Source of the DNA: Sphagnum compactum
Taxonomy: Eukaryota
Direction of reading: 5' to 3'
DNA length: 64,000 nt
NCBI GenBank assembly: GCA_965153455.1
Contig: OZ234493.1
Coordinates: 35,392,213 to 35,456,212 of the forward strand
Shown: piece after piece, positions 1 through 64,000 of the stretch
How the letters are laid out: the number at the start of each line of letters is the position of its first letter
How positions within the stretch are numbered: the stretch's first letter is position 1
Made by a program: the position numbers and the translations under genes
The notes under the pieces: model-generated
The model's database searches: none
What the model was told of the DNA's origin: nothing
What the model saw: only the letters and a program-made list of their open reading frames with translations

Positions 1-3000
1 GTCACATGATTGTTGCAAAATATTCAATAGTGTAACAACACCCAACATAGCCAAATCCTAATACATACCTTCACCATCAAACATGCAACAACATAAGTCA
101 ATAATAATGAATATTAGAGGTAATCTACCACATCTCGCTATCAAAGTATCTAGTATGGTAAACAATATTACATGTTGAACTTTCATAGTTGCTTAGTTCA
201 AGTATTAACCACAATATTTTCATGTAGTTGAACATTAAACTAGTCTAATCCTCAACAAAAGTCTTTATGTACCATGTCATATATTAGCAGAATATATACT
301 TGCCCAACATTAATTTAAACCACTAGTCCAACTTGGTAGTTTTGCATTTATTGACATGCCATCTTTGACTTAACACATCTAATTTGAGACATTTTGCTTC
401 TTTGGCTTATACCTTTCTTCTGGTACCTTTGTTTTGAAAAAAATTATTTCTAAGACTTTCATTACTTAAGATTTAAGCTAATTGTTTAAACATTAATAAC
501 TTCCTCATTTTGAATCCAAATTTGATGTTTTAAGGGTTTTTTTGTAACCCTTAAAACGAGTTTCCAATGACATATCAACATCCTAAGAAAAACATTGACC
601 CCTCAAAATGTCATTTAAGTGGTTAGGAGTCACATAGATAATTTAACTCTTGACGTTTCAAAATGCCATAACTTATGCTACATATTTTTGTGTTACACAT
701 ATGACCCCGATTTATTATAGTATTTATTCTTAGGCCTTTTCAATAATCTAAATAAATTTCAATTTGAATAAGGTTTGGTCTTTCAAACCTTGATCCAAAG
801 ATTGGTGACACTCTAAGACTTTTAACTCTCAAAGTGGAAATGCACTTGAGAGTTTCGCAAGTTTCTCTTTTGCAATTTCACAAAATTCCCTTTCGATAAG
901 GGAATGTTTTGGAATCTTGTCGTGTCTTTTAAATCTTTTCAACCTATTTCATTTGTCTTGTTCCAACCTTGGTCATGAGCCCAAAATTAAGGTTGTGACA
1001 AACTTGTTCAATCTAAGTTTAAGGAAATTTCTTTGATGTGATCACATGTTGACGACAAAGTTCAAACCAATGGGCATAAAACTTTGAATGGAAAAACCTT
1101 TGCCCTTGACCTTGTTGGGTAGATGGGGTGTTAAGGTTTATTTCAATTCCCAATAACAAATGTGCAATTTGGAGATCAATAAGCTTTCTAATCTAATTTG
1201 TGTTCTCACATGATATTGTTTAAATTGATCGTAATTGTCTATGAAGGACCTTTCTAGATGACAAAGGTGAATGCACATAAAAGTGAATTGAATTTTTGAC
1301 ACATGGACAATACACAAAAGTCCAAAAACTATTTAAAAAAATCATGTGTATATTTAAAATTATGGGAACCACATAACAAGGTGTCATTGGAATGATTTTG
1401 TACACTTGAAATTATTGCTTTGCTATATAATTTTATATTTGAAGGATGAACATTTTGACTATTAATTTCAATGAATGTTTAAAGACTTTATTAGGTACCA
1501 TGCAACTCAATGTACAACTCAATGTTTTGGTCTACAACATCATTCAAAAACATTTATACTAATGTCATCACAATATCATACTTTATCCAAAAATATTCAC
1601 TAAAATGGGCAAGACATGAAGATTTATTGAGTCCATGTTCATATAAGTATTTTCACTAGGTTTGTTACATCACTTAAAAGTCCTTTTTAATAGTGAAATG
1701 ATGTCATTTCATCATGAAATTATATATATATATATATATATATAAGATGAATCCTTTCCAAGTATTTTAATTTTAATTCCAATTCATATTTTAACAAACT
1801 CACCCCATACAAATTGCCACTATGGCACCAAAAATTTAATTGTCATGAAATTGTATAATTGATGTTCAAGTAAGGTGTCAACATTTCTTTTCTAAAACTT
1901 CCAAGCTTGAAGAGGTTATTTTTTGTATTCATTGGGTACCACATACGTTCAAAGGATAATTATTTATTGAAAAATGTGATAGTTTTGGTAATTGAAAAAA
2001 ATCAAAACTTTTTTAGATGTAGTAAACCCCTTTAATTTAAGCCCTTTTTTTTCCCCTAAGTTTTCACTAAAATTTTACTTTTTTCCACATTTTCCTTTAA
2101 TTAGCTAACCTTTTTCTAGTTATGATGAACTCAAGTCTCAATTTATAAAAATTGAAAAATCACCCTTCATATTTTGAAGGCCAACCAAAAAAAACATCAC
2201 ACTACCCCTAGATACAACAATATCATTTCATTCGTACCATGAATGTTCATGAATTTTAACATGAAAGTTGAAAGATAAGTCTTGATGGTTTGACATTCAC
2301 TTTTCATGATAATTTTTGGTTAGGACTACACAAGCTAGAAGGTGAAATTTGGAACAAAGGTGAAACTTCATTCACAAATAAGATGAATTATGAAAAGCAT
2401 TTATGGGCATTACAAGCATAAGCATTTTGGGACCACACACCCATTGGCCGCATAATCTTACATGTTGCAACATCCTAATCTATCTTTTGTTATTAAGTAT
2501 GAGTGCACTGCACTTTTTTTATATTTTCTTGAGATTTATGATACTTTTGGTTGGAAAAATATTTGAAAGCAAAAAAAAAAAAAAAAAAAAAAAAAACCTT
2601 ATTGGAAAGAAAAAAAAGTAAAATTGCAAATATGAAGCATGTGTACACATACATATTATGTAACATATAATTACAAGTAGACCTTCTATAATCCCATTGA
2701 TGAAGGTTTAGAATGCTTTGATCCTTGTGTAATACCATGATTCTCCATGTGTTTGCTCATTCATACATTCATTTTCAAATGCAAGCATATGATCATGATT
2801 TTCATAAACATGTTAAAGGCAAAATCTGCACGTTCTAGTGCTTTACATTATGGTACTTCAAAGTGGGAATTTCATGTGTGCTAATCCATTCATAGATCAT
2901 ACAAATAAGCCAAAGCAATTTGATGATATGGTGGTTTATTGGGGCTGAAATGACATTGGAATAAACCTTACAAATGTATAGCCCAATGGTAACTTCTAAT

Positions 3001-6000
3001 AACTTGGTTTCATGCTTCATTAGTCCCAAACAAAAAATTGATTTTTAATGATTTCAGTAGGTATTAATGTGGTTATTTTCACCAATGCCAACTTATGTTG
3101 TTGCACCAACTCCTTGTCAATAAAACATATTTAGATTAGCTTGGTCAAAAAATGGTATATTTTTCAGTATATCATAAATTTCTTACATTTCATTGTGATT
3201 AGTAAAAAAAGACAAGAATTTGTGTTTGAAGAAAAATAAGGACATTTCAATACATGACACATTAAGGTTCAATTTCAAAGTCTATATTGCAACTAAATAT
3301 TTTCACTTATGAATTCTTCAACATGTGGATCAATGAAAGAATGGCATGTGTTATATGTTCACTACATTTCTTCAAGGACATTTAGGAACAAATTTGTTTT
3401 TAGGTATTTTCTTATGTAGCCTAAATGGTGATCATCGATAGAAAGATGTGGAAAAAGTGGTGATCGTCTTTAAGAATATTTAGTCAAATTTGGCTATAAA
3501 TTAAACATGAAGGGGTCCATTCAAGGTTGGGGTACACAAAAAGAATGTATCACCCCAAAATCCATTTAAGATACTACTTTGAATAACCATTACATTTACG
3601 AAATAATTTATTTGGTAAATTTTTTCATTAAACACTTACTTTTAAATTAAAATGGTGATGAGTTTTTGTGATTTAGATGATTAAAACATATCTTTAAATG
3701 TTTTGAAAGAAGGCTCAGGAACCGTGTCCCATTGCATAGGACTATTGAAAAGGACTCAATATGACTAACAATATTTGTTCAAATTGTTCCATATTTTAAT
3801 CATAATTAGAATAAAGTATGTTCTATATGATGGCATAAATTTTTAGTATGATAAATCACAATTTTTTTGGGAATTGATGTTAAAATCTTGGATTTTTTTT
3901 CATAAAGAAGGTTACATTAATAAGGACAATCAAATTAATTTTTATAATTACAAAATTACATTCCAAAGGTTTGGAAAAAAGTCTAGAAGATGTGGGTGCA
4001 AATAATAGGACATATATTTTTTGAAAGGAGACTATGTCATTTGTAAACATGTCATGTAGTCCTACATTCCTTTTTGGTTTATACTTGAAAACGACATTAA
4101 AATTTGTTCAATTGATTTGAATAATTTATTATAACACTTACAAGTTAAAAGTTTAAAATTTTTTGAACACAAAGCATGAAAAAATAAATTGGGTTTTAAT
4201 TATCTTTCATTGACTTATAGGGGCCACCTTTGAAGCACATTCATAATCATAAGAACTGAAAAATAAATTAGACCTTACTAAAAACTACAAAAGGAATGGA
4301 TATGCCTATGGTGACATTAGAAAGTCATGTTAATCATGACAATTTTTGTTAAATAATTAATAGGAAGGTTGAAGAATAATTCAATTTGAAAAACCATTAC
4401 ATCTAATTTAAGGTTTTGGTATATGTTTAAAGACTTTTCAAATTGAGTAACAATTGTATGTTGATGTGGAAAAGTATTTGGGCATTAGGAAACTATGAAT
4501 CACATTCAAAATGCACAAAAGAGATCAAATTAATTTTAAAAAAAAATTAAATTTCCAATATGTTCATATTTAAACAAATTCAATTACATAAAAATGGGGT
4601 ACAATCTACATCTATAGTTTATAATAAAAAGAAAATGAAACATGATACAATAATGCATGTATTTTGGTATGTTTGACCATTTTTCAAATGTACCACAAAA
4701 CATCCATGTTACAAAGATAAATGTTTATTTACTGGTGATAATCATACAACTAATGGAATATGGGGGCAATACCCAACATAAGATATGCAAATTGCAAAAA
4801 GTTTCATTCAAAAAAAATTTAAATACATAAAAAGCTATTTTGAGGCATTCATAAGCTTTGGATAAGACAACACCTTTGGTTCTATGATAGTGAATGTATC
4901 CCGTGATGTGGTCATTAATGGTTGGGATGACATGGTAGATGCAAAGTCCTTTGTATTGGTGATGGCTCCAATTAGTGCCTCTCTTGGCAAAGTTTTGAAA
5001 GATTGTTGTTACATTGAATAACTTCTGTAATGGCTTGATTTAAAAGGTAGGATTTGACACAATAAGAAAAAATCCCTTCATGTCATTATGTAATTCAAAT
5101 CTAAAAATAATTAATGAATGTAGATTCATCCCATGAGATGTCATAAGTCAATTGCCTAAACATGTATACGGGGTGATGGATAAAGGTGCAACTTTGTTTT
5201 GAATGTGCATGTTATGAATTTTAGTACTTTGATCCTTTGTAAGCTATTGATATATGGGGTTCTATGGCTTAGGTTAACTGGTTTCTTGGTAAAGATCTAT
5301 TAATTATGGGTTGATTATGGTATTAATTGTTTTGATTCCTTTACCAAACAAAGATGAACCCATCTCTATACACCTTCCTTGCGTGTATGCCAAGTTAACA
5401 TCTCATTCCCAAATAAGGATAGCTTTGTTTTGAAAATTTGAATTTTTTTTAAACAACCCCTATCCATTACCAAATAGAGGTACTCACACCTCTATTCTTC
5501 CAAAGTTTTGGAGTTTACAAATCCTCCCATTACCAAACATAGATTGGAAACATTGAGAAGGGTAATGTCATGATTGGCCACCCATTACCAAACACACTAT
5601 TCCAAATGAACATCACATTATTTTGGTTGTGGGGTGTAATAACACCCATGACCAAACACATAACATTCTTTCATGAGCGGGCAACGTTCAATTTTCAAAC
5701 AAAAAAACTCAAAGTTGAATAGACAAATTTAGGGTATGCTTGTTTGGTTACAGGCTTGGATATGTTTGTTTACTAGGTGTTCGATCACCAACAAAGGTTC
5801 AATGAAGGACAATTCTATCCTACCACCTTCAATGCCAATGCCCTCAAACAACATAACTCCCCATCAACCTGCCTTCAAACAACATAACCCCCCTTGGACC
5901 CGCCCTTACCCTACACTTAACTTGGCGGCCTTCCCCTAAACTTAGCAGAGGTACCCCTCAACTATCAGCAGTCAGGAATCCCGCCATGCCACTAGAGTAC

Positions 6001-6997
6001 TTCAATAGTTTGGGGGCCATGATGCAGCTGATTACATTTGTTGTTGTTGGAGTTGTCCATTTGTGTACATTCAAACAGAGACCTCTATCTTTCATTACCC
6101 AGAGGCAGTGCCATGAAGTTCACAAACATACAAGACACTAGTGCTATCTTCACTGGATTGCTTGGTACTATGTCCGACACTAGTATTACCGCACTATGCA
6201 CAAGAAATGATGGATGGGTGAGGCAGTGAGAATGGCATGGCATGGGCTGAACTCACTTGGAAGTGAGTTAATCTGGCCTTACTGCTGTCTAGCTTTTTTC
6301 TTGTACCCAACATGTTCAAAGCAAAATTTGAACCTTCATGTCCAATTGGCCTTCCAGTAAGTGCTAAACTTTCCTAGGCATTCTCACCAATTGATGCTAC
6401 TCAGAAAACTGGAAAAACAACCCCCTGTCCATGAGGTGCACAGTCTCAAAGTGATATGTCTGTGATGATGAAACAAGAAGATTTAGGCATGTTTCTGTTT
6501 GTTTTTGCTGCATGTGGTAACTAGTAACCCATCATCTTCTTCATCTCATATACCTTTCAAGCTGAGCTAGGAGCTCGGCAGCTACATCGTGATTAATTTC
6601 CACAGTCAACAGGCAAACCCTTTGTTTCTGTTTCCCTAAGAAAATAGGCTTGTATGTTGTATCTCATGTCACCAAACCACACAAACAGATATCAGCAAAC
6701 TTCTGTACCTTCGGATTGTTTCCTCTACTACCATGTTAGAAGATGCATTTTACCACATTCATCTAACTTGTACTGATCAGTCAACATGTTGTGCATTTTG
6801 ACATAGGTACTTGAAAGCTTTTTTCCCCCCCCCCCTTTTCTTCTTCCTGAGAGCCATGGCTCTGTCTTGAAGCTGTTTGGGAAACCAAAATCCACAATTG
6901 TACCTGGAGATCTACTAGCCTGCCTACTTTTGATATCATAAGTCTTGTCCTCAATTTCAGATGAGGAGGCTACACATACACACAGCTACACTTGATT

Positions 6998-7334
6998 CTT
7001 GGTCTGGCTGCTATTCACATGTTCAGTTGTGATTTGTTTGCCCCATAGTTCCACTTGGTCTGGCTGCTATTCACATGTTCAGTTGTGATTTGTTTGCCCA
7101 AAGTTCCACTTGGTCTGGCTGCTATTCACATGTTCAGTTGTGATTTGTTTGCCCCATAGTTCCACTTGGTCTGGCTGCAATTCACATGTTCAGTTGTGAT
7201 TTGTTTGCCCCATAGTTCCACTTGGTCTGGCTGCAATTCACATGTTCAGTTGTGATTTGTTTGCCCCAAAGTTCCACTTGGTCTGGCTGCTATTCACATG
7301 TTCAGTTGTGATTTGTTTGCCCCATAGTTCCACT
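6998..7334. repeat. Minisatellite, 6 x 56 bp
   Basis: Units start at 6998, 7054, 7109, 7165, 7221 and 7277 (CTTGGTCTGGCTGCTATTCACATGTTCAGTTGTGATTTGTTTGCCCCATAGTTCCA), near-identical, no spacers. Confidence 0.97.
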
Positions 7335-7419
7335 CTCGAATCATAAGTGCATGTACCAAGTAAGCTTACCTTGTTGTGAAATTTGGCACAACAAGTTTTG
7401 AGGCGTTTTAAGTTTTATC

Positions 7420-7762
7420 CAGTGTTGGGCAGTTCTTTGAATTTTTAAAGAACCACCAGTTCGGGTTCTTTAAATTTAGCAGAACCAAAGAACTGCTGGT
7501 TTCACTTCTTTCAAACAATTTCCAAATCAAAGAACCGGTGGTCATGGTTATTTCAAAAACCTCGCGGAACTGGCAGTTTTCATGAAAGAAGTGGTGATTC
7601 TTTGGCTGGTTCTTTGACTCTTTCAGATTTGTAGAGAAGAGAATCCTGGTTACATGCCAATATTGGTTCTTTGATTTTTAATAACCAGGAGGTAAGTGTC
7701 TATGCCCAGGTTGATAACCGGAGGGTATCTCTGTCCCTGATTGTGAGAACTGCCCAACACTA
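7420..7762. mobile_element. hAT-like MITE
   Basis: Perfect 16-bp IR AGTGTTGGGCAGTTCT (7421-7436 / 7746-7761). 8-bp flanks GTTTTATC/GTTTTGAC match at 6 of 8. GGTTCT/AGAACC-rich interior; related starts near 15447 and 38828. Confidence 0.75.
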
Positions 7763-10515
7763 GTTTTGACCAGCATTGGGTCGTTGTCAATTTTTGGAAC
7801 CAGCAGGTAAGGGTTAGGGTTTATGTATACCCTTGACTGATGGTTAGCAAGCTCAAAGGACTGGTTCTAACCCGTGACCAGAGGTTCTACAACTCATTAG
7901 ACACAGTTTTGACCCTTAACCAGGGTTCTAAAAAGAACCAAAGGACTGGGTCAAAGAAATGGCTTATTAATTGGCCGGTTCGTTCATGAGAACCACCATT
8001 CTTCATAAAATTGTGGATGCCCAGAACCGGAGGTTCTTCTCAAAACATTAGAGAACCAGAAATGGAGGTTCTGAGATTCTGAAAAGTTCAAAAATAATTA
8101 AATGAAAGCTTGTTAACAAAAATCAAACCCGTGTTGTTATTCAGGTGAAAAAGTTTGTTGAAAACTGTAGTAAACTGGCCCAAAAAACAAATGACCCAAC
8201 ACTAAAAAATGTGTGTCAAAATGTGGCAAATGTTTTCCTGACAAAAAAAACTGTTTTCTCAAAAAGTTTGGCCAAAAATGCGGGGAAATGGCAACAGAAT
8301 ATTCATTTATATTTTTTGAGGTTGAAATTAGGTGTGTGAAATCTCTTGCCCGAAAAAAAAAAAAAAAAAAAAAAAAACACTGCTTTGTACATGAGCGAAA
8401 GTTTCAAGCACAGCAGCTGAACTCCCCGACTGTCCATGTTGCACAAGTGGAAGGACCTCGCTACAATTTCTTTCTGAGTTATACAAGATAGCACCTTACA
8501 AGGTGGAAAGAGCCTGTGCTCTGGGGATGGTAAGTTTAAGACCCGCAGGATCTCTGTCCAGTTCTTAACCCCATTTCAGACCCGGCAGGCTGGTCAAGGA
8601 TATAACCTACTCTTGGACCCTTGGTGGTAACCGGCCATCAAAACACTTGGATGGGATACACAGTCCCTACAGCCAATCACTTTCAAATTGGGTATTACAG
8701 ATTGGGTGGTATGATGTGCAAATTGTGTGTGTGGGGGGGGGGGGATGCCTCTGGCTCTAATAACATAACCGCCAATTTTCAGCTGCACCTTTCTCACACC
8801 CGACCATGGCACTTACCAAGAGTAGTCATTTTTCTTTTTGCGGATCCTTTGAAATCTCCACAATCAGAGCTCGTGTTTACACCCATTGCTTCCTATTTTT
8901 CACACCCGTGGCCACTTACCTCATCCAAAATTTGACCGACAAACAATTCAATTTTATTGTTGCCACTGAAGATCCCCTTATATTAAGAGTAGAGTGTATA
9001 CCAATCTATGTGATTGCATGATTTGAATGATACATTGGAGTGCACATCTTGAGAGTGGTATTGATTATTGCATTTTCTCTCAAGTGTGATGTCTTGTTGG
9101 TATTTCACATAATTGTTACATTTGGTGAGCTATAATGTTGTGATATGGTGCAGGGATTGTGAAGTATTATAAGTGCACAGTGCATGGTGCAGTCTGGAGA
9201 CTATTTTAACATCAAGAGGGTGTCAAAGTCTAGGGGTTTGTATCAAAGAACTTCCTTGCATTCTCTATCATGGTTACCAAAGGCATTGCAGGAACTGTTT
9301 GGTACAGTGGGCAGATTTGAAGACTTTAATGAGAATACTCCAAACACATCATAAAAGCTTCTGGATGAGGATTTATTCAGGACTGCCACATAGACAGTAC
9401 GCCTTAAAGGTCATCAGGAGAGCAATGTGTATAAATTTGCTTCCACTGATTCCAGGACCAATAGACTTCACACCATCAAAGTTGTTCTTGCACCGATTAT
9501 CATTGTTTACTACAGTATGTAATTGAAGAAGGAAAGGTGGCTCATTTATCACAATGAGCAGAGGTTGTCGCTACTGCATTTGCCTTCAATATACCACACA
9601 CACTTTACCGTGTTGATCACAAAGATACTAATAAGCATTCATGATATTCATTCCACAGTATCTTCCCACATGTTCTCCCCTTGTGATGGAACATACACAC
9701 ACATGCAGCAGTAGGAAGGTGCAGGCGAGTGTAAGTATGCACTTTCTGCAATCACTCACCTCAAAATCAGTGTTAAACCGGCTTGCATTCAGACAGTATT
9801 TAGAGAACACAGAAAAACACAGCCTGTGTCCACCAAAGGAGAAATGGACTCTACCCAGAAAACTTTACTACATCAATGAATGAACATAAAGAATAAATCC
9901 TCCAGGCTCCTCCAAGCTCCAAAATGGTTGGCACTGCAAACCCATATCGCACAATGTGGCTTGGAACTCTTTTTGTCCAATTCTTGTTCAGATCAAGAAG
10001 CCTGGCTGGCCACAAACTGGATGAGGCCTATGGGCAATAAGAAAAAAACATGCACCTGTGTCAAATTCCAGACATGAAAAACATTTCTTCCATTGCACCC
10101 TGCCATGCTTTTAGACAAATTTTTTTTCACAAAATAAGCACAAAGTAGCAAGGCATTAGACCTTAGACCTTGGGTGTTAACCAAAACAAGGTCATTTGAG
10201 GGGGGGTCAATAAATCAAACCTTGCCAATGTTGAGCATCATGATTGATCCTCTGAAATGTTGTACCTAATATGAATGGGTAAATGTATAGCGGGGTGAAA
10301 TACCAAAATTAAATGTTGGAAGTGAAAAAAATGAAACTCTATGAGAGCACACTTTGAGATGAGTACTGTAACAGCTGAGCAAATGCATACCCATGACTTA
10401 TAACACCAGATACAGAATGATGTCATGTCATTGCTGCCCTTGAGCTCATGGAAATATTCTTAGATCCCAAAGTAGGATCCTTCATCGGCAGCCCATTTAT
10501 AGTCAGAATCATAAG

Positions 10516-13500
10516 TTAATGCCTCCAGTCTTTGCTGCCATTGTCTTGAAGCTCTGTGGATCCCTGGTTCAAGTCCTTCAGCATCTCCACCACTTGTTGC
10601 ATTGTTGGTCTGTTTGCAGGGGAATTTTGTGCACACATCGTTGCTGCCTGCCATATATGTGCATAATTACTTAGGCACAATTTGTAAGCTACAAAGCAAT
10701 GTGCCACAAAATTTACCTGGCAACATATCAACCTGCCTAACAAGCAAAGACAAAGATTTTCCCACAACTGGGAAAGTGAGTTCAGTGTAAGGTAAAGCAC
10801 AAGGGTGAGGGCGTTACTGAAATATGGGCCCATGCGAGGTGGCAGTGAAGTGCTGCCCAATTTCAGTAATGCCCTTGTATGCATGCTTTACCAAGTGTAA
10901 AGATCAACCTTGCATTTTGTTTTTTAATTTTTTTTCCCATCAGGTATCACAGGAAAAGAAGACAACAGGCTTTACCAAATTGGGAATGCCTGCAGGAGCA
11001 GAACTTTCTGTTTTGGAAAAGCCCGGTGGGATTTTTTACGCTCTGCAAGGTGCTCTCTAGATACACTAGAGAAATGAGAGGAGGTCTTTATTCTACCTGT
11101 ACCACCCTGGTCAATTCATACTCATGGAATTCGCCGCACAGCTTTGGATCAGCTAAGTCATGAAAGTTTCCTTGCAAGACCAAGGGGCCAGCCCACTCCA
11201 CAATTGTCCGCTTCGTGGCCCCTATCCGTTCAATTGGCTTCCTCCCACTGATGAGCTCCAGTAGCAGTATTCCAAAGCTGTACACATCGCACATCTCAGA
11301 AACTTTTCCCCACATGGCATACTCTGGTGCTAAGTATCCGAGTGTACCCTTCACTCGTGTTGTTACATGTGTTGCACCCTCTGGAATTAGCTTTGCAAAT
11401 CCAAAATCCGCCAACTGGGCCTCAAAATTCTCATCCAAGAGAACGTTGCTGGCCTTGATGTCCCGGTGAATAATGTGGGGTTTTGCATAGTGGTGTAAGT
11501 AACTGTACAGAGACACCAGACAAAAACAATTAACCATTTTTTGCTTGTCACCCACATGCTAGCTTCTCATTTTACATCAACAGGTAGCTGGTATTGTAGC
11601 GTTTACAAAAAGCTTGTAAACCCTAAGACCCATTTCATCAATTGGTGAATGTCTCTTGAATCCAGAACATCAGGCCTGCTTTTGCAGTTCTTTGACGCTG
11701 CCCAGGCACACTTCAGTGAGTTTCAGTTGGTTGCAATTCAGGGAGTGAAATCTATTGCATTTCCAGAAGCAGACAAAAGACTCAGTCCTGATGTTGGCCA
11801 TCCAGCAGTTGAGATACAGAAGACAGGGATTAGTACTTACGCAAGGCCTTCAGCAGAACCAGTGGCGATTTTCATTCTCCGTTGCCAATTGAGGGCAGAC
11901 TCTGATGAGAGTTCGCCATGCAAATGGGATAGCAAACTGAGCTTGGGCATGTAGTCGTACACAATCAAGCGCTCCTGGCCCTCCGCACAGTAACCTCTCA
12001 GGCTTAACAAGTTTTTGTGTCGAACACGCCCCAGAATTTCAACTTCTACTGCAAACTCCATCTCTGCCTTAGTGCTCCACACTTTCAACCTTTTCACTGC
12101 AATCTGCTTCCCCATATCACCCAGGGTCTCTCATTTCAGCTCCAGAGAAGCAAATTGATGATACCTTGCAAAATACAGTCAAACGGAATTGCACACAAAT
12201 AAGACACTGCAATTTCCCCTCAAGAAAGCACTGGTAGGTAGGTAGTCACATGCAATGCGCTAGGTGATTGAGAAAGTCCAGAAAGTAGCAAACAAAACCC
12301 AATCTCACCATAACAACAACAATGCAGGTGCCCACTTTAGGTCCAAACCTAGTACCATCCTGAAGGCTAGGAACTGACTCATGTGCTGAAGATGATGAGG
12401 TTCTGTAGAGAAGGCAACATAATCAGTCAAACAGGCATATTCTAACAGAGTCTGCAAGCTGCAAAGGGGGAAAAGAGGAGCATGTGGTACACTAGAGTGT
12501 GGGATTAACAGGCCATGACATGACTCCATACTTGGTCTCCATTCGGTAGTTGGCCCCAGTAAACTCTGCCAAAGCCACCTTCCCCTATCTTGTTGTCGTA
12601 GTTGAAACTGCTTGTAGCTGTATGCAATTCTCTTAATGAAAATATGCGCCATGTACCACGACCATGACCACCACCACCACCACCACTTTTGTTGTTATCC
12701 ACCAGCCTGCACTCACCAATGACATCATAAAGCTCAAAACATCATTCACATATTTTTTCCATCCAACACATAATATCTGATGATGTCAAGAGTCTGCCTT
12801 TGAGCATCTCCATGGGCACTGAGTAGTGAAATCTTGGATGAGGTACAGGAGTCAAATCCAGTGGATTCACTGGAAAGACTGCAGTGACTCTGAAAAAATG
12901 CACAGCTTTCAGAGCACTGGAGGAGCCCTGGACCAGTCTAATAGACACAGTCCAACCGTATTTATTGACTGCTCCCTGTTTCTGATTGGCTAGATAGTTT
13001 GATTGGTCCAAGTGGGTTGCTATTAGTAGTCTCCCACCTAGTTGTATTCCCAGTTTCAGTTTCATGGGTGTGGTTGGAAAAAAGAAAGTAACTAAAACTT
13101 GGATGTGAGCAACATTTTTGCAGGGTCACATAACAAGCACTGCTGGAGATGCTCTTAGATCATCAAATGCTGCCCTTGAGATTGCCAAAAGCTGAGCCTG
13201 CCTGAACTATACCCAGCTTGACATCGCCTTCCCACATGGCTGCCCAACCCTACTTCCCATCATGAGTTTGGATGTGTCATTGGACAATGGAGGAGGAAGA
13301 AGAAGAGCAGCCCGGATTCAATCCTGTAATACTTCGGTGTAGCTTCATCCCAGTCTTTGTTTTCACATGATCCTGGCGAGGCCACCTTCACCACTGCTAG
13401 AGATTTTCAACAAAGTAGTAGGTAGTACTGAAGAAGTCCAAGAAAGAGGGAGGGAAGAAACAACTCACATTTCTTCACTTGCGCGCCCCCTGCAGCACCA

Positions 13501-13518
13501 TTTTGCAAGCAATGCCAT
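10516..13518 (-). CDS. Receptor-like cytoplasmic kinase, PTI1-like/At3g15890-type, 341 aa; exons 13469-13518, 12532-12706, 11841-12103, 11097-11502, 10516-10647
   Basis: Five exons joined by GT..AG introns in consistent phase (50+175+263+406+132=1026 nt). Protein: MALLAKWCCRGRASEEMLVDNNKSGGGGGGHGRGTWRIFSLRELHTATSSFNYDNKIGEGGFG..IAVKRLK..HRDIKASN..DFG..GTLGYLAPEY..DVYSFG..RPTMQQVVEML..WRH*. All catalytic motifs are intact; no ectodomain or TM segment. Exon 1 is the least certain. Confidence 0.92.
12802..13154 (-). mobile_element. PIF/Harbinger (Tourist-like) MITE in kinase intron 1
   Basis: TIR GAGCATCTCCA..TGGAGATGCTC with flanks TTT/TTA. Interior is the reverse-complement homolog of 37706-38042. 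Confidence 0.8.
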
Positions 13519-14579
13519 AATTAATCCTTGCAGGAGCTGATCACAGCTACTGATTCTCTCTCTCTCTCTCCTCCGCCTTGTTTCCCCTAAAATCTCAAGC
13601 TGATCTGAATATCTCACCAGCTGCTGTCCTCCCTCGACTACCGGCTAGTTCCCACTCGCCCCGTCTGTTGTACGTCCAGTAGCTGCTGCTTCTTCTTAAG
13701 CTTCAAGTTGAGAAGCTGCAACATGAGCCGCAGCTGCTGACGTTATTCTCAAACTCATGAGCTGCAGTACTACTAGTGGGAAAAAACCCCATAGCTTTCT
13801 ACACACTATGTGCGGATCGAAAACCTGCTGGCTGCAGACACCCTCGATCTGCATACATAGTTAGATGCTAGTGTCAGGCAGCTGAGCTACCTGGTAGTAC
13901 TAAGCTGCAGGCATATAATAAGCAGCAGCAGCCAGCACTGTACATAAACATAGCTGAGCCAGACCTAGACAAGACGTCCCTGGCAGGCAGACAGGCAGCA
14001 AACTCTTTCTATTTTCTCCTGCTGATCCCGCACGGACCTTCAGCCAGACAGAAGAAACTCTCCGCAGCTACAGCAGCAAAAGAAAAGCCCACTCCAGACG
14101 TACGTGACGACGCTAACAAGTCCCGTCGCAACACGCAAAACACATACACGACACTCCTCACAGTCTACACACTGCACACATTCCCTCTGTGTGCGTGTGT
14201 GTGCAGGCCAGCGTGAAAGCAAGCGGCAGCGCACAGCAGCGCAGTAGCATGAGGCCGGACAGCAACGTAGTAAGTTTTCCCTTTGGCTCCCTTTGGTACC
14301 ATAGCTAACCATTGTGGTGGTTTAGTGCTATCGTTATTATGCCCTAGTAGTTTTGCCTTGGTTCAAACCAGCACCCACTTTGGTACCATGGTAAAATTTG
14401 CAAAATCCATTTAAATTATTGCTAAATATTGCAGATATGCTACCCCTTTAGACTACATCAGGGTCTCCCAGTTCAAATCTAACCTTTTTTGGGCTTCATT
14501 TGGCCTCTAAGAGGCCTTGCTCAAAATGGTGAAGGTATCAACATGGGTGCTGGTTCACCCTGGCCGGCAGTTTGGAGTC

Positions 14580-14886
14580 CAGTGTTTTGTTTTGGATGTG
14601 AAATTTTGCCCAAATGTGAAAATTTATAAAATAAAAGGGAACATTCTATCACAATATTCTCATTTTCTGAAAAAAAAAATTTGCCAAATTTCTTGAAATT
14701 TTTATATTTGAAATTATGTTTTTGTCACTTTTGGACTTTGATTTTAATTTAATAGCATTTTTAAAACTTTTCTTTTTACTATTTAAACATGTTGTAAAAA
14801 CATGTCACCACATAAAGCTAAAACCCCCTTGGGATGCTAGTCAATGACACAAGTTGCAACATCTGAAAATTGAAAAAATATCACTG
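14580..14886. mobile_element. Possible hAT-like MITE upstream of kinase
   Basis: CAGTGTTTTGTTT..AAAAAATATCACTG termini around an AT-rich interior; TSD only approximate. Confidence 0.45.
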
Positions 14887-16399
14887 GTTTGAACTTTGGA
14901 CACCAACAATATTATTTTCAGAAATGTTGAAATTGTCACAAGAAAAACTTCAAAGAAATTTTTTTTGTGAAAGAGAAATATGAGATCTTCAGAAATATTC
15001 TATTTGTTGAAATGAAAATTTCAAGAACTAACTAATTATTCAACAGACATGAAGTTGAAGTTTACCAAGGTATTATAGACACTTTGTGTGTGTGTGTGTG
15101 TGTTTTTTTGGGCTTTTCTTTCTTTCAGTTTTGCAATGTAACATCTTTAGGACATTAATCGGTGACAAGTCTTTTACTGAAACTTGAAACTGGCGAGAAA
15201 AACTGCTATAAGGCTCAAAACTGTGTCAAGATAAGACAGAAAATTTTAATTATTTTCAAAGAAAATTCCTAAAATGGCAAAAAAGCAGAAAACCCCTCGA
15301 AAACATCATTCTTGATGATTTTTCCATTTTTCAGGAAAACAACTACCTATAGCCAGGATTGTTGCAAAATTTTGCCACCAAAAAAAGAAACACTGTTTCA
15401 ACTTGGCATGATTCCACTTGTGCCTTCCTCTTCTTACTGTTTCTACCGGTGTTGGACAGTTCTCATTTTTGTGAAAACCGCCGGTCCCGGTTCTCAAAGC
15501 CACTTTAAAGAACCTTTAAGGTTCTCATTATTAGAAAGGAAGAAAAGATTTAGATAATCTTTAAGGGTTTCAGGTTTTTGGAAAAAAATTCCACGGTTTT
15601 CAGGCTTTCTGGTTCTCATAAAAATTACAACCCTCGGTTTTCACAAACGGTTCTCAGAAGCCGGTTTTCAAAATTAAAAAAAATCAGAATATATATATAT
15701 ATATGAATAAAAATTTCTCCCTTTTGTAGAAGAGCCCGACGCTTCTTTGTGAAGCTCCCCCTGAAGGAGCCGTTGAGGAGGCTAGCGCCACCCAAACTAA
15801 AACCTAAACCTGACTAAACACTAGAATTTTCCTTAAAGTCATCCTGTCTTCACCCTGTCTTTGGGCCTCTGTTCACCCCCTATCCCCTCTTTGAGTGAGG
15901 TCCGCAAAGTAAGGAAGTTTTATTAAATCTGGGTATGAAATGCTGAAACTCAGCATTTGATGCACCAGGTTCGAGATAATTATAGTAGTTGTACATGTAG
16001 GAGCAGTGAAAATATATGTAGCAGCAGTGGAGGCGCTCAGGAAAAAGGAAAGATGGGTCAAAACCGGATGAAACTCAATTTGGCACAAAAAGTGGTGCAT
16101 TTATGAGTTTGACCCCCAGTTGAAGGTTAATGTACTTTTTTGGAGGTTTTTCTTTAATCTCACCCGGTTTTGGACCAAACTCAAGGGTACTGGTGCCGTG
16201 TTTTCCTGACTTTACGGAAAACTTTACTAAACACCCTGAAAACCGGTGCCCACATGTTTTGATATCCTTAAAGGTTATCAGAAAAGATTCAACTGATACC
16301 TTTTGAGGTTTTCAAAAAGTCCGTTTTTCACTGGGAGAGAACTGGTGGGCAAGTTCTCAAAATGGTTATCATTGTATTTGAAAACCTCCTATTCTCATT

Positions 16400-16618
16400 C
16401 TAATAGTAAACCACCTGGACCAATCATTATGATCAGAAACACTGAGTAGCAGTTAGATCATATTTATTACACTCTTTTCTGCAGGCGCCCTTAACCAGCC
16501 ACGGCAGGCAACGTGACCAATTATGCGAAGCCAAAATCATTTTCCTTAGCCAAACCGGCATACGTTGCGTTTTCTTAATCCAATTTTACTGTCCAGGATC
16601 ACATACCTGGAGATGCTC
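16400..16618 (+). mobile_element. 5'-truncated copy of the same Harbinger MITE
   Basis: AAACCACCTGGACCAATCATTATGATCAGAAAC..AGCCAAACCGGC..CTGGAGATGCTC followed by TTA. Confidence 0.72.
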
Positions 16619-17421
16619 TTACGTTTTACTTACCTTACTCGAAGGTGATATTAAGTGAGTTCAGAAAGCTTTGTACCGGCCTACTGAGCATCTTTTTGCC
16701 CCGACCTACCAACTAATGTGCCATTTGTCCTTATTACCCAAATACTAACCATCTGCAAGCATCGACCTACTTGCCATAAACCTACTAATCACTTACACAC
16801 TCGTTCCTACCAACTGCCTCTCAAGCAATTTTAATTTTTCATAAGACTTTTAATTAAGCACAATCCTATGTAGTCATTGGGGGCAAAAAAGAGGGTCGGC
16901 AAAATTTAAGTGACGTGTCAACTTTTCATTGGCTATGATGTCAGCATTCTAATAGATTGCATTAGTTCCACCATCATACTTGGCACCCATTCTGACTTCA
17001 CCAAGTTCTTTTCAAATGCAAGTAAATCAATTTAGGCCTAGTATAGAAAATAATAACAGTATAGGCCATGTATAGGTGACCAAAAATGATCTACCCAATA
17101 TAGGGAGGGGGGTGTCTTTTGCGCCACTACAAATGATCCATGTGTCCATGAGGGATTAGAATTAATCTATGCCATTAGTTGGCAATTTGATAGGAGCTTT
17201 AGTGGGAGTGAAAAAGGGATCTAGAGAGAGAAAATGAGAGAGAACTTGAGTAAGATTCTAGACAAAATTAGAAAAAAAGAAAGGGGGTGTGAAAGATTGA
17301 GGGGGAATGAAAAAGGGTTCAAAATAGAGACATTTGTGGGAGGGGGAATGAAAGAGGGTTCAAGAGATAGAGAAACGATTGTAGGAGGAGGAGTGAGAGG
17401 GTTAAAGAGATAGAGACAGTT

Positions 17422-20136
17422 CACTAGTAGAAATTAGCTAAAATGTAACCACTTCGTTTGCAACTACATGCAACTTGTAGTCGTTTACGACTAAGTTTGA
17501 GAGTATTTACAACTATAAGATCAAATTTCAACTATTTTAGTCACTTATATAACTATGATGCAACTATGAAAACTTCATCCTATTGGTTGGATGGCTTTTA
17601 GGTTTATTTTCATCCATGAATCTATTGATATGTCCCATTAGTCATAATAGTCACTAAATTAGTCACATCCTAAAGGTATTCTACGGTAACATAGGAGTGT
17701 ATTTATATGTATGTATTAAAATTATATTTACGATATATTACATATATCATAAATATATATTTGTGTGTATATTAATTATGTGTATGTATGTATATTGTTC
17801 ATATAATGAATCTAAAAATCAACATTTGAACTCTGAAAATTATTATTCAAATCTGAAAATTAATATTTCAGTTATGAAATGTATATATATTTGAATTTAA
17901 AAATTGATATTTTAATTTTAAAAATATTTATGTGGATTTGAATTTTTTATTTGCATTCTGGATTTTTTGTTTAATCTAAAATCATTATTTGAATCTAAAA
18001 TTGTTTTTCCAATTCTAAAAAAATTATTTGAATCTAAAAATCAATATTTGAACTCTGAACATTGTTATTCAAATCTGAAAAGTGATATTTCAATACTAAA
18101 AAGTCTTATTTCAATTCTGAAAAATGTATTTGAACCTGAAAATTGTTATTCCAATTCTGAAACATTTTATTTGAATCTAAAAATCAATATTTGAATTTTA
18201 AATATGAATTCTTAAAATTGTTAATTTTATGCAAATATATATGTTTGAATATATATTTATAATTCAAATTATGAAAATTATATTTAAACATTAAAATCAA
18301 TGTTTCAATTTTGAAATTGCTATTGGAATTCACTATATATATAATTTTAAAAAATTTGAATCCAAAAATTTTATTTTAATTTTTAAAAAAATTATTGGAG
18401 TTATTTAGTTAATTATTTGAATTTGAAAATTAAAATTTCAATTCCAAAAACTATTGATTGAGTTTTAAGGTTTTTTCTGTTGGTGTTATCCATAATGAAT
18501 CACTTTTATAAATAATCATGAATGATTATATTTATTACTTATAAGTTACACTAAATAATTATTTTTAAAACATAAATTCTTCCATTATTTATTTTATATT
18601 CTTACAGTAAAAGAAATTAATTATTGTAATTAATGTTACATTACTTTAAAATCATTGTAATTACTTCAGATAAAAATTAATTATAGCATATGTATAATTA
18701 TTTTTTAATGTAATTTATAATTTTAATCTGAATTAAAAATTTGGAGAAATTATAATGTAGTTAAAATAATTATTGTAATGATTGTAATTTCAGGAATTAT
18801 TATAAAATAATTTCAGTTTTTATTTTTTTAAATTTTGTAATTACTTATTTATGATAAGGTTTTTTACAATAATAAATGTAATTTATATAGTAATTAATGT
18901 AACTACTTTAGTATTTTTTTTTAAAAATCGTGTAGGAATTGTTTTTAATAACAATTGTTCGTTCATTATTTATAATTTGAAAAAAAATATTATTATTATT
19001 TTATAAATTAAATTAACTAAATCATTTTTACATTAATTATATTATCTATAATTCGACTAGATATAAAAAATTAATAAAATATTTTAGTAATTTATTTGTC
19101 TTTGAGTTATGTATTAACAACTTGTGAGAAACTAGATAACTAGTTAGTTAAATATTTAAAAAGTTATATTTATTTAAATAGTTGATAATGAATATTTAAT
19201 ATTTGTAATGTATAGTTTAATCATTAATTAAATGTAATCTAATTATCTAGTGAGCCATGTACTTGAATTGTTTATAAATTTAAAAACTAAGAACAAAAGG
19301 CATGAAGAAAGTTTTGGAGTTATAATTTAGTTTGTGAAAATGTTACAACTTCAAAACTTATCCCATATTGTTTATTCCCCATTCTTATTTTGAACATTAT
19401 ATAAACAAAGGGTGTGGTCATCAAATTTCACATTAAGAAATTTGTGCGCTGGGATGAGCTAATCAAAAGGTTTAACCCAAAACAAATAAAAAAGTTATGC
19501 ACAATTTTAAAATATCAACCTCCCCAACCTACTTATTTACCTAGCTAGGTAGGGACATAGTATGACCTACCCACCTAGGTCAACCTATGTACCTACCTAC
19601 TTAGGTACCTACTTATATGAATAGGTATTTAGCCTAGGAAGATAGACCTACCTACCTACCTTTTTACTTAAGTAGGTAGGTAGGTAGGTATGTAACCTAG
19701 GTTTCTAAGCACCTATTTATGTACATACTTAGGCACCTACCAACCTAATATTAATATTTTGTATTAAATTCATCTTAAAGTGCCCCATGGCATATTTACA
19801 TTGGGCCACGTGTCATAAAATAGGATCATCCAAGCATTTGAATTGAACGTCTTAGATTATTTCAAAATAATAATTATTATCATATTTTAAATAATTCAAT
19901 ATTAGAACACGTGGCAACACATCATTTGCCTCAATTGTGACCAAAATAGTTGCATCATAGTCGCATGTGACAATATGTATACAATGGAGTCAAAGGATGA
20001 TCTTGTATTTGTTGACTTTTTCTTTCATCTAATACCCCTTGTCGTTTGCAACTAATGTCTCATGCAACTTGTCCAAGGCGACTAATGAAATTTTAGTTGT
20101 AGAGACCAATCAAAAATAACTATTTTTCTTCTAGTG
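17422..20136. mobile_element. Non-autonomous CACTA element (2.7 kb)
   Basis: Termini CACTAGTAGAAA..TTTCTTCTAGTG with 3-bp TSD GTT (17419-17421, 20137-20139). Subterminal GCAACT/AGTCGC-type motifs and an AT-rich interior with ~21-bp degenerate repeats (~17810-18450). It interrupts a GA-rich repeat. Confidence 0.88.
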
Positions 20137-23100
20137 GTTGTGGGAGGGGGAATGAAAGAGGGTTCAAAAGAGAAACAATTGTGGGAAGGAGTTTTCTAAA
20201 ACTCTCATTTTCTAAAACATAATCCACAAAAATGACCTTCATACACCCACAATCTTCAAAACATAGAATGCATATATAAACTTCTCAATTAGGCGATTGC
20301 ATTTAGTACTTGAAAATTGTCTTGAGGAGAGGTCGAAATGTTGTTGAAACCTTGGTCACTCCCTAGGCTACACTCCACATTCAGGGTGAGCTGCTCCACT
20401 TGTAAAAAACAAGAGCTTAAGACCTCATGGCCAAACAAAATAAATGAGAAAGAAGGCACAAAGACATGTCTAACCCTAGAACAAAGGGAGTACAGTCACT
20501 AGAAGATGAGCTTGGACTGAACAAATTGAGACCTAAACCATATAAAGTGGTCTATAGTTATCGATAGTTCATCAAATCTTTTTTAACATTTTTTTATTGG
20601 TGAAATATTGCTAAAAAGTGAAATAAAAAATTTCAAAAGTGAAAATGAAGTGTATTTTGTAGGTTTCAATTGTCAAAAATGACCCCCTGAAACAAAAAAA
20701 ATCACCAAATTTTTGCATTTTGGTTTCAATAATTTAACCATGAATATAAAGTGATTATTAAAGATTTGTGATTCATATCTACATGGTCCTCTACATGATT
20801 GCCACTTTGGCTATATGAAAAAATCCAAGTGAAAAAAACATCGATATTTTCTTTCAAACAGAGGGTTTAGCTTTTTATCTACACTTCTTCCCACGCAAAT
20901 TCTACAGGCCTGCTTGTTGCCATAAGGTATATTTTTTGACCTCTTTCTACATTTGTTTGAGCATACCATTGTCTTGTGTTTTTTCAGTTTGTAGAGCAAA
21001 AGGAGAGAGTACATTTGATTCAAGGGCAAGTATGCTTACAACTTCTCCAAGTTCCATGCAAGAGGAGGTTGTTGGATACAAACCCAACCTATATGAAAAA
21101 CAAAGAAACAAGAACGTCCAACATCTCAAGAAGGCCTTCCAAGACTTGGGGCTTGAAAAAGCTGCAATAGATTTGTAAGTAGATTTATAGGTCAACCCTT
21201 AATGCTTTCCTTTCATTTCAATACTTTCTGATTTGAAGCACTTTTGATTTGGAACTAATAAAATTTCCTTAGGGTCATGGTTCCACAATGAACTATTGGT
21301 AAAAACTAGAACTCTTGTTTAGCAATGGCATGTGTTAGGGTTTTAATTGTTTCTTTTGTAGCTTTGAAGTCTTGAAATTAGGCCTAGTAGGTTCATTGAT
21401 AAATAATATTCATTAGAAAAATCTTATTCATGTAAGAAAATTTCTCGCTCTATAGTTCTTTTAGACAAGTACATGTTTTTTAAAAAAAATTCTTGAAAAT
21501 TTGTAAAGTTCATCCAGACAATTGTGAATTAAGTGCATACTTTTATTTTGGCATACCAACTAATATCCACCCTATTTTGCATATGGTTACATTGTGCTTG
21601 TAAGTTAGGCCTTTAAAAAATTTCTTGGATTCCAACCCAATTTACCTTTAATTTGCAATGTTTTGAAGTGTCTTTCCAAAAAAAGATAAGTCAATAAATC
21701 TTTCAAGTGGTAGTTTGAATTGGGAGAGGATTTTTCAAATATGGGTGTGCATTTGAATCTTTTTTCATAATTTGTTCATTGTTTGAAGTTATTACATCTA
21801 GAGACACTTACATGATTGCATCATAGTGAGGTCATTGAACTATGCACCTATTAGCTTGAATGAGGAGTTTAGTTTGATATATGGTGATGTGGATATCTAT
21901 GTGCAGACCTTAAAGCTCTCACATATTCCTTTTTTTTGGTCTGTGGAAGCAGGAAACTATTGCAACATTTCTTGGGAGGAAAAAGTTTAAGCAAACATCT
22001 TTGAAGTGCAACTAGGTAGGTCCAAGTTGGTGTAATGTTCGTATAGTGAGCAACCCAAACCTACATGTCAATATGGTTGAAGGCAAAGATGGTCTTGATG
22101 TAAAGTGCTCGGAAAACACTAGCAATGAATTATAACAAATTGGGTCTAATTACCATGGAAGCTCAGAAGGTGATGATATTGAAGCATTCATGGATGAGGC
22201 CATAGACATTCCACCTAGAAGTTCCTTTTGTTTGCATTGATTCATGTTTTCAAAAACCACCGTTGAAGTACTGCTTGCTTCACATCAAGAGGAATGCCAT
22301 CTAGCCTTGTTTATTTCATAGATAAAAATCACAAACACCACTAGACTCATCTATCACTCTATGACACACAATTGCATCAAAAATATTTTAAACATGAACA
22401 TTAAGGGTTTTTGTAATCCCACACATGGATGATTTGCTATGAGCACTTACAACTATAGTCAAGAGGGTGTGTTTTGTTGCAAGTTATACCTTATTGTTTG
22501 AAAACTTGTTCCTTTTTATGGCTTTACTCACCCTTGCAATAACTTCTTATTAAGCAATTGCAACCATTGGAGGCTTGATGTAATTTGGTAGGTTATCTTT
22601 CACTTTTGAATGAGAAAAAACCTTTCTCATCATTCTTTGGCAAGGGCCATACCTTCTTCAATACCTTGTCAAATTTCTTCTTCCTACTTTCTAAAAACAT
22701 GTGATCTCGCTTTACAAGCATTTTGTGCATCTCGTTTTTCAAGAAGCATACTTTCCCTGACAACATTCCATGCTTTGGGTCATAGCCTCTTCACTCCTAC
22801 CTTCTTTTGCATCACTTAAGGTAAGAAAAATAAATAGTGATCTATTGCAAATGTTTGGAAAAACAAAAATAGGCTTGCAAAATGGATTTCAAGTTTGGAA
22901 AACAAACATGATGTTGTAAGCCATAATAAAGAATGGCAACATCTACAATGAACCTCAAACCCAAACCCTATTAATAAATGTGTAGAAAAAATGGTTATCC
23001 TATGAAAAGACTCAAAACTTTTCCAAAGACAAAAGTTGTTAGTGAGTTTTAAGTTGTTGAATTTGAAAATCATCATTCCCAAAGTCATTAGTTCACCAAA

Positions 23101-25649
23101 TTTGAAATTTGTCAAATTCACTCCTTCAAGTGTTTTAGTTATTTCAATAATGCTTTTTGTAAAGAAGTTGCACAACTTACAATGAAAACCTAAAATGAAG
23201 CCAACAATAGAGTTAATAGACCTCGTTTAAAATATTCACAACTTATGATGGGGTTAAAGCATGATTGGGGTTCCCTTTAAGGAACACCAAGGACTCACTC
23301 TTAAGAACTCAAATTCACCTTTTTCTTCGCTTTTCTTATGACCTATCGTAGATTTCCCCTTTTTTCTCATGTAAAATGAAATAATTTTGTTCCAATTTTT
23401 ATATAGGCATTTAAAATATCTATTGTTTTCATTTATGAAAGTGAAAATTTATATATATCCAATTTGGACCATGTTCTATTAATGACCCAAAACTCTTAGA
23501 AATTTCATTTTTTGAAACTTTTTACATTACAATAAGACATTTGGTTTTTACCACATTCGTACATTTTATTACATCAGTACCTAAGGTATTTGTAATAAGA
23601 ATCTTGGGCTACAAAAATTTGTTTAAACATTCCTTATGAATCTTTGAATTTTTTTCTTAGAAGATAGTCCTAGATTTTATTTCCAAGACCTGGTAGGAAT
23701 CACGAAACTTGTTCAAATTTGACATGCTATACATAGAATAGATACAACATGTTTTAAGTGAGAGGGTCCACCGAGATACAAAAGGAGACGGTCCTTTTTG
23801 GTACCCCAACTATATTTTGATCCAATGAAAAGTTGAAAATGAAGCCCCGCAACAAAGTGAAAACCTTATTTGCTCAAAGTTTTCAAAGTTAATTTGCATG
23901 ATGTACACAAAGGAATATTAGAAAATTTTGATTGTTACAATGTGATTGTTCACATCGACAAGAATGCCAATGCAACCTCAATGCTCACGTTATTATAGAT
24001 GGGAAATATGGAAACACTTTTTGTTTTCAAAAAAGACAGAACCTTAAAGGTCACGTGCAACTATTTGTGACATCAACATCACCTCTATAATGTGATGACA
24101 CACATCCACTTGTTCCTAGCCCCAACCATAGGGTTATTTTGTCACAAAATAAGAAAATTATGAATTGGACAAAAGTTCATGGTAAATTGTCCTATTAATC
24201 ACAAATGTTCCCAAGAAAAAACTCCAAATTCATAAAATTTAACACTTCAAGGACTTATTTTGGACTTGGAATCACATTGATCTAAAGCCTTGTGGAAAAC
24301 TTATTTTCATTCAATTAATTCAATATTGTGTTCTATTCATAATTTCATTTCACATAAAAAGTTGAATATATTTGCAAAAGTCCATTTTGAATAAATAATT
24401 TGGTATCTTTTCATTTCCTTTTTAAAGTCATAAATATGTTACATGCTATTCAATAATGACTCCTTTCTAGCATTTGATCAAGATACCAAAGATACATAAA
24501 CCTATATAAAAGCATAACCCCATTGAAAATTGCAGTGTGGCTTAGAAAAATTGACACCTTAGTATGCCAAGACCCAACGATAGTTGTAGGCACTTACATA
24601 GGAGCACATGACACTCTTTTCATTTGTGTTTAGCTCCTATTTATGTGTTTGATTCCTCTCAAGTGTGTGTGGTTGGTTTTATTTTTGTGTGGTTAACTCC
24701 TTTGTTATGTGTTTGGCTCCTTGTTTGTGTGTTTTAATCTCTTTTTCTATTTGCATTTGGCTCCTCTTTTGTGTGGGCATGTCCACAATAAAAAGAGCCA
24801 AAACAATTGTCAAATGTAGTGTAACATTGTACCATATCTACTTTGGAAGACAAATTTGTATATTATATTTATTTAAATTACTATTTTTTTCACCATTGTG
24901 TTTATTTAGTAATGATGTTGCTCCTTCACGAATTTGGAGTCATTTCATTATGTTTTGAGAATCTTTTAATAACACACATAAAATATTTACAAAATAGTTG
25001 TCAAACAAGGCTTTTGAATTTGAACATCCTTTTTTGCTCATCAAATGTGCACCATTCATTCCCAAAATTCTAGAATATATCATGTTGATGATCAAAAATG
25101 CAAAAGGAGTTGAGATTTGTAAAACATTATAGTTATTACACATATCAACATATTTGATTCACTTGAGTTTTTGGCCTTCCAAATTATAAATTTTGATAAT
25201 GTGTCTAAGAAAATGTTTTCATTCTTATGTGTTGGATTGCATCGATAAATTTTATGGAAAATAAAATGTCAGTTAAATAATGTTTTCATTGATTGCCAAC
25301 ATGTTGTCTCAAGGTAAATCCATAAATTAGGTCCAATCCCCATAGTTTGTATACTTAATAGGTGATTTTATGTGATAATTTTTTCCAAATAAGGTAAAGT
25401 TTAATCTTACATACAATTTTGGGATGTATATTTTGTGTTGAAAATGTATTAATTTCTAACGTGTAATGAAAAGTCATTTTGTATGCAAATTCATTTTCAT
25501 GTACTTGATATTCACTTATGAATACAAATGGATAACATTGCAAACAATTAAATGAATAAATAAATAAATTTCATAATGAAACTTTTAAAATGTGGTTAAA
25601 CATAGTCCTAAATTTTTTTATGTCCATGGCACCTTTGATTCCATTTATT

Positions 25650-26630
25650 GTGGAGAGACCTATTTGTGTTTAACCTTTTTTTGGTGTGTATTTCATTTTT
25701 TTCTTATGTGTATTTGGGTCCTTTATTTTGTGTGAGGCCCTTATATTATGTGTATTCAACTTTTTTTCTTTGTGTATTCAACTATGCTAGTAGGTGTGTT
25801 TGGTTCCTTTTTGGTTTGTGTTCAGCTCCTTTCTTTTGTTTGTTTGGTTTTTTCTTTGTGTATTTAACTTTTGTATTATGTGTAATTGGCTTTTCTTTAG
25901 TGTGTACTTGATTTTTCTTTTTTGTGTTCAACTCATCTTTTGTTTATATTTTCCTTCTCTTTGGTGTGCATGTGGTTCTTCTTTTGTGTGTATGTACTTG
26001 CTTCCTTTTTTGTGTGTGAGACTTTTCTTTGTGTGTAAGTAGCTCTTCTTTGTATGCGTTCGGCTTTTCTTTTGTGGGTATTTGGCTCCTCTTGTGTATG
26101 TCAACTCCTTTTGTGTGTATTTGATTCATTTTTTTGTGTGTTTGGCTTTTTTGTGTGTGTTTGGCTTGTTTATTCTGTGTGTTTAGCTCCTTTTTTGTGT
26201 GCATTTGGTTCCTTTGTATTGTGTGTTCAACTCATGTATTATGTTAATTAGTTCACTTTTTGTGTGTACTTTTCTTATTTTATGTGTGTTCAATTTATCT
26301 TTTGTGTGTATTTGAATATTTTTTTGTGTGTATTCAATTTCTATTTGTTTGCACTTGGATTCTTTCCTCTATGTATTTGGTTCTTTTTAATATGTGTTTT
26401 TGTTGGTTTTGTGTGTTTTCAGTTTCTCTTTTTATGTATATATTCAAAAAAAAATTTGTTTAGGTTTGGGTTTTTGTTTGTTTGTGTTAAGTTCCTCTTT
26501 TGTGTGTATTCGGTTCCTCATAATTAACTTTCTGAATTTTAAATTATTTCTAAATTCAAGGATTTTATGAAAGTGTAAAACACTTTTCATTTGTATTCAA
26601 GTCCTTTTCTATGTGTTTTTCGTTCCTTGT
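25650..26630. repeat. T/G-rich degenerate minisatellite (TTTTGTGTGTGTTTGGCTCC-like); second patch at ~24620-24780
   Basis: Recurring TTTGTGTGT..GGCTCCT motif at roughly 20-bp spacing; explains the F/C/V-rich spurious ORFs. Confidence 0.75.
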
Positions 26631-27679
26631 TTGTGGAGGGTAAAATTCGTGGGGCTTAGCTTTATTGAAATAAAGGGCCTTAGAAGTGAAAGCCAAAAGG
26701 AGCCTGAATTTTGGTAAAATCTTGCTTTGAGTGCTTTACTTATAGTAAAAACTACTTCATTTTAAAATATGTTTTATGGGAGTACATCTACAAAATAATT
26801 AGCCATAGTAAAAGTAACCAATGGTTAATTTTTTATGTTTTTATGTCAAAGGAATGATTAAATAATTATTATCTAAATCATTATTCAGAATAATGAGTTA
26901 TTTCATAGTAAATAAATATTAAATAAATTATTGACAAATCATTGATTGATAAATATTAAATATGGATTATTTATTTATAAACTTGTTGACTTATTGAAAT
27001 TAATTTAAAATTAACTAACTATTATTTCTTTTTTTAAATTAATAAATTAATTAATATGAATAATTCATGAATATTGATAATTTTACTGTATCAATTTGCG
27101 ATTCAATATCTAATTAATTATCAAAAAGTTTTGAAGTAACTAATAAATATTAGTTGATTGCTTAATTATTTGGTATTAGTTAAAATATAATTAAATGATT
27201 AAATAAAATTATTTAGTTCATACTTTATACTAACTAATGAACTATTTGAAAATAATACTTTATCAATAATTAATGCTTGTGTAATACAATGATTATTTCA
27301 TATTAATATGACCTTGCTACTATAATTTAATCATATCTTAATAAATATGATATATTATAAATGAACCATACAAAATCAAAATGATATTTCTTTTCAATCC
27401 AATATGCCCATAATATGGTCAAATATATTTTTAATATACCTTGAATATAATTTCAATGCACCTTAATATGTTAAATAGGCTTAATAAATGTTTAATACAC
27501 CCTGAATAAAAACTATATAATATTTTTTAATGTAGTACACAAAACCATAGTGTACATTAAATGTATACACACACCATAATAAGTAACCAAATTGGAATTA
27601 ATTTTGCAAGTAAATGAACATATGAGCTTATTCATGGATGAAAAATTCAAAAAACTAGTCAATGTGGAAGGATGTGTAA

Positions 27680-27837
27680 TTTAATAATCACAACATAGTC
27701 ATAAAAATAGTCGTAAAGTTTAAAAGATCGTGACTATTGTAAAATTGATAAAACAAAGTTGCAAAGGATAGGTAATTGCATTTAATCATATGTAATTGCA
27801 AATTGAATTGTTGCATATTACAAGATTTCTTCTAGCG
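27680..27837. mobile_element. CACTA right terminus (partner not located)
   Basis: GATTTCTTCTAGCG, preceded by AGTCGT/GTGACT/GTTGCA subterminal motifs like those of the other CACTA copies. Confidence 0.55.
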
Positions 27838-29690
27838 TAAGACCTTGATTGGTGACAGGGTTGTTAAATGATTAGTACAAGCAATGGCGACTAAACAATA
27901 TATCAATGAAGGACTACATTTGTAATCATGTTACATATATATATATTATGTTTTTTGGACTCTAATGTGAATGTTGATGTTTTAGCAACATTAATACAAT
28001 TAAAGTGCAACAATACCAATTTGATATATTAATTGTAAGTTTAACATTCTTGAACATGCACTTGCTAGTCACATGGAAGAGAATGAATCATCAATGACGA
28101 AGATGATTTTTAGTGATCATATCCAATTGCCCATTTGATGGCATGGATTATTTTTTATCACACAAGGATCAAGCCACAAAGCAATACCAATCATCGATGG
28201 ATGAAAGGGATCATTTTTCAATCACCCATGGATGGCAAAGATAATTTTCAAAAACCCAAAAATATGTTTTAGTAAAGAAACAACGATATAGATCATTTCC
28301 AATTGCCCATGGACGGCATGGATTATTTTAGGTTGCCCATACATGGTGGACAATTTTGGTAGCCTACCTCCGCCCCCGTCCCTCCCCCAAATTGTGTTGA
28401 TCGTTTTCAGTTGCTTAGGATGACAAAGCCCATATAGTAATAATAAGACAAAAAAAACCCTAATGGTGTAGATCATTTGAGGTCACCTATAAGAGGCACA
28501 ATATTTATCAATAGGAAGGATTGACCTAATTTTTTTGGTTGAGTTTGACAAAGGTTTGAGGTTTAAAAAATAAAGATTAGAAATTCATAGGTTTAATTCA
28601 ATCTCTTAAGAACTTTCTAATTTCATTTATTGCATTCTAACACCCATTTCACATTAGATAAAGAAGTGTTTAAAGATCGTGTGTGAGTAAGTGGGTTGTT
28701 CAGTTCTTGGTATGTGAAAAGACCATGTTGGTCTTGATTTCATTGAATTAGAAGTTTGGAACATTTGAAATGTCTAGGATGTGCCAAGGTGTTCAATCCA
28801 CTATTTGTTTTTTTGAAAAATTGCCATATTTAATGTAAATTTACCCAATTTCCATTTAGTTGAAATCTAAACTTACCAAGACAATGAAAAGAGAAACAAA
28901 ATATGGATGAATGAGGTGGTATCAACTATCAATCAATTGGATAACAATAACAATGACAAGAATGCAGGAACAAGTGGAGAAAGAGTGCGAAGTACATTAG
29001 ACATTTCAATTTCGACCTCCCGCTTTATTGTGACGTGTAGTGTCGTGACATACAGTGTCATAAGGGTGTAAATCCATAGTAAAATCTACTAAACAAAAAG
29101 ATTAAAACCAATCAAAGGTAGAAACTAATCAACCAAAAAGAGATGCATGCACATATACATACAATGCATAGGAGGAGGCTGAGATGAAAATCTCATGTAT
29201 TAAAGTTGCAAAGAAGGAAAAAAAAAAATGTATGTAAATGGTGGCCGTGTAATGGCCGCCATGAGCATCTAAAAATCCAATTTAACTATGGAGGAAACTC
29301 TCCCTGACAAAGGAATTTTAGAAGAAGGGAATAACTTGGCTTTTTATACAGCTGCCAACAAGCTGAAACCGTAAATACTTAATAGCATACAGTAACCTAA
29401 GAACGTACATTAACTTTAAGTTCGTACGTTAATCCTAAAAACTTACATTAACCCTAAAAGGCATGAGTGACATGCCCGTAATTACCCGTCATGTATGAGG
29501 CCATGCATACGGGCATGACAGCTGTCGTGACGTGTAGTGTCGTGACGTACGATGTCGTAAGGGTGTAAATCCATAGTAAATTCTACTAAACACAAAGATT
29601 AAAACTAGTCAAAGGTAGAAACTAATCAACCAAAAAGAGATGCACGCACATATAATGCATAAAAAGAGGTTTAGATGAAATTCTCATGTA

Positions 29691-29700
29691 TCCCCCCCCT
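29691..29700 (-). promoter_or_regulatory. Polypurine tract (AGGGGGGGGA)
   Basis: Lies just downstream of pol and abuts the start of repeat A' in sense orientation. Confidence 0.8.
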
Positions 29701-29741
29701 AGAGCTGAGCCGAGAAAAGCATGGCATGGTCTGAGTAGAAA

Positions 29742-32700
29742 TCAAGGTTTTATAGGAGAACATGATGAACAGTACCACATGCCGGCGGGAACTTGAATGA
29801 GCTCCGGCTTGAGGCAGAATAGATGGTATCCACCATTACAATTATCGCAAAGCAACATCTGATCAGCATCGTCTATCCTTTGACATACCTAACATGGGTA
29901 GTCAAGTGGAGGAATCCAAGTTGACGTGATGATGGTAGGATCTAAGTTCGGCAGGTGGCAAGGTGCAAAAATTTTGGAGTGACCCTGAATTGTGCGTTCG
30001 TCAGTTCCTTGTAACTCCAACACACCTAAAGGCCTGATTGCCTTAATCCTCGAGATAGTGCGACCAGAAAAAATGTCTAGGGTATCATTCGGTTGCCGCT
30101 GGAGATACACAAAATCATGAACATCAAATTGTCTCACCTTAGGTTTGTAACTGTACCTCGTGTGTGTGCATATCGTAAGGTGTCTCGATGCTGTGCAATG
30201 GACAAGTTCTCCATGGCTATGGGCATAACCGTCCTAAATAGAGCAGCCTTCTCTGCAATGATCTTAGCCCAAGCGGCCGAGGAGTCCAAGTCCACAACCT
30301 GGTCCATTTGAGTAGCAATGGAAGAGGGTGGAATAGGATGTCTTCCAAAAAGTAGAAAGTAAGTAGAGAAATGAGACAAAGAGGCGTGTTTGGACATCCT
30401 GTAACCCATGGCGATGTAAGGTAGGGCCAGGTCCCAATCCTCTTTGTTCCTAATGAGGCAAATCTTCCGAAATCCCTTCTTGCATGTCTAAACCATCCTT
30501 TCTGCAAGGCCATCAGCTTAGGGATGATCCCTTGAAATCCGGCGATGGTCAATGAGAGTATGGTTAAATAGGTCTTGGAATTCTCCTCTGAATTCTGATC
30601 CTTGATTAGTAAGGCACTCAGCACAAGTCCCAAACCTACTTAGGACTTGTTGTATGAAAGCCTGGCTGGTGTTGTGTGATGATTTGTCCGGCAGCGCAAC
30701 AAGCTCGACCCACTTTGAAAAATGCTCAATCATAATCATGATGTAGACATTACCCTTGGAGGTCTGTGGTAACTCTCCAGCTAAATCACATGACCATCGA
30801 TAGAACATGCCCTGAATAGGGAGTGGAAAAAGCGTGAGCTGTCAAGAGGAGAAGGAAGTTCTCACTCTATCACATTGTTCACACTTAGCAATGGTGTCTC
30901 GGACTTGAGCATACATACCTTTCCAATGGTAATGAGGAGCAAGAAGGCTATAAGTAGGCTTAACTCCAAAGTGTCCAAGCTTCGAGTGTACCTTCTGAAT
31001 AAAACCAGACCGTTCATGTGGTGGAAAAACCATTCTGTTGCCTTGTGGTAAGCATCGGACGAGGTGATTGTCCCTCCTTGAGTAGCGTTTGGACTGTTGT
31101 TGTATGCGATTTCGATGACTTGATGTAACTTGGGAAGGGTATTCTTCATTCTGAAGAAACCTCAGAGTGTTCAAGTCTTCCCATATATCCAAAATGGGAT
31201 GCTCAACCAGGTTACATTGCAGTAGTGCAAGATAACTAGATGCATAAGATATATGTATTGTTGGAATCTGGTCGAAGTCTTGCTTGGTTTCTGAGAAATC
31301 TTCAGAGGTAGTGACGGGCCTCCGTGACATGTTATCCGTGTTCTGATGTGTAATGCTAGGTCGGTGAATAACCTTGAACTCATATTCCTGAAGCATAAGC
31401 GCCCAACGAGCTAACTTACTAGTAAGCTTGTCGTTGGTCATCAACCACTTGATAGGCTGGTGGTCGGTATATAAAATGAACTCAATGCCATAAAGATACG
31501 GCCTGAAATGTATGACGGCCCATACAACAACAAGACACTCCCCCTCGTATGAAAAGTAGCTACTCTCAACCTTGTTCTTGCTTTAGGATGCATAGGCAAT
31601 AACATATTCCTTGCCTTCCTCATCAAATTGGCCAAAAATAACACTAATACCCACAGCATTCCAGTTAGTGTGTAGAATGAAGACCTTGCTAAAATTAAGT
31701 CTTCTCAAAATGGGGAACTCTGAAAGCTTTTCCTTGAGTGTTTAAAAAGCTTCCTGAGCCTCTTCACTCCATGTCCAAGCAACATCCTTTTTTAACAATG
31801 CATAGAGAAGATGAACAATAGTACTGAAGTTTCGGACATAAATCATGTAGTAATTACACAGTCCGATGAAGCTCTTCAAAGTGTGAACATCAATAGGATT
31901 GGGCATTTCCAAAATGGCTATTACTTTGGCCCAATGAGCCATAACACCATTTGGCAAAATTCTATGTCTAAGGTAGACTATTGAGGTGACAACAAACTCA
32001 CACTTTTTAGGATCGATCTTCATATTGACTTTGTGGAGCCTTTTGAATAACTCTTCAAGATGAGCCAAGTGTTGCAGGAGTCCCTTGCTATGCACTAAGA
32101 TTGTCATCTATGTAGCACTTTAGGAAATCTGCCCCTTCGAGAACCTGGTCCATGAATTGTTGAAAGACTGGTGCATTCTTCAATCAAAAAGGCATCACAA
32201 GCCATTCCCACAACTTGTTGCTTCCATGGAATGTCGTTTTCTTGCGATCCTTCGCATCGAACACAATCTGGTTGAAGCCTTGCTTCAGTTCCATAATTGT
32301 GAAGAATGTTTGAGTCTCTAATGCTATCAAACAGTTCTTCAGGGAGGGCATGGGGTATCCGTCCTGAGGTGTAACCAGGTTCAAAGGCCTATAATCCCCG
32401 CACATCCTTTTCTTAGTCCATAATCCAGCTGAATTCTTCTTTGTTGGCATTATTGTAGCAGCTACAAAATTAGAATTTGATGGCTGAATGAGACCAGCCT
32501 CATGGAGCTCTTTGCATCTTTCATCTACTAGTTCCCACTCATGCTTGCTCAACTTATGCCTCCTCTGATAGATGGGTGTCTCATCTATAAGGTCTATAGA
32601 GAACTGCATGGTCTTACACCTACCTAAGTCTTTCATTGAGAATGCAAACACATTCTCATACTTAATTAACAAGTCTGTGACCTGGTTTCTCTCCTTCTTG

Positions 32701-33149
32701 GTGAGTTGGTTCCCCATAACGAAAGGGTAGTTGGAAACACATGGAATGGAGTTGGAAAGTGTGTTTGAAAAACCTGGTGTATTGGGTTTTCCACTATCCA
32801 ACTGCGCAAATTCGTAGAAGGTTGTAATTGTTTCTCCAGAAGCTGATGTGCCTCCAGGTGTATCAAAAACAACTTGAGTCAAAGTACATGGTACCTCCTC
32901 CCCCCCAACACTAAGAGTGAAGTGTAGAGTGTTGAAGATAGGCAAGTGTACTTGGTCGGGGTGCCATGTAGTCGCATCGCCAGAACTGCAAGTTGATTGA
33001 ATTAGTGCTGGTGTTGTGTACATTTGAAAGAATACACAAGTTACGAATAACCATGTAAGGGAATTCAGGTCCATGCATCTTCCCAATAGAAGGTTACGCT
33101 CCAACCTAGTCACCTTGGTGTGACTAGTAGTGCTAGTTTGGAACCCCAT
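29742..33149 (-). pseudogene. pol: Gypsy pol (RT, RNase H, integrase, C-terminal PHD finger), disrupted by frameshifts and stops
   Basis: RT: KRMCGDYRPLN, KTTF, VMPF, CYIDD (~32104-32118). RNase H: YTDHQPIKWL..KLARWALMLQEY. Integrase HHCC: HSKLGH..CEQC. Integrase core: WSCDLAG..EHFSKW..TNQGSEF..DGLAER. The coding region is split over at least 7 ORF fragments. Confidence 0.95.
29760..29894 (-). other. PHD finger (C4HC3) at the integrase C-terminus
   Basis: Manual translation gives C*VCQRIDDADQMLLCDNCNGGYHLFCLKPELIQVPAGMWYCSSC, in frame with ORF 29889-30137. The single TAG is plausibly a decayed CAG. Confidence 0.9.
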
Positions 33150-33874
33150 AGCCCTTTTTCTTTATTCTGGGCTTGGTTCATTCCAAGTGGCTGAAGCATG
33201 ATGATACACCAGGCCTGGTCCATTTCCCTAAAAGGCGTGTGTTCCTGGGAAGGAGACAAAGGTGGGCCAAACACCTCTTGGTTTTCCTATTGTGTTCGCA
33301 GGAAACCAAGAAGGTTTCTCTTGCCTTGTAACTGGTTGGCAGGAGCTTTGATCATCCAATATGTGAGAAACCTGCAGGTTGGGGTCTATGCTGCAAGTCG
33401 CTACGAATGTCGCGTTGCAGGTCGCGGCGTTGCAGGTCGTGACACTGCGGCTTGCGATGGACATTGCGTTGTAGGTCATGGCTTGTGATGGACGCCGCAT
33501 TGTAGGTCGCGGCTTGTCAATGGATGTGACACTGCAGGTCGTGCCGTTGCAGCAATGGCGGACGCAGCGTTGCAGTTCGCCAAGAAGCAATTTTGTCCTC
33601 CTATGTCTCTGGGCGAGAGAGAGAGAGAAAAAGAGAGAGAGAGCTTTGAAACTTGCTGGACGATACGTCATTCCCCCGTTTGGTTTCGCTCTTCCCAACT
33701 CCTCCGATCCCGGCTCTGTTGGTTGGCAGAGGTGTAATAGCACAAGCTCCTTCTAGCAGCTGCAACACCAGCAGTAACAACAACACGAGCAACAACAACA
33801 TCTGCAGCAAAAAGAAACAAAAAAACTCACAGCTAAGAAAATTTGCCGCTTTCAACATTAAGCAATAGAGAGTA

Positions 33875-33888
33875 GTTTTTCTAGAATT
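33875..33888 (-). promoter_or_regulatory. Putative self-priming PBS (AATTCTAGAAAAAC)
   Basis: Located at the inner edge of B'. It is the perfect 14-nt reverse complement of 34002-34015. No TGG tRNA-type PBS is present. Confidence 0.7.
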
Positions 33889-34040
33889 AAAATTGCAAAG
33901 AAGGAAAGAAAAGAAGTGTATGTAAACGGTGGCCGTGTAATGGCCGTCGTGAGCATTTAGAAATCCAATTTGACTATGGAGGAAACTCTCATTGACAAAA
34001 GAATTCTAGAAAAACCAACAACAGAAGGGAATAACTTGGC

Positions 34041-34048
34041 TTTTTATA
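34041..34048 (-). promoter_or_regulatory. TATA box of retroelement 5' repeat (TATAAAAA)
   Basis: About 33 nt upstream of the putative self-primer/TSS at 34015; conserved in copy B (29341-29348). Confidence 0.6.
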
Positions 34049-34093
34049 CAGCTGCCAACAAGCTAAAACCCTAAACACTTAATAGCATATAGT

Positions 34094-34197
34094 AACCTAA
34101 GAACGTACATTAACCCTAAGAACGTACATTAATCCTAAAAGCATACATTAACCCTAAGAACGTACATTAATCCTAAAAGCGTACATTAACCCTAAAA
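34094..34197. repeat. 19-bp tandem repeat in retroelement repeat B' (5 units; 3 units in B)
   Basis: AACCCTAAGAACGTACATT / AATCCTAAAAGCGTACATT units. Confidence 0.9.
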
Positions 34198-35732
34198 GGC
34201 ATGAGTGGCATGCCCGTAACTACCCGTCATGTATGAGGCCATGCATATGGGCATGACAGCTTGTTGCTTTTTCCATTGTTTTGTTACTTGGACCTGTGTT
34301 TGAGTTTTTGTAATGTGAACAAAACCCAAATGGGAATTTGGATGAAGAGATGACTTAATGAATGAAGTGATGCGGGGATTTGGATTAGCAGAAAATGCCA
34401 AAAGAAGGGATGGTTGGTAATCATGAAACTTAGAGGTTGTTGTTATTCCTTAGCTGTTTTTTAAAAAAAAATTTGTGATTGCTTGTTGTTTGCAAGTGAT
34501 GAGTTCTGTTTTGCATTCTTCATGGTTTGGATGGTGTTTGGCATTGATCGATTTGGTGTTTTGTGTTATTTTTGGATGTGGTGCGTTATGAAGGGTGGAC
34601 ATTGCCATATAAGGAGGAACTTCTAATGTTGAGAAGCCAAGTTTTTGGGTTAGACATTTTGTGTTTTTAGGAATGTATCTTTGAAGCTTTCAAGTGGGGT
34701 GCGTGGGTCTTTGTGTCTTCTAGTTTTGAAGAAGCATCAAGTCAAGTAGTCTTGGTGAGGGATGAATGCCCTAACAGCTATGGGAGCTTTTTAGTAGAGG
34801 GCTTTTGTATCTCTACTACGCCATAGCTTTCTCTTTAGGGACCAATTAAGGACAGTGATGAAGATCTAAAAGGGTTTCAAGAGCAGTCTTCATAACAATT
34901 TGGTTTGTGGTGAGGAGAAATGTCATGTTATTTGGAATATAGTGGGTTATGTGTTGATGGGAAGGAGTACCCACAATTGTGGGAGCTTTGAAAGGAATTA
35001 ATGTGTGACTAGACAACCTTGGGGTTATCAAGACAAATCGGTAGTGGGAAGTCTAGGTTTTCATTTTCTTTTTGTCCAACTCCTGGGATCAATCTGTGGG
35101 AGTTGGGGTGGATTTCATATTCTGAGATTGTGAGCTGGGAGTGTGAATTGCCATGACATGACTAATGGGCTCAAAAGAGAGAAGCCGAAGTGAATTTGTT
35201 CCCTTATGATCTGTAGATTAGTGTTGTTAGTATAGTAGATGCTAATAAATATAGTGTTGTTCTGCTCCTATGTATTTCTATAAAGTTCCATAGAAATCAG
35301 TCTGTCTCACAATTTCATCACAGTAGGTGTTACATTAGGCCTGTCCCACAATTTCATCTGGTGACAGTTTAACCATATTTTCCATCATCCACCCTGGCAT
35401 TCCAATTCAATTTCTCGTCTTTGCTACCATGGCCTTTTGACATCTGGCTGCCTCACCATAGTTTGCGTTGTCTCCTTGCTTATCTCCACACTCCACCAAA
35501 GACACAAAAAGATGAAAAAGTTGTGGAAGTTGAATTTTGAGATTGAGAATAAATGAATGTAGGTTAGGAACGTGGAAAATTTATAAGAGTTGAATCTAAG
35601 AAACAAGATGAATGAATTGCAAGCCGAAGAAGATGAAATTTATGGACAAATCTAGGAAACATAGGTAAAGCCAGGATGATGAAGCACAGGGATGCCAGAA
35701 CATTTTATGACCAAATGGGCAGAGAAAAGAAG

Positions 35733-35851
35733 CAATAGTTGGCCTGCAATAAGGACCCATTACTGTTTTAATGTCTTCTGGGCACAAGGCACCAATAGTC
35801 GGCCTGGAATAAGGACCCAATGCCAATTTAATGTCTTGGGGGCACAAGCAC
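35733..35851. repeat. 60-bp tandem duplication
   Basis: CAATAGTYGGCCTGSAATAAGGACCCA..TTTAATGTCTT..GGGCACAAG occurs twice. Confidence 0.8.
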
Positions 35852-37705
35852 ATGCTCCAACTTGCATTGGAAACTAAGCTGCGTTTAACTCTTTGCACTT
35901 GGTTAGTGCTTAGCCAAGGATAACCTTAGCATAACCTTCACAAATGATGTTAGTTTCGCCAGAAGCATGGATGATGGGGACAGAGTAGGCCCCCGAGCTG
36001 TAAGTGAGCACTTGAGGATCTAGACAGTTGGCTGAATGGCTGTCAGGGCAAGCAACCTGGAGAATGAAAATATTATTGAGTGGCTTATGGGTACAGCAGG
36101 GATAATTTCAAACAGCTTTTTGTTCCTGCTGTCTTTTTTTCCTTGTGTTTTACAATCATCTTATGAATCACAAGACATAGTTCCAGCCGTTTGCTTGTGT
36201 TTTACAATTATATGAATCACAAAATATTGTTGTTGCCGCTTGCTTGCTTGCTTGCTTGCTTGTGCTTCACAATCCTTTGAATCACAAAACAGAATGCCAG
36301 CCATTTGAATGATTGAATCACTCAAGTGGTGGAGATCCAGTGGAATTAGCCCTGCAGACATTTGATTTATACTGCAGAAGTGGGTCCCTGTAATTTCTGT
36401 TAGAAACACTCACTCCCAAGGCTTGAAACATGATCACTGATATCTACAGGTGAGACAAAATTATGGGTCCCTAACTTAGTATCTACGAAGATGGGCCAAC
36501 TTCTTTCCAAGTTTGGATGTGAAAATTTGGTTCCAAGTTAAAGGGATGTTTTTCTGCCCCAACATTCAATCACTAACTTTTTTTTGGGTCCATACCACTG
36601 CCAGCTAACTGCTACTGCACAGCGAAGATTTTGTATATAATAGAAAGTACTGTGGGTAGTAGCTGTATCCACTCGAGAGCACCTGTTCCACACGTGACAC
36701 AGCTGCATTCACTTTTGTCTTAGGCTTCAGCCAAAAACAAAGATCCTTTGCAGGGTCTGAGCCAAAATGGGAAGCTAATATAATAGAATAAGAATAACTC
36801 CACACCAAACATGGCGCAAGAACCTGAATCTGTAGTCTCTTATACTCCATTTAGACTGACGTCTTTGATTTGAGATGTCACTAAAGCTTCACCAAAAAAT
36901 TAGGTTTGGTTCCATCCTCAGCAAAGCCATATGAACAGCGTTCTTTCTCTCAGTGCATTTAGACATTCCCTTTCAGAAGGCACTTTACCTGAGGTAACAT
37001 CTTGCAACTTCATCCAATTGCCAGGTTTTCTTGCTAGTAGGTAGTGGTCTTTTGCTACTCTTTATCCAAACAGGCATGCTGGCATAATTTTGTTTGCTAA
37101 GTTTTGGGCTCCAAAGAATGCCAATCATACACACCCAACAGTCTGGCACCACAGTCTGGCAAATGGAGTAGTGGTGGCAGGCATCCTCCAAAAAAGACAA
37201 GAGCTGTACCCCACTGCCTGCCTGCCTGTCTGCCTGCCTGCTTGCCCCCCTGGCTACCACCACCCATCTTTGATATTTGCCAAATATCTTTTTCTTGATG
37301 ATCATGAGGTTGGGCATTGCTCACAATTTGGTGGGGGGAGGGAGTTGTTTGTGGTGGTTTGGACCATATCATTATCAGGGCCTCTATCACCACATACATA
37401 CCTATGCTTCCAAATTCTGCCAAAAGTAGGTGGATGTAAATAGAGGCTCTTTCATCTTTCCTCCCTTTCAAGAGGGGCATGTTGATCTGTACTTACCTGG
37501 AAGGTGAAGTAAGTTAAGCTCTAAATTCATCCAACACCCATTTGTTGCAGAATTCAAACTTAGTTTTTACATTATAGTAAACATGTCAGTTTCCAGACAT
37601 GGGTTTTAGGCATGGTTATTTTTCCCTATTGAGCTTGCAACAAATGCTACTCTCACCCTTTCTAACACTCGCATGAACAGGGTGATTTCTCTGCAATCCT
37701 AGTTA

Positions 37706-38042
37706 GAGCATCTCCAGCAGCTCAGTATGTGACCCTGCAACTCTCATCCCAGGTTAGTTATTTGTTTTTTCCACCCCCACCCATAAAACTAAAACTGGGA
37801 CTACTAATAGCAAACCACCTCGACCAATCATTATGATTGGCCAATCAGAAACAGGGAGCAGCAGTCAGATCATTTTTATCACAGTGTTCTCTAGCAGGTA
37901 TTAGGTTTCGTTGTGCCTTTTCACCAGCCTGAGCAAACTGTGCAAAAATGCTGGGCCAAAACCATTTTGCAGAGCCAAACCGGCTTTTCTTCATCCAATT
38001 TTAATTTGTAGGGTCATATACTGAGCACCACTGGAGTTGCTC
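37706..38042 (+). mobile_element. PIF/Harbinger (Tourist-like) MITE, same family
   Basis: TIR GAGCATCTCCAG..CTGGAGTTGCTC with flanks TTA/ATA. Interior contains GACCAATCATTATGATTGGCCAATCAGAAACAGGGAGCA. Confidence 0.82.
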
Positions 38043-41000
38043 ATATGTTGCTAACTATAAGGGCTATCTATGATCATTCTGCTTACAAAAAGGCTTCCAC
38101 TTGCACTCAGGGGAAAGTAGCACGGCTGGAGTGTATGTGTGTGCATCCAATATCTTGTGGGGGACAAGAACAAAAACTGGGTCCTCCATTATTCAAATAG
38201 ATGTAGGAACAATCCATACACTTAATTATTGTTGACACTTTTCTAGCACGTAATTATCAAATTCAGATTCATTCGCGTACTTTCATGGGTACTTTCCCTT
38301 CATCCATAATGAATTAAGACAATGCGATATCACAAATTTTGTATTCTCACTCATGTTTTTTTACTTTACTAGATTTGCAGGGTCTTTTTTCTTGTTAGCT
38401 ATTTGGCTAAATTTCACCACCAAAAATAAGCCCTGTACCTATTAGACAGTTGTTTTGATTTTCATAGCAAGCAACCATGGGTTTATTGGTAGCTCTCTGG
38501 AGGTGTATAAAGCCTCCAACACAAATGGGAGTGTTGAGAGTGAGGAGAGGGCATGTATGACATTGATCAATATGCAACATAGTATGATTAGTAGCTTTGG
38601 CACTAATTGTATTATCTTCAGAAATGTTCAAATCTTGAGATTTTATAAATTTTCAAATTAAAAAAATTGTGAGGGAAAACATTGAATCATCAAAAATATT
38701 TTACTTGTTGAAATGAAAATTTCAAAAATTAATTAATTAACATGGGTGGAAGCTGCCAATGTACTTCGGGATGTCATTAGTCATTACCAATTTTGGTATG
38801 GTATATAAGCATTCACTTGGTATAAACTAGTGTTTTTCAGTTCTTAGGAGGAATCATCGGATTTGGTTCTTAAAAATTTCAAGGGATTGATTTTGGTTTC
38901 AATTTGTTTAGGGTAGTTTCATTCTCGATTCTAGAACCTAGTTGCAAATTGGACCGATTCCAGGTACCTGTTCCATAACCTTCACTTCCAGTAACTTTCA
39001 TTTCACTCCCAACATGCAAAACAACCCAAAAACTTGAAAATTTGAAACCTAATTTCAAATTGAACCAATTTCAGGTCTGGGTTCCAAAATCAGTAATTCC
39101 AGTTCCAATATGCAAAACAACCAAAAAATTTGGAAATACCTGAAGAAAAATACAAATGATTGAAAATTTCAGTCCAATAAAAATGAAACATTTTGTCATT
39201 GATAAACTTCAAACTACATTACATATTACAAGGTCCAAACCTAAAAATGTCATGAAACAAAAATAAAAAGTTTTATTCCAATTTTTTTGCTATTACAAAG
39301 GTTTGAAAATGTCAAACCTATTTCTAAACTAGCGTATTTTAAAGCTTTAATCTATTCTAAATATCTTAAAAAGATTAACACCATTTTTTTTTGCCATTTG
39401 GTTTCATGTTTAAGGTTTCATCCAATAGTCGCACCACCTTGAAATATGGTCTTCTTAGCTTTTAATTTAACTATAACAGATTTAATTTTGCCCTATTTTT
39501 CCCTTCACTCAAAATTTATCTAAACAGCCCCAAATATGTCCCAATACTATCCTCAAAAATGATATTGCACATTTGTAGGTCTACAAGTGAGTTTTATAAT
39601 TCACATAGGTGGAAAAAAAAATGATATTGCACACTTGCAGGTTTATGAGTGGTTTTTTTCAACTCACATAAGTGACAAAACAAAATGATATTTCTCATTT
39701 GTGTGTTCTCGAGTGATTTTTTAAAATTCACGTTGATGACAAAGTATAATGATATATCACATTTGCAATCCTATAAGTGTTTTTTTAATCACAGAGATGA
39801 CCAAAGCAAGAGGATGAACAACAACATCCTTAGGAAAGCGATAATGGTTGTTGCCTAAAGAAGAGGAAAAACATTTACCAAACCACCATCGCAACAATCA
39901 TCACTAGTAGCACAACACCTCAATCTACATTGAATACTAAGTAAAAACCTACATTGCACCAATGAGTAGTTAGAGATGAAAGCTGGCTAATGTAGATTGC
40001 CTCTGCCAATAACAGTGAGATCCAGCTCTTTCAATCAAAGATTGCTGTGATGTGCAGGTCATCTAATTTTTCTTTGTATTGGAGATGGTGGTGGTGGATG
40101 GGTGGGCTGGTGGTGGGTGCATTCATTCGTCCATGCAAAGCCAAAGCCAATTTCCTTCCTCTGCTGGAAGCCTGAGGGTGTACCCATTTACTGGAGCCTG
40201 TTTCCATTCATGGTGGCAGTTCCATCCCCCTAGCCCCACCACCCTCCCTGCATGATAATTGCCAGTTAAGTCCGACCACCATTATACACATTTAACATGA
40301 TAGAATGGAGTTGTGCTTTGTGAGTTGTGACCCCCAAAAAAAGCTTGATCATAGAAACAGTACACATACTCCATGTACAATTCACACTTGGAGACTAATG
40401 GGAGGATATTATATTATATTGTATTGTATTACTTTGTTTAATCAGCATAATTATTTTCTTTTACTTTAGTATGAACTCTTTTCTAAAGTAGTGTAGTTTT
40501 GACCCCTTGAGTATTACCACCTCAGAGCATGTCATCCTCTAGTTAGTCCTGGTGAAAAAGAAAATAGTTGACTGGAAATGTACACAAAAGCCTGACAATC
40601 ACAGAGAAAATGAGAATGTCCAATTGTGTTCATGAACCACAGCTTTCAGAATCAAACATTTTTCACATGACCTAGCCAACATTTCACTTGGCTCTTGGAA
40701 TTTGGTGCAAACTCCAAGAGGCAATTGAAAGAAGTTCTTTTGGGAGCCAGACAAATTAGATCAAAGTTCATTGTCATTTTCCCCTTTTATTTGGGTCAAT
40801 TGCGCATTTTACTTCCCTCTAATGGTGTCTCTTCTGTGTCTTTCAACCCTTTGATCATCCATCCACCCACAACTCAGCTTTTTCCTCCTCCTCTACTATT
40901 ATTTGAAGTGCTGCCTGGGGTAATGGGTTGGCCATGCATGCACCCAAAAGAAGAAAGTCAGAGAAACTAGAATAGAGGCCTTGAGTCTCCACCACCCTGT

Positions 41001-44000
41001 GGGTGGTTAACTAGTGCAGCTCACAAAACTGGGACATGACATTCATGTAGTAACTACATAAATTGATGTTGATGGTTCACCTAAAAGAACTCCCCTTACC
41101 TTATTTGTTGCACTTTCAATTTGGGACAGAATATCTTCTACCCTATACTTTGACCATCCCATTTGTGTTGCCAATAATTCATTTGTGATACTTGCTCTTT
41201 GGCTGGAGATTCAAGGGGTCAACAAGCAACATCCATGGACCAGCAATAATTCACTTACGAGGCTTGCTCTTCAGCTTGAGGTCAACAAATAACAGCTATG
41301 GCCAACAACAGTTTTGGCACAGCAGGGCAAACTCATCTGCTAATGATTTTTTGTCTTCACATATTCGCTCACATCTGCACTCTTTCTGCTACCAAACCTA
41401 GGCCTCCCACAAAACACACAACTCCACCACAGGCAGGCCTACCTTGTTGGCATGCCAAAGAAAGTATCTGTAGGTACAACTAACCTACCAGTCATGGGAT
41501 CACTTCCATTCAAATGTGTGAATCCACTCAATTGGTAGTTTAAGGGGTTTTTTTTCCAAGAATACCTACCTAATATTTTAGAGCATTAGCAAATACTTAA
41601 TTTTGCTGGACATATAACCTAGTCCAAAAAAAAAACTGGATTCAATAAAGTTATGCCTAATGTCCCTGACACTGGGGCTCAGTAGCCCTCAATTTTGTTG
41701 AAATTTGAAATTGCGGACTAATTCCAAAGTGAGGGTGAAAAAAGTACAAAAGGAAAAAATAGGACTCAAGTCCTTTTTCACAGTTTCCCCAAAATTGGGG
41801 ACCAATTCAAAAGTGAGGATAAAAACATGTATAGGAGAAAAATAGGGTACTAAACTCCTTTTCTCACTGAAACTGGTCTTCAAAGGGATTTCACTCCTAT
41901 TGTTGACTTGTCTTACTTGCACTTTCCTTTCTGCACAAAGTACTCTTCATCAACTCAAACCAAATCCTTCAAATTTCTGTGAAAGTTTCTGAAGTATTAC
42001 CAAATCTCATTGAATGGCACCCTAATCACTCAATTTCTCATTTCACTCCAATTGGGGTTGATACTTGACACAAGGATTTGAGGGTCAAACTAGGGCTGAA
42101 ACACAAGAGGACTTGGAGAAATTTTAACGTGTCAAGCCTCATCGAACTTATATGAAAGAAAATTTGAGAAATTCTCTAAATTTCTCTAAGCTAATGATTT
42201 TGGGGAACAAGGCTACCACCGCCTGTGGCGACCACCTCCCTAAAGGCCTACATCACATCGTGAATTAGATACTGGTCCCTGTCTTATTTGAGGCAATAAA
42301 GTATTGGCGAGTAAAGACAATAAAGGATTGGCCAGTAAAGACCTCTGCGTGCGGCGAGGAAATCAAAACAGAAAACAAAAACAAAAAACAAGAAAAACAA
42401 AAGTGCACAAGTAGTGTGCAAGAACCATGTCTGTAAATAGCTAGCTATTTACACATTTAAGGGTTCGCTCTCTCAAAATAACGAAGAAAACAAATTCCGA
42501 CCACCAAATCCCATTGGCCCGAGACAAAAATCTTCTTCAGGCTTACTACACATAACCCTATTTTGCTGAACATTGAAAAAATGGTCTCTTCCTACCATTT
42601 CCATTGGTCCTCTCAAATTCTTAGAAGTGAGAAAGAGTTGAAAAGATAAGTAAAAGAAAAAAGAGTCAAAAGAAAAGAAGATGTAAAAGAAAAAATCACA
42701 ACTGTACCTTTTGAAATCCAGAATTCAATTCACATTTGATGTCAAAAACATTGCAATTTTTATTTCTGAATCTTTCAAAAAATCTCCAAAATATTGAAAG
42801 AGCTGAATGTATTTGGCTTATGTGCCATTAAAATGTATGAAGTTGAAAAAACTAAACTAGGCTTGTGATGCTAACAAACAAAAGTTACAAATTGTATGCA
42901 CTTCCAAATTGCATGAAATCAAATGTCCAAGCTATGAAACTAGAATAGTATGAAATCAAGTGTCCAAACTATGAAATTACAACATTAAAAAAAAAAGAAC
43001 CCAAGCACTAGTGAAAAGCTGAATCTGAAATCCAAGCTCAAATCAAGCTCAATTTGAAAATCAAATGAATTTGAAATCTAAAATGTTGATGATCAAAGTT
43101 AAATGAAAAAAAATCATATTGCAGTCTTGTCCACCATGTCTACTACCAAACCGGGAATTATCTTTGGATCAACAAGGAGTTGATTATAGTGGGGCAATTC
43201 TAAGATGAAGATGTGCCTAGAAGATGTGCTCATGTTCAAAACTTCAAGCGATTGTTGATTGTGAATCACATCTAACCTTTGCTTGCACTTTGGAAGCTCC
43301 ACATCAAATAACTTGTTTCAAAAAATTTCATCAACATCAATAGGTTCCTTACTTGGTTTTGGAGCTACTCCATCATCCTTTCTTGAAGAGCACCAATAGA
43401 ATTAGCTACATGCGATCTTTTTGGACCAAGATCACCATTAACTACAATAATAATAGATTTTTGTTGGGTAGAAACAACATTAGTACCATTAACATTGTCA
43501 TTAGTTACACCACCTCCTCCATCGGTAGGAACAAGTGAATTAACAAATATTGGATCAACTAGATCTTGATTTTGTACATCATGAACAAAATAAAATAAAA
43601 CCAAAAAACAACAAAAAAAGGAAAAACCAGAAGTCCTATAAAACAAAAACACATCACCAATAGATTCATAAGTCACAAATCAGACTATCAATAATTAGCA
43701 GTAATGCATTCACATCAACAATGAGATGTAATAGATGTGAAGAAACATGAAAATCTCATGGGCAAAAAATATGAATTAATAGAAACCAAATTAATGTGGT
43801 TAATTTAAAATGAACTTGTAGCAAAAGAAAGAAAGGAATCAAAAAGCCAAAAAAGAAAGAAACTAAAAACCTACAAACAAAAAAATAGACAAATAATAAA
43901 TGCCTTCATCTTGTCAAATGCCTCCTTCTATTCATTGAAATTTTCAATGTATAGAAGAAGACTACCTTTCAATTCATCGAATATGATATGTTGCACAAAG

Positions 44001-46910
44001 TTTTGTCCTTCATATGTTTATCAATTTAGTTATATTTACAACATTAGAAACCAAAAAGACATGAAAACCTTGAATGAAAGCACAAATTGAAAATAAAAAC
44101 AAAAAAATAAAACTCTAAACAATATAGAAAAAAAGAAAATTAAAAAAAAAGGAAGGCAAAAGAATTGATTTCACGTAAGATATAAAATCTCAGTGAGTCA
44201 TCAATTCCATACCATAATTTCATGAAAATGAAAACTTCCTCCAATGAGTTACTCCAACCCCTTGGTTATTTTCGTTTAGCAATTTTTTTTTCAAAATAAA
44301 AAAGTTAGAAGTTAGACTATCAATAATTAATAATAATTAATTGTCGGCATCTAAGGATGTAGTGAACCATGATCATCATTTTTTTTCATTTAGGTTTGTG
44401 GCATATGAACATCAGGCAAAGACTTGATTTACCATTAGGCCAAATAATCTAACATTAGTAGGCCAATTCTTTGAAGGTTGCAATGACATCATCCATAAGG
44501 CAATCAATGCGAGGTCTATGTAAAACACTTCATAATATCAATCTTTCAATTTTTAAAGAAACACTTTCACAAGATCTCAAAATTAACCCAAAGGCACCTA
44601 CACCAAAGAATAGTTTTTTAATCAACACTTTTGAATTTAAAACACCCCTTCATAAGAAAATTCATCATGCAAAAATAACCAAATTTCAAATTAAGACCAA
44701 CAAGAAACGTTAGTTGACAAATTGGTTGTGTTAACATTTTCCATTTTTATTGAATAAAAAGAACATCAAACTTTTTAATATTTTTTAGAAAATCAATATC
44801 AGAAGCACAAAAAATAGCTTCATTGCTTGTTATTGTCACCCAATGGTACTTCAAGTTGGTAAATATGTTAAAAAGAACTATCGATTTTCACAACTTATTG
44901 ATTCCGCTTCAATCTATTAACCCTTCTAATACCTATAATCAAGGATTCGATGTTGTGAATCACAATTTAAAAAATAGAAAAAAAAACTAATAATAAAATA
45001 ATGAAATGTGAACTTATTAGATGAAATAGTAAAATAAAAAATTACAAAAAAAACAACAAAAAAAAACAATATGATGAAAAAATAAAATAACAAATTTTTA
45101 CTTGGTTGGAGGGCATAGACTACTAGATAATTTTTTGCAACTTGAAAAATAATAAAAAACAACATATCCACAAGCCCCACTATAATGTCTTCATTTTCAG
45201 ACAAATTTGCAATGGACTTTTCTATATCATAACTTCAAAACTTTCTCCATTTGTTCAACACATTTTTCACCTTCAACTATGCATGTTTGTTGGCTTTTCA
45301 TTCTCCTTTGTTGACATTATCTAACTGTTTCATCAATTTCAATTCAAGAATTCAAAATTAAAAAAAACATCAATAGTAGGAAAGTCGTAGTTAAAGACAG
45401 TAACAATAGTGTGATTTGACGTAGAAATAGAAAAGACATTGAGAAAGAAATTCATTACCCAAACCATCAAAGTTTCTAATAGTCTAAGGCATTGAATGGT
45501 TGTAATAGTTTGGAAAAAAAAAGGATCAACATTTGTTTTAGAAAATTGAGTAGATTAACAAACTTAGGCAGTTGTAAGTAAATGTCAATCCATCATCAGA
45601 CCCCAAGAGACCACCACCTATAGAATTACAAAGAAGTGTGCATGGTGTAATAGGGACAAATCCAAAAACCTTGACATCAAAGAAAGGGTTGGGTTGGGTA
45701 GATGATAATGCATGGATAACATGATCTTGGATAATTGAATTTAAACAAGGCCCACTATAGAGCTTCTTGGAAGTTGGTTCATCTACATGCAACATTGATA
45801 AATCGAAGATTCTACAAAACAAAAATATATATATTTACAAGTTACAATGTCTTGGAAAAGAAAAGGAAAAAACAATGTTGCCTCATGCTAGCATAGCCAT
45901 AGCAAGAAAAAACAATGATATTGCAATAACAATATGATGTAAACAACAAAAAAAGATTGTCAAAGACGATGGTAGCTTTGATTATATGACACACTTACAA
46001 AAGAAACATAATGATTAATAAACATTGTAAGAAACAAGAAAAAAAAGACACTCAAATGGAGAATGCAAAACCCTATTTCATAAGCACACAAAATTTAAAA
46101 ATCAAAAGATTGTTAAAATCTTTTGACAACAACAAAAAGGAACTTGGAAGAAGATAGTTGGAGATGATGACTTCAACAAAGCCATGTATTTGCAAAAGTA
46201 AACATGGAACAAAAGAAATTTAAAATCTAAATATCATCACAATTTTCCAACAACACAAAAAAACAAAACATTGCTAACACAACCTTAGCAAGAGATGATG
46301 ACAATATTGAAAAAATAGGAATAAGGAGAACACAAAAGAAAATTGTTAGAGATGGTAAAGCTTTGACCATGCACTTGCAAAACAAACATAAAAAACAAAA
46401 CAACAAAAACAAGCACATGTCAAATCGCTACAAGAAACATGAAAAAGAATAAAAAGCTTTATTACACAATGCATAAACACAAAAACAAAGATTAAAAAAA
46501 AATCATGATGATATTTCAACAATGCTGAAAAAGAAGAATTTAATCAAAGATGATGGTGACTTTTCAATGTCAATGGCAAAAAAAACAAAACAAAACAAAA
46601 CGAACAACAATTAGCAACCCAAAAAAAAAATAGAGGAAAGAGAGGGGAAAAGAGGGGAATGGAGAAAGGGAAGAAGCATAATAAGCATAAGAAAGGAGTA
46701 GGAGAGGAAGACGCATGAGAGAAGGAGAAAAGAAAGAAGACGAGGAAGATGGGAAAAAGGAGAAGAAGATGGAAGCCACTCCAAAATTTTTTAAAGACTA
46801 ACCTAAACATCTCCACCGTTTGCTAACCATCACCATTTGTTTTAGGGTAAGCTTTAGGGCGAAAAGAGAGTGAAAGGAAGTTGTAAAAAAAAACCGAAAG
46901 TTTCTTTACA

Positions 46911-47025
46911 TAGGTGAAGTGTCTGAGAATAGACCCTTCCAGATTTTCTGCGGCTCCCCTTGGCCTACCAGCCTTGGGACCTTGACCTCAAATCTGAAAG
47001 GGTCTATTCTCAGACCCTTCTCCTA
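46911..47025. mobile_element. 115-bp hairpin / TA-flanked MITE-like element
   Basis: 36-bp arms (46911-46946 vs 46990-47025) with 3 mismatches, 43-nt spacer, TA at both ends. Confidence 0.7.
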
Positions 47026-47705
47026 TACAGATAGGGTTTTTAACTAAACAGTAGGAAAATGCGATTCCTGATTTCGATCCTTGAACCGCGTGACTAACTT
47101 AGCCGGTGAGTAGTACCTACGTAACCAGCCCGCTTGTTTACGGAACGCTTATGAAACCGACTGCCCGGTCTATAACGGCCCACGCCAGAGCTTAGAAGTG
47201 CAGGCGGTTAAGGAAGGGCTAGGTCGGGCGCCCACGCTTGTAAGTAGCCGTGGCGGAAAGTAACCGCCGTACGTCCAAACCGCATGTGAGACGACAGTGC
47301 TACCGACCGCACTTCACACGACAGCCGGCGACCGCGAGACTTGGGATTATTTTGGAACCGTCCGGCGGACACGTGAGTGAGCGACCGATGGACGGTGGCC
47401 GGCAAGCGTCAATAAATGGGAGCTTCTCGTCTTCCTGCAGTATCGTTCGCCTCGTACCCCTCGTCTTCTCGCAATCTCCGCTCTGTTGCAGACTGCTCTT
47501 GCAAAGGCTCTCTCTCGGTGCTATCCGCTTCTTGCCCTGCTCAAGCTTTGCGCCCAGTTTTCGGTGAAGAAGAAGAAGCGTTTTCTTTGGTTTTCTCACA
47601 GTGTGGTAAAGCGCCGCCTGTGTGTGTGTGTGTGTGTGCTCATTTTAGTCATCTGTTTCCAAGAACCCTCTCTCTCAGGGTCCCAGAAAGCTCTCGCAAG
47701 AAGAA

Positions 47706-47909
47706 ATGGCCTCCAAGACTAGCGCAGTCGCAGCCGTAATGGTGATGATGGCCATTGCGCTGATCATGCAGTGCAATGTGGCGATGGCGGCGGTGGATCC
47801 GCCCAGCCCTGCGCCGGCTTCAGGAAGCGCGTCCAGCTATCAGGCTTCTTTGGTGGCCGGATTGGTCGTAAGTGCGTTTTCTTTCGTCGTCGGATTCGCT
47901 TGGTTATAA
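47706..47909 (+). CDS. Arabinogalactan peptide (AG-peptide), secreted and probably GPI-anchored
   Basis: 67-aa ORF with an N-terminal signal peptide (MASKTSAVAAVMVMMAIALIMQCNVAMA), a short PPSPAPAS glycomodule core, a small-residue omega region (ASGS) and a hydrophobic C-terminal tail. It sits in a GC-rich island with AGAAATGG start context. Confidence 0.88.
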   Translation: MASKTSAVAAVMVMMAIALIMQCNVAMAAVDPPSPAPASGSASSYQASLVAGLVVSAFSFVVGFAWL

Positions 47910-50900
47910 GATGCAGATGGTTGTGAGGCTTTGACAATGGAGATTGCATACAGTTTGGAACTGATGCGGTCGAAGCAGAAGGTGATGATGGAAGTGGTTG
48001 TGCAAAGGGAGTTTGAGGTTGAGATTCGAGAAGCATTGGGGGAGTTTGTTTCTTTTGTTTGTTATTTCATATACTGGCGACAGGTGAGAACGAGAGCTAC
48101 GACCGCCACGGGCTTGTTTGCCCTTGCTTGATGTCGAATACAGAAGGGGGAAAGCAGAGGGGAAGTTACGAGAAGGGTGTTTTTAGATCTGTTCGGAAGA
48201 CGGTCGGCTTTGGAATAAGGTGCTTGGCCTGCTGGCTGGTTCTTGGACTCTGCGTTTTCATTTATCTGCGTCTTCTTCAACGGAGACAAGGACGATTACA
48301 ACGTACACTTGGAACAAGTTCGCTCTGTTCTTCTTTAGAGGTTGCTTTCTCGGGATGCCTTCACGCGGACGGATTGTTACACTGAGCTTCTACTGCGACT
48401 GTAGTAGAAGCCTGAAAGTTTAAGTGTCGGTTTCTGATCTCGTTCATGGCAGTCAGTTTGCGTAGTCGGTAGATCTACAGTATTCCATTCATTGTGTACA
48501 GATTTTTGTGAGCAAGAGGTATACATCGTGCACCACAATGTGCTTGTGATAACACTTTTAATAAGCCATTCTTTTGCAGCCATGTATTGAACGGCTGACC
48601 TCCCCCCCCTTTACGTTTCATGAATGCACATGCTTCTTTTCTTCTCTTCACCTTGTGCTTTCTGTGTGGTGAATGTTGCTGTTATCAGAATATGTGCAAA
48701 CTGTAACTGTCCCCGACTTGTGCTTGTAGGGACCAGGAGATAGACTATCGTTCCTGTGTCCCATTTTTTTTGGCCAGAAGTCTTGACATCGATCGGGATT
48801 GGCCTCATGAGAAGACTCGGCATAAATTCTTGATCGGCATCTTTCCTTTGTGATCTCACCTCAGTGAAATAGTTTTTCTCTCTTTATGTTAGTTACATAT
48901 TAACATGGACATGTTAGTATGGACATTGTCGTCGAGTCCACGGACTTGTCTTCTTGTATTGCGTTAATAGCATCTTACAGGAATACTACAATGGCGGCTT
49001 AGGAAAGACAGGCCTATGCTGTTCTGGTTCGAGAGGGGAAGAAAAGCTACAAGCTCCTCTTGATCAGGTACTTTCTTGAATCACAACTTTGATGTATCTC
49101 CTTTAATGGTAAAGAAAATGGGTGTCACAGAACTGCTTTGCTGTGCTCGCAGGCTATGCTTGTTATTCTGTAGATTTATTTTTTCAGTTTTACAAAAGCG
49201 GCATGGAAAAAGCATCCTTTACATGTACTCCTTTCATTGAAGCATATTCAAGAACTTTGTTCAGTCTCGTTCAACAGAGTCTAACAGTTTTGTTGACAGT
49301 TGGGCATGGCAGGAAATATTAGCAGCAGCTGCTGCTGAAACGGGAAAATCCCATACAGCAGAGACTTTCTTGCTACCAGTCACGTTCTTTCGTTCTCCAA
49401 TATTTCTATCATTGGGCAACTCATGATTAATGCTTGGCAGCTTGACTAGAGAAATAGGGTGATTGGGTTTTATTTTCTTCTTCTCTTGATCGCTACTCCA
49501 GATGACACACCTAGAGATTCTCAACCTGAGGTAATTCTTTTCCTTTCCATTGTGGGTATTATCGCCAGGGGAGAAACTTGTCTACTGCTCTGACTATCAT
49601 CACATCATCACTTGAAAATGTGAAAGTCGGCCACCAACTGCAATGTTTCTGCCCCAATGAAGCACTCAAATTGATCTGTAGCATATGTTCCAATGTCCCA
49701 TCTCTTCATTTAGTTGTTCAGCTGCCTTCAGTTACTCCATGCACGATTGTAAAGCCAAAAAGGTCATCACTCAAAAAACGTGCCAAATTACAAAGTAAAT
49801 TTGCCAATGTGGTAGGATAAGTTAAACTTGCAACGTTTTGTCAGAAACCGAGATATCTGTTTCTTCCAAAAGCGGCCACTGCTCTTTCAAAAGCTAGACC
49901 TTCTTCCTCACGAAAGTTGCTGACCACCCCTGCATTCAAGCTCCAATTGCAACTTTGCAAAGATAGAAACAATGATAGTAACTCAAAACACAAATATGCT
50001 AGCAGGAACAGGAAACGCAAGCAGAAGTATACAGAATCGGAAGAACAATTCACTCGACTCAACATCAAACACCTCCAAATCCATCCACAGGACCTTTTCA
50101 ATATGCACTAAGATGCAGCATCTTGCAAACTGTGCCAGGGTATTATATGATATATGGGAATCAGTCCCCATTTGTGGGCGCATTGGGTTTGTTGTTAGAT
50201 ATGTTTTGAAGGAAACACAAATGCAGTAGTTTGGTCATCACCCACATGAAAATATGAAATTTGATGACACCCAACAATTCAGCTCCAAAACTGAGTCAGT
50301 GAGTGGTCTGTATCTTACACAGTTGGTGAAATGGCTGACAATTAGAAAAGACCACCTGCACTGCTGCTTATCATTGGAGAGGCGTGAGCTCGTGGTTTTG
50401 ATAAAAGCCGACATCAACAGAAATCCGTTGTCCATGTGCATTGTGCAGTGCCCAGCTGTATTAAATTCCACTTTAAATAAGTGTACCCCATTCCAGAAAA
50501 ATAGGTTGGTGAAGTACGAAGCCAGATTGTATGAGTCCCCCAACCCCATGTTACTGAGTCTCCAACTCCATCTGGCAAGAATCCAGCGTGTACACAGTCA
50601 ACGTGAAGTACCCCTTTAGAAATATGGTGATTTTCTAGGGTAAACTGGCCCATCACCGATTGCCTGCCTATGACCGAACACTTTGGCAGACCTGTTTCAA
50701 TTCTTCTCTGTTTTGAGTGATTTTAAATGTTATAGGAGCGCCTTCTCAAGCTCTACAAATCGTCTTTGAAATGCAAAGCCAAAGGAGCAGCTCAAAAAGA
50801 GCAGTAAAGAAAATACATTTTTTCAAATCGCCCAATGTTTTTTTTTCATTTTGACTCCTCCTACTTTTGAACCTCATAACTTTCTTATTTCTTGTTCGTT

Positions 50901-52179
50901 TTAAACGATCTAAAATGCTACAGGAGCGTGAATTGAAGTTTTACAAATCATCTTGGAATTCTAAGAACAACAGAGCAACATACAAGGAATTCTTTGAGAA
51001 TTCTTTGGGTGATCGGGAACTGGCCTTGGTAATGTTTGGTGATTTGATTTTTTGAGTTCATGACCCTCTCTACTTTGGGGGGTCGTAACTTTCTCAATTC
51101 CATTTCATTTTTGACGATTTTTAATGCGCTAGATGCACCAATAAGAGGGGATTAAGTTTTGTTTGGACATAATGAGCAAAAGCTTAAGCCACTTAGAACC
51201 ACCCATCAGGATATCGTGAAGAGGATATCCTGTGCTATAACAGCAGGTACCACCACTGCAATGGCATGTACAGTCTTTCCTTTGGATAAAGTACAGCCTT
51301 CAAAATAGTCTTTTTTTTTTCACTTTTATACTGTAGCAACATGGCAAGTATCCCCAGACATATATTTAGACAGATTTCGCCTTAACTGGCGACACTTTTG
51401 TACAGGATCGTTAAAATTGTAGCCAATAAACAGACTGGGGGCAACACGCCCTCCAAAATAGGCGGAAGTTACGCGAATTATTTTTGAGAAAAGGAGGAAT
51501 TTTTGCCAGAAATGTGGGGCCAGTGTCCCCATTTGCGGATTTTTCGCCCAAAAAAACTGACTTCTTCAAATAGCCTTCAAATTTGGACTAGTGTTGGCCT
51601 GTTCTTAGTTTTTTGTAATACCCAACCAGGAAGGTTCTTTTATTTTTTTATTATAAAACGGGCTTACTTGGTATTACATCTTAAATTGTATTCGTATTAC
51701 ATCAAATGTGGCATTTTTGTATGGAATTTTGTGTGATCAATGATATTGATACAAATTAACAAATTCTATTGATATTGACAAGTCTCTCAATCTTTTTAAA
51801 TATATGTCACTTATCAATTGTATATTTTTTTCCAATTTGTAAGCTTTAAAGGCATTATGATTTTCTTACAAGAACAAACCACCTTGAAGTGAAACAAGAG
51901 CACATATAAGAAGAAGGCATTGTGTTTTTTTTCGTTTAACTTTTGTTTATTAATGTGGCAGGGAAACCAAAATTATAAATGTTTTGACATCACAAAATGA
52001 TTCAAAATTATATGTGATATATGATGTATGCATGGTATATACAAATATTTTAGATTTTGACTATTGAATCAAAATTAAAATGGTTGTAAATTATTTCATA
52101 TATAGGTGCATTGTCACAATTAGAACGTAATTTCTTTGTAACCATTATTTAGGTTTGTAGATTTTATGGTTTCAATATT

Positions 52180-54439
52180 CATTAGAAGAAATCTGAAAGT
52201 CAATGACTGAATTTGTGACTCATTTATAGTTGTAATGGACACATGCGACTAAAAATAACTTAATTGCCTTGGACAAGTGCCATAAGATAGTCAATCGCAA
52301 AAGACATTACACGGCCATGAAGTTGAAAGCATAGTCACAAACCTTATGACTAGGCCATAATTTTTCATCCATTGCCATGGATGATCATTAATATGATGTG
52401 GAACCCCAATTTGCAACTGCATTCGTGACTACATTTGGGGTAGTCGCATGTTACCAAATGTGCCATTGATGGGTGGTTAAGATTTAATCACATGGTAATT
52501 TTAAAAAGCCAATGGCCATAAAACACGTGAAAATTTTCCATTTGTTAAAATATATATAATATGATTACAGTAATTAAATATTATAATTATAGTAATCAAT
52601 TATTTTAATTCATTAATTATAATCTATCTTAGGCTAAACTATAATAGGCAACATATTCTAGGTTAGGCTTGGGTAGAATAAGCTAGCTAGCATAGGTTAA
52701 GTAAGTAGGTAAGATCCTATTTATTTTATTGGGGACAAGCTTTTTGATTGGCTCATCCCAAATGGCACATGCACTATATTTATAGTGCATACCATGAATC
52801 TAATCCATTCTTTCACCTACTTATATACTTTACAAAATTAAAGTTGTAGACAAAAGATATGGGACAATTCTAATGAAAGGGAAACACTACAACATTATCA
52901 CATCCTTTGTCCCATACAAAAACATCATCATATATCCACACAATTTAAAATATTAATTGTTTTCACTAACTATTTACTATTTATTACCTAGCCTACCTAA
53001 TAAATTAATATCCTAGCCTACATTTCATAAAATTAATTGTTTAACATAGTTAACTAATTAATCAATTAATACAAAAACATTACAACATATCCATAAAATA
53101 ATTTTTTTTTGCTTAACTTATAACCTACCTACCTACTACCTACTAGTAGCTATCCTACTTATTACATACTACCTAAGTTACATACCTACTATCTAATATC
53201 TAGCCTACCTAATAAATTAATTACCTCGCCTACAATAAATGAATTTTTAACATCGCTAATTAATTAATCAATTAATAGAAAAACATTATGACATATCCAC
53301 AAAATAAAATACCTTTTGCTTAGCTTACCTACCTACCTACTAACTACTAGTACCTATCCTATTTATTACATACTACCTAGGTTAGATACCTATTATCTAC
53401 TACCTAGACTACCTAATAAATTAATTATCTACCTTACATTTAATAAATTAATTATTTAACATAACTAATTATTTTATCAATTGAGACACAAACATATGAC
53501 ATATCCACAAAATAAAATACCTCTTATTTAGCTTACCTACCTACTAACTACCTACTAGTCCCTATCCTACTTATTACATACTACCTAATCTAACTAGTCA
53601 ATTGATTAAGTACCTAACCTAATTAATTGATTAATTAATATGAAAACATAATCACATATTCACATAATAAACTAATAAACCTACCTACTACCTATATTCC
53701 TACTTACTACCTATTACCTAGTTTACGAATTGATTAATGACCTAGCCCACCAACTACCTACCTAGTTAACCTAGCCTAACTAAGTCTAACCTTCATAGCC
53801 TAGCCGATTAGCTACACCTAATAAACTAGCCTACTATTACCTATAAATAACTTAGGCCAATTAATTACGTATGCAAGCTAGGTTAGGCTACCAATGTACA
53901 TAGGCCTACTTAGTTTAATGTAACCTATTAAGCTTAGTTAGCTTAGTTTACCAACTAAGTTATAATAGCCTTTTCTAGCAAACTATTAACTATTAGATAT
54001 TATTTCATGGAAGACCCATGGATAATTGTAAAAAAGACCCATGGATGGGTACATTGAAAGGATAATAGTCCAATTGAAATAACAAAATTTGCCATATGTG
54101 GTTTATGTTTGTTTGTTCATGTGGTATAATATACTATTGTAGTTGAAAAACCTTTCATTTGTAGTTGCAAAAACAACTACGTTATCATCCATCAATGAAT
54201 GTAATCAAAATTGGATGATTTTGTTCACTTTTCATCTACATGTAGTCGTAAATTGCAATCGCATCTACAACTAAAATTTGGTTCAACCCTTCTTGTAGTT
54301 GCATGTGTGACTACAACAAGTTGCAACTACATAGACACATAAGACTAACACACTGCTAGTTATAAAATCAATTGATTTGGACATTAATCGCATATTAGTT
54401 GCAAAAATATGGTTTAAATGGACAACATTTCTTTTTGTG
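52180..54439. mobile_element. Non-autonomous CACTA element (2.26 kb), related to 17422-20136
   Basis: Decayed termini CATTAGAAGAAAT..ATTTCTTTTTGTG with TSD ATT (52177-52179, 54440-54442). Same GCGACT/GCAACT subterminal motifs and CCTACCTA-rich interior. Confidence 0.8.
52930..53700. repeat. ~207-bp degenerate tandem repeat inside CACTA element
   Basis: ACATATCCAC/TAAAATA anchor recurs near 53085, 53291 and 53499, with partial copies near 52930 and 53653. Confidence 0.75.
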
Positions 54440-55091
54440 ATTGATGCATTAATAAAATCTTATTATTTTTTTACATAGGGCTATTCATTATGTGTTGTGT
54501 TATTGTAATCCAACGTAATAAATGATGAAAACAAAAATATGGGATGCAAAATCATTAACTTGTGTTTGTAACCAATGATTTCACTACTTAAAGGACTCTT
54601 AAAAGGTCTTGACATATATATGGGAATGTTTTCAAATGCACCTTTAAATAATAATAATAAAATGCAACATCATTTTTAGTCATAAGAACTAAAATAAATA
54701 AATTAAAATTTATAAATCAAAATTCTAATAATATTATTTTCAAATGACCAACTTGACTACTTCACTCCTTATAATTTTTTTGTCTTTAGTGCCTTTTTGG
54801 TTTTTAATAACAAAAATGCACCCATCTTGACCATTTTTTTACATTTTGATCATTCAATTAAGATGGAACAATTTCAAAGATGGTTACAAGCAAAGGAAAC
54901 TCAAATTTTCCTCAACTCCTAGCAATTGATGGAGGTTAAAAATCAATTGTTTACCAATGTATTGGGTCATATGAAAGTGATATTAGCACATTCAGGAAAA
55001 TTCAACTATTATGCCAACTACCTTCAACAAGTAAATTGAGAAGGATAATACCCAAAACCAATTTTAAAACAAAAAGGATATGAAAAGATAT

Positions 55092-56161
55092 CATTACTAG
55101 AAATTACATCCTATTCCGTTGAAGTTGACCACCCAACTAGTTGTTGAATGGAAACACTATCACAAAATAACATCCTAGTGGATTCGACTATCAATTTCCA
55201 TTGTAATGGATCTTTAATGGAAAATTCCTACTAAATTGCACTCCTATCTATGTGCCACTGGGGTGCGATGGGAATAATTGTTCATTGACAAAATTTTCAT
55301 TTGAAGTTTGTACCTCCATGGATCAATGGAAATACATAGTGGAAATTGTATAGTGGAAATGCATAATGGAAATTGTAAAGTGGAAATACATAGTGTAAAT
55401 TTAAAAATGAAAATTACAAAGTGGGAATGCACAATGGAAATTGCATAGTGGAAATGCACGATGAAAATTTCATAGTGGAAATGCACAATGGACATTGCAA
55501 AGTGGAAATGCATAGTGGAAATGTATAATGGAAATTGCATACAAAAAATGCAAAATGGAAATTACATAGTGGAAATGCATAATGGAAATTGTGAAGTGGA
55601 AATGCACAATGGAATGCACATGCAATTTAACTTATAATTGGATATATGTAATTTGGTACATGTTATATTACCAAAGTAACTGGTAGTTGGATGGCAAAGA
55701 CCTTGGATTGGTGGTCTCCAAGGTTCAAACCTTGATACCAACAATGGAAATTCGATCGTATGTTGACTTTTACATGTCATATGTTGATCGTACAGTGACT
55801 ATATGTTGATTGTACATTGACCATATGTTGACCATACAATGATTGTATATAGGTCATATGTTTGGAAAATATGAATAATAGTAATATTGTTATTTATAAA
55901 TTAAAATAAAATATCAACGTACAAAACCACTACTTCTTACATGAATGATGAATGGAAATGCATAGTGGAAATGCACTGGCCAAGTTTGATGAACCAGTGA
56001 ACAAGTTGTTGGGTGGAATCGCCAATGGAACTGTTGCCACACAACCCATTTCCTAGCAATGACCACTAGGGCAAAGTCAATTTCCACTATAGTGGTTTTT
56101 GGGATTTCCAGCCATTGTTGGGTGGAATACACATTGGAATTAGACATAATTTCTTGTAATT
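55092..56161. mobile_element. Non-autonomous CACTA element (1.07 kb), second family
   Basis: Decayed termini CATTACTAGAAATT..AATTTCTTGTAATT with TSD TAT (55089-55091, 56162-56164). GTGGAA/TTCCAC motifs at both ends. Confidence 0.7.
55325..55620. repeat. ~13-bp GTGGAAATGCATA/ATGGAAATTG array
   Basis: About 20 head-to-tail TGGAAAT units inside CACTA 55092-56161. Confidence 0.85.
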
Positions 56162-59100
56162 TATGAATATTTCAATCAAGATACAAAATTTTGAAGATAA
56201 TCTTGACCTTAAGCCTATGATTCTAAAATGTATGTCCATGCATTTTTAATGTCCAAAGATTGGTAGCTCATTACTTAAGGTTCTTCAAGTGGATGTTGGA
56301 TGGTGATACGTATTGCATGTGTCATACCTTATATTTACATTCCAAAATGTTTGATTTTGACTTATATGATATGGCTTAACACCATTTGATCAACAAGCAT
56401 TCCAATGAAATGGTTGTTATATAAAGACATCGTCCATTATAGCCCAATGATCATTTGATATTTACAACTAGCAATACGAGACACATGCCCACATGAATCA
56501 AAACACAAAAAATTGCGATCAAGAAATGTTTGGCCCTAGATGCACAAGGGTTATGATCTTTAAGGAGCATATATTGCACATGTTGTAGTCTTGAAAGATT
56601 TGATGGGGATAGACCACAACCCAACAAGGACATTTCATATGATTTTAACTATATTTTGTTCCTACATCTTGAGGCCCATTCACCATATCGATCCTTGGTA
56701 GCATATCTAAATTGCTAGGTTCCATTACATTTTAAAATAACACTATTAAGGCATAACCACCATTAAATTAACAACACATGTAAAACAATAACATTAATAC
56801 TTTAGTATTGTGTAATTCCACATCTAACTAAATTTCATGACCAAAACATCAACATTAGATGAATACCACCATTAGGGCAACAACGCCATTAGGTTAGCAA
56901 CATCATTCTAAGCAATAACACATGTAGAATAATAACACATTCAAATAACAAGGTAGATGCAAGCTATGGTGGCTCACTTTTTGCATCCTTATGAACTTTC
57001 TGCAAAATGTACTTTATTCAAATGTCACAAATGCATTATAAAATCATCAATTTGATAAAAATATTTATGGATTAAGATTGCCAACTTGAATAAGAATATT
57101 TATCGAGGGGTGAAATACAATAAACATACACCAATCATATAATAACGGACTTTTAAAGTGGACATGTGGACTATAATCTGGGTTCTGCATTAACATTCAA
57201 ATGCATTTTTTATTATGATTTCATCTCAATATTTTTTTATAGTGACTCCATATATGATACATGATGGAAAAACAAATATGGATTGAGAAAAATCATAACA
57301 AAAACTTTAACCAACAAATAACTATGGACTTTTCAATGACCAAATTTGGACATTGTTTTCAAAAGTCCCAATCTTGGTCGTTTTTTGTTTGATTGATGTT
57401 TTTTTCCGCTTAACATGTATGATAAAGAGTTTTCTAGATGGGCAACCTTTCATATGGACTTTATCAATTGATTAATCACCACATAAGGCCCACTCAAAAT
57501 TGGTTTTTAGTGTTTTTTTTCCATTCTAGTGTTAATTTTTCCATTTATATGGACTTTTGGGATTGGGACTAGTCTTGCTACTTTTGAGCCACTCTAATTT
57601 GCATCTACCCAACAACATTAATACTTTCAAAATATGATGCAATACCACTAAATCGACATCATAACCAAGATAATAACAACATTATATTTACAACACCATT
57701 AGGGCAATATATAACATTTATAAAATAACAATACCAAATTTAAGGTATAATAATAGCAATACCATGATCAGTAGCACACATTGAAGCAAGAACACCATGA
57801 TCGATAGCACACATTGAAGCAAAAACACCATGATTAGCACACCATTAAGGCAATAATAGTTGGAGACCAACAACACATGAATAACAATCACAATAAAATA
57901 TTTGAATATTGTGCAATACCACTAAATAATGACCAGAACTACAACAAAAAATTAAATCAGCAACACTGAATCATCCATCATATGCATTCATCTTTCTTGG
58001 ATTTGAAATAATTTCATATCGAATTTTGTCAAACACAAGGTTTAACCACATGTATACACTTGTGTGATGAAAACAAATGGATGTAAACCACTTAAGGGTT
58101 TTATTGTTTATTCATGTTGTGTTTACAAGCTTTCAACGTTGTTAGTTATAGATGTTCTTGTGCTCCTAACATCTTATGTTGTTCGTGTTATTGTTCTTGT
58201 AAATGCCCTACTCATGTGCTTTTACTAGGTATCAAGTTGTTATTCTTGTGAAATTGTTAACATGTTTTTTTATTGTTGTTATTCATGTGTTGTTATTCTA
58301 TTTGAATGTTGTTGCCTTAAACTGTGCTACTGATAATAGTGTTGCAACCTCCTTAAAGTGTTGAACTACCCTAATCGTACTTTTGATCATGGTGTTGTTG
58401 CCCAAATGTGTGTTACTAATCATGGTGTTATTGTTCTATAAATATTGTTGCCCTAATGGTGTTACTTTGATGTTTAGTATTAATTAAAGTGTTGTTACCT
58501 TAATGTGGGTGTTGTTGCTTTAATGGTGTTGTTGATTTAATATTGGGTGAAAACACAATCAAAGGAGCTAAGGGCGCCAAGGTAAAAATCCTTTTCGAAG
58601 GATTGCACATGACACATGTCATTTTTGTGTTGGTTTATAATTTATAATTTAGTATTTTGGATACCCAATTTAACACCACATGTTAGATAAATATGTTTTG
58701 ACTATAATTAAATTTATATCATATATATTATGCATTCATGCCCTTTATCACATAAATATGAACAACTTTTTGTTAAGACCACATTTTCAAAATCCATAAT
58801 TTTCAGGGTCAAAAATACATTTGAACCAAATGTGTTCAAATCAGTTATAAAAAATAATTCCATTAGTTCAAATCCTCTTGCCCTTCTAATCATCAATGTT
58901 AAAATCCTCTCCAAGTTTTAAAAGGAATGGTGCACATTTGGTAAAAAATAAGGGATGTTTGAAAAAATAAGGATTGTCCACTCTTAAGGTTTGAGTGCTT
59001 TGAACATGCAAAAACATTTTTTATTTGTGTCAAGCTTTGAACATATAAACTTTGTAATTAATGAAAAATATTCCAAAAACTCTCATGATAATCCAAACTA

Positions 59101-61539
59101 TTATGCTTCCCTTGTGATCTTTCAAACATTAAAAAATGTAGTTTCAACTCCTTTGATTGTGTTTTTACCCTATTGTTATTGTTATTGTTGTGATGTTGAT
59201 CTAGTGGTATTGCAAAATACTCAAATATTTTAATGTTGTTATTGTTCATGTGTTTTACATGTGTTGCTACCTTAATGTTGTTATTGATTTCATGTTATTA
59301 TTATGGTTGTGATGTTGATATAGTGGTAGTGCATAATATTCAAGTATTAATATTATTGAACTATTCATTTGTTGTTGATGTAATGGTGTTGCTACCCTAC
59401 TCATGTAAGAAGTGCTCTATTAAAAACTATGTCCATTTTCACTTGAGCCTTCCACCCAACTATCTACTGAGTGGAAACACCATCACCGAACAACATCCTG
59501 GGTGGATTCAACTGTTAATTTCGATTACATAGTGGATGTTTAATGGGCTTTTGATGACCATGTGTATAATAGAAACATCGGTGCTTTCCAAGGTATTGAG
59601 GAGACACCAACTTTTAAAATGAGTGCAAATGATATATATGTTGTAGCTGGTGCAAGGGAGTGTGCCTTGAAGTAGGAGGCCAACTTGCAAATGGTGATAG
59701 ATTACTATGATATTTGGCATCAAATGATTCAAAATTTTGTTCAAACTCAATTATTTGCAAGTAAGGGATGTTGAATACCCCACTTAAAACATTGCATACT
59801 TGTGTTCACAATTACCATGTAATGGATATAATCCTTGCAGCTCATTGGTTGTTGTGTGTAGTTGAAGGTTGAATTACATGATGGAAGTTTAATGGGTGCA
59901 TGGTGGAAATTTAGTGGATGTAGGGTGGAAGTTTAGTGGGTGCATGTTGGGAGTTTGATGGGAACATGGTTGGGATCTTGGTGGAGATGTTGCACTCTGA
60001 AATGTACTATTGTAATTGTGTTCACCTTAGTTTCAAATGAAATTTGAGTAATTTTATCATGCATGAGTGATGGGCATGGCATTAATTTGCATGGGGTGTT
60101 CATTGGTATGTTGTGCATGGTGGCTGGCAAGACAAATTGTTTTGGTTGGTGAACCTAACTTGTTGCTTCTCCCCTTGGATAGGACATATGTTTTTTTAGA
60201 ATAAGCTTCCCAAGTGAGCAATGGGTTGGTCAAATTGGTGGACATGTGTGCATTACTAAAAAAATTGGTGGAAATGTCATGTGCATGCATCTCCATCATG
60301 AAGATGACTCCAAATGTTGGATAGTTGGGTGGAAACTAACTTAAAGGAACACTATGGGTTTTGGAATATATACATTTGTTCAATTATGCGATGCAACATC
60401 CACATGCCAACCATTTCTATCATGTCCAACTGTTAGTTTTTGGTTACTTCCAATTTGACATGTTCATATGTTATTGTCATCCACATGCCTTCTTTGTGAA
60501 AGACACTATCATGGGTGGAGACTAGCTAGTTGTGATTTAGAAGGAACATCGCAACCATCAAATTTTTAGTGAAACCAAAGCACAAATGTTAAAGGTCGCA
60601 CAGAGGTGAGTGAAACAATTATAACCAACATGGAAATTGATATTAAGAATGGTGATATTGGCAATGAAGGTGACAAGGAAAAGGTTGTGTGAATGGAATC
60701 CAACCTTGTTCCAAGACAAGCTAAATCACATGGATTATGAGTTAGAACTAGGTGATTCAAACCACAAGTAGATAGAACTAGTCATTGCGAGGCTATATCG
60801 AAGATAGATTTAGATGTTCTTGCACAATTAATGTCCAAACATTATATGCCTGTGTGACTTGTGCCAAACCTTTCACTACTAGGAAACATAGGTCCAGTTC
60901 AATAACCCATTTCACTATGAGCCTTTAAAAGTGAAATTAGTTCAGTAACTAATGTTTTAGCCTAATCTGATTTCAAAATGGGTGAAATCATTTACATCTA
61001 ATTCATTAAGGTTCATTTATTTATAACTTAATAAAAACGAATATTAATAATAAAAAATTATTGAATTTAAGCATTTATTAAATTTTGAATTTATTAATTT
61101 TTAAGAGATTTGGTATTCATACAACTTTAAAAAGTGTTATAGTTTGTATTAAATTTACTTTCAAAAATGAAAAAATATTTCAAAAAAATTAGATGAAAAG
61201 TATTAATCTAAATAAACTTTAATACAAATTACAATACCAAAAATATTATGTGAATAAATTAGTAATTATTTACATTATGTTAATGATTTATATATAATTA
61301 CAAATATTATTAGTAACATACTATTATTTTTAATAAATTAAATACTTAAATTAAAATTAAAATAATAAAAAATTATAAATTTTCTATTGATTAAATAAAT
61401 GCTTAAAATGTGGGGAGATATAATACCATATTATATATTACCCTCAAAAATCAAATATTTTCTGAAAAAAATCAGTAATTTAAAAAAATAGGCTTATTCA
61501 CAAATTTTTATTTTTTATTTATTTTTTATTTTTCTGAAA

Positions 61540-62060
61540 AGATATTGTTGAAATGTATTAAATAACCAAATTAAAATGCATTTTCAATTGAATTAATTGA
61601 CCTTTCTTCTATAAAAACATTTATATGTGTGAAAATCTTGAAAAAATCAATTTAGAATGGAATTTAATTTTTTTCATTTGGAAAAAGTTTGAAAAAGATA
61701 ATAATGATTAAAAAAAGAAAAAATATTTAAAGCACCATTGTTGAAATGTATTAAATTGCAAGTTTGAAATGTATTTTTAGTCAAATTAAGTAGTTATTTT
61801 TTATTTAAAATATTAAAGATGTGTACGTCTTGGGAAAATCTTCTAAAATGAATTTGTTACTTTTTCATTTGGACAAAGTATGAGAAAGATAACAATGGTT
61901 GAAAAAAAGAAAAAATCTTCAAAACATCATTGACATTGAAATGTATTAAATCGTAAGATTCAAATGAATTTGCATTCAAATTATATAGTGTTTGTTTTCT
62001 TTAACATATTAAAGATGTGTACATCATGGAAAAATCTTCTAGATTGAAGTTTTAAAATTT
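61540..62060. repeat. ~195-bp degenerate tandem repeat (about 3 units)
   Basis: TTGAAATGTATTAAAT anchors near 61548, 61741 and 61936, with shared TTTTTCATTTGGA..GAAAGATAA segments. Confidence 0.7.
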
Positions 62061-63050
62061 TCATTGACTAGTATCATCTATATCATAAATATAGATTCTT
62101 CCTGATGCTTGTCATCCTTATCATCCATCTTGATATCTTTTTGTCCTTCCCAATACATTGGTTAAGGTTGATATGTAATATGTGCTTCTTCATCTAGGAA
62201 TTGATAGGGTTTTAAATTGTTCACATTCAAGGGATTGTTATTTGGTGAGTGTGTGAACATGAACATGAGCAGGGGAACATGAGCAGGTGAGCAAGATTGA
62301 ATTTTTTGGAATATTCCATTGACACATGGCATAAAATATTGCATGATGTGGAGGAATGTCACATGTCCAAGGATGAAAAATAAAAATGAATGAAAGGGTA
62401 AAATGGATGAAAAATAAAAACAAATGAACAAAAAAAGGATGAACACAACATGTTCATAATAAAAAGTTATGTGTTAATCCAAACTTTACTTGTTCACAAC
62501 CGAAAGATATGTGGTAATCGAAACACCACTTGTTTATCCCCAAGAAGTATGTTCCCATTAGATATTGAGACAATATGAGACCACATACTCCCTATACCAT
62601 TTCAACCTATTTTTTATTTGAATTTAGTCTTTCAAACCTCTTGTGTCTAGGAGCATTCATGTTACTTGAAGAATCAAACTGCATTCTTTCCCCCTCTCCA
62701 CCAGAACTGCCTAACTCCATCTTTTCTATGGCTATAACCCATTTGTAATTTATATTTTACAATGGCAAAAAGAAAATCACAACAATGGTCACACCAAACA
62801 TCTTGGAAACTATGATTGAATACACTTTAAACTCAAGCATACTAGATAAAATATGTGAAATGATAAAACACCTTTGGAATATCCAAGAGATCCCACCCTC
62901 CTAGACCTTTTCAAACAGTTGTTAGAAATTAAAACATGGGGAACAAAACGAAAAAAACAAATTGACAAAGAAATGGGTGCACTAATAGAAATCTTGTCAT
63001 TTGCAATTAATCATTATGCAACTCTGTGTAGTGCATGCAACTAGCATGCA

Positions 63051-63166
63051 CTAGTCCCTATTCACTGGGGGGTTGACTAGTTCATTCTGTGTTTCACTAG
63101 ATTTTGAATGAATTTAGACTTTTTACCATGGTGAAACTAGTCAAACCCCTAGTGAATAGGGACTAG
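63051..63166. mobile_element. 116-bp hairpin / MITE-like element
   Basis: 32-bp arms CTAGTCCCTATTCACTGGGGGGTTGACTAGTT vs AACTAGTCAAACCCCTAGTGAATAGGGACTAG, 2 mismatches. Confidence 0.72.
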
Positions 63167-63854
63167 GTGCTACGGACAATGAATTGATCCACTACCACCT
63201 AGTGAAATACAAATTTACCAAGCCATTTCACTTACTAATTAATTAACTAAGCAACATGGAAATCAATTAAATTTAAATTATTTAATATTTAATGTAATAT
63301 TTAATATTATCAATAATTTCATGATTTTCAACCTATGACTTATTGACATGTGTCTACCTATGCTAGGTTCAAAACCTAGATTAAATACATAGGCCACGTA
63401 ATCAACCTAAGTAGGCAACTACTCTAGGGAACTACATAAGAGAATATTCAGTCAAACACATTGTTGACCTTAAACACATCGTTTGTGAGGTTTAATCCTT
63501 TGACCTGTAGGATCGAGGCAAACACCCCTACCATAAAGCCACCACACTTGTTGTGATAATGTGTTACATTACAATTCTATTTATCAAATACTTCAGTTTA
63601 AACATTACAAAAACATAAACTTTGAAAATTCATATCTTATTGAGATTTTGTGCAAATGAAATGATTAAAGTTTAATTTATTTTTTTTCAATAATGTACAT
63701 AATTATATTTATTTCCTTTTGAAAGTGTAAAATCATTTGAATAATTTTTTTTAATTATCACTATTCAATAGCATTTCAATGACCATTCTTTTGAAAAAGA
63801 AAATGTTTAATAAATGGATAAGATTTTTGCTAATATAATAACACTACCTGTGTT

Positions 63855-64000
63855 AGGCTACTTTAAGTTATTTTAGGGTTACTTTTCGTTGTTCTAAGAT
63901 ATTTCACCCTACATTATTTACAGTTTTTATGGTTATTTTTAGTTATTTCACCCTAGGTTATTTTTAGTTAATCTAAGTTATTTTAGCTATTTTAGGCTAT
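63855..64000. repeat. GTTATTTTAG / ATTTCACCCTA degenerate repeat running off the window
   Basis: Repeated GTTATTTT(T)AG and ATTTCACCCTA units. Confidence 0.55.

Follow-up and report, generated by a model that had tools for sequence, protein, structure and literature searches.

The locus studied here raises the question of how a Ty3/Gypsy-type retroelement with a DDE integrase came to be bounded by split direct repeats and not by two complete LTRs, and whether this arrangement belongs to a single copy or to a family. The window is the whole 64-kb stretch of DNA that was analysed. All positions refer to it, and the minus strand is the sense strand of the element.

Layout of the copy in the window

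In sense orientation the copy reads TSD-B'-pol-PPT-A'-GC-B-A-TSD and consists of the following features.

34259..34262: upstream copy of the TSD, GCTT on the plus strand and AAGC in sense, matching 29022-29025
33886..34258, minus strand: B', the 5' terminal repeat and 3' two-thirds of the RT-defined LTR, beginning with the integrase-type end TGTCATG
34041-34048: TATA box in B'
34002-34015: presumed transcript start and self-primer GTTTTTCTAGAATT in B'
33875..33885, minus strand: putative PBS TCTAGAAAAAC, directly after B'
33391..33732, minus strand: low-complexity filler of ~340 bp at the site of the internal deletion
29700..33390, minus strand: decayed pol remnant with the C-terminal end of DNMT, RT, RNase H, integrase (H2C2 and DDE core) and a C-terminal PHD finger, from Pfam, frame translations and tblastn with P0153 and P0154
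near 32110: YIDD of RT
29760-29894, minus strand: PHD finger of the window copy
29692..29699, minus strand: PPT (G8), directly upstream of A'
29523..29691, minus strand: A', the 5' third of the RT-defined LTR and start of U3, terminating in the integrase-type end CACGACA
29521..29522, minus strand: spacer of 2 nt (GC) that separates the inverted ends CACGACA and TGTCATG and forms the middle of the palindrome GACAGCTGTC
29201..29520, minus strand: B, the rest of the complete internal LTR, with the TATA-containing U3 part followed by R and U5
29199..29200, minus strand: B/A joint, U5 end to U3 start, with an AT overlap here ('-2' joint class)
29026..29200, minus strand: A, a terminal extra copy of the first LTR third, supplying the right-hand integrase end, decayed to CACAATA
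29022..29025: downstream copy of the TSD, GCTT on the plus strand

As a sense string, with slashes at the borders, the element is AAGC / TGTCATG..B'..TTTAAT / TCTAGAAAAAC..pol..G8 / ATACATG..A'..CACGACA GC TGTCATG..B..TTTA(AT)ACATG..A..CACAATA / AAGC. The repeats A (29026-29200) and A' (29523-29691) are 87.7% identical over 171 nt. Identity between B (29199-29522) and B' (33886-34258) is 79.7% in the gapped alignment and 87-92% in ungapped blocks. B' is longer by ~50 bp of a short tandem unit, and the self-primer arm of B has lost 12 nt compared with B'. The repeats, the 4-bp duplication (GCTT on the plus strand), the G8 tract and the palindrome at the A'/B junction were all present where the preliminary description had placed them. 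No other copy of A or B was found in the 64-kb window, in agreement with its statement that no A copy lies beyond 34258. The G+C content of the window is ~35%.

Coding content and decay

The reading frame of the window copy is interrupted by many stops and frameshifts. Pfam searches of the minus strand recovered RT_RNaseH (2.7e-19), Integrase_H2C2 (8e-15) and rve (2e-11), together with two weak pieces of RVT_1 under the Pfam cut-off. The element aligns to positions 1-458 and 5336-9666 of a 9.67-kb copy, L049, which was used as reference. About 4.9 kb of the full-length element is missing from the window copy, comprising gag, the protease and most of the DNMT domain. Frames were also broken in 12/12 full-length loci.

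The intact coding order of the family, gag(CCHC)-PR-DNMT-RT-RH-IN-PHD, was read from family proteins by Pfam and motif inspection. In the proteins P0153 and P0154, Pfam identified rve, Integrase_H2C2, PHD and DNA_methylase. P0153, which is 78% identical over 29% of the L049 query, matched PF00145 at 1.3e-06, above the Pfam cut-off, and its FGGxxxG, ECQ and ENT motifs are readable. This places a C5 methyltransferase within a Gypsy polyprotein, the mark of the Gypsy-DNMT3 group; the corresponding region is mostly deleted in the window copy. P0154 has readable HHCC and D,D,E integrase residues and a PHD finger scored at 4.7e-11 by Pfam, and the PHD pattern has survived intact in 19 of the 56 3' regions of the family. 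The window ORFs and the two proteins show the PR-RT-RNase H-integrase order, with HHCC and DDE, of Ty3/Gypsy elements. A tyrosine recombinase (Phage_integrase family) was absent from every Pfam scan of window and family sequences. No chromodomain was found in the window family, which has the PHD finger instead.

Recurrence of the layout in related loci

The family sample comprised 80 related loci from short-read metagenome assemblies, plus the window copy. In all 16 related copies with a 5' end, unique flank is followed by TGTCATG, the remainder of B and TCTAGAAAAAC (17/17 with the window), and an ordinary complete 5' LTR was found in none of them. The 45 distinct 3' ends comprised 22 in which A-NN-B-A borders the flank, 17 in which A alone does so, 3 that are rearranged and 3 cut by a contig end; since the assemblies are from short reads, some of the A-only ends may be collapsed A-B-A. 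L013 provides one more A-B-A 3' end outside this count.

Among the 13 copies with two ends, exact 4-bp TSDs were found in 7 (L044, L049, L051, L054, L063, L079 and the window), a TSD one transition off in 3 (L018, L066 and L070) and no TSD in 3 (L020, L053 and L080), where ends and TSDs of L020, L054, L079 and the window were read by eye and not by the automated end-finder. Seven or more exact matches would arise by chance with a probability of 2e-14. The layout recurs at independent places in related contigs and is beyond chance. Independent insertions sharing the layout and ends, with distinct 4-bp TSDs, had been set beforehand as the test of the preliminary description, and the related loci gave a positive result. 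Copies with two ordinary LTRs, which it had named as the sign of a mere rearrangement, did not appear (0/16 5' ends).

The spacer between CACGACA and TGTCATG is exactly 2 nt long in 24/24 copies, and its sequence is GC in 8, AC in 8, AT in 4, GT in 2 and AA in 2. That the spacer is palindromic (GC) in only 8/24 copies counts against the integration route proposed below.

The B/A joint is precise in 13/24 copies and carries indels in 11/24, compared with indels in 0/24 at A-NN-B (Fisher p = 2e-4). In L063 and L066 the joint has lost more sequence, and it varies among copies of one subfamily. Apart from AT, the end of B and the start of A show no homology. Because of the indels at this joint and their absence at A-NN-B, the B/A joint looks like end-joined cDNA termini. 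The mirror form, B/A-NN-B-internal-A, was present at 0/17 5' ends; equal production of both forms could be reconciled with this absence only by a much faster loss of the mirror form (P = 0.04 at 35% survival).

The A1 and A2 repeats of one copy were mutual nearest neighbours in 11/44 tests, against ~1 by chance, and B1 and B2 were nearest neighbours in 11/18 tests, against ~0.6 by chance. No alignment column separates the A1 set from the A2 set. Judged from these relationships among repeat sequences, the repeats are renewed at each insertion.

Borders of the LTR and priming

The G-run abuts ATACATGA in nearly all of 56 family 3' rows and in 24/24 A-NN-B-A rows, and the homology between 5' and 3' B extends precisely up to TCTAGAAAAAC and no further. 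The putative PBS and the AAT that closes B' (33886-33888) form the complement of the presumed transcript start. This complementarity is exact over 14 nt in the window copy; among 17 copies it is exact over 13-15 nt in 7/17 and extends over at least 10 nt in 9/17. The 5' self-primer arm lies 31-37 nt after TATA, and L079 carries matching changes on both arms. A transcript 5' end complementary to a PBS right after U5, as in Tf1/sushi elements, is therefore present. Priming is predicted to be Tf1-like and self-primed, and the positions of the transcript start, the poly(A) site and primer cleavage are likewise predictions. Self-priming has also been predicted for the plant Tcn1 and TAR lineages (PMC6317226). 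A tRNA-type PBS was considered as well; no TGG-type site was seen by eye after B', and the self-primer was preferred. No tRNA genes were found in the 64-kb window.

Because the PPT G-run abuts A and the self-priming PBS abuts B, ordinary reverse transcription would have to yield a cDNA with A-NN-B at both ends. By these borders, the LTR made by reverse transcription is A-NN-B. Two observations strengthen the earlier proposal that the RT-defined LTR is A-GC-B: the G-run at A is conserved, and the self-priming PBS lies exactly at the terminus of B. The family shares with Ty3/Gypsy elements the placement of a PBS behind the 5' repeat and of a PPT ahead of the 3' repeat, as well as a TSD in the 4-6 bp range. 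Two complete terminal LTRs with TG..CA ends are not among its features: the 5' end is B only in 17/17 copies, and the sole complete RT-defined LTR is internal. Its own termini (ATACATG... and ...CAAT) are not integrase-type ends, and the inverted integrase-type ends TGTCATG and CACGACA lie back to back within it, 2 nt apart. Two other definitions of the LTR were rejected. With an LTR of B only, the PPT would not be adjacent to its LTR, and the TSD encloses the terminal A. An LTR of B-A (TG..CA) with two deletions conflicts with the lack of A at all 16 other 5' ends and with B/internal and internal/A borders that are conserved to the base.

Relationship to known elements

A quick IQ-TREE analysis of 47 RT-RH-IN rows, midpoint-rooted only and with no named Tf1 or Tcn1 reference among the rows, placed the family among Gypsy sequences. 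All 23 rows that carry PHD, DNMT or both group together (SH-aLRT 100), and this clade includes P0154 and the K. nitens protein P0147, so that common descent with the K. nitens elements was recovered in the tree. Ten of 11 chromodomain rows form a clade that excludes the window family. The window family resembles Tf1/sushi elements in the predicted complementarity of the transcript start to a short PBS directly after U5, but in this quick tree it lies outside the chromodomain-bearing group, which includes fish sequences. It does not qualify as a chromovirus with a chromodomain of the Tf1/sushi/Tcn1 kind.

The preliminary description knew of no Gypsy family with such a layout. On this point it was anticipated: de Mendoza et al. 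2018 (PMC5890265) give, in their Fig. 4c legend, DIRS-type repeats with Gypsy domains for KnitGypsy-Dnmt3 of Klebsormidium nitens. That element also combines a pol of Gypsy type with a C5 DNA methyltransferase carried within the polyprotein (PMC5890265), and the DIRS-like X-coding-Y-X-Y order is found in the window family. It differs in its host, judging by the G+C content of the window and by the lack of a close named match to it, and in being only ~40% identical over the part compared. We found no account of its ends, TSDs, PBS/PPT or mechanism in the sections of PMC5890265 consulted, and among open-access papers this was the only description found of such a layout or mechanism. The layout is thus already noted, without explanation, in a related algal element, of which the window family is a relative, and the mechanism inferred below appears to be undescribed. 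No relative of the window family was found among IMG/VR viral contigs. We conclude with high confidence that the element in the window belongs to a Ty3/Gypsy-type family with a streptophyte host and that this copy is old, dead and internally deleted. The family falls in the Gypsy-DNMT3 group, and its integrated form is B-internal-A-NN-B/A with a 4-bp TSD, not LTR-internal-LTR.

PAT/Ngaro/TOC1-type elements have split direct repeats in the order X-ORFs-Y-X-Y, and DIRS-order tyrosine-recombinase elements are not known to make a TSD on integration. The window family shares this order, with an internal Y-X junction equal to the junction made by joining the element ends. It differs in having a DDE integrase in place of the tyrosine recombinase, 4-bp TSDs and inverted ends of the TG..CA type. 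For SymbioDIRS, too, the X-ORF-Y-X-Y order is stated (PMC5890265). SM-Tcn1, a canonical Ty3/Gypsy element of a non-seed plant, is described with two full 440-bp LTRs and TG..CA ends (PMC2864245). The window family agrees with it in the PR-RT-RH-IN order of pol, the PPT before the 3' repeat and the short TSD, but its TG..CA ends lie inside the RT-defined LTR and its 5' end has only part of the LTR.

Proposed integration route and alternatives

The TATA promoter and the presumed transcript start are located in B. The presumed transcript begins with 11-15 nt complementary to the site directly after the 5' B, as in Tf1-like self-priming, and reverse transcription would then give a cDNA with the LTR A-NN-B at both ends. 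The cDNA termini may be joined, U5 end to U3 start, to give the B/A joint. Host end joining would make this link, as it does in a 2-LTR circle, and could act ahead of integration or as a repair step in the course of it. At the upstream LTR the integrase would cleave the inverted pair on both strands, leaving recessed CA-3' ends with 2-nt overhangs, and insertion of those ends with a 4-bp stagger would yield B-internal-A-NN-B/A. This product would retain the promoter, PBS, PPT and a downstream R, so that its transcript could repeat the cycle. The self-consistent cycle proposed earlier would hold in this respect for the family layout but does not for the window copy, which is dead, lacks gag, PR and most of DNMT, and is not self-sufficient. 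The earlier model, in which the cDNA ends are ligated and the molecule is opened at the GC of the upstream LTR, fits the indel-prone B/A joint and is still a model. The A-only copies (B-internal-A) may have arisen by A x A recombination or by cutting at both LTRs; as they have no downstream R, they should be dead ends. A 2-LTR circle cut at either LTR should also give the mirror form, and since none was seen, the route needs an unexplained directionality.

Foamy-virus and HIV-1 integrases are reported to cut the palindromic LTR-LTR junction (PMC1180852, PMC1905944). There a DDE integrase acts on its own terminal sequences where they lie internally as an inverted pair, and so produces processed linear ends, which is the likeness to the route proposed here. 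In the retroviruses the palindrome is the U5/U3 circle junction and the pathway is at most accessory, whereas in the window family the inverted pair lies within each LTR, the U5/U3 joint is not palindromic and the layout suggests an obligatory cut.

That the layout is a one-off at the window locus, due to tandem insertion, unequal recombination of two ordinary elements or misassembly, would suit a single copy in the window that is internally rearranged by a 4.9-kb deletion. The identical order and ends with different TSDs at 22-23 other independent places, and the count of 0/16 for ordinary 5' LTRs, make it exceedingly improbable. Next to no credence can be given to a tyrosine-recombinase element (DIRS/Ngaro/PAT-type) or hybrid that integrates by closed-circle recombination: the repeat order is that of PAT/Ngaro, but the Pfam scans contain no tyrosine recombinase, an HHCC and DDE integrase is present, and the 4-bp TSDs, the TG..CA-type ends and the Gypsy placement in the RT-RH-IN tree all argue against it. 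Ginger/GingerRoot DNA transposons combine an integrase-like DDE enzyme with short inverted ends and a short TSD, and the composite might move as DNA in the style of a Ginger-type transposase. The integrase would then excise or copy TGTCATG...CACGACA units, and the repeat layout would be inherited and not rebuilt per cycle. The short inverted-repeat ends with 4-bp TSD are compatible with such movement, and B-internal-A copies resemble a TIR-bounded transposon. It is nevertheless very improbable, given that repeats within a copy are nearest relatives far above chance, that the A1 and A2 sets have no fixed differences, that the B/A joint differs between copies of one subfamily, and that the PPT and self-primer PBS are conserved exactly at the repeat borders. 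Ginger-type transposons are also not known to have an RT, PBS or PPT, in contrast to the window family, where the repeats appear renewed per insertion.

The B/A joint could also be made by the reverse transcriptase and not by ligation, through a template jump from the U5 end to the U3 start or through a DIRS/Ngaro-like bridge via the internal A-NN-B junction. The extra LTR part would lie on the right of the cDNA, the integrase would use the att half-sites nearest each end of a linear cDNA, and no circle would be involved. Such a joint would explain the one-sidedness (mirror forms 0/17), and the B-internal-A form (17/45 3' ends) would result by default when an ordinary two-LTR cDNA is nicked at its two internal sites. 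Reverse transcriptases also produce small losses and gains at jump points. Against it, the end of B and the start of A share nothing beyond AT, the larger joint deletions (L063 and L066) resemble end joining more, and we know of no step in Gypsy reverse transcription that yields such a product. We regard it as unlikely. The best explanation overall is probably a Gypsy-DNMT3 family with end-joined cDNA cut internally by the integrase. For the whole mechanistic chain, read from old and decayed genomic copies, we lean only modestly towards acceptance. A more far-reaching reading is that a Gypsy-DNMT3/PHD lineage of streptophytes moved its integrase recognition ends into the LTR interior. The linear cDNA would then be no substrate, and an end-joined form like a 2-LTR circle, opened by the integrase at the internal inverted site, would be obligatory. 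We put this forward tentatively and consider it somewhat more doubtful than probable.

Implications

In textbook LTR retrotransposons the cDNA is linear and its two LTR tips are the integrase substrate. In the present family reverse transcription places the LTR borders at the PPT and PBS, the integrase uses the TG..CA borders at the TSD, and the two sets are ~175 bp out of register across dozens of insertions. Annotation tools based on LTR pairs are expected to mis-call or miss such elements. If the route proposed here is correct, host end joining and internal cutting by the integrase would be normal steps of the cycle and not dead ends, and the family would offer a natural system for the old question of circular or end-joined retroelement DNA as an integration precursor. 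It would also explain how a Gypsy lineage copies the repeat layout of tyrosine-recombinase elements. Should the internal-end reading hold, the family would represent a natural, obligatory version of the long-abandoned retroviral 'circle junction' route and a case of DDE elements converging on the DIRS/Ngaro layout. Through the DNA methyltransferase and PHD finger that it carries, the family is linked to work on transposons with epigenetic domains.

Repeats and coding remnant of the window copy

The positions and order of the repeats in the preliminary description were recovered, and no further copies of A or B were found elsewhere within the 64-kb window. The repeats of the copy, whose sense strand is the minus strand, are as follows.

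29026-29200, minus strand: A, matches A'
29199-29522, minus strand: B, matches B'
29523-29691, minus strand: A' (inner A), matches A
33886-34258, minus strand: B' (5' terminal repeat), matches B

Read in sense, B' comes first, followed by decayed pol, a G8 tract, A', GC, B, and A. TGTCATG opens the unit and CACAATA closes it (CACGACA is the corresponding A' sequence), and AAGC flanks it on both sides. The palindrome GACAGCTGTC is contained in A'-GC-B. Pfam matches in pol were RNase H, integrase H2C2, and rve, together with two weak RT pieces. Stops and frameshifts are abundant throughout, and ∼4.9 kb is missing, as the copy aligns to 1-458 and 5336-9666 of the 9.67-kb copy at L049, a metagenome contig locus. 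B' is ∼50 bp longer than B, with a short tt(c)ttagggttaatgtacg-like tandem unit at 34100-34200; this microsatellite growth within the LTR is post-insertion. Two tandem 60-nt units with 80% identity lie at 35726-35845, just upstream of the element in plus-strand coordinates. Elsewhere in the window, an exon-sized protein kinase ORF (11091-11558, minus strand; Pkinase 6.8e-23) is presumably a host gene, and blocks of 40-46% G+C at 6000-14000 and 46000-50000 (background ∼30%) are probably genes or other repeats.

Layout and target sites at related loci

Relatives of the RNase H-integrase ORF numbered in the hundreds at 70-83% identity; of 662 candidates, 527 proteins had E <= 0.001. Scanning of metagenome contigs gave 543 encoding stretches; the best 80 of these were taken as loci, and A, B, and the internal part were placed on all 80 by BLAST. 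The 5' end was visible at 16 of these best 80 loci. At all 16, a distinct flank adjoined TGTCATG, followed by B and the internal part, which opens with TCTAGAAAAAC. Neither A upstream nor B-A-B before the internal part occurred at these 16 ends; copies with two ordinary LTRs, which the preliminary description would have taken to refute its reading, were not among them. The 56 3'-end rows collapsed to 45 distinct places. With NN for a 2-nt spacer (GC in the window copy), 22 of the 45 read internal part, G-run, A-NN-B-A, flank, and 17 read internal part, G-run, A, flank; three were rearranged after B, and three were cut by the contig end. One additional A-B-A, in L013, stands outside this count. 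There (2769-5516), a full A-B-A end directly adjoins the final ∼2 kb of the internal part of a second copy, corresponding to reference 7406-7592 and then 7749 onward, with its own A-B-A end. This arrangement is a nested or tandem insertion.

Both ends were present in 13 copies, including the window copy, and the boundaries of the target site duplication (TSD) were set by eye in four copies. An exact 4-bp TSD was found in 7/13 (L044, L049, L051, L054, L063, L079, and the window copy) and a TSD one transition off in 3/13 (L018, L066, and L070); it was absent in L020, L053, and L080. The probability of at least seven exact matches by chance is 2e-14. A 4-bp TSD flanks the unit. Because these 5' and 3' arrangements and ends recur at related metagenome loci, with distinct 4-bp TSDs, the split-repeat layout is a property of the family and not a one-off, which answers the earlier question about independent insertions.

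LTR borders and internal integrase-type ends

B contains a TATA box, and 31-37 nt further on lies AGTTTTTCTAGAATT, exactly complementary to AATTCTAGAAAAACT, a stretch that begins in the last bases of the 5' B and runs into the internal part. Exact pairing covers 13-15 nt in 7/17 copies and 10 nt or more in 9/17; the others have arms with mismatches. In L079 (∼2760-2900), a G to A change in the arm accompanies a C to T change in the primer-binding site (PBS) and the 13-nt pairing is kept, which is what copying of the PBS from the primer would produce. Elements of the Tf1 type, which self-prime with an 11-nt piece cleaved off the 5' end of their own transcript, have this same anatomy. Homology of the 5' B with the 3' B stops exactly before TCTAGAAAAAC. 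The self-primer complement and the limit of this homology place the RT-made LTR's right border at the end of B. Passages of PMC6317226 state self-priming for the plant elements Tcn1 and TAR. The G-run adjoins ATACATGA, with which the internal A begins, in 24/24 A-NN-B-A rows and in nearly all 56 3' rows, which puts the left border at the start of A. The proposal that the RT-made LTR is A-NN-B is thus backed at both borders, and promoter, self-primer PBS, and polypurine tract (PPT) define it. Its tips (ATACATG.. and ..CAAT) are neither TG..CA nor inverted.

TGTCATG and CACGACA, which adjoin the TSD, are imperfect inverted repeats of each other. Within A-NN-B they stand back to back as CACGACA/TGTCATG, exactly 2 nt apart in 24/24 copies (spacer GC in 8, AC in 8, AT in 4, GT in 2, and AA in 2). 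The sequence shows these integrase-type ends to be internal to the RT-made LTR. Since the TSD-adjoining ends lie back to back in A-NN-B, the integrated copy corresponds to a circularly permuted LTR-internal-LTR, with its opening at the upstream LTR's inverted pair.

B|A joins the U5 end to the U3 start with variable precision. The joint is exact (..AAT|ATACATG..) in 13/24 copies; in the other 11, 1 nt is missing in three, 2 nt in five, an extra base is present in one, and larger deletions occur in two (L063 and L066). The class lacking 2 nt, an AT overlap that includes the window copy, is found in both subfamilies and so arose more than once. No indels were found at the A-NN-B junction in 24 copies, compared with 11/24 at B|A (Fisher p = 2e-4). 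Such a variable joint is the look expected of ligated cDNA tips, not of a templated junction. At the rearranged places L033 (4839-5160) and L065/74/75, the break lies exactly at the 3' B end and is followed by inverted 5' internal sequence. The latter copy (L074 2527-6072/L075 6460-14338) is independent of L033, and in L075 an inverted A adjoins internal position ∼3748. Inversion, or aberrant joining of a free cDNA end, may account for these breaks; their position indicates that the U5 end is at some point a free end of DNA.

Origin of the permuted layout

Inheritance of the composite as DNA is countered by the similarity of repeats within copies. The two A repeats of one copy were nearest neighbors in 11/44 tests (chance ∼1), and the two B repeats in 11/18 (chance ∼0.6). 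Mean identity within versus between copies was 0.913 versus 0.876 for A and 0.889 versus 0.826 for B. Also against such inheritance, no alignment column separated the first from the second A set. The repeats are rebuilt at each insertion. In the proposed route, the host would join the cDNA tips, either into something like a 2-LTR circle or through gap repair during integration, and integrase would nick both strands at the upstream LTR's inverted pair and insert those ends. Foamy-virus and HIV-1 integrases are reported to cut the palindromic LTR-LTR junction (PMC1180852, PMC1905944), so the chemistry of an internal integrase cut has precedent. The product, B-internal-A-NN-B|A, would retain promoter, PBS, PPT, and downstream R and could therefore cycle. 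Copies of the form B-internal-A are without downstream R; A x A recombination, or cutting at both LTRs, may have produced them.

Random choice of LTR on a circle predicts a mirror form, which was found at 0/17 5' ends. If both forms were produced equally, this outcome would have P = 0.04 with 35% of mirror forms surviving and 0.17 with 20%; it agrees with equal production only given much faster loss of the mirror form, e.g. by recombination between the longer B repeats. As a guess at this one-sidedness, the downstream LTR might not yet be double-stranded when integrase binds; another guess is that reverse transcriptase itself makes the right-hand extension.

Coding content and relatives

Full copies are 9-10.5 kb long. 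All 12 long loci are decayed, with a longest open frame of 494 aa. Two intact family proteins were present in the protein collection, P0153 (1214 aa; gag-PR-DNMT part) and P0154 (929 aa; RT-RH-IN-PHD). Both come from public assemblies and are long and stop-free; young or active copies may therefore exist. P0153 carries two CCHC knuckles, an aspartic protease, and a C5 DNA methylase (PF00145, 1.3e-06) with legible FGG..G, ECQ, and ENT motifs. Its catalytic motif is E-C-Q, where DNMTs usually have P-C-Q. P0154 carries RT (YIDD), RNase H, an HHCC and D,D,E integrase, and a C-terminal PHD finger, whose pattern is undamaged in 19/56 family 3' regions. None of the Pfam scans revealed a tyrosine recombinase.

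The 'longer' protein search gave 166 proteins at E <= 0.001, with PF00145 and PF00628 on the top matches. Among named matches were proteins of Klebsormidium nitens, Closterium, and Marchantia. These relatives and the Atlas cluster point to a streptophyte host, and the K. nitens protein, at only ∼40% identity, is too distant for that host to be K. nitens. A quick tree was built from 47 RT-RH-IN rows; its 23 rows bearing PHD and/or DNMT formed one clade (SH-aLRT 100), containing P0154 and K. nitens P0147, apart from the clade with 10/11 chromodomain rows.

KnitGypsy-Dnmt3 was described by de Mendoza et al. 2018 (PMC5890265), where the Fig. 4c legend gives Gypsy domains with repeats arranged as in DIRS. 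A DIRS-like layout in a Gypsy is thus already in print, in one sentence. A 2026 preprint names 'streptophytes (Gypsy-DNMT3)', and the passages concerned do not discuss structure. In the literature searched (Repbase and supplements were outside its scope), no published account of internal inverted ends, self-primer, U5|U3 joint, or mechanism was found. The feature is real and the structural interpretation in the preliminary description is supported; the window family adds to a kind known but barely characterized.

What the first reader, a model, noticed from the sequence alone, without database searches (positions are those of the whole stretch)
29514..29529. Palindromic att-like junction CA-GC-TG inside the RT-defined LTR
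Seen: CATGACA-GC-TGTCGTG is a 16-bp palindrome with one mismatch, and its two halves are the same sequences found at the element's outer ends. The PPT- and PBS-defined boundaries lack such a TG..CA inverted repeat; they are fused to each other at ~29199-29200 (sense TTGCAACTTTA-AT-ACATGAGA) with an AT microhomology. Established: LTR integrases act at terminal TG..CA, normally placed next to the PPT and PBS. Inference: here the att sites are uncoupled from the cDNA ends, implying endonucleolytic cleavage of an internal palindrome in a circular intermediate. Caveat: the TSD itself begins with GC, which could be chance or a target preference.
Basis: partly seen in the sequence, partly recalled or inferred. 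Interest (0 to 1): 0.8.

Follow-up and report, generated by a model that had tools for sequence, protein, structure and literature searches.

The report
Retrotransposon with integration sites inside LTR
A family of gypsy-type jumping genes, probably from a moss, keeps both of its insertion tips back to back in a short palindrome in the middle of its terminal repeat, so its DNA copy must be cut internally and have its own two ends joined, unlike textbook retroviral-style insertion.

Summary
The palindrome is real and marks a family-wide junction. The window holds a dead, internally deleted Ty3/gypsy element (minus strand, 34258-29026, 4-bp TSD) laid out X-internal-Y-GC-X-Y. The CA-GC-TG spacer is 2 nt in 36 of 37 junctions. 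The X|Y fusion joins the ends defined by a self-priming PBS and the PPT, and it varies: 6 forms in 21 young copies. TSDs are 4 bp and do not favour GC. A second family and distant relatives carry the same junction behind their PPT. The element encodes a DDE integrase, a PHD finger and, in full copies, a DNMT3-like domain; I found no tyrosine recombinase. A simple 2-LTR circle cut at either palindrome is not supported: the mirror form it predicts was never seen. Most likely integrase takes both ends from the upstream junction and the cDNA ends are joined separately. The layout was noted once, in a figure legend on Klebsormidium (PMC5890265); I found no mechanism in print.

The parts
29022..29025 (.). 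4-bp target-site duplication GCTT, left copy
   Evidence: fifth base differs between the two sides
29026..29200 (-). Y2: outer copy of repeat Y, ending in the element's 3' terminal CA motif (decayed here)
   Evidence: 17 of 169 aligned bases differ from Y1
29200..29202 (-). X|Y fusion: joins the PBS-side end of X to the PPT-side start of Y, with one PBS base between
   Evidence: variable across copies
29202..29520 (-). X2: inner copy of repeat X (3' part of U3, R and U5, inferred)
   Evidence: 25 of 319 aligned bases differ from X1
29514..29529 (.). att junction CACGACA-GC-TGTCATG (sense); 2-bp spacer at 29521-29522
   Evidence: conserved in family and in distant families
29523..29691 (-). Y1: inner copy of repeat Y, directly after the PPT
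29692..29699 (-). polypurine tract (G run)
   Evidence: sequence; boundary fixed across copies
29760..29894 (-). PHD finger at the C-terminus of the integrase (broken frame)
   Evidence: PF00628, E 8e-11
30524..31024 (-). integrase: H2C2 zinc finger and rve core, with in-frame stops
   Evidence: PF17921, PF00665
31382..31696 (-). RNase H
   Evidence: PF17917, E 2e-29
31970..32420 (-). reverse transcriptase core, split over two frames
   Evidence: PF00078
33060..33386 (-). remnant of the C-terminal part of the DNMT3-like domain; gag, protease and most of the DNMT are missing from this copy
   Evidence: tblastn match begins at residue 1024 of a 2238-residue stretch of a fuller copy
33874..33888 (-). 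primer-binding site of self-priming type
   Evidence: 14-bp perfect inverted repeat with 34002-34015; 15-16 bp in young copies
33889..34258 (-). X1: outer copy of repeat X, starting with the 5' terminal TG
34002..34015 (-). predicted self-primer and transcription start
   Evidence: complementary to the PBS; about 33 nt after a TATA box; start not measured
34041..34048 (-). TATA box
   Evidence: sequence; same place in young copies
34259..34262 (.). 4-bp target-site duplication GCTT, right copy

Best explanation
A Ty3/gypsy retrotransposon lineage has moved both integrase attachment sites into one back-to-back junction (CA-GC-TG) inside U3. Reverse transcription is ordinary in outline: self-primed at the PBS and PPT-primed, it gives YX-internal-YX with a ragged right end (inferred). 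The DDE integrase nicks after CA on both strands of the upstream junction. With a 2-bp spacer this gives two 3'-recessed CA ends with 2-nt 5' overhangs, the normal processed-end geometry (inferred). It inserts these ends with a 4-bp stagger (TSD shown). The two RT-defined ends are joined separately by an error-prone end-joining step (variable fusion shown), before or after strand transfer (order open). The upstream junction is favoured, most likely because the left LTR is double-stranded long before the right one (inferred). Repair through Y1/Y2 homology, a cut at both junctions, or later recombination gives the short X-internal-Y form. The likely gain is that integration no longer depends on clean cDNA ends.
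For: Layout internal-Y-2bp-X-Y in most of 30 top junction hits. Spacer GC 20, AC 6, GT 5, AT 4, TT 1, AAT 1 of 37; GC in all 21 long-form young copies. Exact 4-bp TSD in 17 of 22 and 27 of 28 paired ends; the sets share 5 loci. Fusion after the U5 end in 21 young copies: AAT 13, AT 2, none 2, AATA 2, AATC 1, one 124-nt inverted PBS/leader insert; the AT, none and AATA forms each occur in both LTR-length subfamilies. Within-copy repeats are closer than between-copy in the long-X group (U5 part 0.6 vs 2.4 mismatches; Y 0.7 vs 2.1; n=15). A second family (55% integrase identity, no BLAST similarity in the LTR) has the same junction, its own 17-nt self-priming repeat ending at X1, 4-bp TSDs in 2 of 2 copies with both ends, and a variable fusion. 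GACAGCTGTC occurs downstream of pol in 7 of 20 divergent metagenome loci (6 independent) against 0.08 expected; 3 more carry a variant; a G run lies about 60-200 nt upstream in the 9 read by eye. D, D, E motifs present in an open copy. No recombinase hit. Mirror form and solo X|Y absent. Precedent for integrase cutting an LTR-LTR palindrome: PMC1180852 (abstract).
Against: No cDNA, circle or cleavage product was observed; RNA data were contigs only. The reason for the upstream bias is a guess. In the short-X group the within-copy advantage is absent or small (U5 part 1.5 vs 1.2; n=6). The Y side of the fusion is almost never trimmed in family 1, which fits an RT template jump as well as host end joining. 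Of the 20 divergent loci, 10 show no junction: 4 have a G run and at least 295 nt after it, 6 have no G6 run in the tail. For the distant loci, termini and TSDs were not shown. Counts come from top-ranked hits (40 scored of 182-380 candidates), not a census.
Confidence: 0.6

Rival explanations
1. Same internal att junction, but reverse transcriptase itself makes the X|Y joint: at the ragged right end it adds a non-templated base and jumps onto the left end, giving a circle or a longer-than-unit cDNA that integrase then cuts.
For: The Y side of the fusion is intact in the 20 fusions parsed. The commonest joint and the AATA/AATC forms fit non-templated additions. Such activity of Tf1 RT is recalled, not checked here.
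Against: A 124-nt inverted insert and a 4-nt deletion on the X side look like break repair. Family 2 joints lose 1-2 nt around a shared base.
Confidence: 0.25
2. One reading: a covalent 2-LTR circle is cut at either of its two equivalent palindromes.
For: Explains the fusion and the permuted layout; precedent in foamy virus (PMC1180852, abstract).
Against: Predicts the mirror form and solo X|Y inserts; seen in 0 of 30, 0 of 30 and 0 of 38 overlapping loci.
Confidence: 0.08
3. An ordinary LTR element (LTR = X|Y) that was rearranged once, or two adjacent insertions, then copied.
For: X|Y reads TG...CA like a normal LTR. Tandem units do recombine after insertion: one copy has an extra YX unit sharing a derived mutation.
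Against: PPT abuts Y and PBS abuts X in all copies where both were found; the fusion is remade between near-identical copies; the same junction recurs in families of 45-60% integrase identity.
Confidence: 0.03
4. A PAT/Ngaro-like route using a tyrosine recombinase, in cis or in trans.
For: The A1-B1-A2-B2 layout is that of PAT, Ngaro and Viper elements (PMC4157794, passages).
Against: No recombinase match in the long frame or in 12 side frames of 100-168 codons; TG...CA ends, unselective 4-bp TSDs and a DDE integrase.
Confidence: 0.02

Closest known systems
KnitGypsy-Dnmt3 of Klebsormidium nitens (de Mendoza et al. 2018, PMC5890265; seen: passages of sections 6 and 9 with the Fig. 1 and 4 legends, section 11 whole, three supplements searched, main supplementary PDF not readable)
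   Same: Gypsy domains with a DNMT3-like domain in Pol and DIRS-type repeats (A-coding-B-A-B). Integrase region 56% and 51% identical to two K. nitens proteins.
   Different: The paper states the layout in one legend sentence; the parts I read give no att junction, primer type, TSD, fusion or mechanism. I could not see its termini. My DNMT search returned no K. nitens protein among 43 hits.
PAT/Toc/Kangaroo, Ngaro and Viper tyrosine-recombinase retrotransposons (PMC4157794, passages)
   Same: Split direct repeats A1-B1-A2-B2.
   Different: They encode a tyrosine recombinase; this family has a DDE integrase, PBS, PPT, TG...CA ends and a 4-bp TSD.
Tf1/sushi and Tcn1 self-priming chromoviruses (PMC6317226 and bioRxiv 10.1101/2022.12.06.519325, passages)
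   Same: PBS complementary to the predicted 5' end of the transcript.
   Different: There the LTR's CA abuts the PBS; here it does not. PHD finger instead of a chromodomain.
Foamy virus integrase cleavage of the 2-LTR circle palindrome (Delelis et al. 2005, PMC1180852, abstract and outline)
   Same: A DDE integrase cutting an internal CA...TG palindrome to give processed ends.
   Different: There the palindrome is created by joining the cDNA ends; here it is a fixed internal sequence and the joined ends carry no att site.
IS3/IS30/IS21-type junction intermediates (recalled, no call)
   Same: DDE enzyme acting on two abutted ends with a 2-3-bp spacer.
   Different: Bacterial DNA transposons with no reverse transcription; the junction is made by the transposase.

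Membership tests
Ty3/gypsy LTR retrotransposon | Pol order protease-RT-RNase H-integrase | tested here: met
   (fuller copy); RT-RH-IN in the window copy
Ty3/gypsy LTR retrotransposon | DDE (rve) integrase with H2C2 finger | tested here: met
Ty3/gypsy LTR retrotransposon | TG...CA termini and a 4-6-bp TSD | tested here: met
Ty3/gypsy LTR retrotransposon | Two full direct LTRs at the ends, CA next to the PBS and TG next to the PPT | tested here: not met
KnitGypsy-Dnmt3 / streptophyte Gypsy-DNMT3 | DNMT3-like domain inside Pol | tested here: met
   PF00145 between protease and RT; best PDB matches DNMT3A, E 1e-8; only a remnant in the window copy
KnitGypsy-Dnmt3 / streptophyte Gypsy-DNMT3 | A-coding-B-A-B repeats with gypsy domains | tested here: met
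   definition from PMC5890265 legends
KnitGypsy-Dnmt3 / streptophyte Gypsy-DNMT3 | Common descent with the K. nitens element | tested here: inconclusive
   K. nitens integrase-PHD hits at 56% and 51%, not known to be that element; no K. nitens DNMT hit; no tree built
PAT/Ngaro/Viper (YR retrotransposons) | Tyrosine recombinase | tested here: not met
PAT/Ngaro/Viper (YR retrotransposons) | Split direct repeats | tested here: met
Tf1/sushi-Tcn1 chromoviruses | Self-priming PBS | tested here: inconclusive
   14-17-nt complementarity in two families and a predicted duplex; transcript start not measured
Tf1/sushi-Tcn1 chromoviruses | Chromodomain after the integrase | tested here: not met
   PHD finger, no chromodomain hit
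Tf1/sushi-Tcn1 chromoviruses | RT/IN phylogenetic placement | not tested
   no reference set of plant gypsy clades was at hand

The most novel reading that the evidence does not exclude
A whole clade of DDE-integrase retrotransposons in mosses, liverworts and green algae integrates by an obligate cut-inside, join-the-ends pathway: integrase makes both processed ends from one conserved internal palindrome and never uses the cDNA termini, converging on the split-repeat design of tyrosine-recombinase elements and on IS3/IS30-type junctions. A further, much weaker possibility (under 0.1): the element's own DNMT3 marks the CG on the Y arm of the junction (CG at -5/-4 in 8 of 10 families, read) and so selects the upstream copy.
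Probability: 0.5. Interest if true: 0.88.

Novelty: new variant of a known kind. Interest (0 to 1): 0.72.

Why it matters
Retroviral-type integrases are taught to act at the two ends of a linear cDNA, with 2-LTR circles mostly dead ends and junction cleavage a debated side activity. Here the sequence leaves no att site at the cDNA ends, so internal cleavage would be the main route. That gives a natural, defined 16-bp substrate for testing whether such integrases can use internal junctions. It shows split repeats arising without a tyrosine recombinase. It also means that finders which require matching 5' and 3' LTRs with TG/CA termini (as in PMC6317226, passages) will miss or mis-bound this lineage. 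Young copies with identical repeats exist, so the intermediates may be observable in the host.

Tried and rejected
Palindrome as significant in itself: rejected (102 similar windows). GC target preference: rejected (2 of 40; TSDs with mismatches were left out of that count). Two adjacent insertions or a genomic spacer: rejected. Tyrosine recombinase: none found. First metagenome scan with one protein found nothing; the alignment-based scan gave 80 loci, of which 20 were divergent, reached the end of pol and had at least 250 nt of tail. The motif count used a pattern shaped after seeing hits and is not used; one search used the 10-mer from the window family. Four further PHD-gypsy loci of the own genome (L167-L170) and three of family 2 type (L166, L198, L212) showed no junction. 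Self-priming repeats were not clearly found in the distant loci. Public RNA runs were contigs only and could not give a start, end or strand. In one search, 12 of 32 copies were skipped because a PBS or fusion pattern was not found. Whether the short X-internal-Y form (8 of 30 3' loci, plus 1 truncated; exact TSD in 6 of 7 paired) arises at insertion or later is unresolved. Literature: searches found no paper describing this junction or a mechanism. The REM1 paper of Chlamydomonas was not held; Repbase, theses and the main supplement of PMC5890265 could not be seen and may bear on novelty.

Full report
Observation. Window 29514-29529 is CATGACAGCTGTCGTG, with 7 of 8 pairs complementary; 102 such windows occur in the 64 kb, so the palindrome alone is unremarkable. 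It lies in a 5,233-bp element on the minus strand, 34258 to 29026, flanked by GCTT on both sides. In sense the order is X1, PBS, broken pol, PPT, Y1, GC, X2, Y2. The terminal TG starts X and the terminal CA ends Y; they meet, 2 bp apart, at the palindrome. The PBS-side end of X and the PPT-side start of Y carry no TG/CA and are fused at 29200-29202.

Coding. The window copy has RT, RNase H, H2C2-rve integrase and a PHD finger, with stops and frameshifts, and lacks gag, protease and most of a DNMT domain. Its repeats differ at 25 of 319 and 17 of 169 bases, so it is old. Fuller copies are roughly 9.5-10 kb (places); several have an open frame of 2,483 codons with protease, a cytosine methyltransferase closest to DNMT3A, RT, RNase H, integrase and PHD. 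No tyrosine recombinase was found in that frame or in 12 side frames. Named relatives are from Calypogeia (85%), Klebsormidium (56%), Volvox, Haematococcus, Closterium and Sphagnum; the host is probably a moss.

Family test. The junction query gave 380 candidates, 40 scored. The spacer was GC 20, AC 6, GT 5, AT 4, TT 1 and AAT 1 of 37; AC, GT and AT are transitions from GC, as expected from decay of methylated CAG/CTG (inference). All 21 long-form young copies have GC. TSDs are exact 4-mers in 17 of 22 and 27 of 28 paired ends (five loci shared), and 2 of 40 begin with GC. The PPT|Y boundary is fixed. The PBS is not of tRNA type by inspection: it is the reverse complement of 14-16 nt lying about 33 nt after a TATA box in X, and the predicted RNA folds that duplex, as in Tf1-type self-priming (bioRxiv 10.1101/2022.12.06.519325, passages). 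The X|Y fusion varies: AAT 13, AT 2, none 2, AATA 2, AATC 1 and one 124-nt inverted PBS/leader insert among 21 young copies, and 9 forms among 20 copies of mixed age (12 of 32 skipped). Copy-specific variants at the end of X1 reappear at the end of X2. In the long-X group repeats are closer within than between copies; in the six short-X copies this is weak or absent. So the fusion is most likely remade in each cycle.

Beyond the family. A second family in the genome (55% integrase identity, no LTR similarity) has CGCACGACA-GC-TGTCATGAC or a decayed form about 285 nt after pol in 6 of 8 loci and further out in a seventh, the same split layout, a different 17-nt self-priming repeat and 4-bp TSDs. 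Among 20 divergent metagenome loci, 7 carry GACAGCTGTC after pol (0.08 expected from 50 dinucleotide shuffles; two are the same element) and 3 a variant, behind a PPT-like G run where read. Ten do not; four of these have a G run and enough sequence after it. Their termini were not shown.

Mechanism. Shown: att sites inside the RT-defined LTR, DDE integrase, 4-bp TSD, variable fusion of the RT-defined ends. Inferred: cDNA YX-internal-YX; nicks after CA on both strands of a 2-bp-spaced junction, giving normal processed ends; separate joining of the cDNA ends. A plain 2-LTR circle has two equal junctions and predicts a mirror product, which was seen in 0 of 30 5' loci, 0 of 30 fusion loci and 0 of 38 junction stretches; solo X|Y was also absent. 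The upstream junction is therefore used preferentially, plausibly because the left LTR becomes double-stranded first (inference from the standard strand-transfer scheme). A short form, X-internal-Y with a 4-bp TSD, makes up 8 of 30 3' loci. It may come from a double cut, from repair through Y homology, or from later recombination; one copy with an extra YX unit sharing a derived base shows that later recombination occurs. Whether host end joining or an RT jump makes the fusion cannot be told from sequence.

Known systems. De Mendoza et al. 2018 say of KnitGypsy-Dnmt3 that its repeats are those of a DIRS element but its domains those of Gypsy (PMC5890265, Fig. 4c legend); their discussion does not treat integration. 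A 2026 preprint mentions streptophyte Gypsy-DNMT3 without its ends (10.64898/2026.05.21.726589, passages). The PHD-bearing Gypsy-7a_cRei of Chlamydomonas has 'LTR subparts' in a legend (PMC9940879, passages); its structure was not checked. Foamy virus integrase cuts a palindrome made by joining the cDNA ends (PMC1180852, abstract; PMC2884000, passages). Nine searches gave no description of this junction or pathway. Earlier notes of this scan describe the same family and a related oddity in another moss gypsy clade; they are not independent support.

Verdict. Real, family-wide and conserved across distant families. The layout is known from one sentence; the internal att junction, self-priming, remade fusion and upstream bias were not found in print. 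New variant of a known kind; interest 0.72.

Noticed in passing
L068:2300-3700 (remnant at window 33060-33386): DNMT3-like cytosine methyltransferase between protease and RT, with relatives in Calypogeia, Sphagnum and Closterium records: the Gypsy-DNMT3 type reaches land plants.
   Followed up: partly
L156:2088-2220: Inverted copy of the PBS and leader captured at the X|Y fusion, with microhomology to Y.
   Followed up: partly
L135:1629-2781: Copy ending Y-X-Y-X-Y; the two inner X units share a derived base absent from X1, so the extra unit postdates insertion.
   Followed up: yes
L140 / L106: Short-form copy whose flanks read ACCA and GCCA; the G could be a mutation or a kept base of the GC overhang.
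   Followed up: no
L159-L166: Second PHD-gypsy family in this genome with the same junction and its own self-priming repeat.
   Followed up: partly
L225, about 212 nt after pol: A second CA-GC-TG palindrome of different sequence behind another G run, besides the standard junction at 1448.
   Followed up: no
junctions: The palindrome's one mismatch (C on the Y arm against A on the X arm, position 5) recurs in 7 of 10 families, so the asymmetry itself seems conserved.
   Followed up: partly
window 34080-34198: 19-bp tandem unit expanded in X1 relative to X2.
   Followed up: no
window 6998-7334, 24637-26637, 52975-53588, 55327-55618, 61670-62048: Tandem arrays with units of 56, about 22, 204, 13/27 and 196 bp.
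   Followed up: no
window 46910-47026 and 63051-63166: Short inverted repeats with 32-37-bp arms, possibly MITE-like.
   Followed up: no
window 11088-11558 (-): 156-codon open frame outside the element.
   Followed up: no

Follow-up and report, generated by a model that had tools for sequence, protein, structure and literature searches.

In Tf1 of Schizosaccharomyces pombe the RNA's initial 11 bases pair with the primer binding site (PBS); RNase H makes its cut between bases 11 and 12 (PMC7175516, available part; Tf1 self-priming is also treated in the accessible part of PMC4600332). For plants, the available portion of one survey (PMC6317226) limits its prediction of self-priming to Tcn1 and TAR. 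The retrotransposon that we describe here shares with Tf1/Tf2 and the Tf1/sushi group, which includes Tcn1 of mosses and club mosses, the Ty3/gypsy order of pol, the lack of a tRNA PBS and a leader complementary to a site after the 5′ repeat. Whereas the Tf1/Tcn1 chromoviruses carry a chromodomain, this element has a PHD finger, split repeats and termini in mid-LTR, and its target-site duplication measures 4 bp against the 5 bp given for SM-Tcn1 in the available part of PMC2864245. The nearest described element, going by the accessible text of PMC5890265 (de Mendoza et al. 2018), is KnitGypsy-Dnmt3 of Klebsormidium nitens, for which Gypsy domains, DIRS-like split repeats (Fig. 4c legend) and a C5 methyltransferase in the polyprotein are reported; that text gives neither a priming signal nor a palindrome nor a mechanism for it. 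KnitGypsy-Dnmt3 probably belongs to the same clade as our element, the likeness being one of description, not of sequence: a relative of our element, L087 (see below), has the methyltransferase (DNMT), and our element keeps the tail of the ORF. Split direct repeats, in the order A1-internal-B1-A2-B2, are also found in PAT, Ngaro and VIPER elements (PMC6681497, available part). These encode a tyrosine recombinase, in contrast to the DDE integrase, TG...CA ends, polypurine tract (PPT) and target duplication found here, and membership in PAT/Ngaro was rejected on the DDE integrase, the target duplication and the absence of a recombinase match.

The window, by which we mean the whole 64-kb stretch of DNA analysed, contains a decayed Ty3/gypsy retrotransposon on the minus strand (29026-34258) with the domain order RT-RH-INT-PHD (Table 1). 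An empty allele is present in two other organisms (runs X8, 2 contigs, and X11, 1 contig), in which 29021 is joined to 34261 with two letters between; these empty-site contigs fix the ends of the element at 29026 and 34258 and the length of the duplication at 4 bp. TG...CA termini, PPT and target duplication are all present, the right end having decayed to CAATA in this copy. It lacks gag, protease and most of the DNMT; in 4/4 runs, the point at which other copies diverge from it is 33387. In P0001, a relative of the window pol, the DD(35)E triad is intact (D582-D642-E677); the best solved match was Ty3-G Gag-Pol (E 1e-94). Pfam gave rve and H2C2 matches and none to a tyrosine recombinase, and no Chromo match in the scanned window ORFs, P0001 or L087, a PHD finger being found instead. 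Within the window, Rfam gave no match and ARAGORN no tRNA gene. Protein relatives include ones from a liverwort (Calypogeia) and Closterium, and the stretch itself was found in runs from six organisms and two moss metagenomes, which makes a moss the probable host. The window copy is an old, internally deleted relic of its family without working function.

Table 1. Features of the retrotransposon in the window and of its insertion site
Feature	Position	Strand	Remarks
Left 4-bp target-site duplication AAGC	34259..34262	minus	empty-allele joint 29021->34261
5′ repeat B′	33888..34258	minus	begins TGTCATG, holds promoter and putative transcription start site (TSS), ends ...TTTA (0-2 nt ambiguity)
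TATA box-like TATAAAAA	34041..34048	minus	kept in 4/4 aligned pieces
Leader arm GTTTTTCTAGAATT	34002..34015	minus	putative self-primer, first 11-14 nt of RNA
PBS arm AATTCTAGAAAAAC	33875..33888	minus	complementary to leader arm, adjoins B′ end
ORF1-tail remnant	33024..33374	minus	tblastn to tail of methyltransferase-bearing L087 ORF1, 40% over 117 aa
pol, RT-RNase H-integrase (H2C2, rve)-PHD finger	29757..32786	minus	interrupted by frameshifts and stop codons; 68-79% identity with P0001
Polypurine tract, A plus 8 G	29692..29700	minus	
Internal repeat A	29523..29691	minus	begins straight after G run, last letters CACGACA; 89.9% identity with A′
A/B junction palindrome CACGACA-GC-TGTCATG	29514..29529	minus	both integrase-type termini head to head, 2-bp spacer
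3′ repeat B	29201..29520	minus	12-bp deletion takes most of leader arm
Terminal repeat A′	29026..29200	minus	joined directly to B end; ends CACAATA, decayed from CACGACA
Right target-site duplication AAGC	29022..29025	minus	

Elsewhere in the window, a multi-exon protein kinase gene lies at about 10500-12700 (minus; one exon Pkinase, E 7e-23) and is by eye of the receptor-like cytoplasmic kinase type. Tandem arrays occupy 6998-7334 (56-bp unit x 6, 97% matches), 52975-53588 (204 bp x 3), 55327-55620 (13/27-bp units) and 61670-62048 (196 bp x 2). Three pairs of dispersed repeats, each about 190-230 bp long and 68-73% identical (12969-13155/37705-37861, 25023-25231/58749-58959 and 16400-16606/37804-38021), are probably old non-autonomous elements.

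The repeats of the element run B′-PBS-internal-PPT-A-GC-B-A′, and two full, equal terminal LTRs touching PPT and PBS are absent from it. B′ and B are 92.2% identical; with 25/320 differences between B′ and B and 17/169 between A and A′ (Fisher p = 0.40), the two pairs have diverged alike, as expected if both were made equal at insertion. As the window copy has aged (8-10% repeat divergence) and lost internal sequence, this order might be put down to a one-off rearrangement or a nested insertion at this locus. That reading is scarcely credible in the face of the clean empty allele with its 4-bp duplication, loose A ends with mixed flanks in 96 (X8) and 87 (X11) contigs, B/A joints in three organisms, a solo B-A unit in L001/L012, a further locus (L010) that starts with B followed by the PBS, and the same order in the Chlamydomonas families Gypsy-14a and Gypsy-22_cRei. 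We rejected it on the empty allele, the A-end contigs, the B/A joints and the algal families of like order. Among the joints listed, five link the A start with the B′ end, four leaving at 29691 and one at 29689, so that there are at least five, with 169 further joints beyond those listed; the five may be read as B/A junctions of other copies. The letters at the B/A junction vary slightly between copies (contig joints; L001), and the internal A/B junction is crossed by one contig each in X8 and X11.

The solo unit in L001 (about 6670-7163, minus), the same as L012 about 6857-7350, is 493 bp long, has the termini TGTC...AACA and lies between 4-bp flanks that nearly match (TAGA/TAAA), the form that recombination between the two B copies would give. 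In L010 (1-3052, minus), B and a PBS-like site are followed by CpG-rich repeats; a pol match is absent from the 3052-nt stretch, which is possibly a non-autonomous derivative. Elements of this layout are probably missed or mis-bounded by LTR finders.

An initial annotation of this DNA had proposed, from a TATA box and an exact 14-nt complementarity between leader and PBS, that the element primes its own reverse transcription. All three motifs proved to be in place. GTTTTTCTAGAATT and AATTCTAGAAAAAC are exact reverse complements over 14 nt, and the leader arm starts 33 nt past the first T of the TATA box, in agreement with the spacing of about 33 nt given there; the TSS is predicted at 34016-34014. 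In the two regions tested, one of 399 nt (the B′ region) and one of 189 nt (TATA to PBS), this is the longest perfect inverted pair, and 0/300 dinucleotide shuffles reached 14 nt in either (maxima 12 and 11). The leader RNA, which the annotation had considered worth folding, forms a 16-bp duplex (one G-U pair) and a further 6-bp stem, with a fold z of −3.7 and 0/200 shuffles as good. TGG is absent from the 25 nt after B′, and the claim that a TGG-starting PBS is lacking was thus correct.

Perfect inverted pairs of at least 13 nt with a spacing of 50-250 nt occur at six other places in the 64 kb, three of them at least 14 nt long, and since pairs of similar length lie elsewhere, it is the position of the pair and not its length that carries the weight. 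These six pairs, and the absence of the leader arm from the 3′ repeat B, where a 12-bp deletion and a G>A substitution have removed it, would suit a chance origin of the 14-nt pair in an AT-rich region with the self-complementary core TTCTAGAA. Chance is nevertheless a very improbable source, given that 0/300 local shuffles gave such a pair and that pairing recurs, at the same place and in other letters, in L087 and two algal families. On the shuffles and the recurrence in L087, Gypsy-22_cRei and Gypsy-18_cRei, we rejected it.

Conservation in other copies, the lack of which had been named as a ground against the proposal, held in part among close copies. L001/L012 and L010 have A, not G, before the T run, leaving a common core of 13 nt that both keep, but the PBS arm of L010 has two mismatches, and its longest pair is 7 nt, a length found in 213/300 shuffles. 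Both L001 and L010 were retrieved with the TATA-region motif, and their match to TATAAAAA is therefore by selection.

Sequence just upstream of the leader arm can itself pair with the arm (9 bp, window 34044-34011). An equivalent upstream hairpin of 12 bp (−18.3 kcal/mol) lies at 7228-7255 of L087, and similar arm-pairing hairpins were seen by eye in four algal families; they are weak in L001 and L010. Such a hairpin would be transcribed only in the 3′ repeat, where it could mask the primer copy in that repeat from the PBS. B′ also holds 5.3 copies of a 19-bp tandem unit (34096-34195), with fewer copies in B, L001 and L010.

The pairing was found with different letters in more distant relatives. 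L087, a unit of 9158 bp, was assembled in circular form within a bacterial bin, where it would be a eukaryotic stray; its pol shows 54% identity with P0001. Pol is followed by a G run, some 110 nt of sequence, the palindrome that the window element also has, TATAG and, 29 nt on, an arm of 13 nt. The perfect complement of this arm is found 163 nt further; the letters of the pair differ from those of the window, and the repeat end itself is not fixable from a circular assembly. The 13-nt pair was reached by 0/300 shuffles, and the fold (z = −2.8) was equalled by 1/200. Outside coding sequence, the longest exact match that the window element shares with L087 is the palindrome, at 14 nt. In ORF1 of L087 (3-3491), a stretch resembling a protease is accompanied by a C5 cytosine methyltransferase (E 7e-12); the ORF is parted from pol by one stop codon, which is perhaps read through. 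Methylases accompany RT and integrase in two other proteins, P0006 (Pfam PF00145) and P0026 (a named methylase fusion), and P0068 carries PF05869.

The palindrome, as a 10-nt core, is present in at least 11 places in the accessible part of a Chlamydomonas repeat library (PMC9940879 supplement), in which line breaks may conceal others; 9/11 lie about 50-60 nt after a G run. Gypsy-14, -18 and -22_cRei and Gypsy-1 and -3_cInc of that library share with the window element a TGTC start, the G run, GACA-GC-TGTC, B and A and, by eye in those that could be judged, a complementary leader and PBS; Gypsy-14a and -22 also have INT followed by a PHD-like stretch (by eye). Their A is about 55 nt long, against 169 nt in the window, and by eye their sequence is otherwise unrelated to that of the window element. 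These families are consensus sequences, and their pairing was judged by eye. Gypsy-22_cRei runs B-internal-PPT-A-gc-B-A and has a 15-nt pair with the PBS arm beginning at the last base of B; Gypsy-18_cRei has a 15-nt pair in different letters, its PBS arm straddling the B end; Gypsy-3_cInc matches over the 7 nt visible; and Gypsy-14a has the same repeat order but is itself rearranged. Over six families the tally was two full pairs, one in part, three not judgeable (Gypsy-14a, -14b and -1_cInc) and none contradicting. In Gypsy-22_cRei and Gypsy-18_cRei the B end is fixed by the B/A junction, and in four algal families an AT-rich pentamer stands 28-30 nt ahead of the arm (by eye). A starts at the first base past the G run in the window element, Gypsy-14a, -18, -22 and -3_cInc. 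The portion of the PBS arm outside B varies by family (about 9 nt in Gypsy-18, 14-15 in Gypsy-22 and 11-13 in the window), from which it follows that primer length is not fixed.

Covariation of the 14-mers across subfamilies, as the initial annotation had envisaged, was therefore recovered in L087 (13 nt) and in Gypsy-22_cRei and Gypsy-18_cRei (15 nt each), each in letters of its own. It supports the self-priming reading, in which priming and the TSS are predicted from sequence. The leader duplex could alternatively be structural, serving packaging or dimerisation or as a U5-IR-like stem, while a tRNA half or other host RNA acts as primer. tRNA halves do prime several plant Ty1/copia lineages (PMC6317226, available part), and 6/15 pairs of Gypsy-18 lie inside B, where they would serve as a stem rather than prime. 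With a host RNA as primer, however, the site at the B end would stay constant, whereas this site changes in step with the leader arm across four elements; together with the missing TGG after B′, this makes priming by a host RNA unlikely.

Our searches for relatives differed in yield. Of 12 metagenome loci with the 19-nt pattern, three are related (L001 and L012, one locus at 99.5%, and L010) and nine are chance; among the genome-contig loci, 1/4 falls in the clade (L087). Neither the TATA-region pattern nor one pol fragment had a match in viral contigs. An alignment scan of the viral contigs gave 74 loci, comprising 69 distant RT-bearing records (26-38% identity) and five short matches (four PHD-only, one partial RT); the palindrome is in none of the 74. 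In the Chlamydomonas library, Gypsy-21_cRei_I begins with the GC-TGTC half directly after a record ending in GACA (PMC9940879 supplement, accessible part), which suggests a split element filed as an ordinary LTR and internal part.

Taking the evidence as a whole, we put the probability at about 0.8 that one arm acts as self-primer and the other as PBS in a green-plant clade of PHD-finger Ty3/gypsy elements that follow the four steps below. RNA would start about 30 nt past the TATA box, at the leader arm (step 1), and its first 11-14 nt would pair with the site adjoining the end of B, a complementarity that is seen in the sequence (step 2). By analogy with Tf1, RNase H would then cut the leader and the short RNA would prime the minus strand, the first base of which would copy the last base of B (step 3). 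The plus strand would be primed at the G run seen ahead of A (step 4). With plus-strand priming at this G run, the LTR of reverse transcription becomes A-GC-B and the linear cDNA AB-internal-AB, whose ends would carry no TG...CA. The position of the PBS thereby also explains the split repeats, a point that the initial annotation had missed.

How such a cDNA would gain the termini seen at the locus is addressed by a fifth step, in which its ends would be joined to form the B/A junction and the DDE integrase would open the palindrome GACA-GC-TGTC inside the 5′ LTR, giving TG...CA ends and a 4-bp duplication. The product, B-internal-A-GC-B-A, would be a circular permutation of the cDNA. We slightly favour this step. 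Equal divergence of B′/B and A/A′ and the small variation at the B/A junction fit end joining, and in vitro a 2-LTR junction that is palindromic is cut by the integrase of HIV-1 (PMC1905944, available part). Cleavage by integrase of a palindrome formed by head-to-head termini is described for HIV-1 and foamy virus in the available parts of PMC1905944, PMC1180852 and PMC4372172; in retroviruses, though, the palindrome consists of the joined cDNA ends and its cleavage is a side route, whereas here it is internal to the LTR, at a distance from the ends of the cDNA, and its opening would be the main route. Against step 5, a two-LTR circle carries the palindrome twice, in equal form, and B-A-B-internal-A, the permutation expected from cutting the other one, occurs in none of the records examined, an asymmetry that step 5 leaves unexplained.

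The single permutation would be accounted for if self-priming is true and the split repeats come about by a templated route, with RNA that runs into A′, strand jumps and a linear DNA trimmed by integrase, without a circle; PAT/Ngaro/VIPER elements, moreover, keep the split order (PMC6681497, available part). Yet the B/A junction is found at both priming-defined ends in five elements and varies by few letters, which suits end joining, and A/A′ are not significantly more diverged than B′/B. We regard the templated route as possible and end joining, followed by opening at the internal palindrome, as the somewhat better account.

The comparison with Tf1 made in the initial annotation stands for the mechanism and not for membership: since the chromodomain is absent and a PHD finger present, identity with the Tf1/Tcn1 chromoviruses was rejected. 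In a quick RT tree (71 rows kept, rows under about 300 aligned residues excluded, eight viral-contig loci as outgroups), P0001 and L087 fell in a 27-row branch (98% SH-aLRT) with 16/17 PHD-bearing rows, and the sole chromodomain-bearing match, P0040, stood apart from it; the tree held no named Tf1 or Tcn1 sequence. Phygy, the moss non-chromovirus clade of REXdb, is alike in being a moss Ty3/gypsy group with no chromodomain and a 4-bp duplication. It differs in its tRNA-Trp PBS (81%), its NCGN targets and the absence of any extra domain from its listing, with none of which the window element agrees, and identity with Phygy was rejected on PBS, duplication and domain. In the accessible full-text literature, to which subscription papers mostly do not belong, we found no description of self-priming or of a mid-LTR palindrome for this clade, and the available part of PMC9940879 describes only Gypsy-7a ('LTR subparts'). 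The REM1 paper, Craig's thesis and Repbase reports may already describe some of the structure. By a narrow preference, we see here an old green-plant clade with self-priming, integrase sites moved to a mid-LTR palindrome and an end-joined two-LTR intermediate as its normal route. Its range would take in mosses and chlamydomonads and probably liverworts and charophytes.

LTR elements are held to insert their cDNA in linear form, two-LTR circles being by-products. The present findings would extend self-priming to a plant lineage that has no chromodomain and in which leader and PBS covary cleanly. If the proposed route is true, split direct repeats are the footprint of self-priming and circle integration, and the model could extend to the PAT/Ngaro recombinase elements. 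A natural, high-copy clade with a DDE integrase that points to end-joined opening would make the question of circle integration testable in Chlamydomonas.
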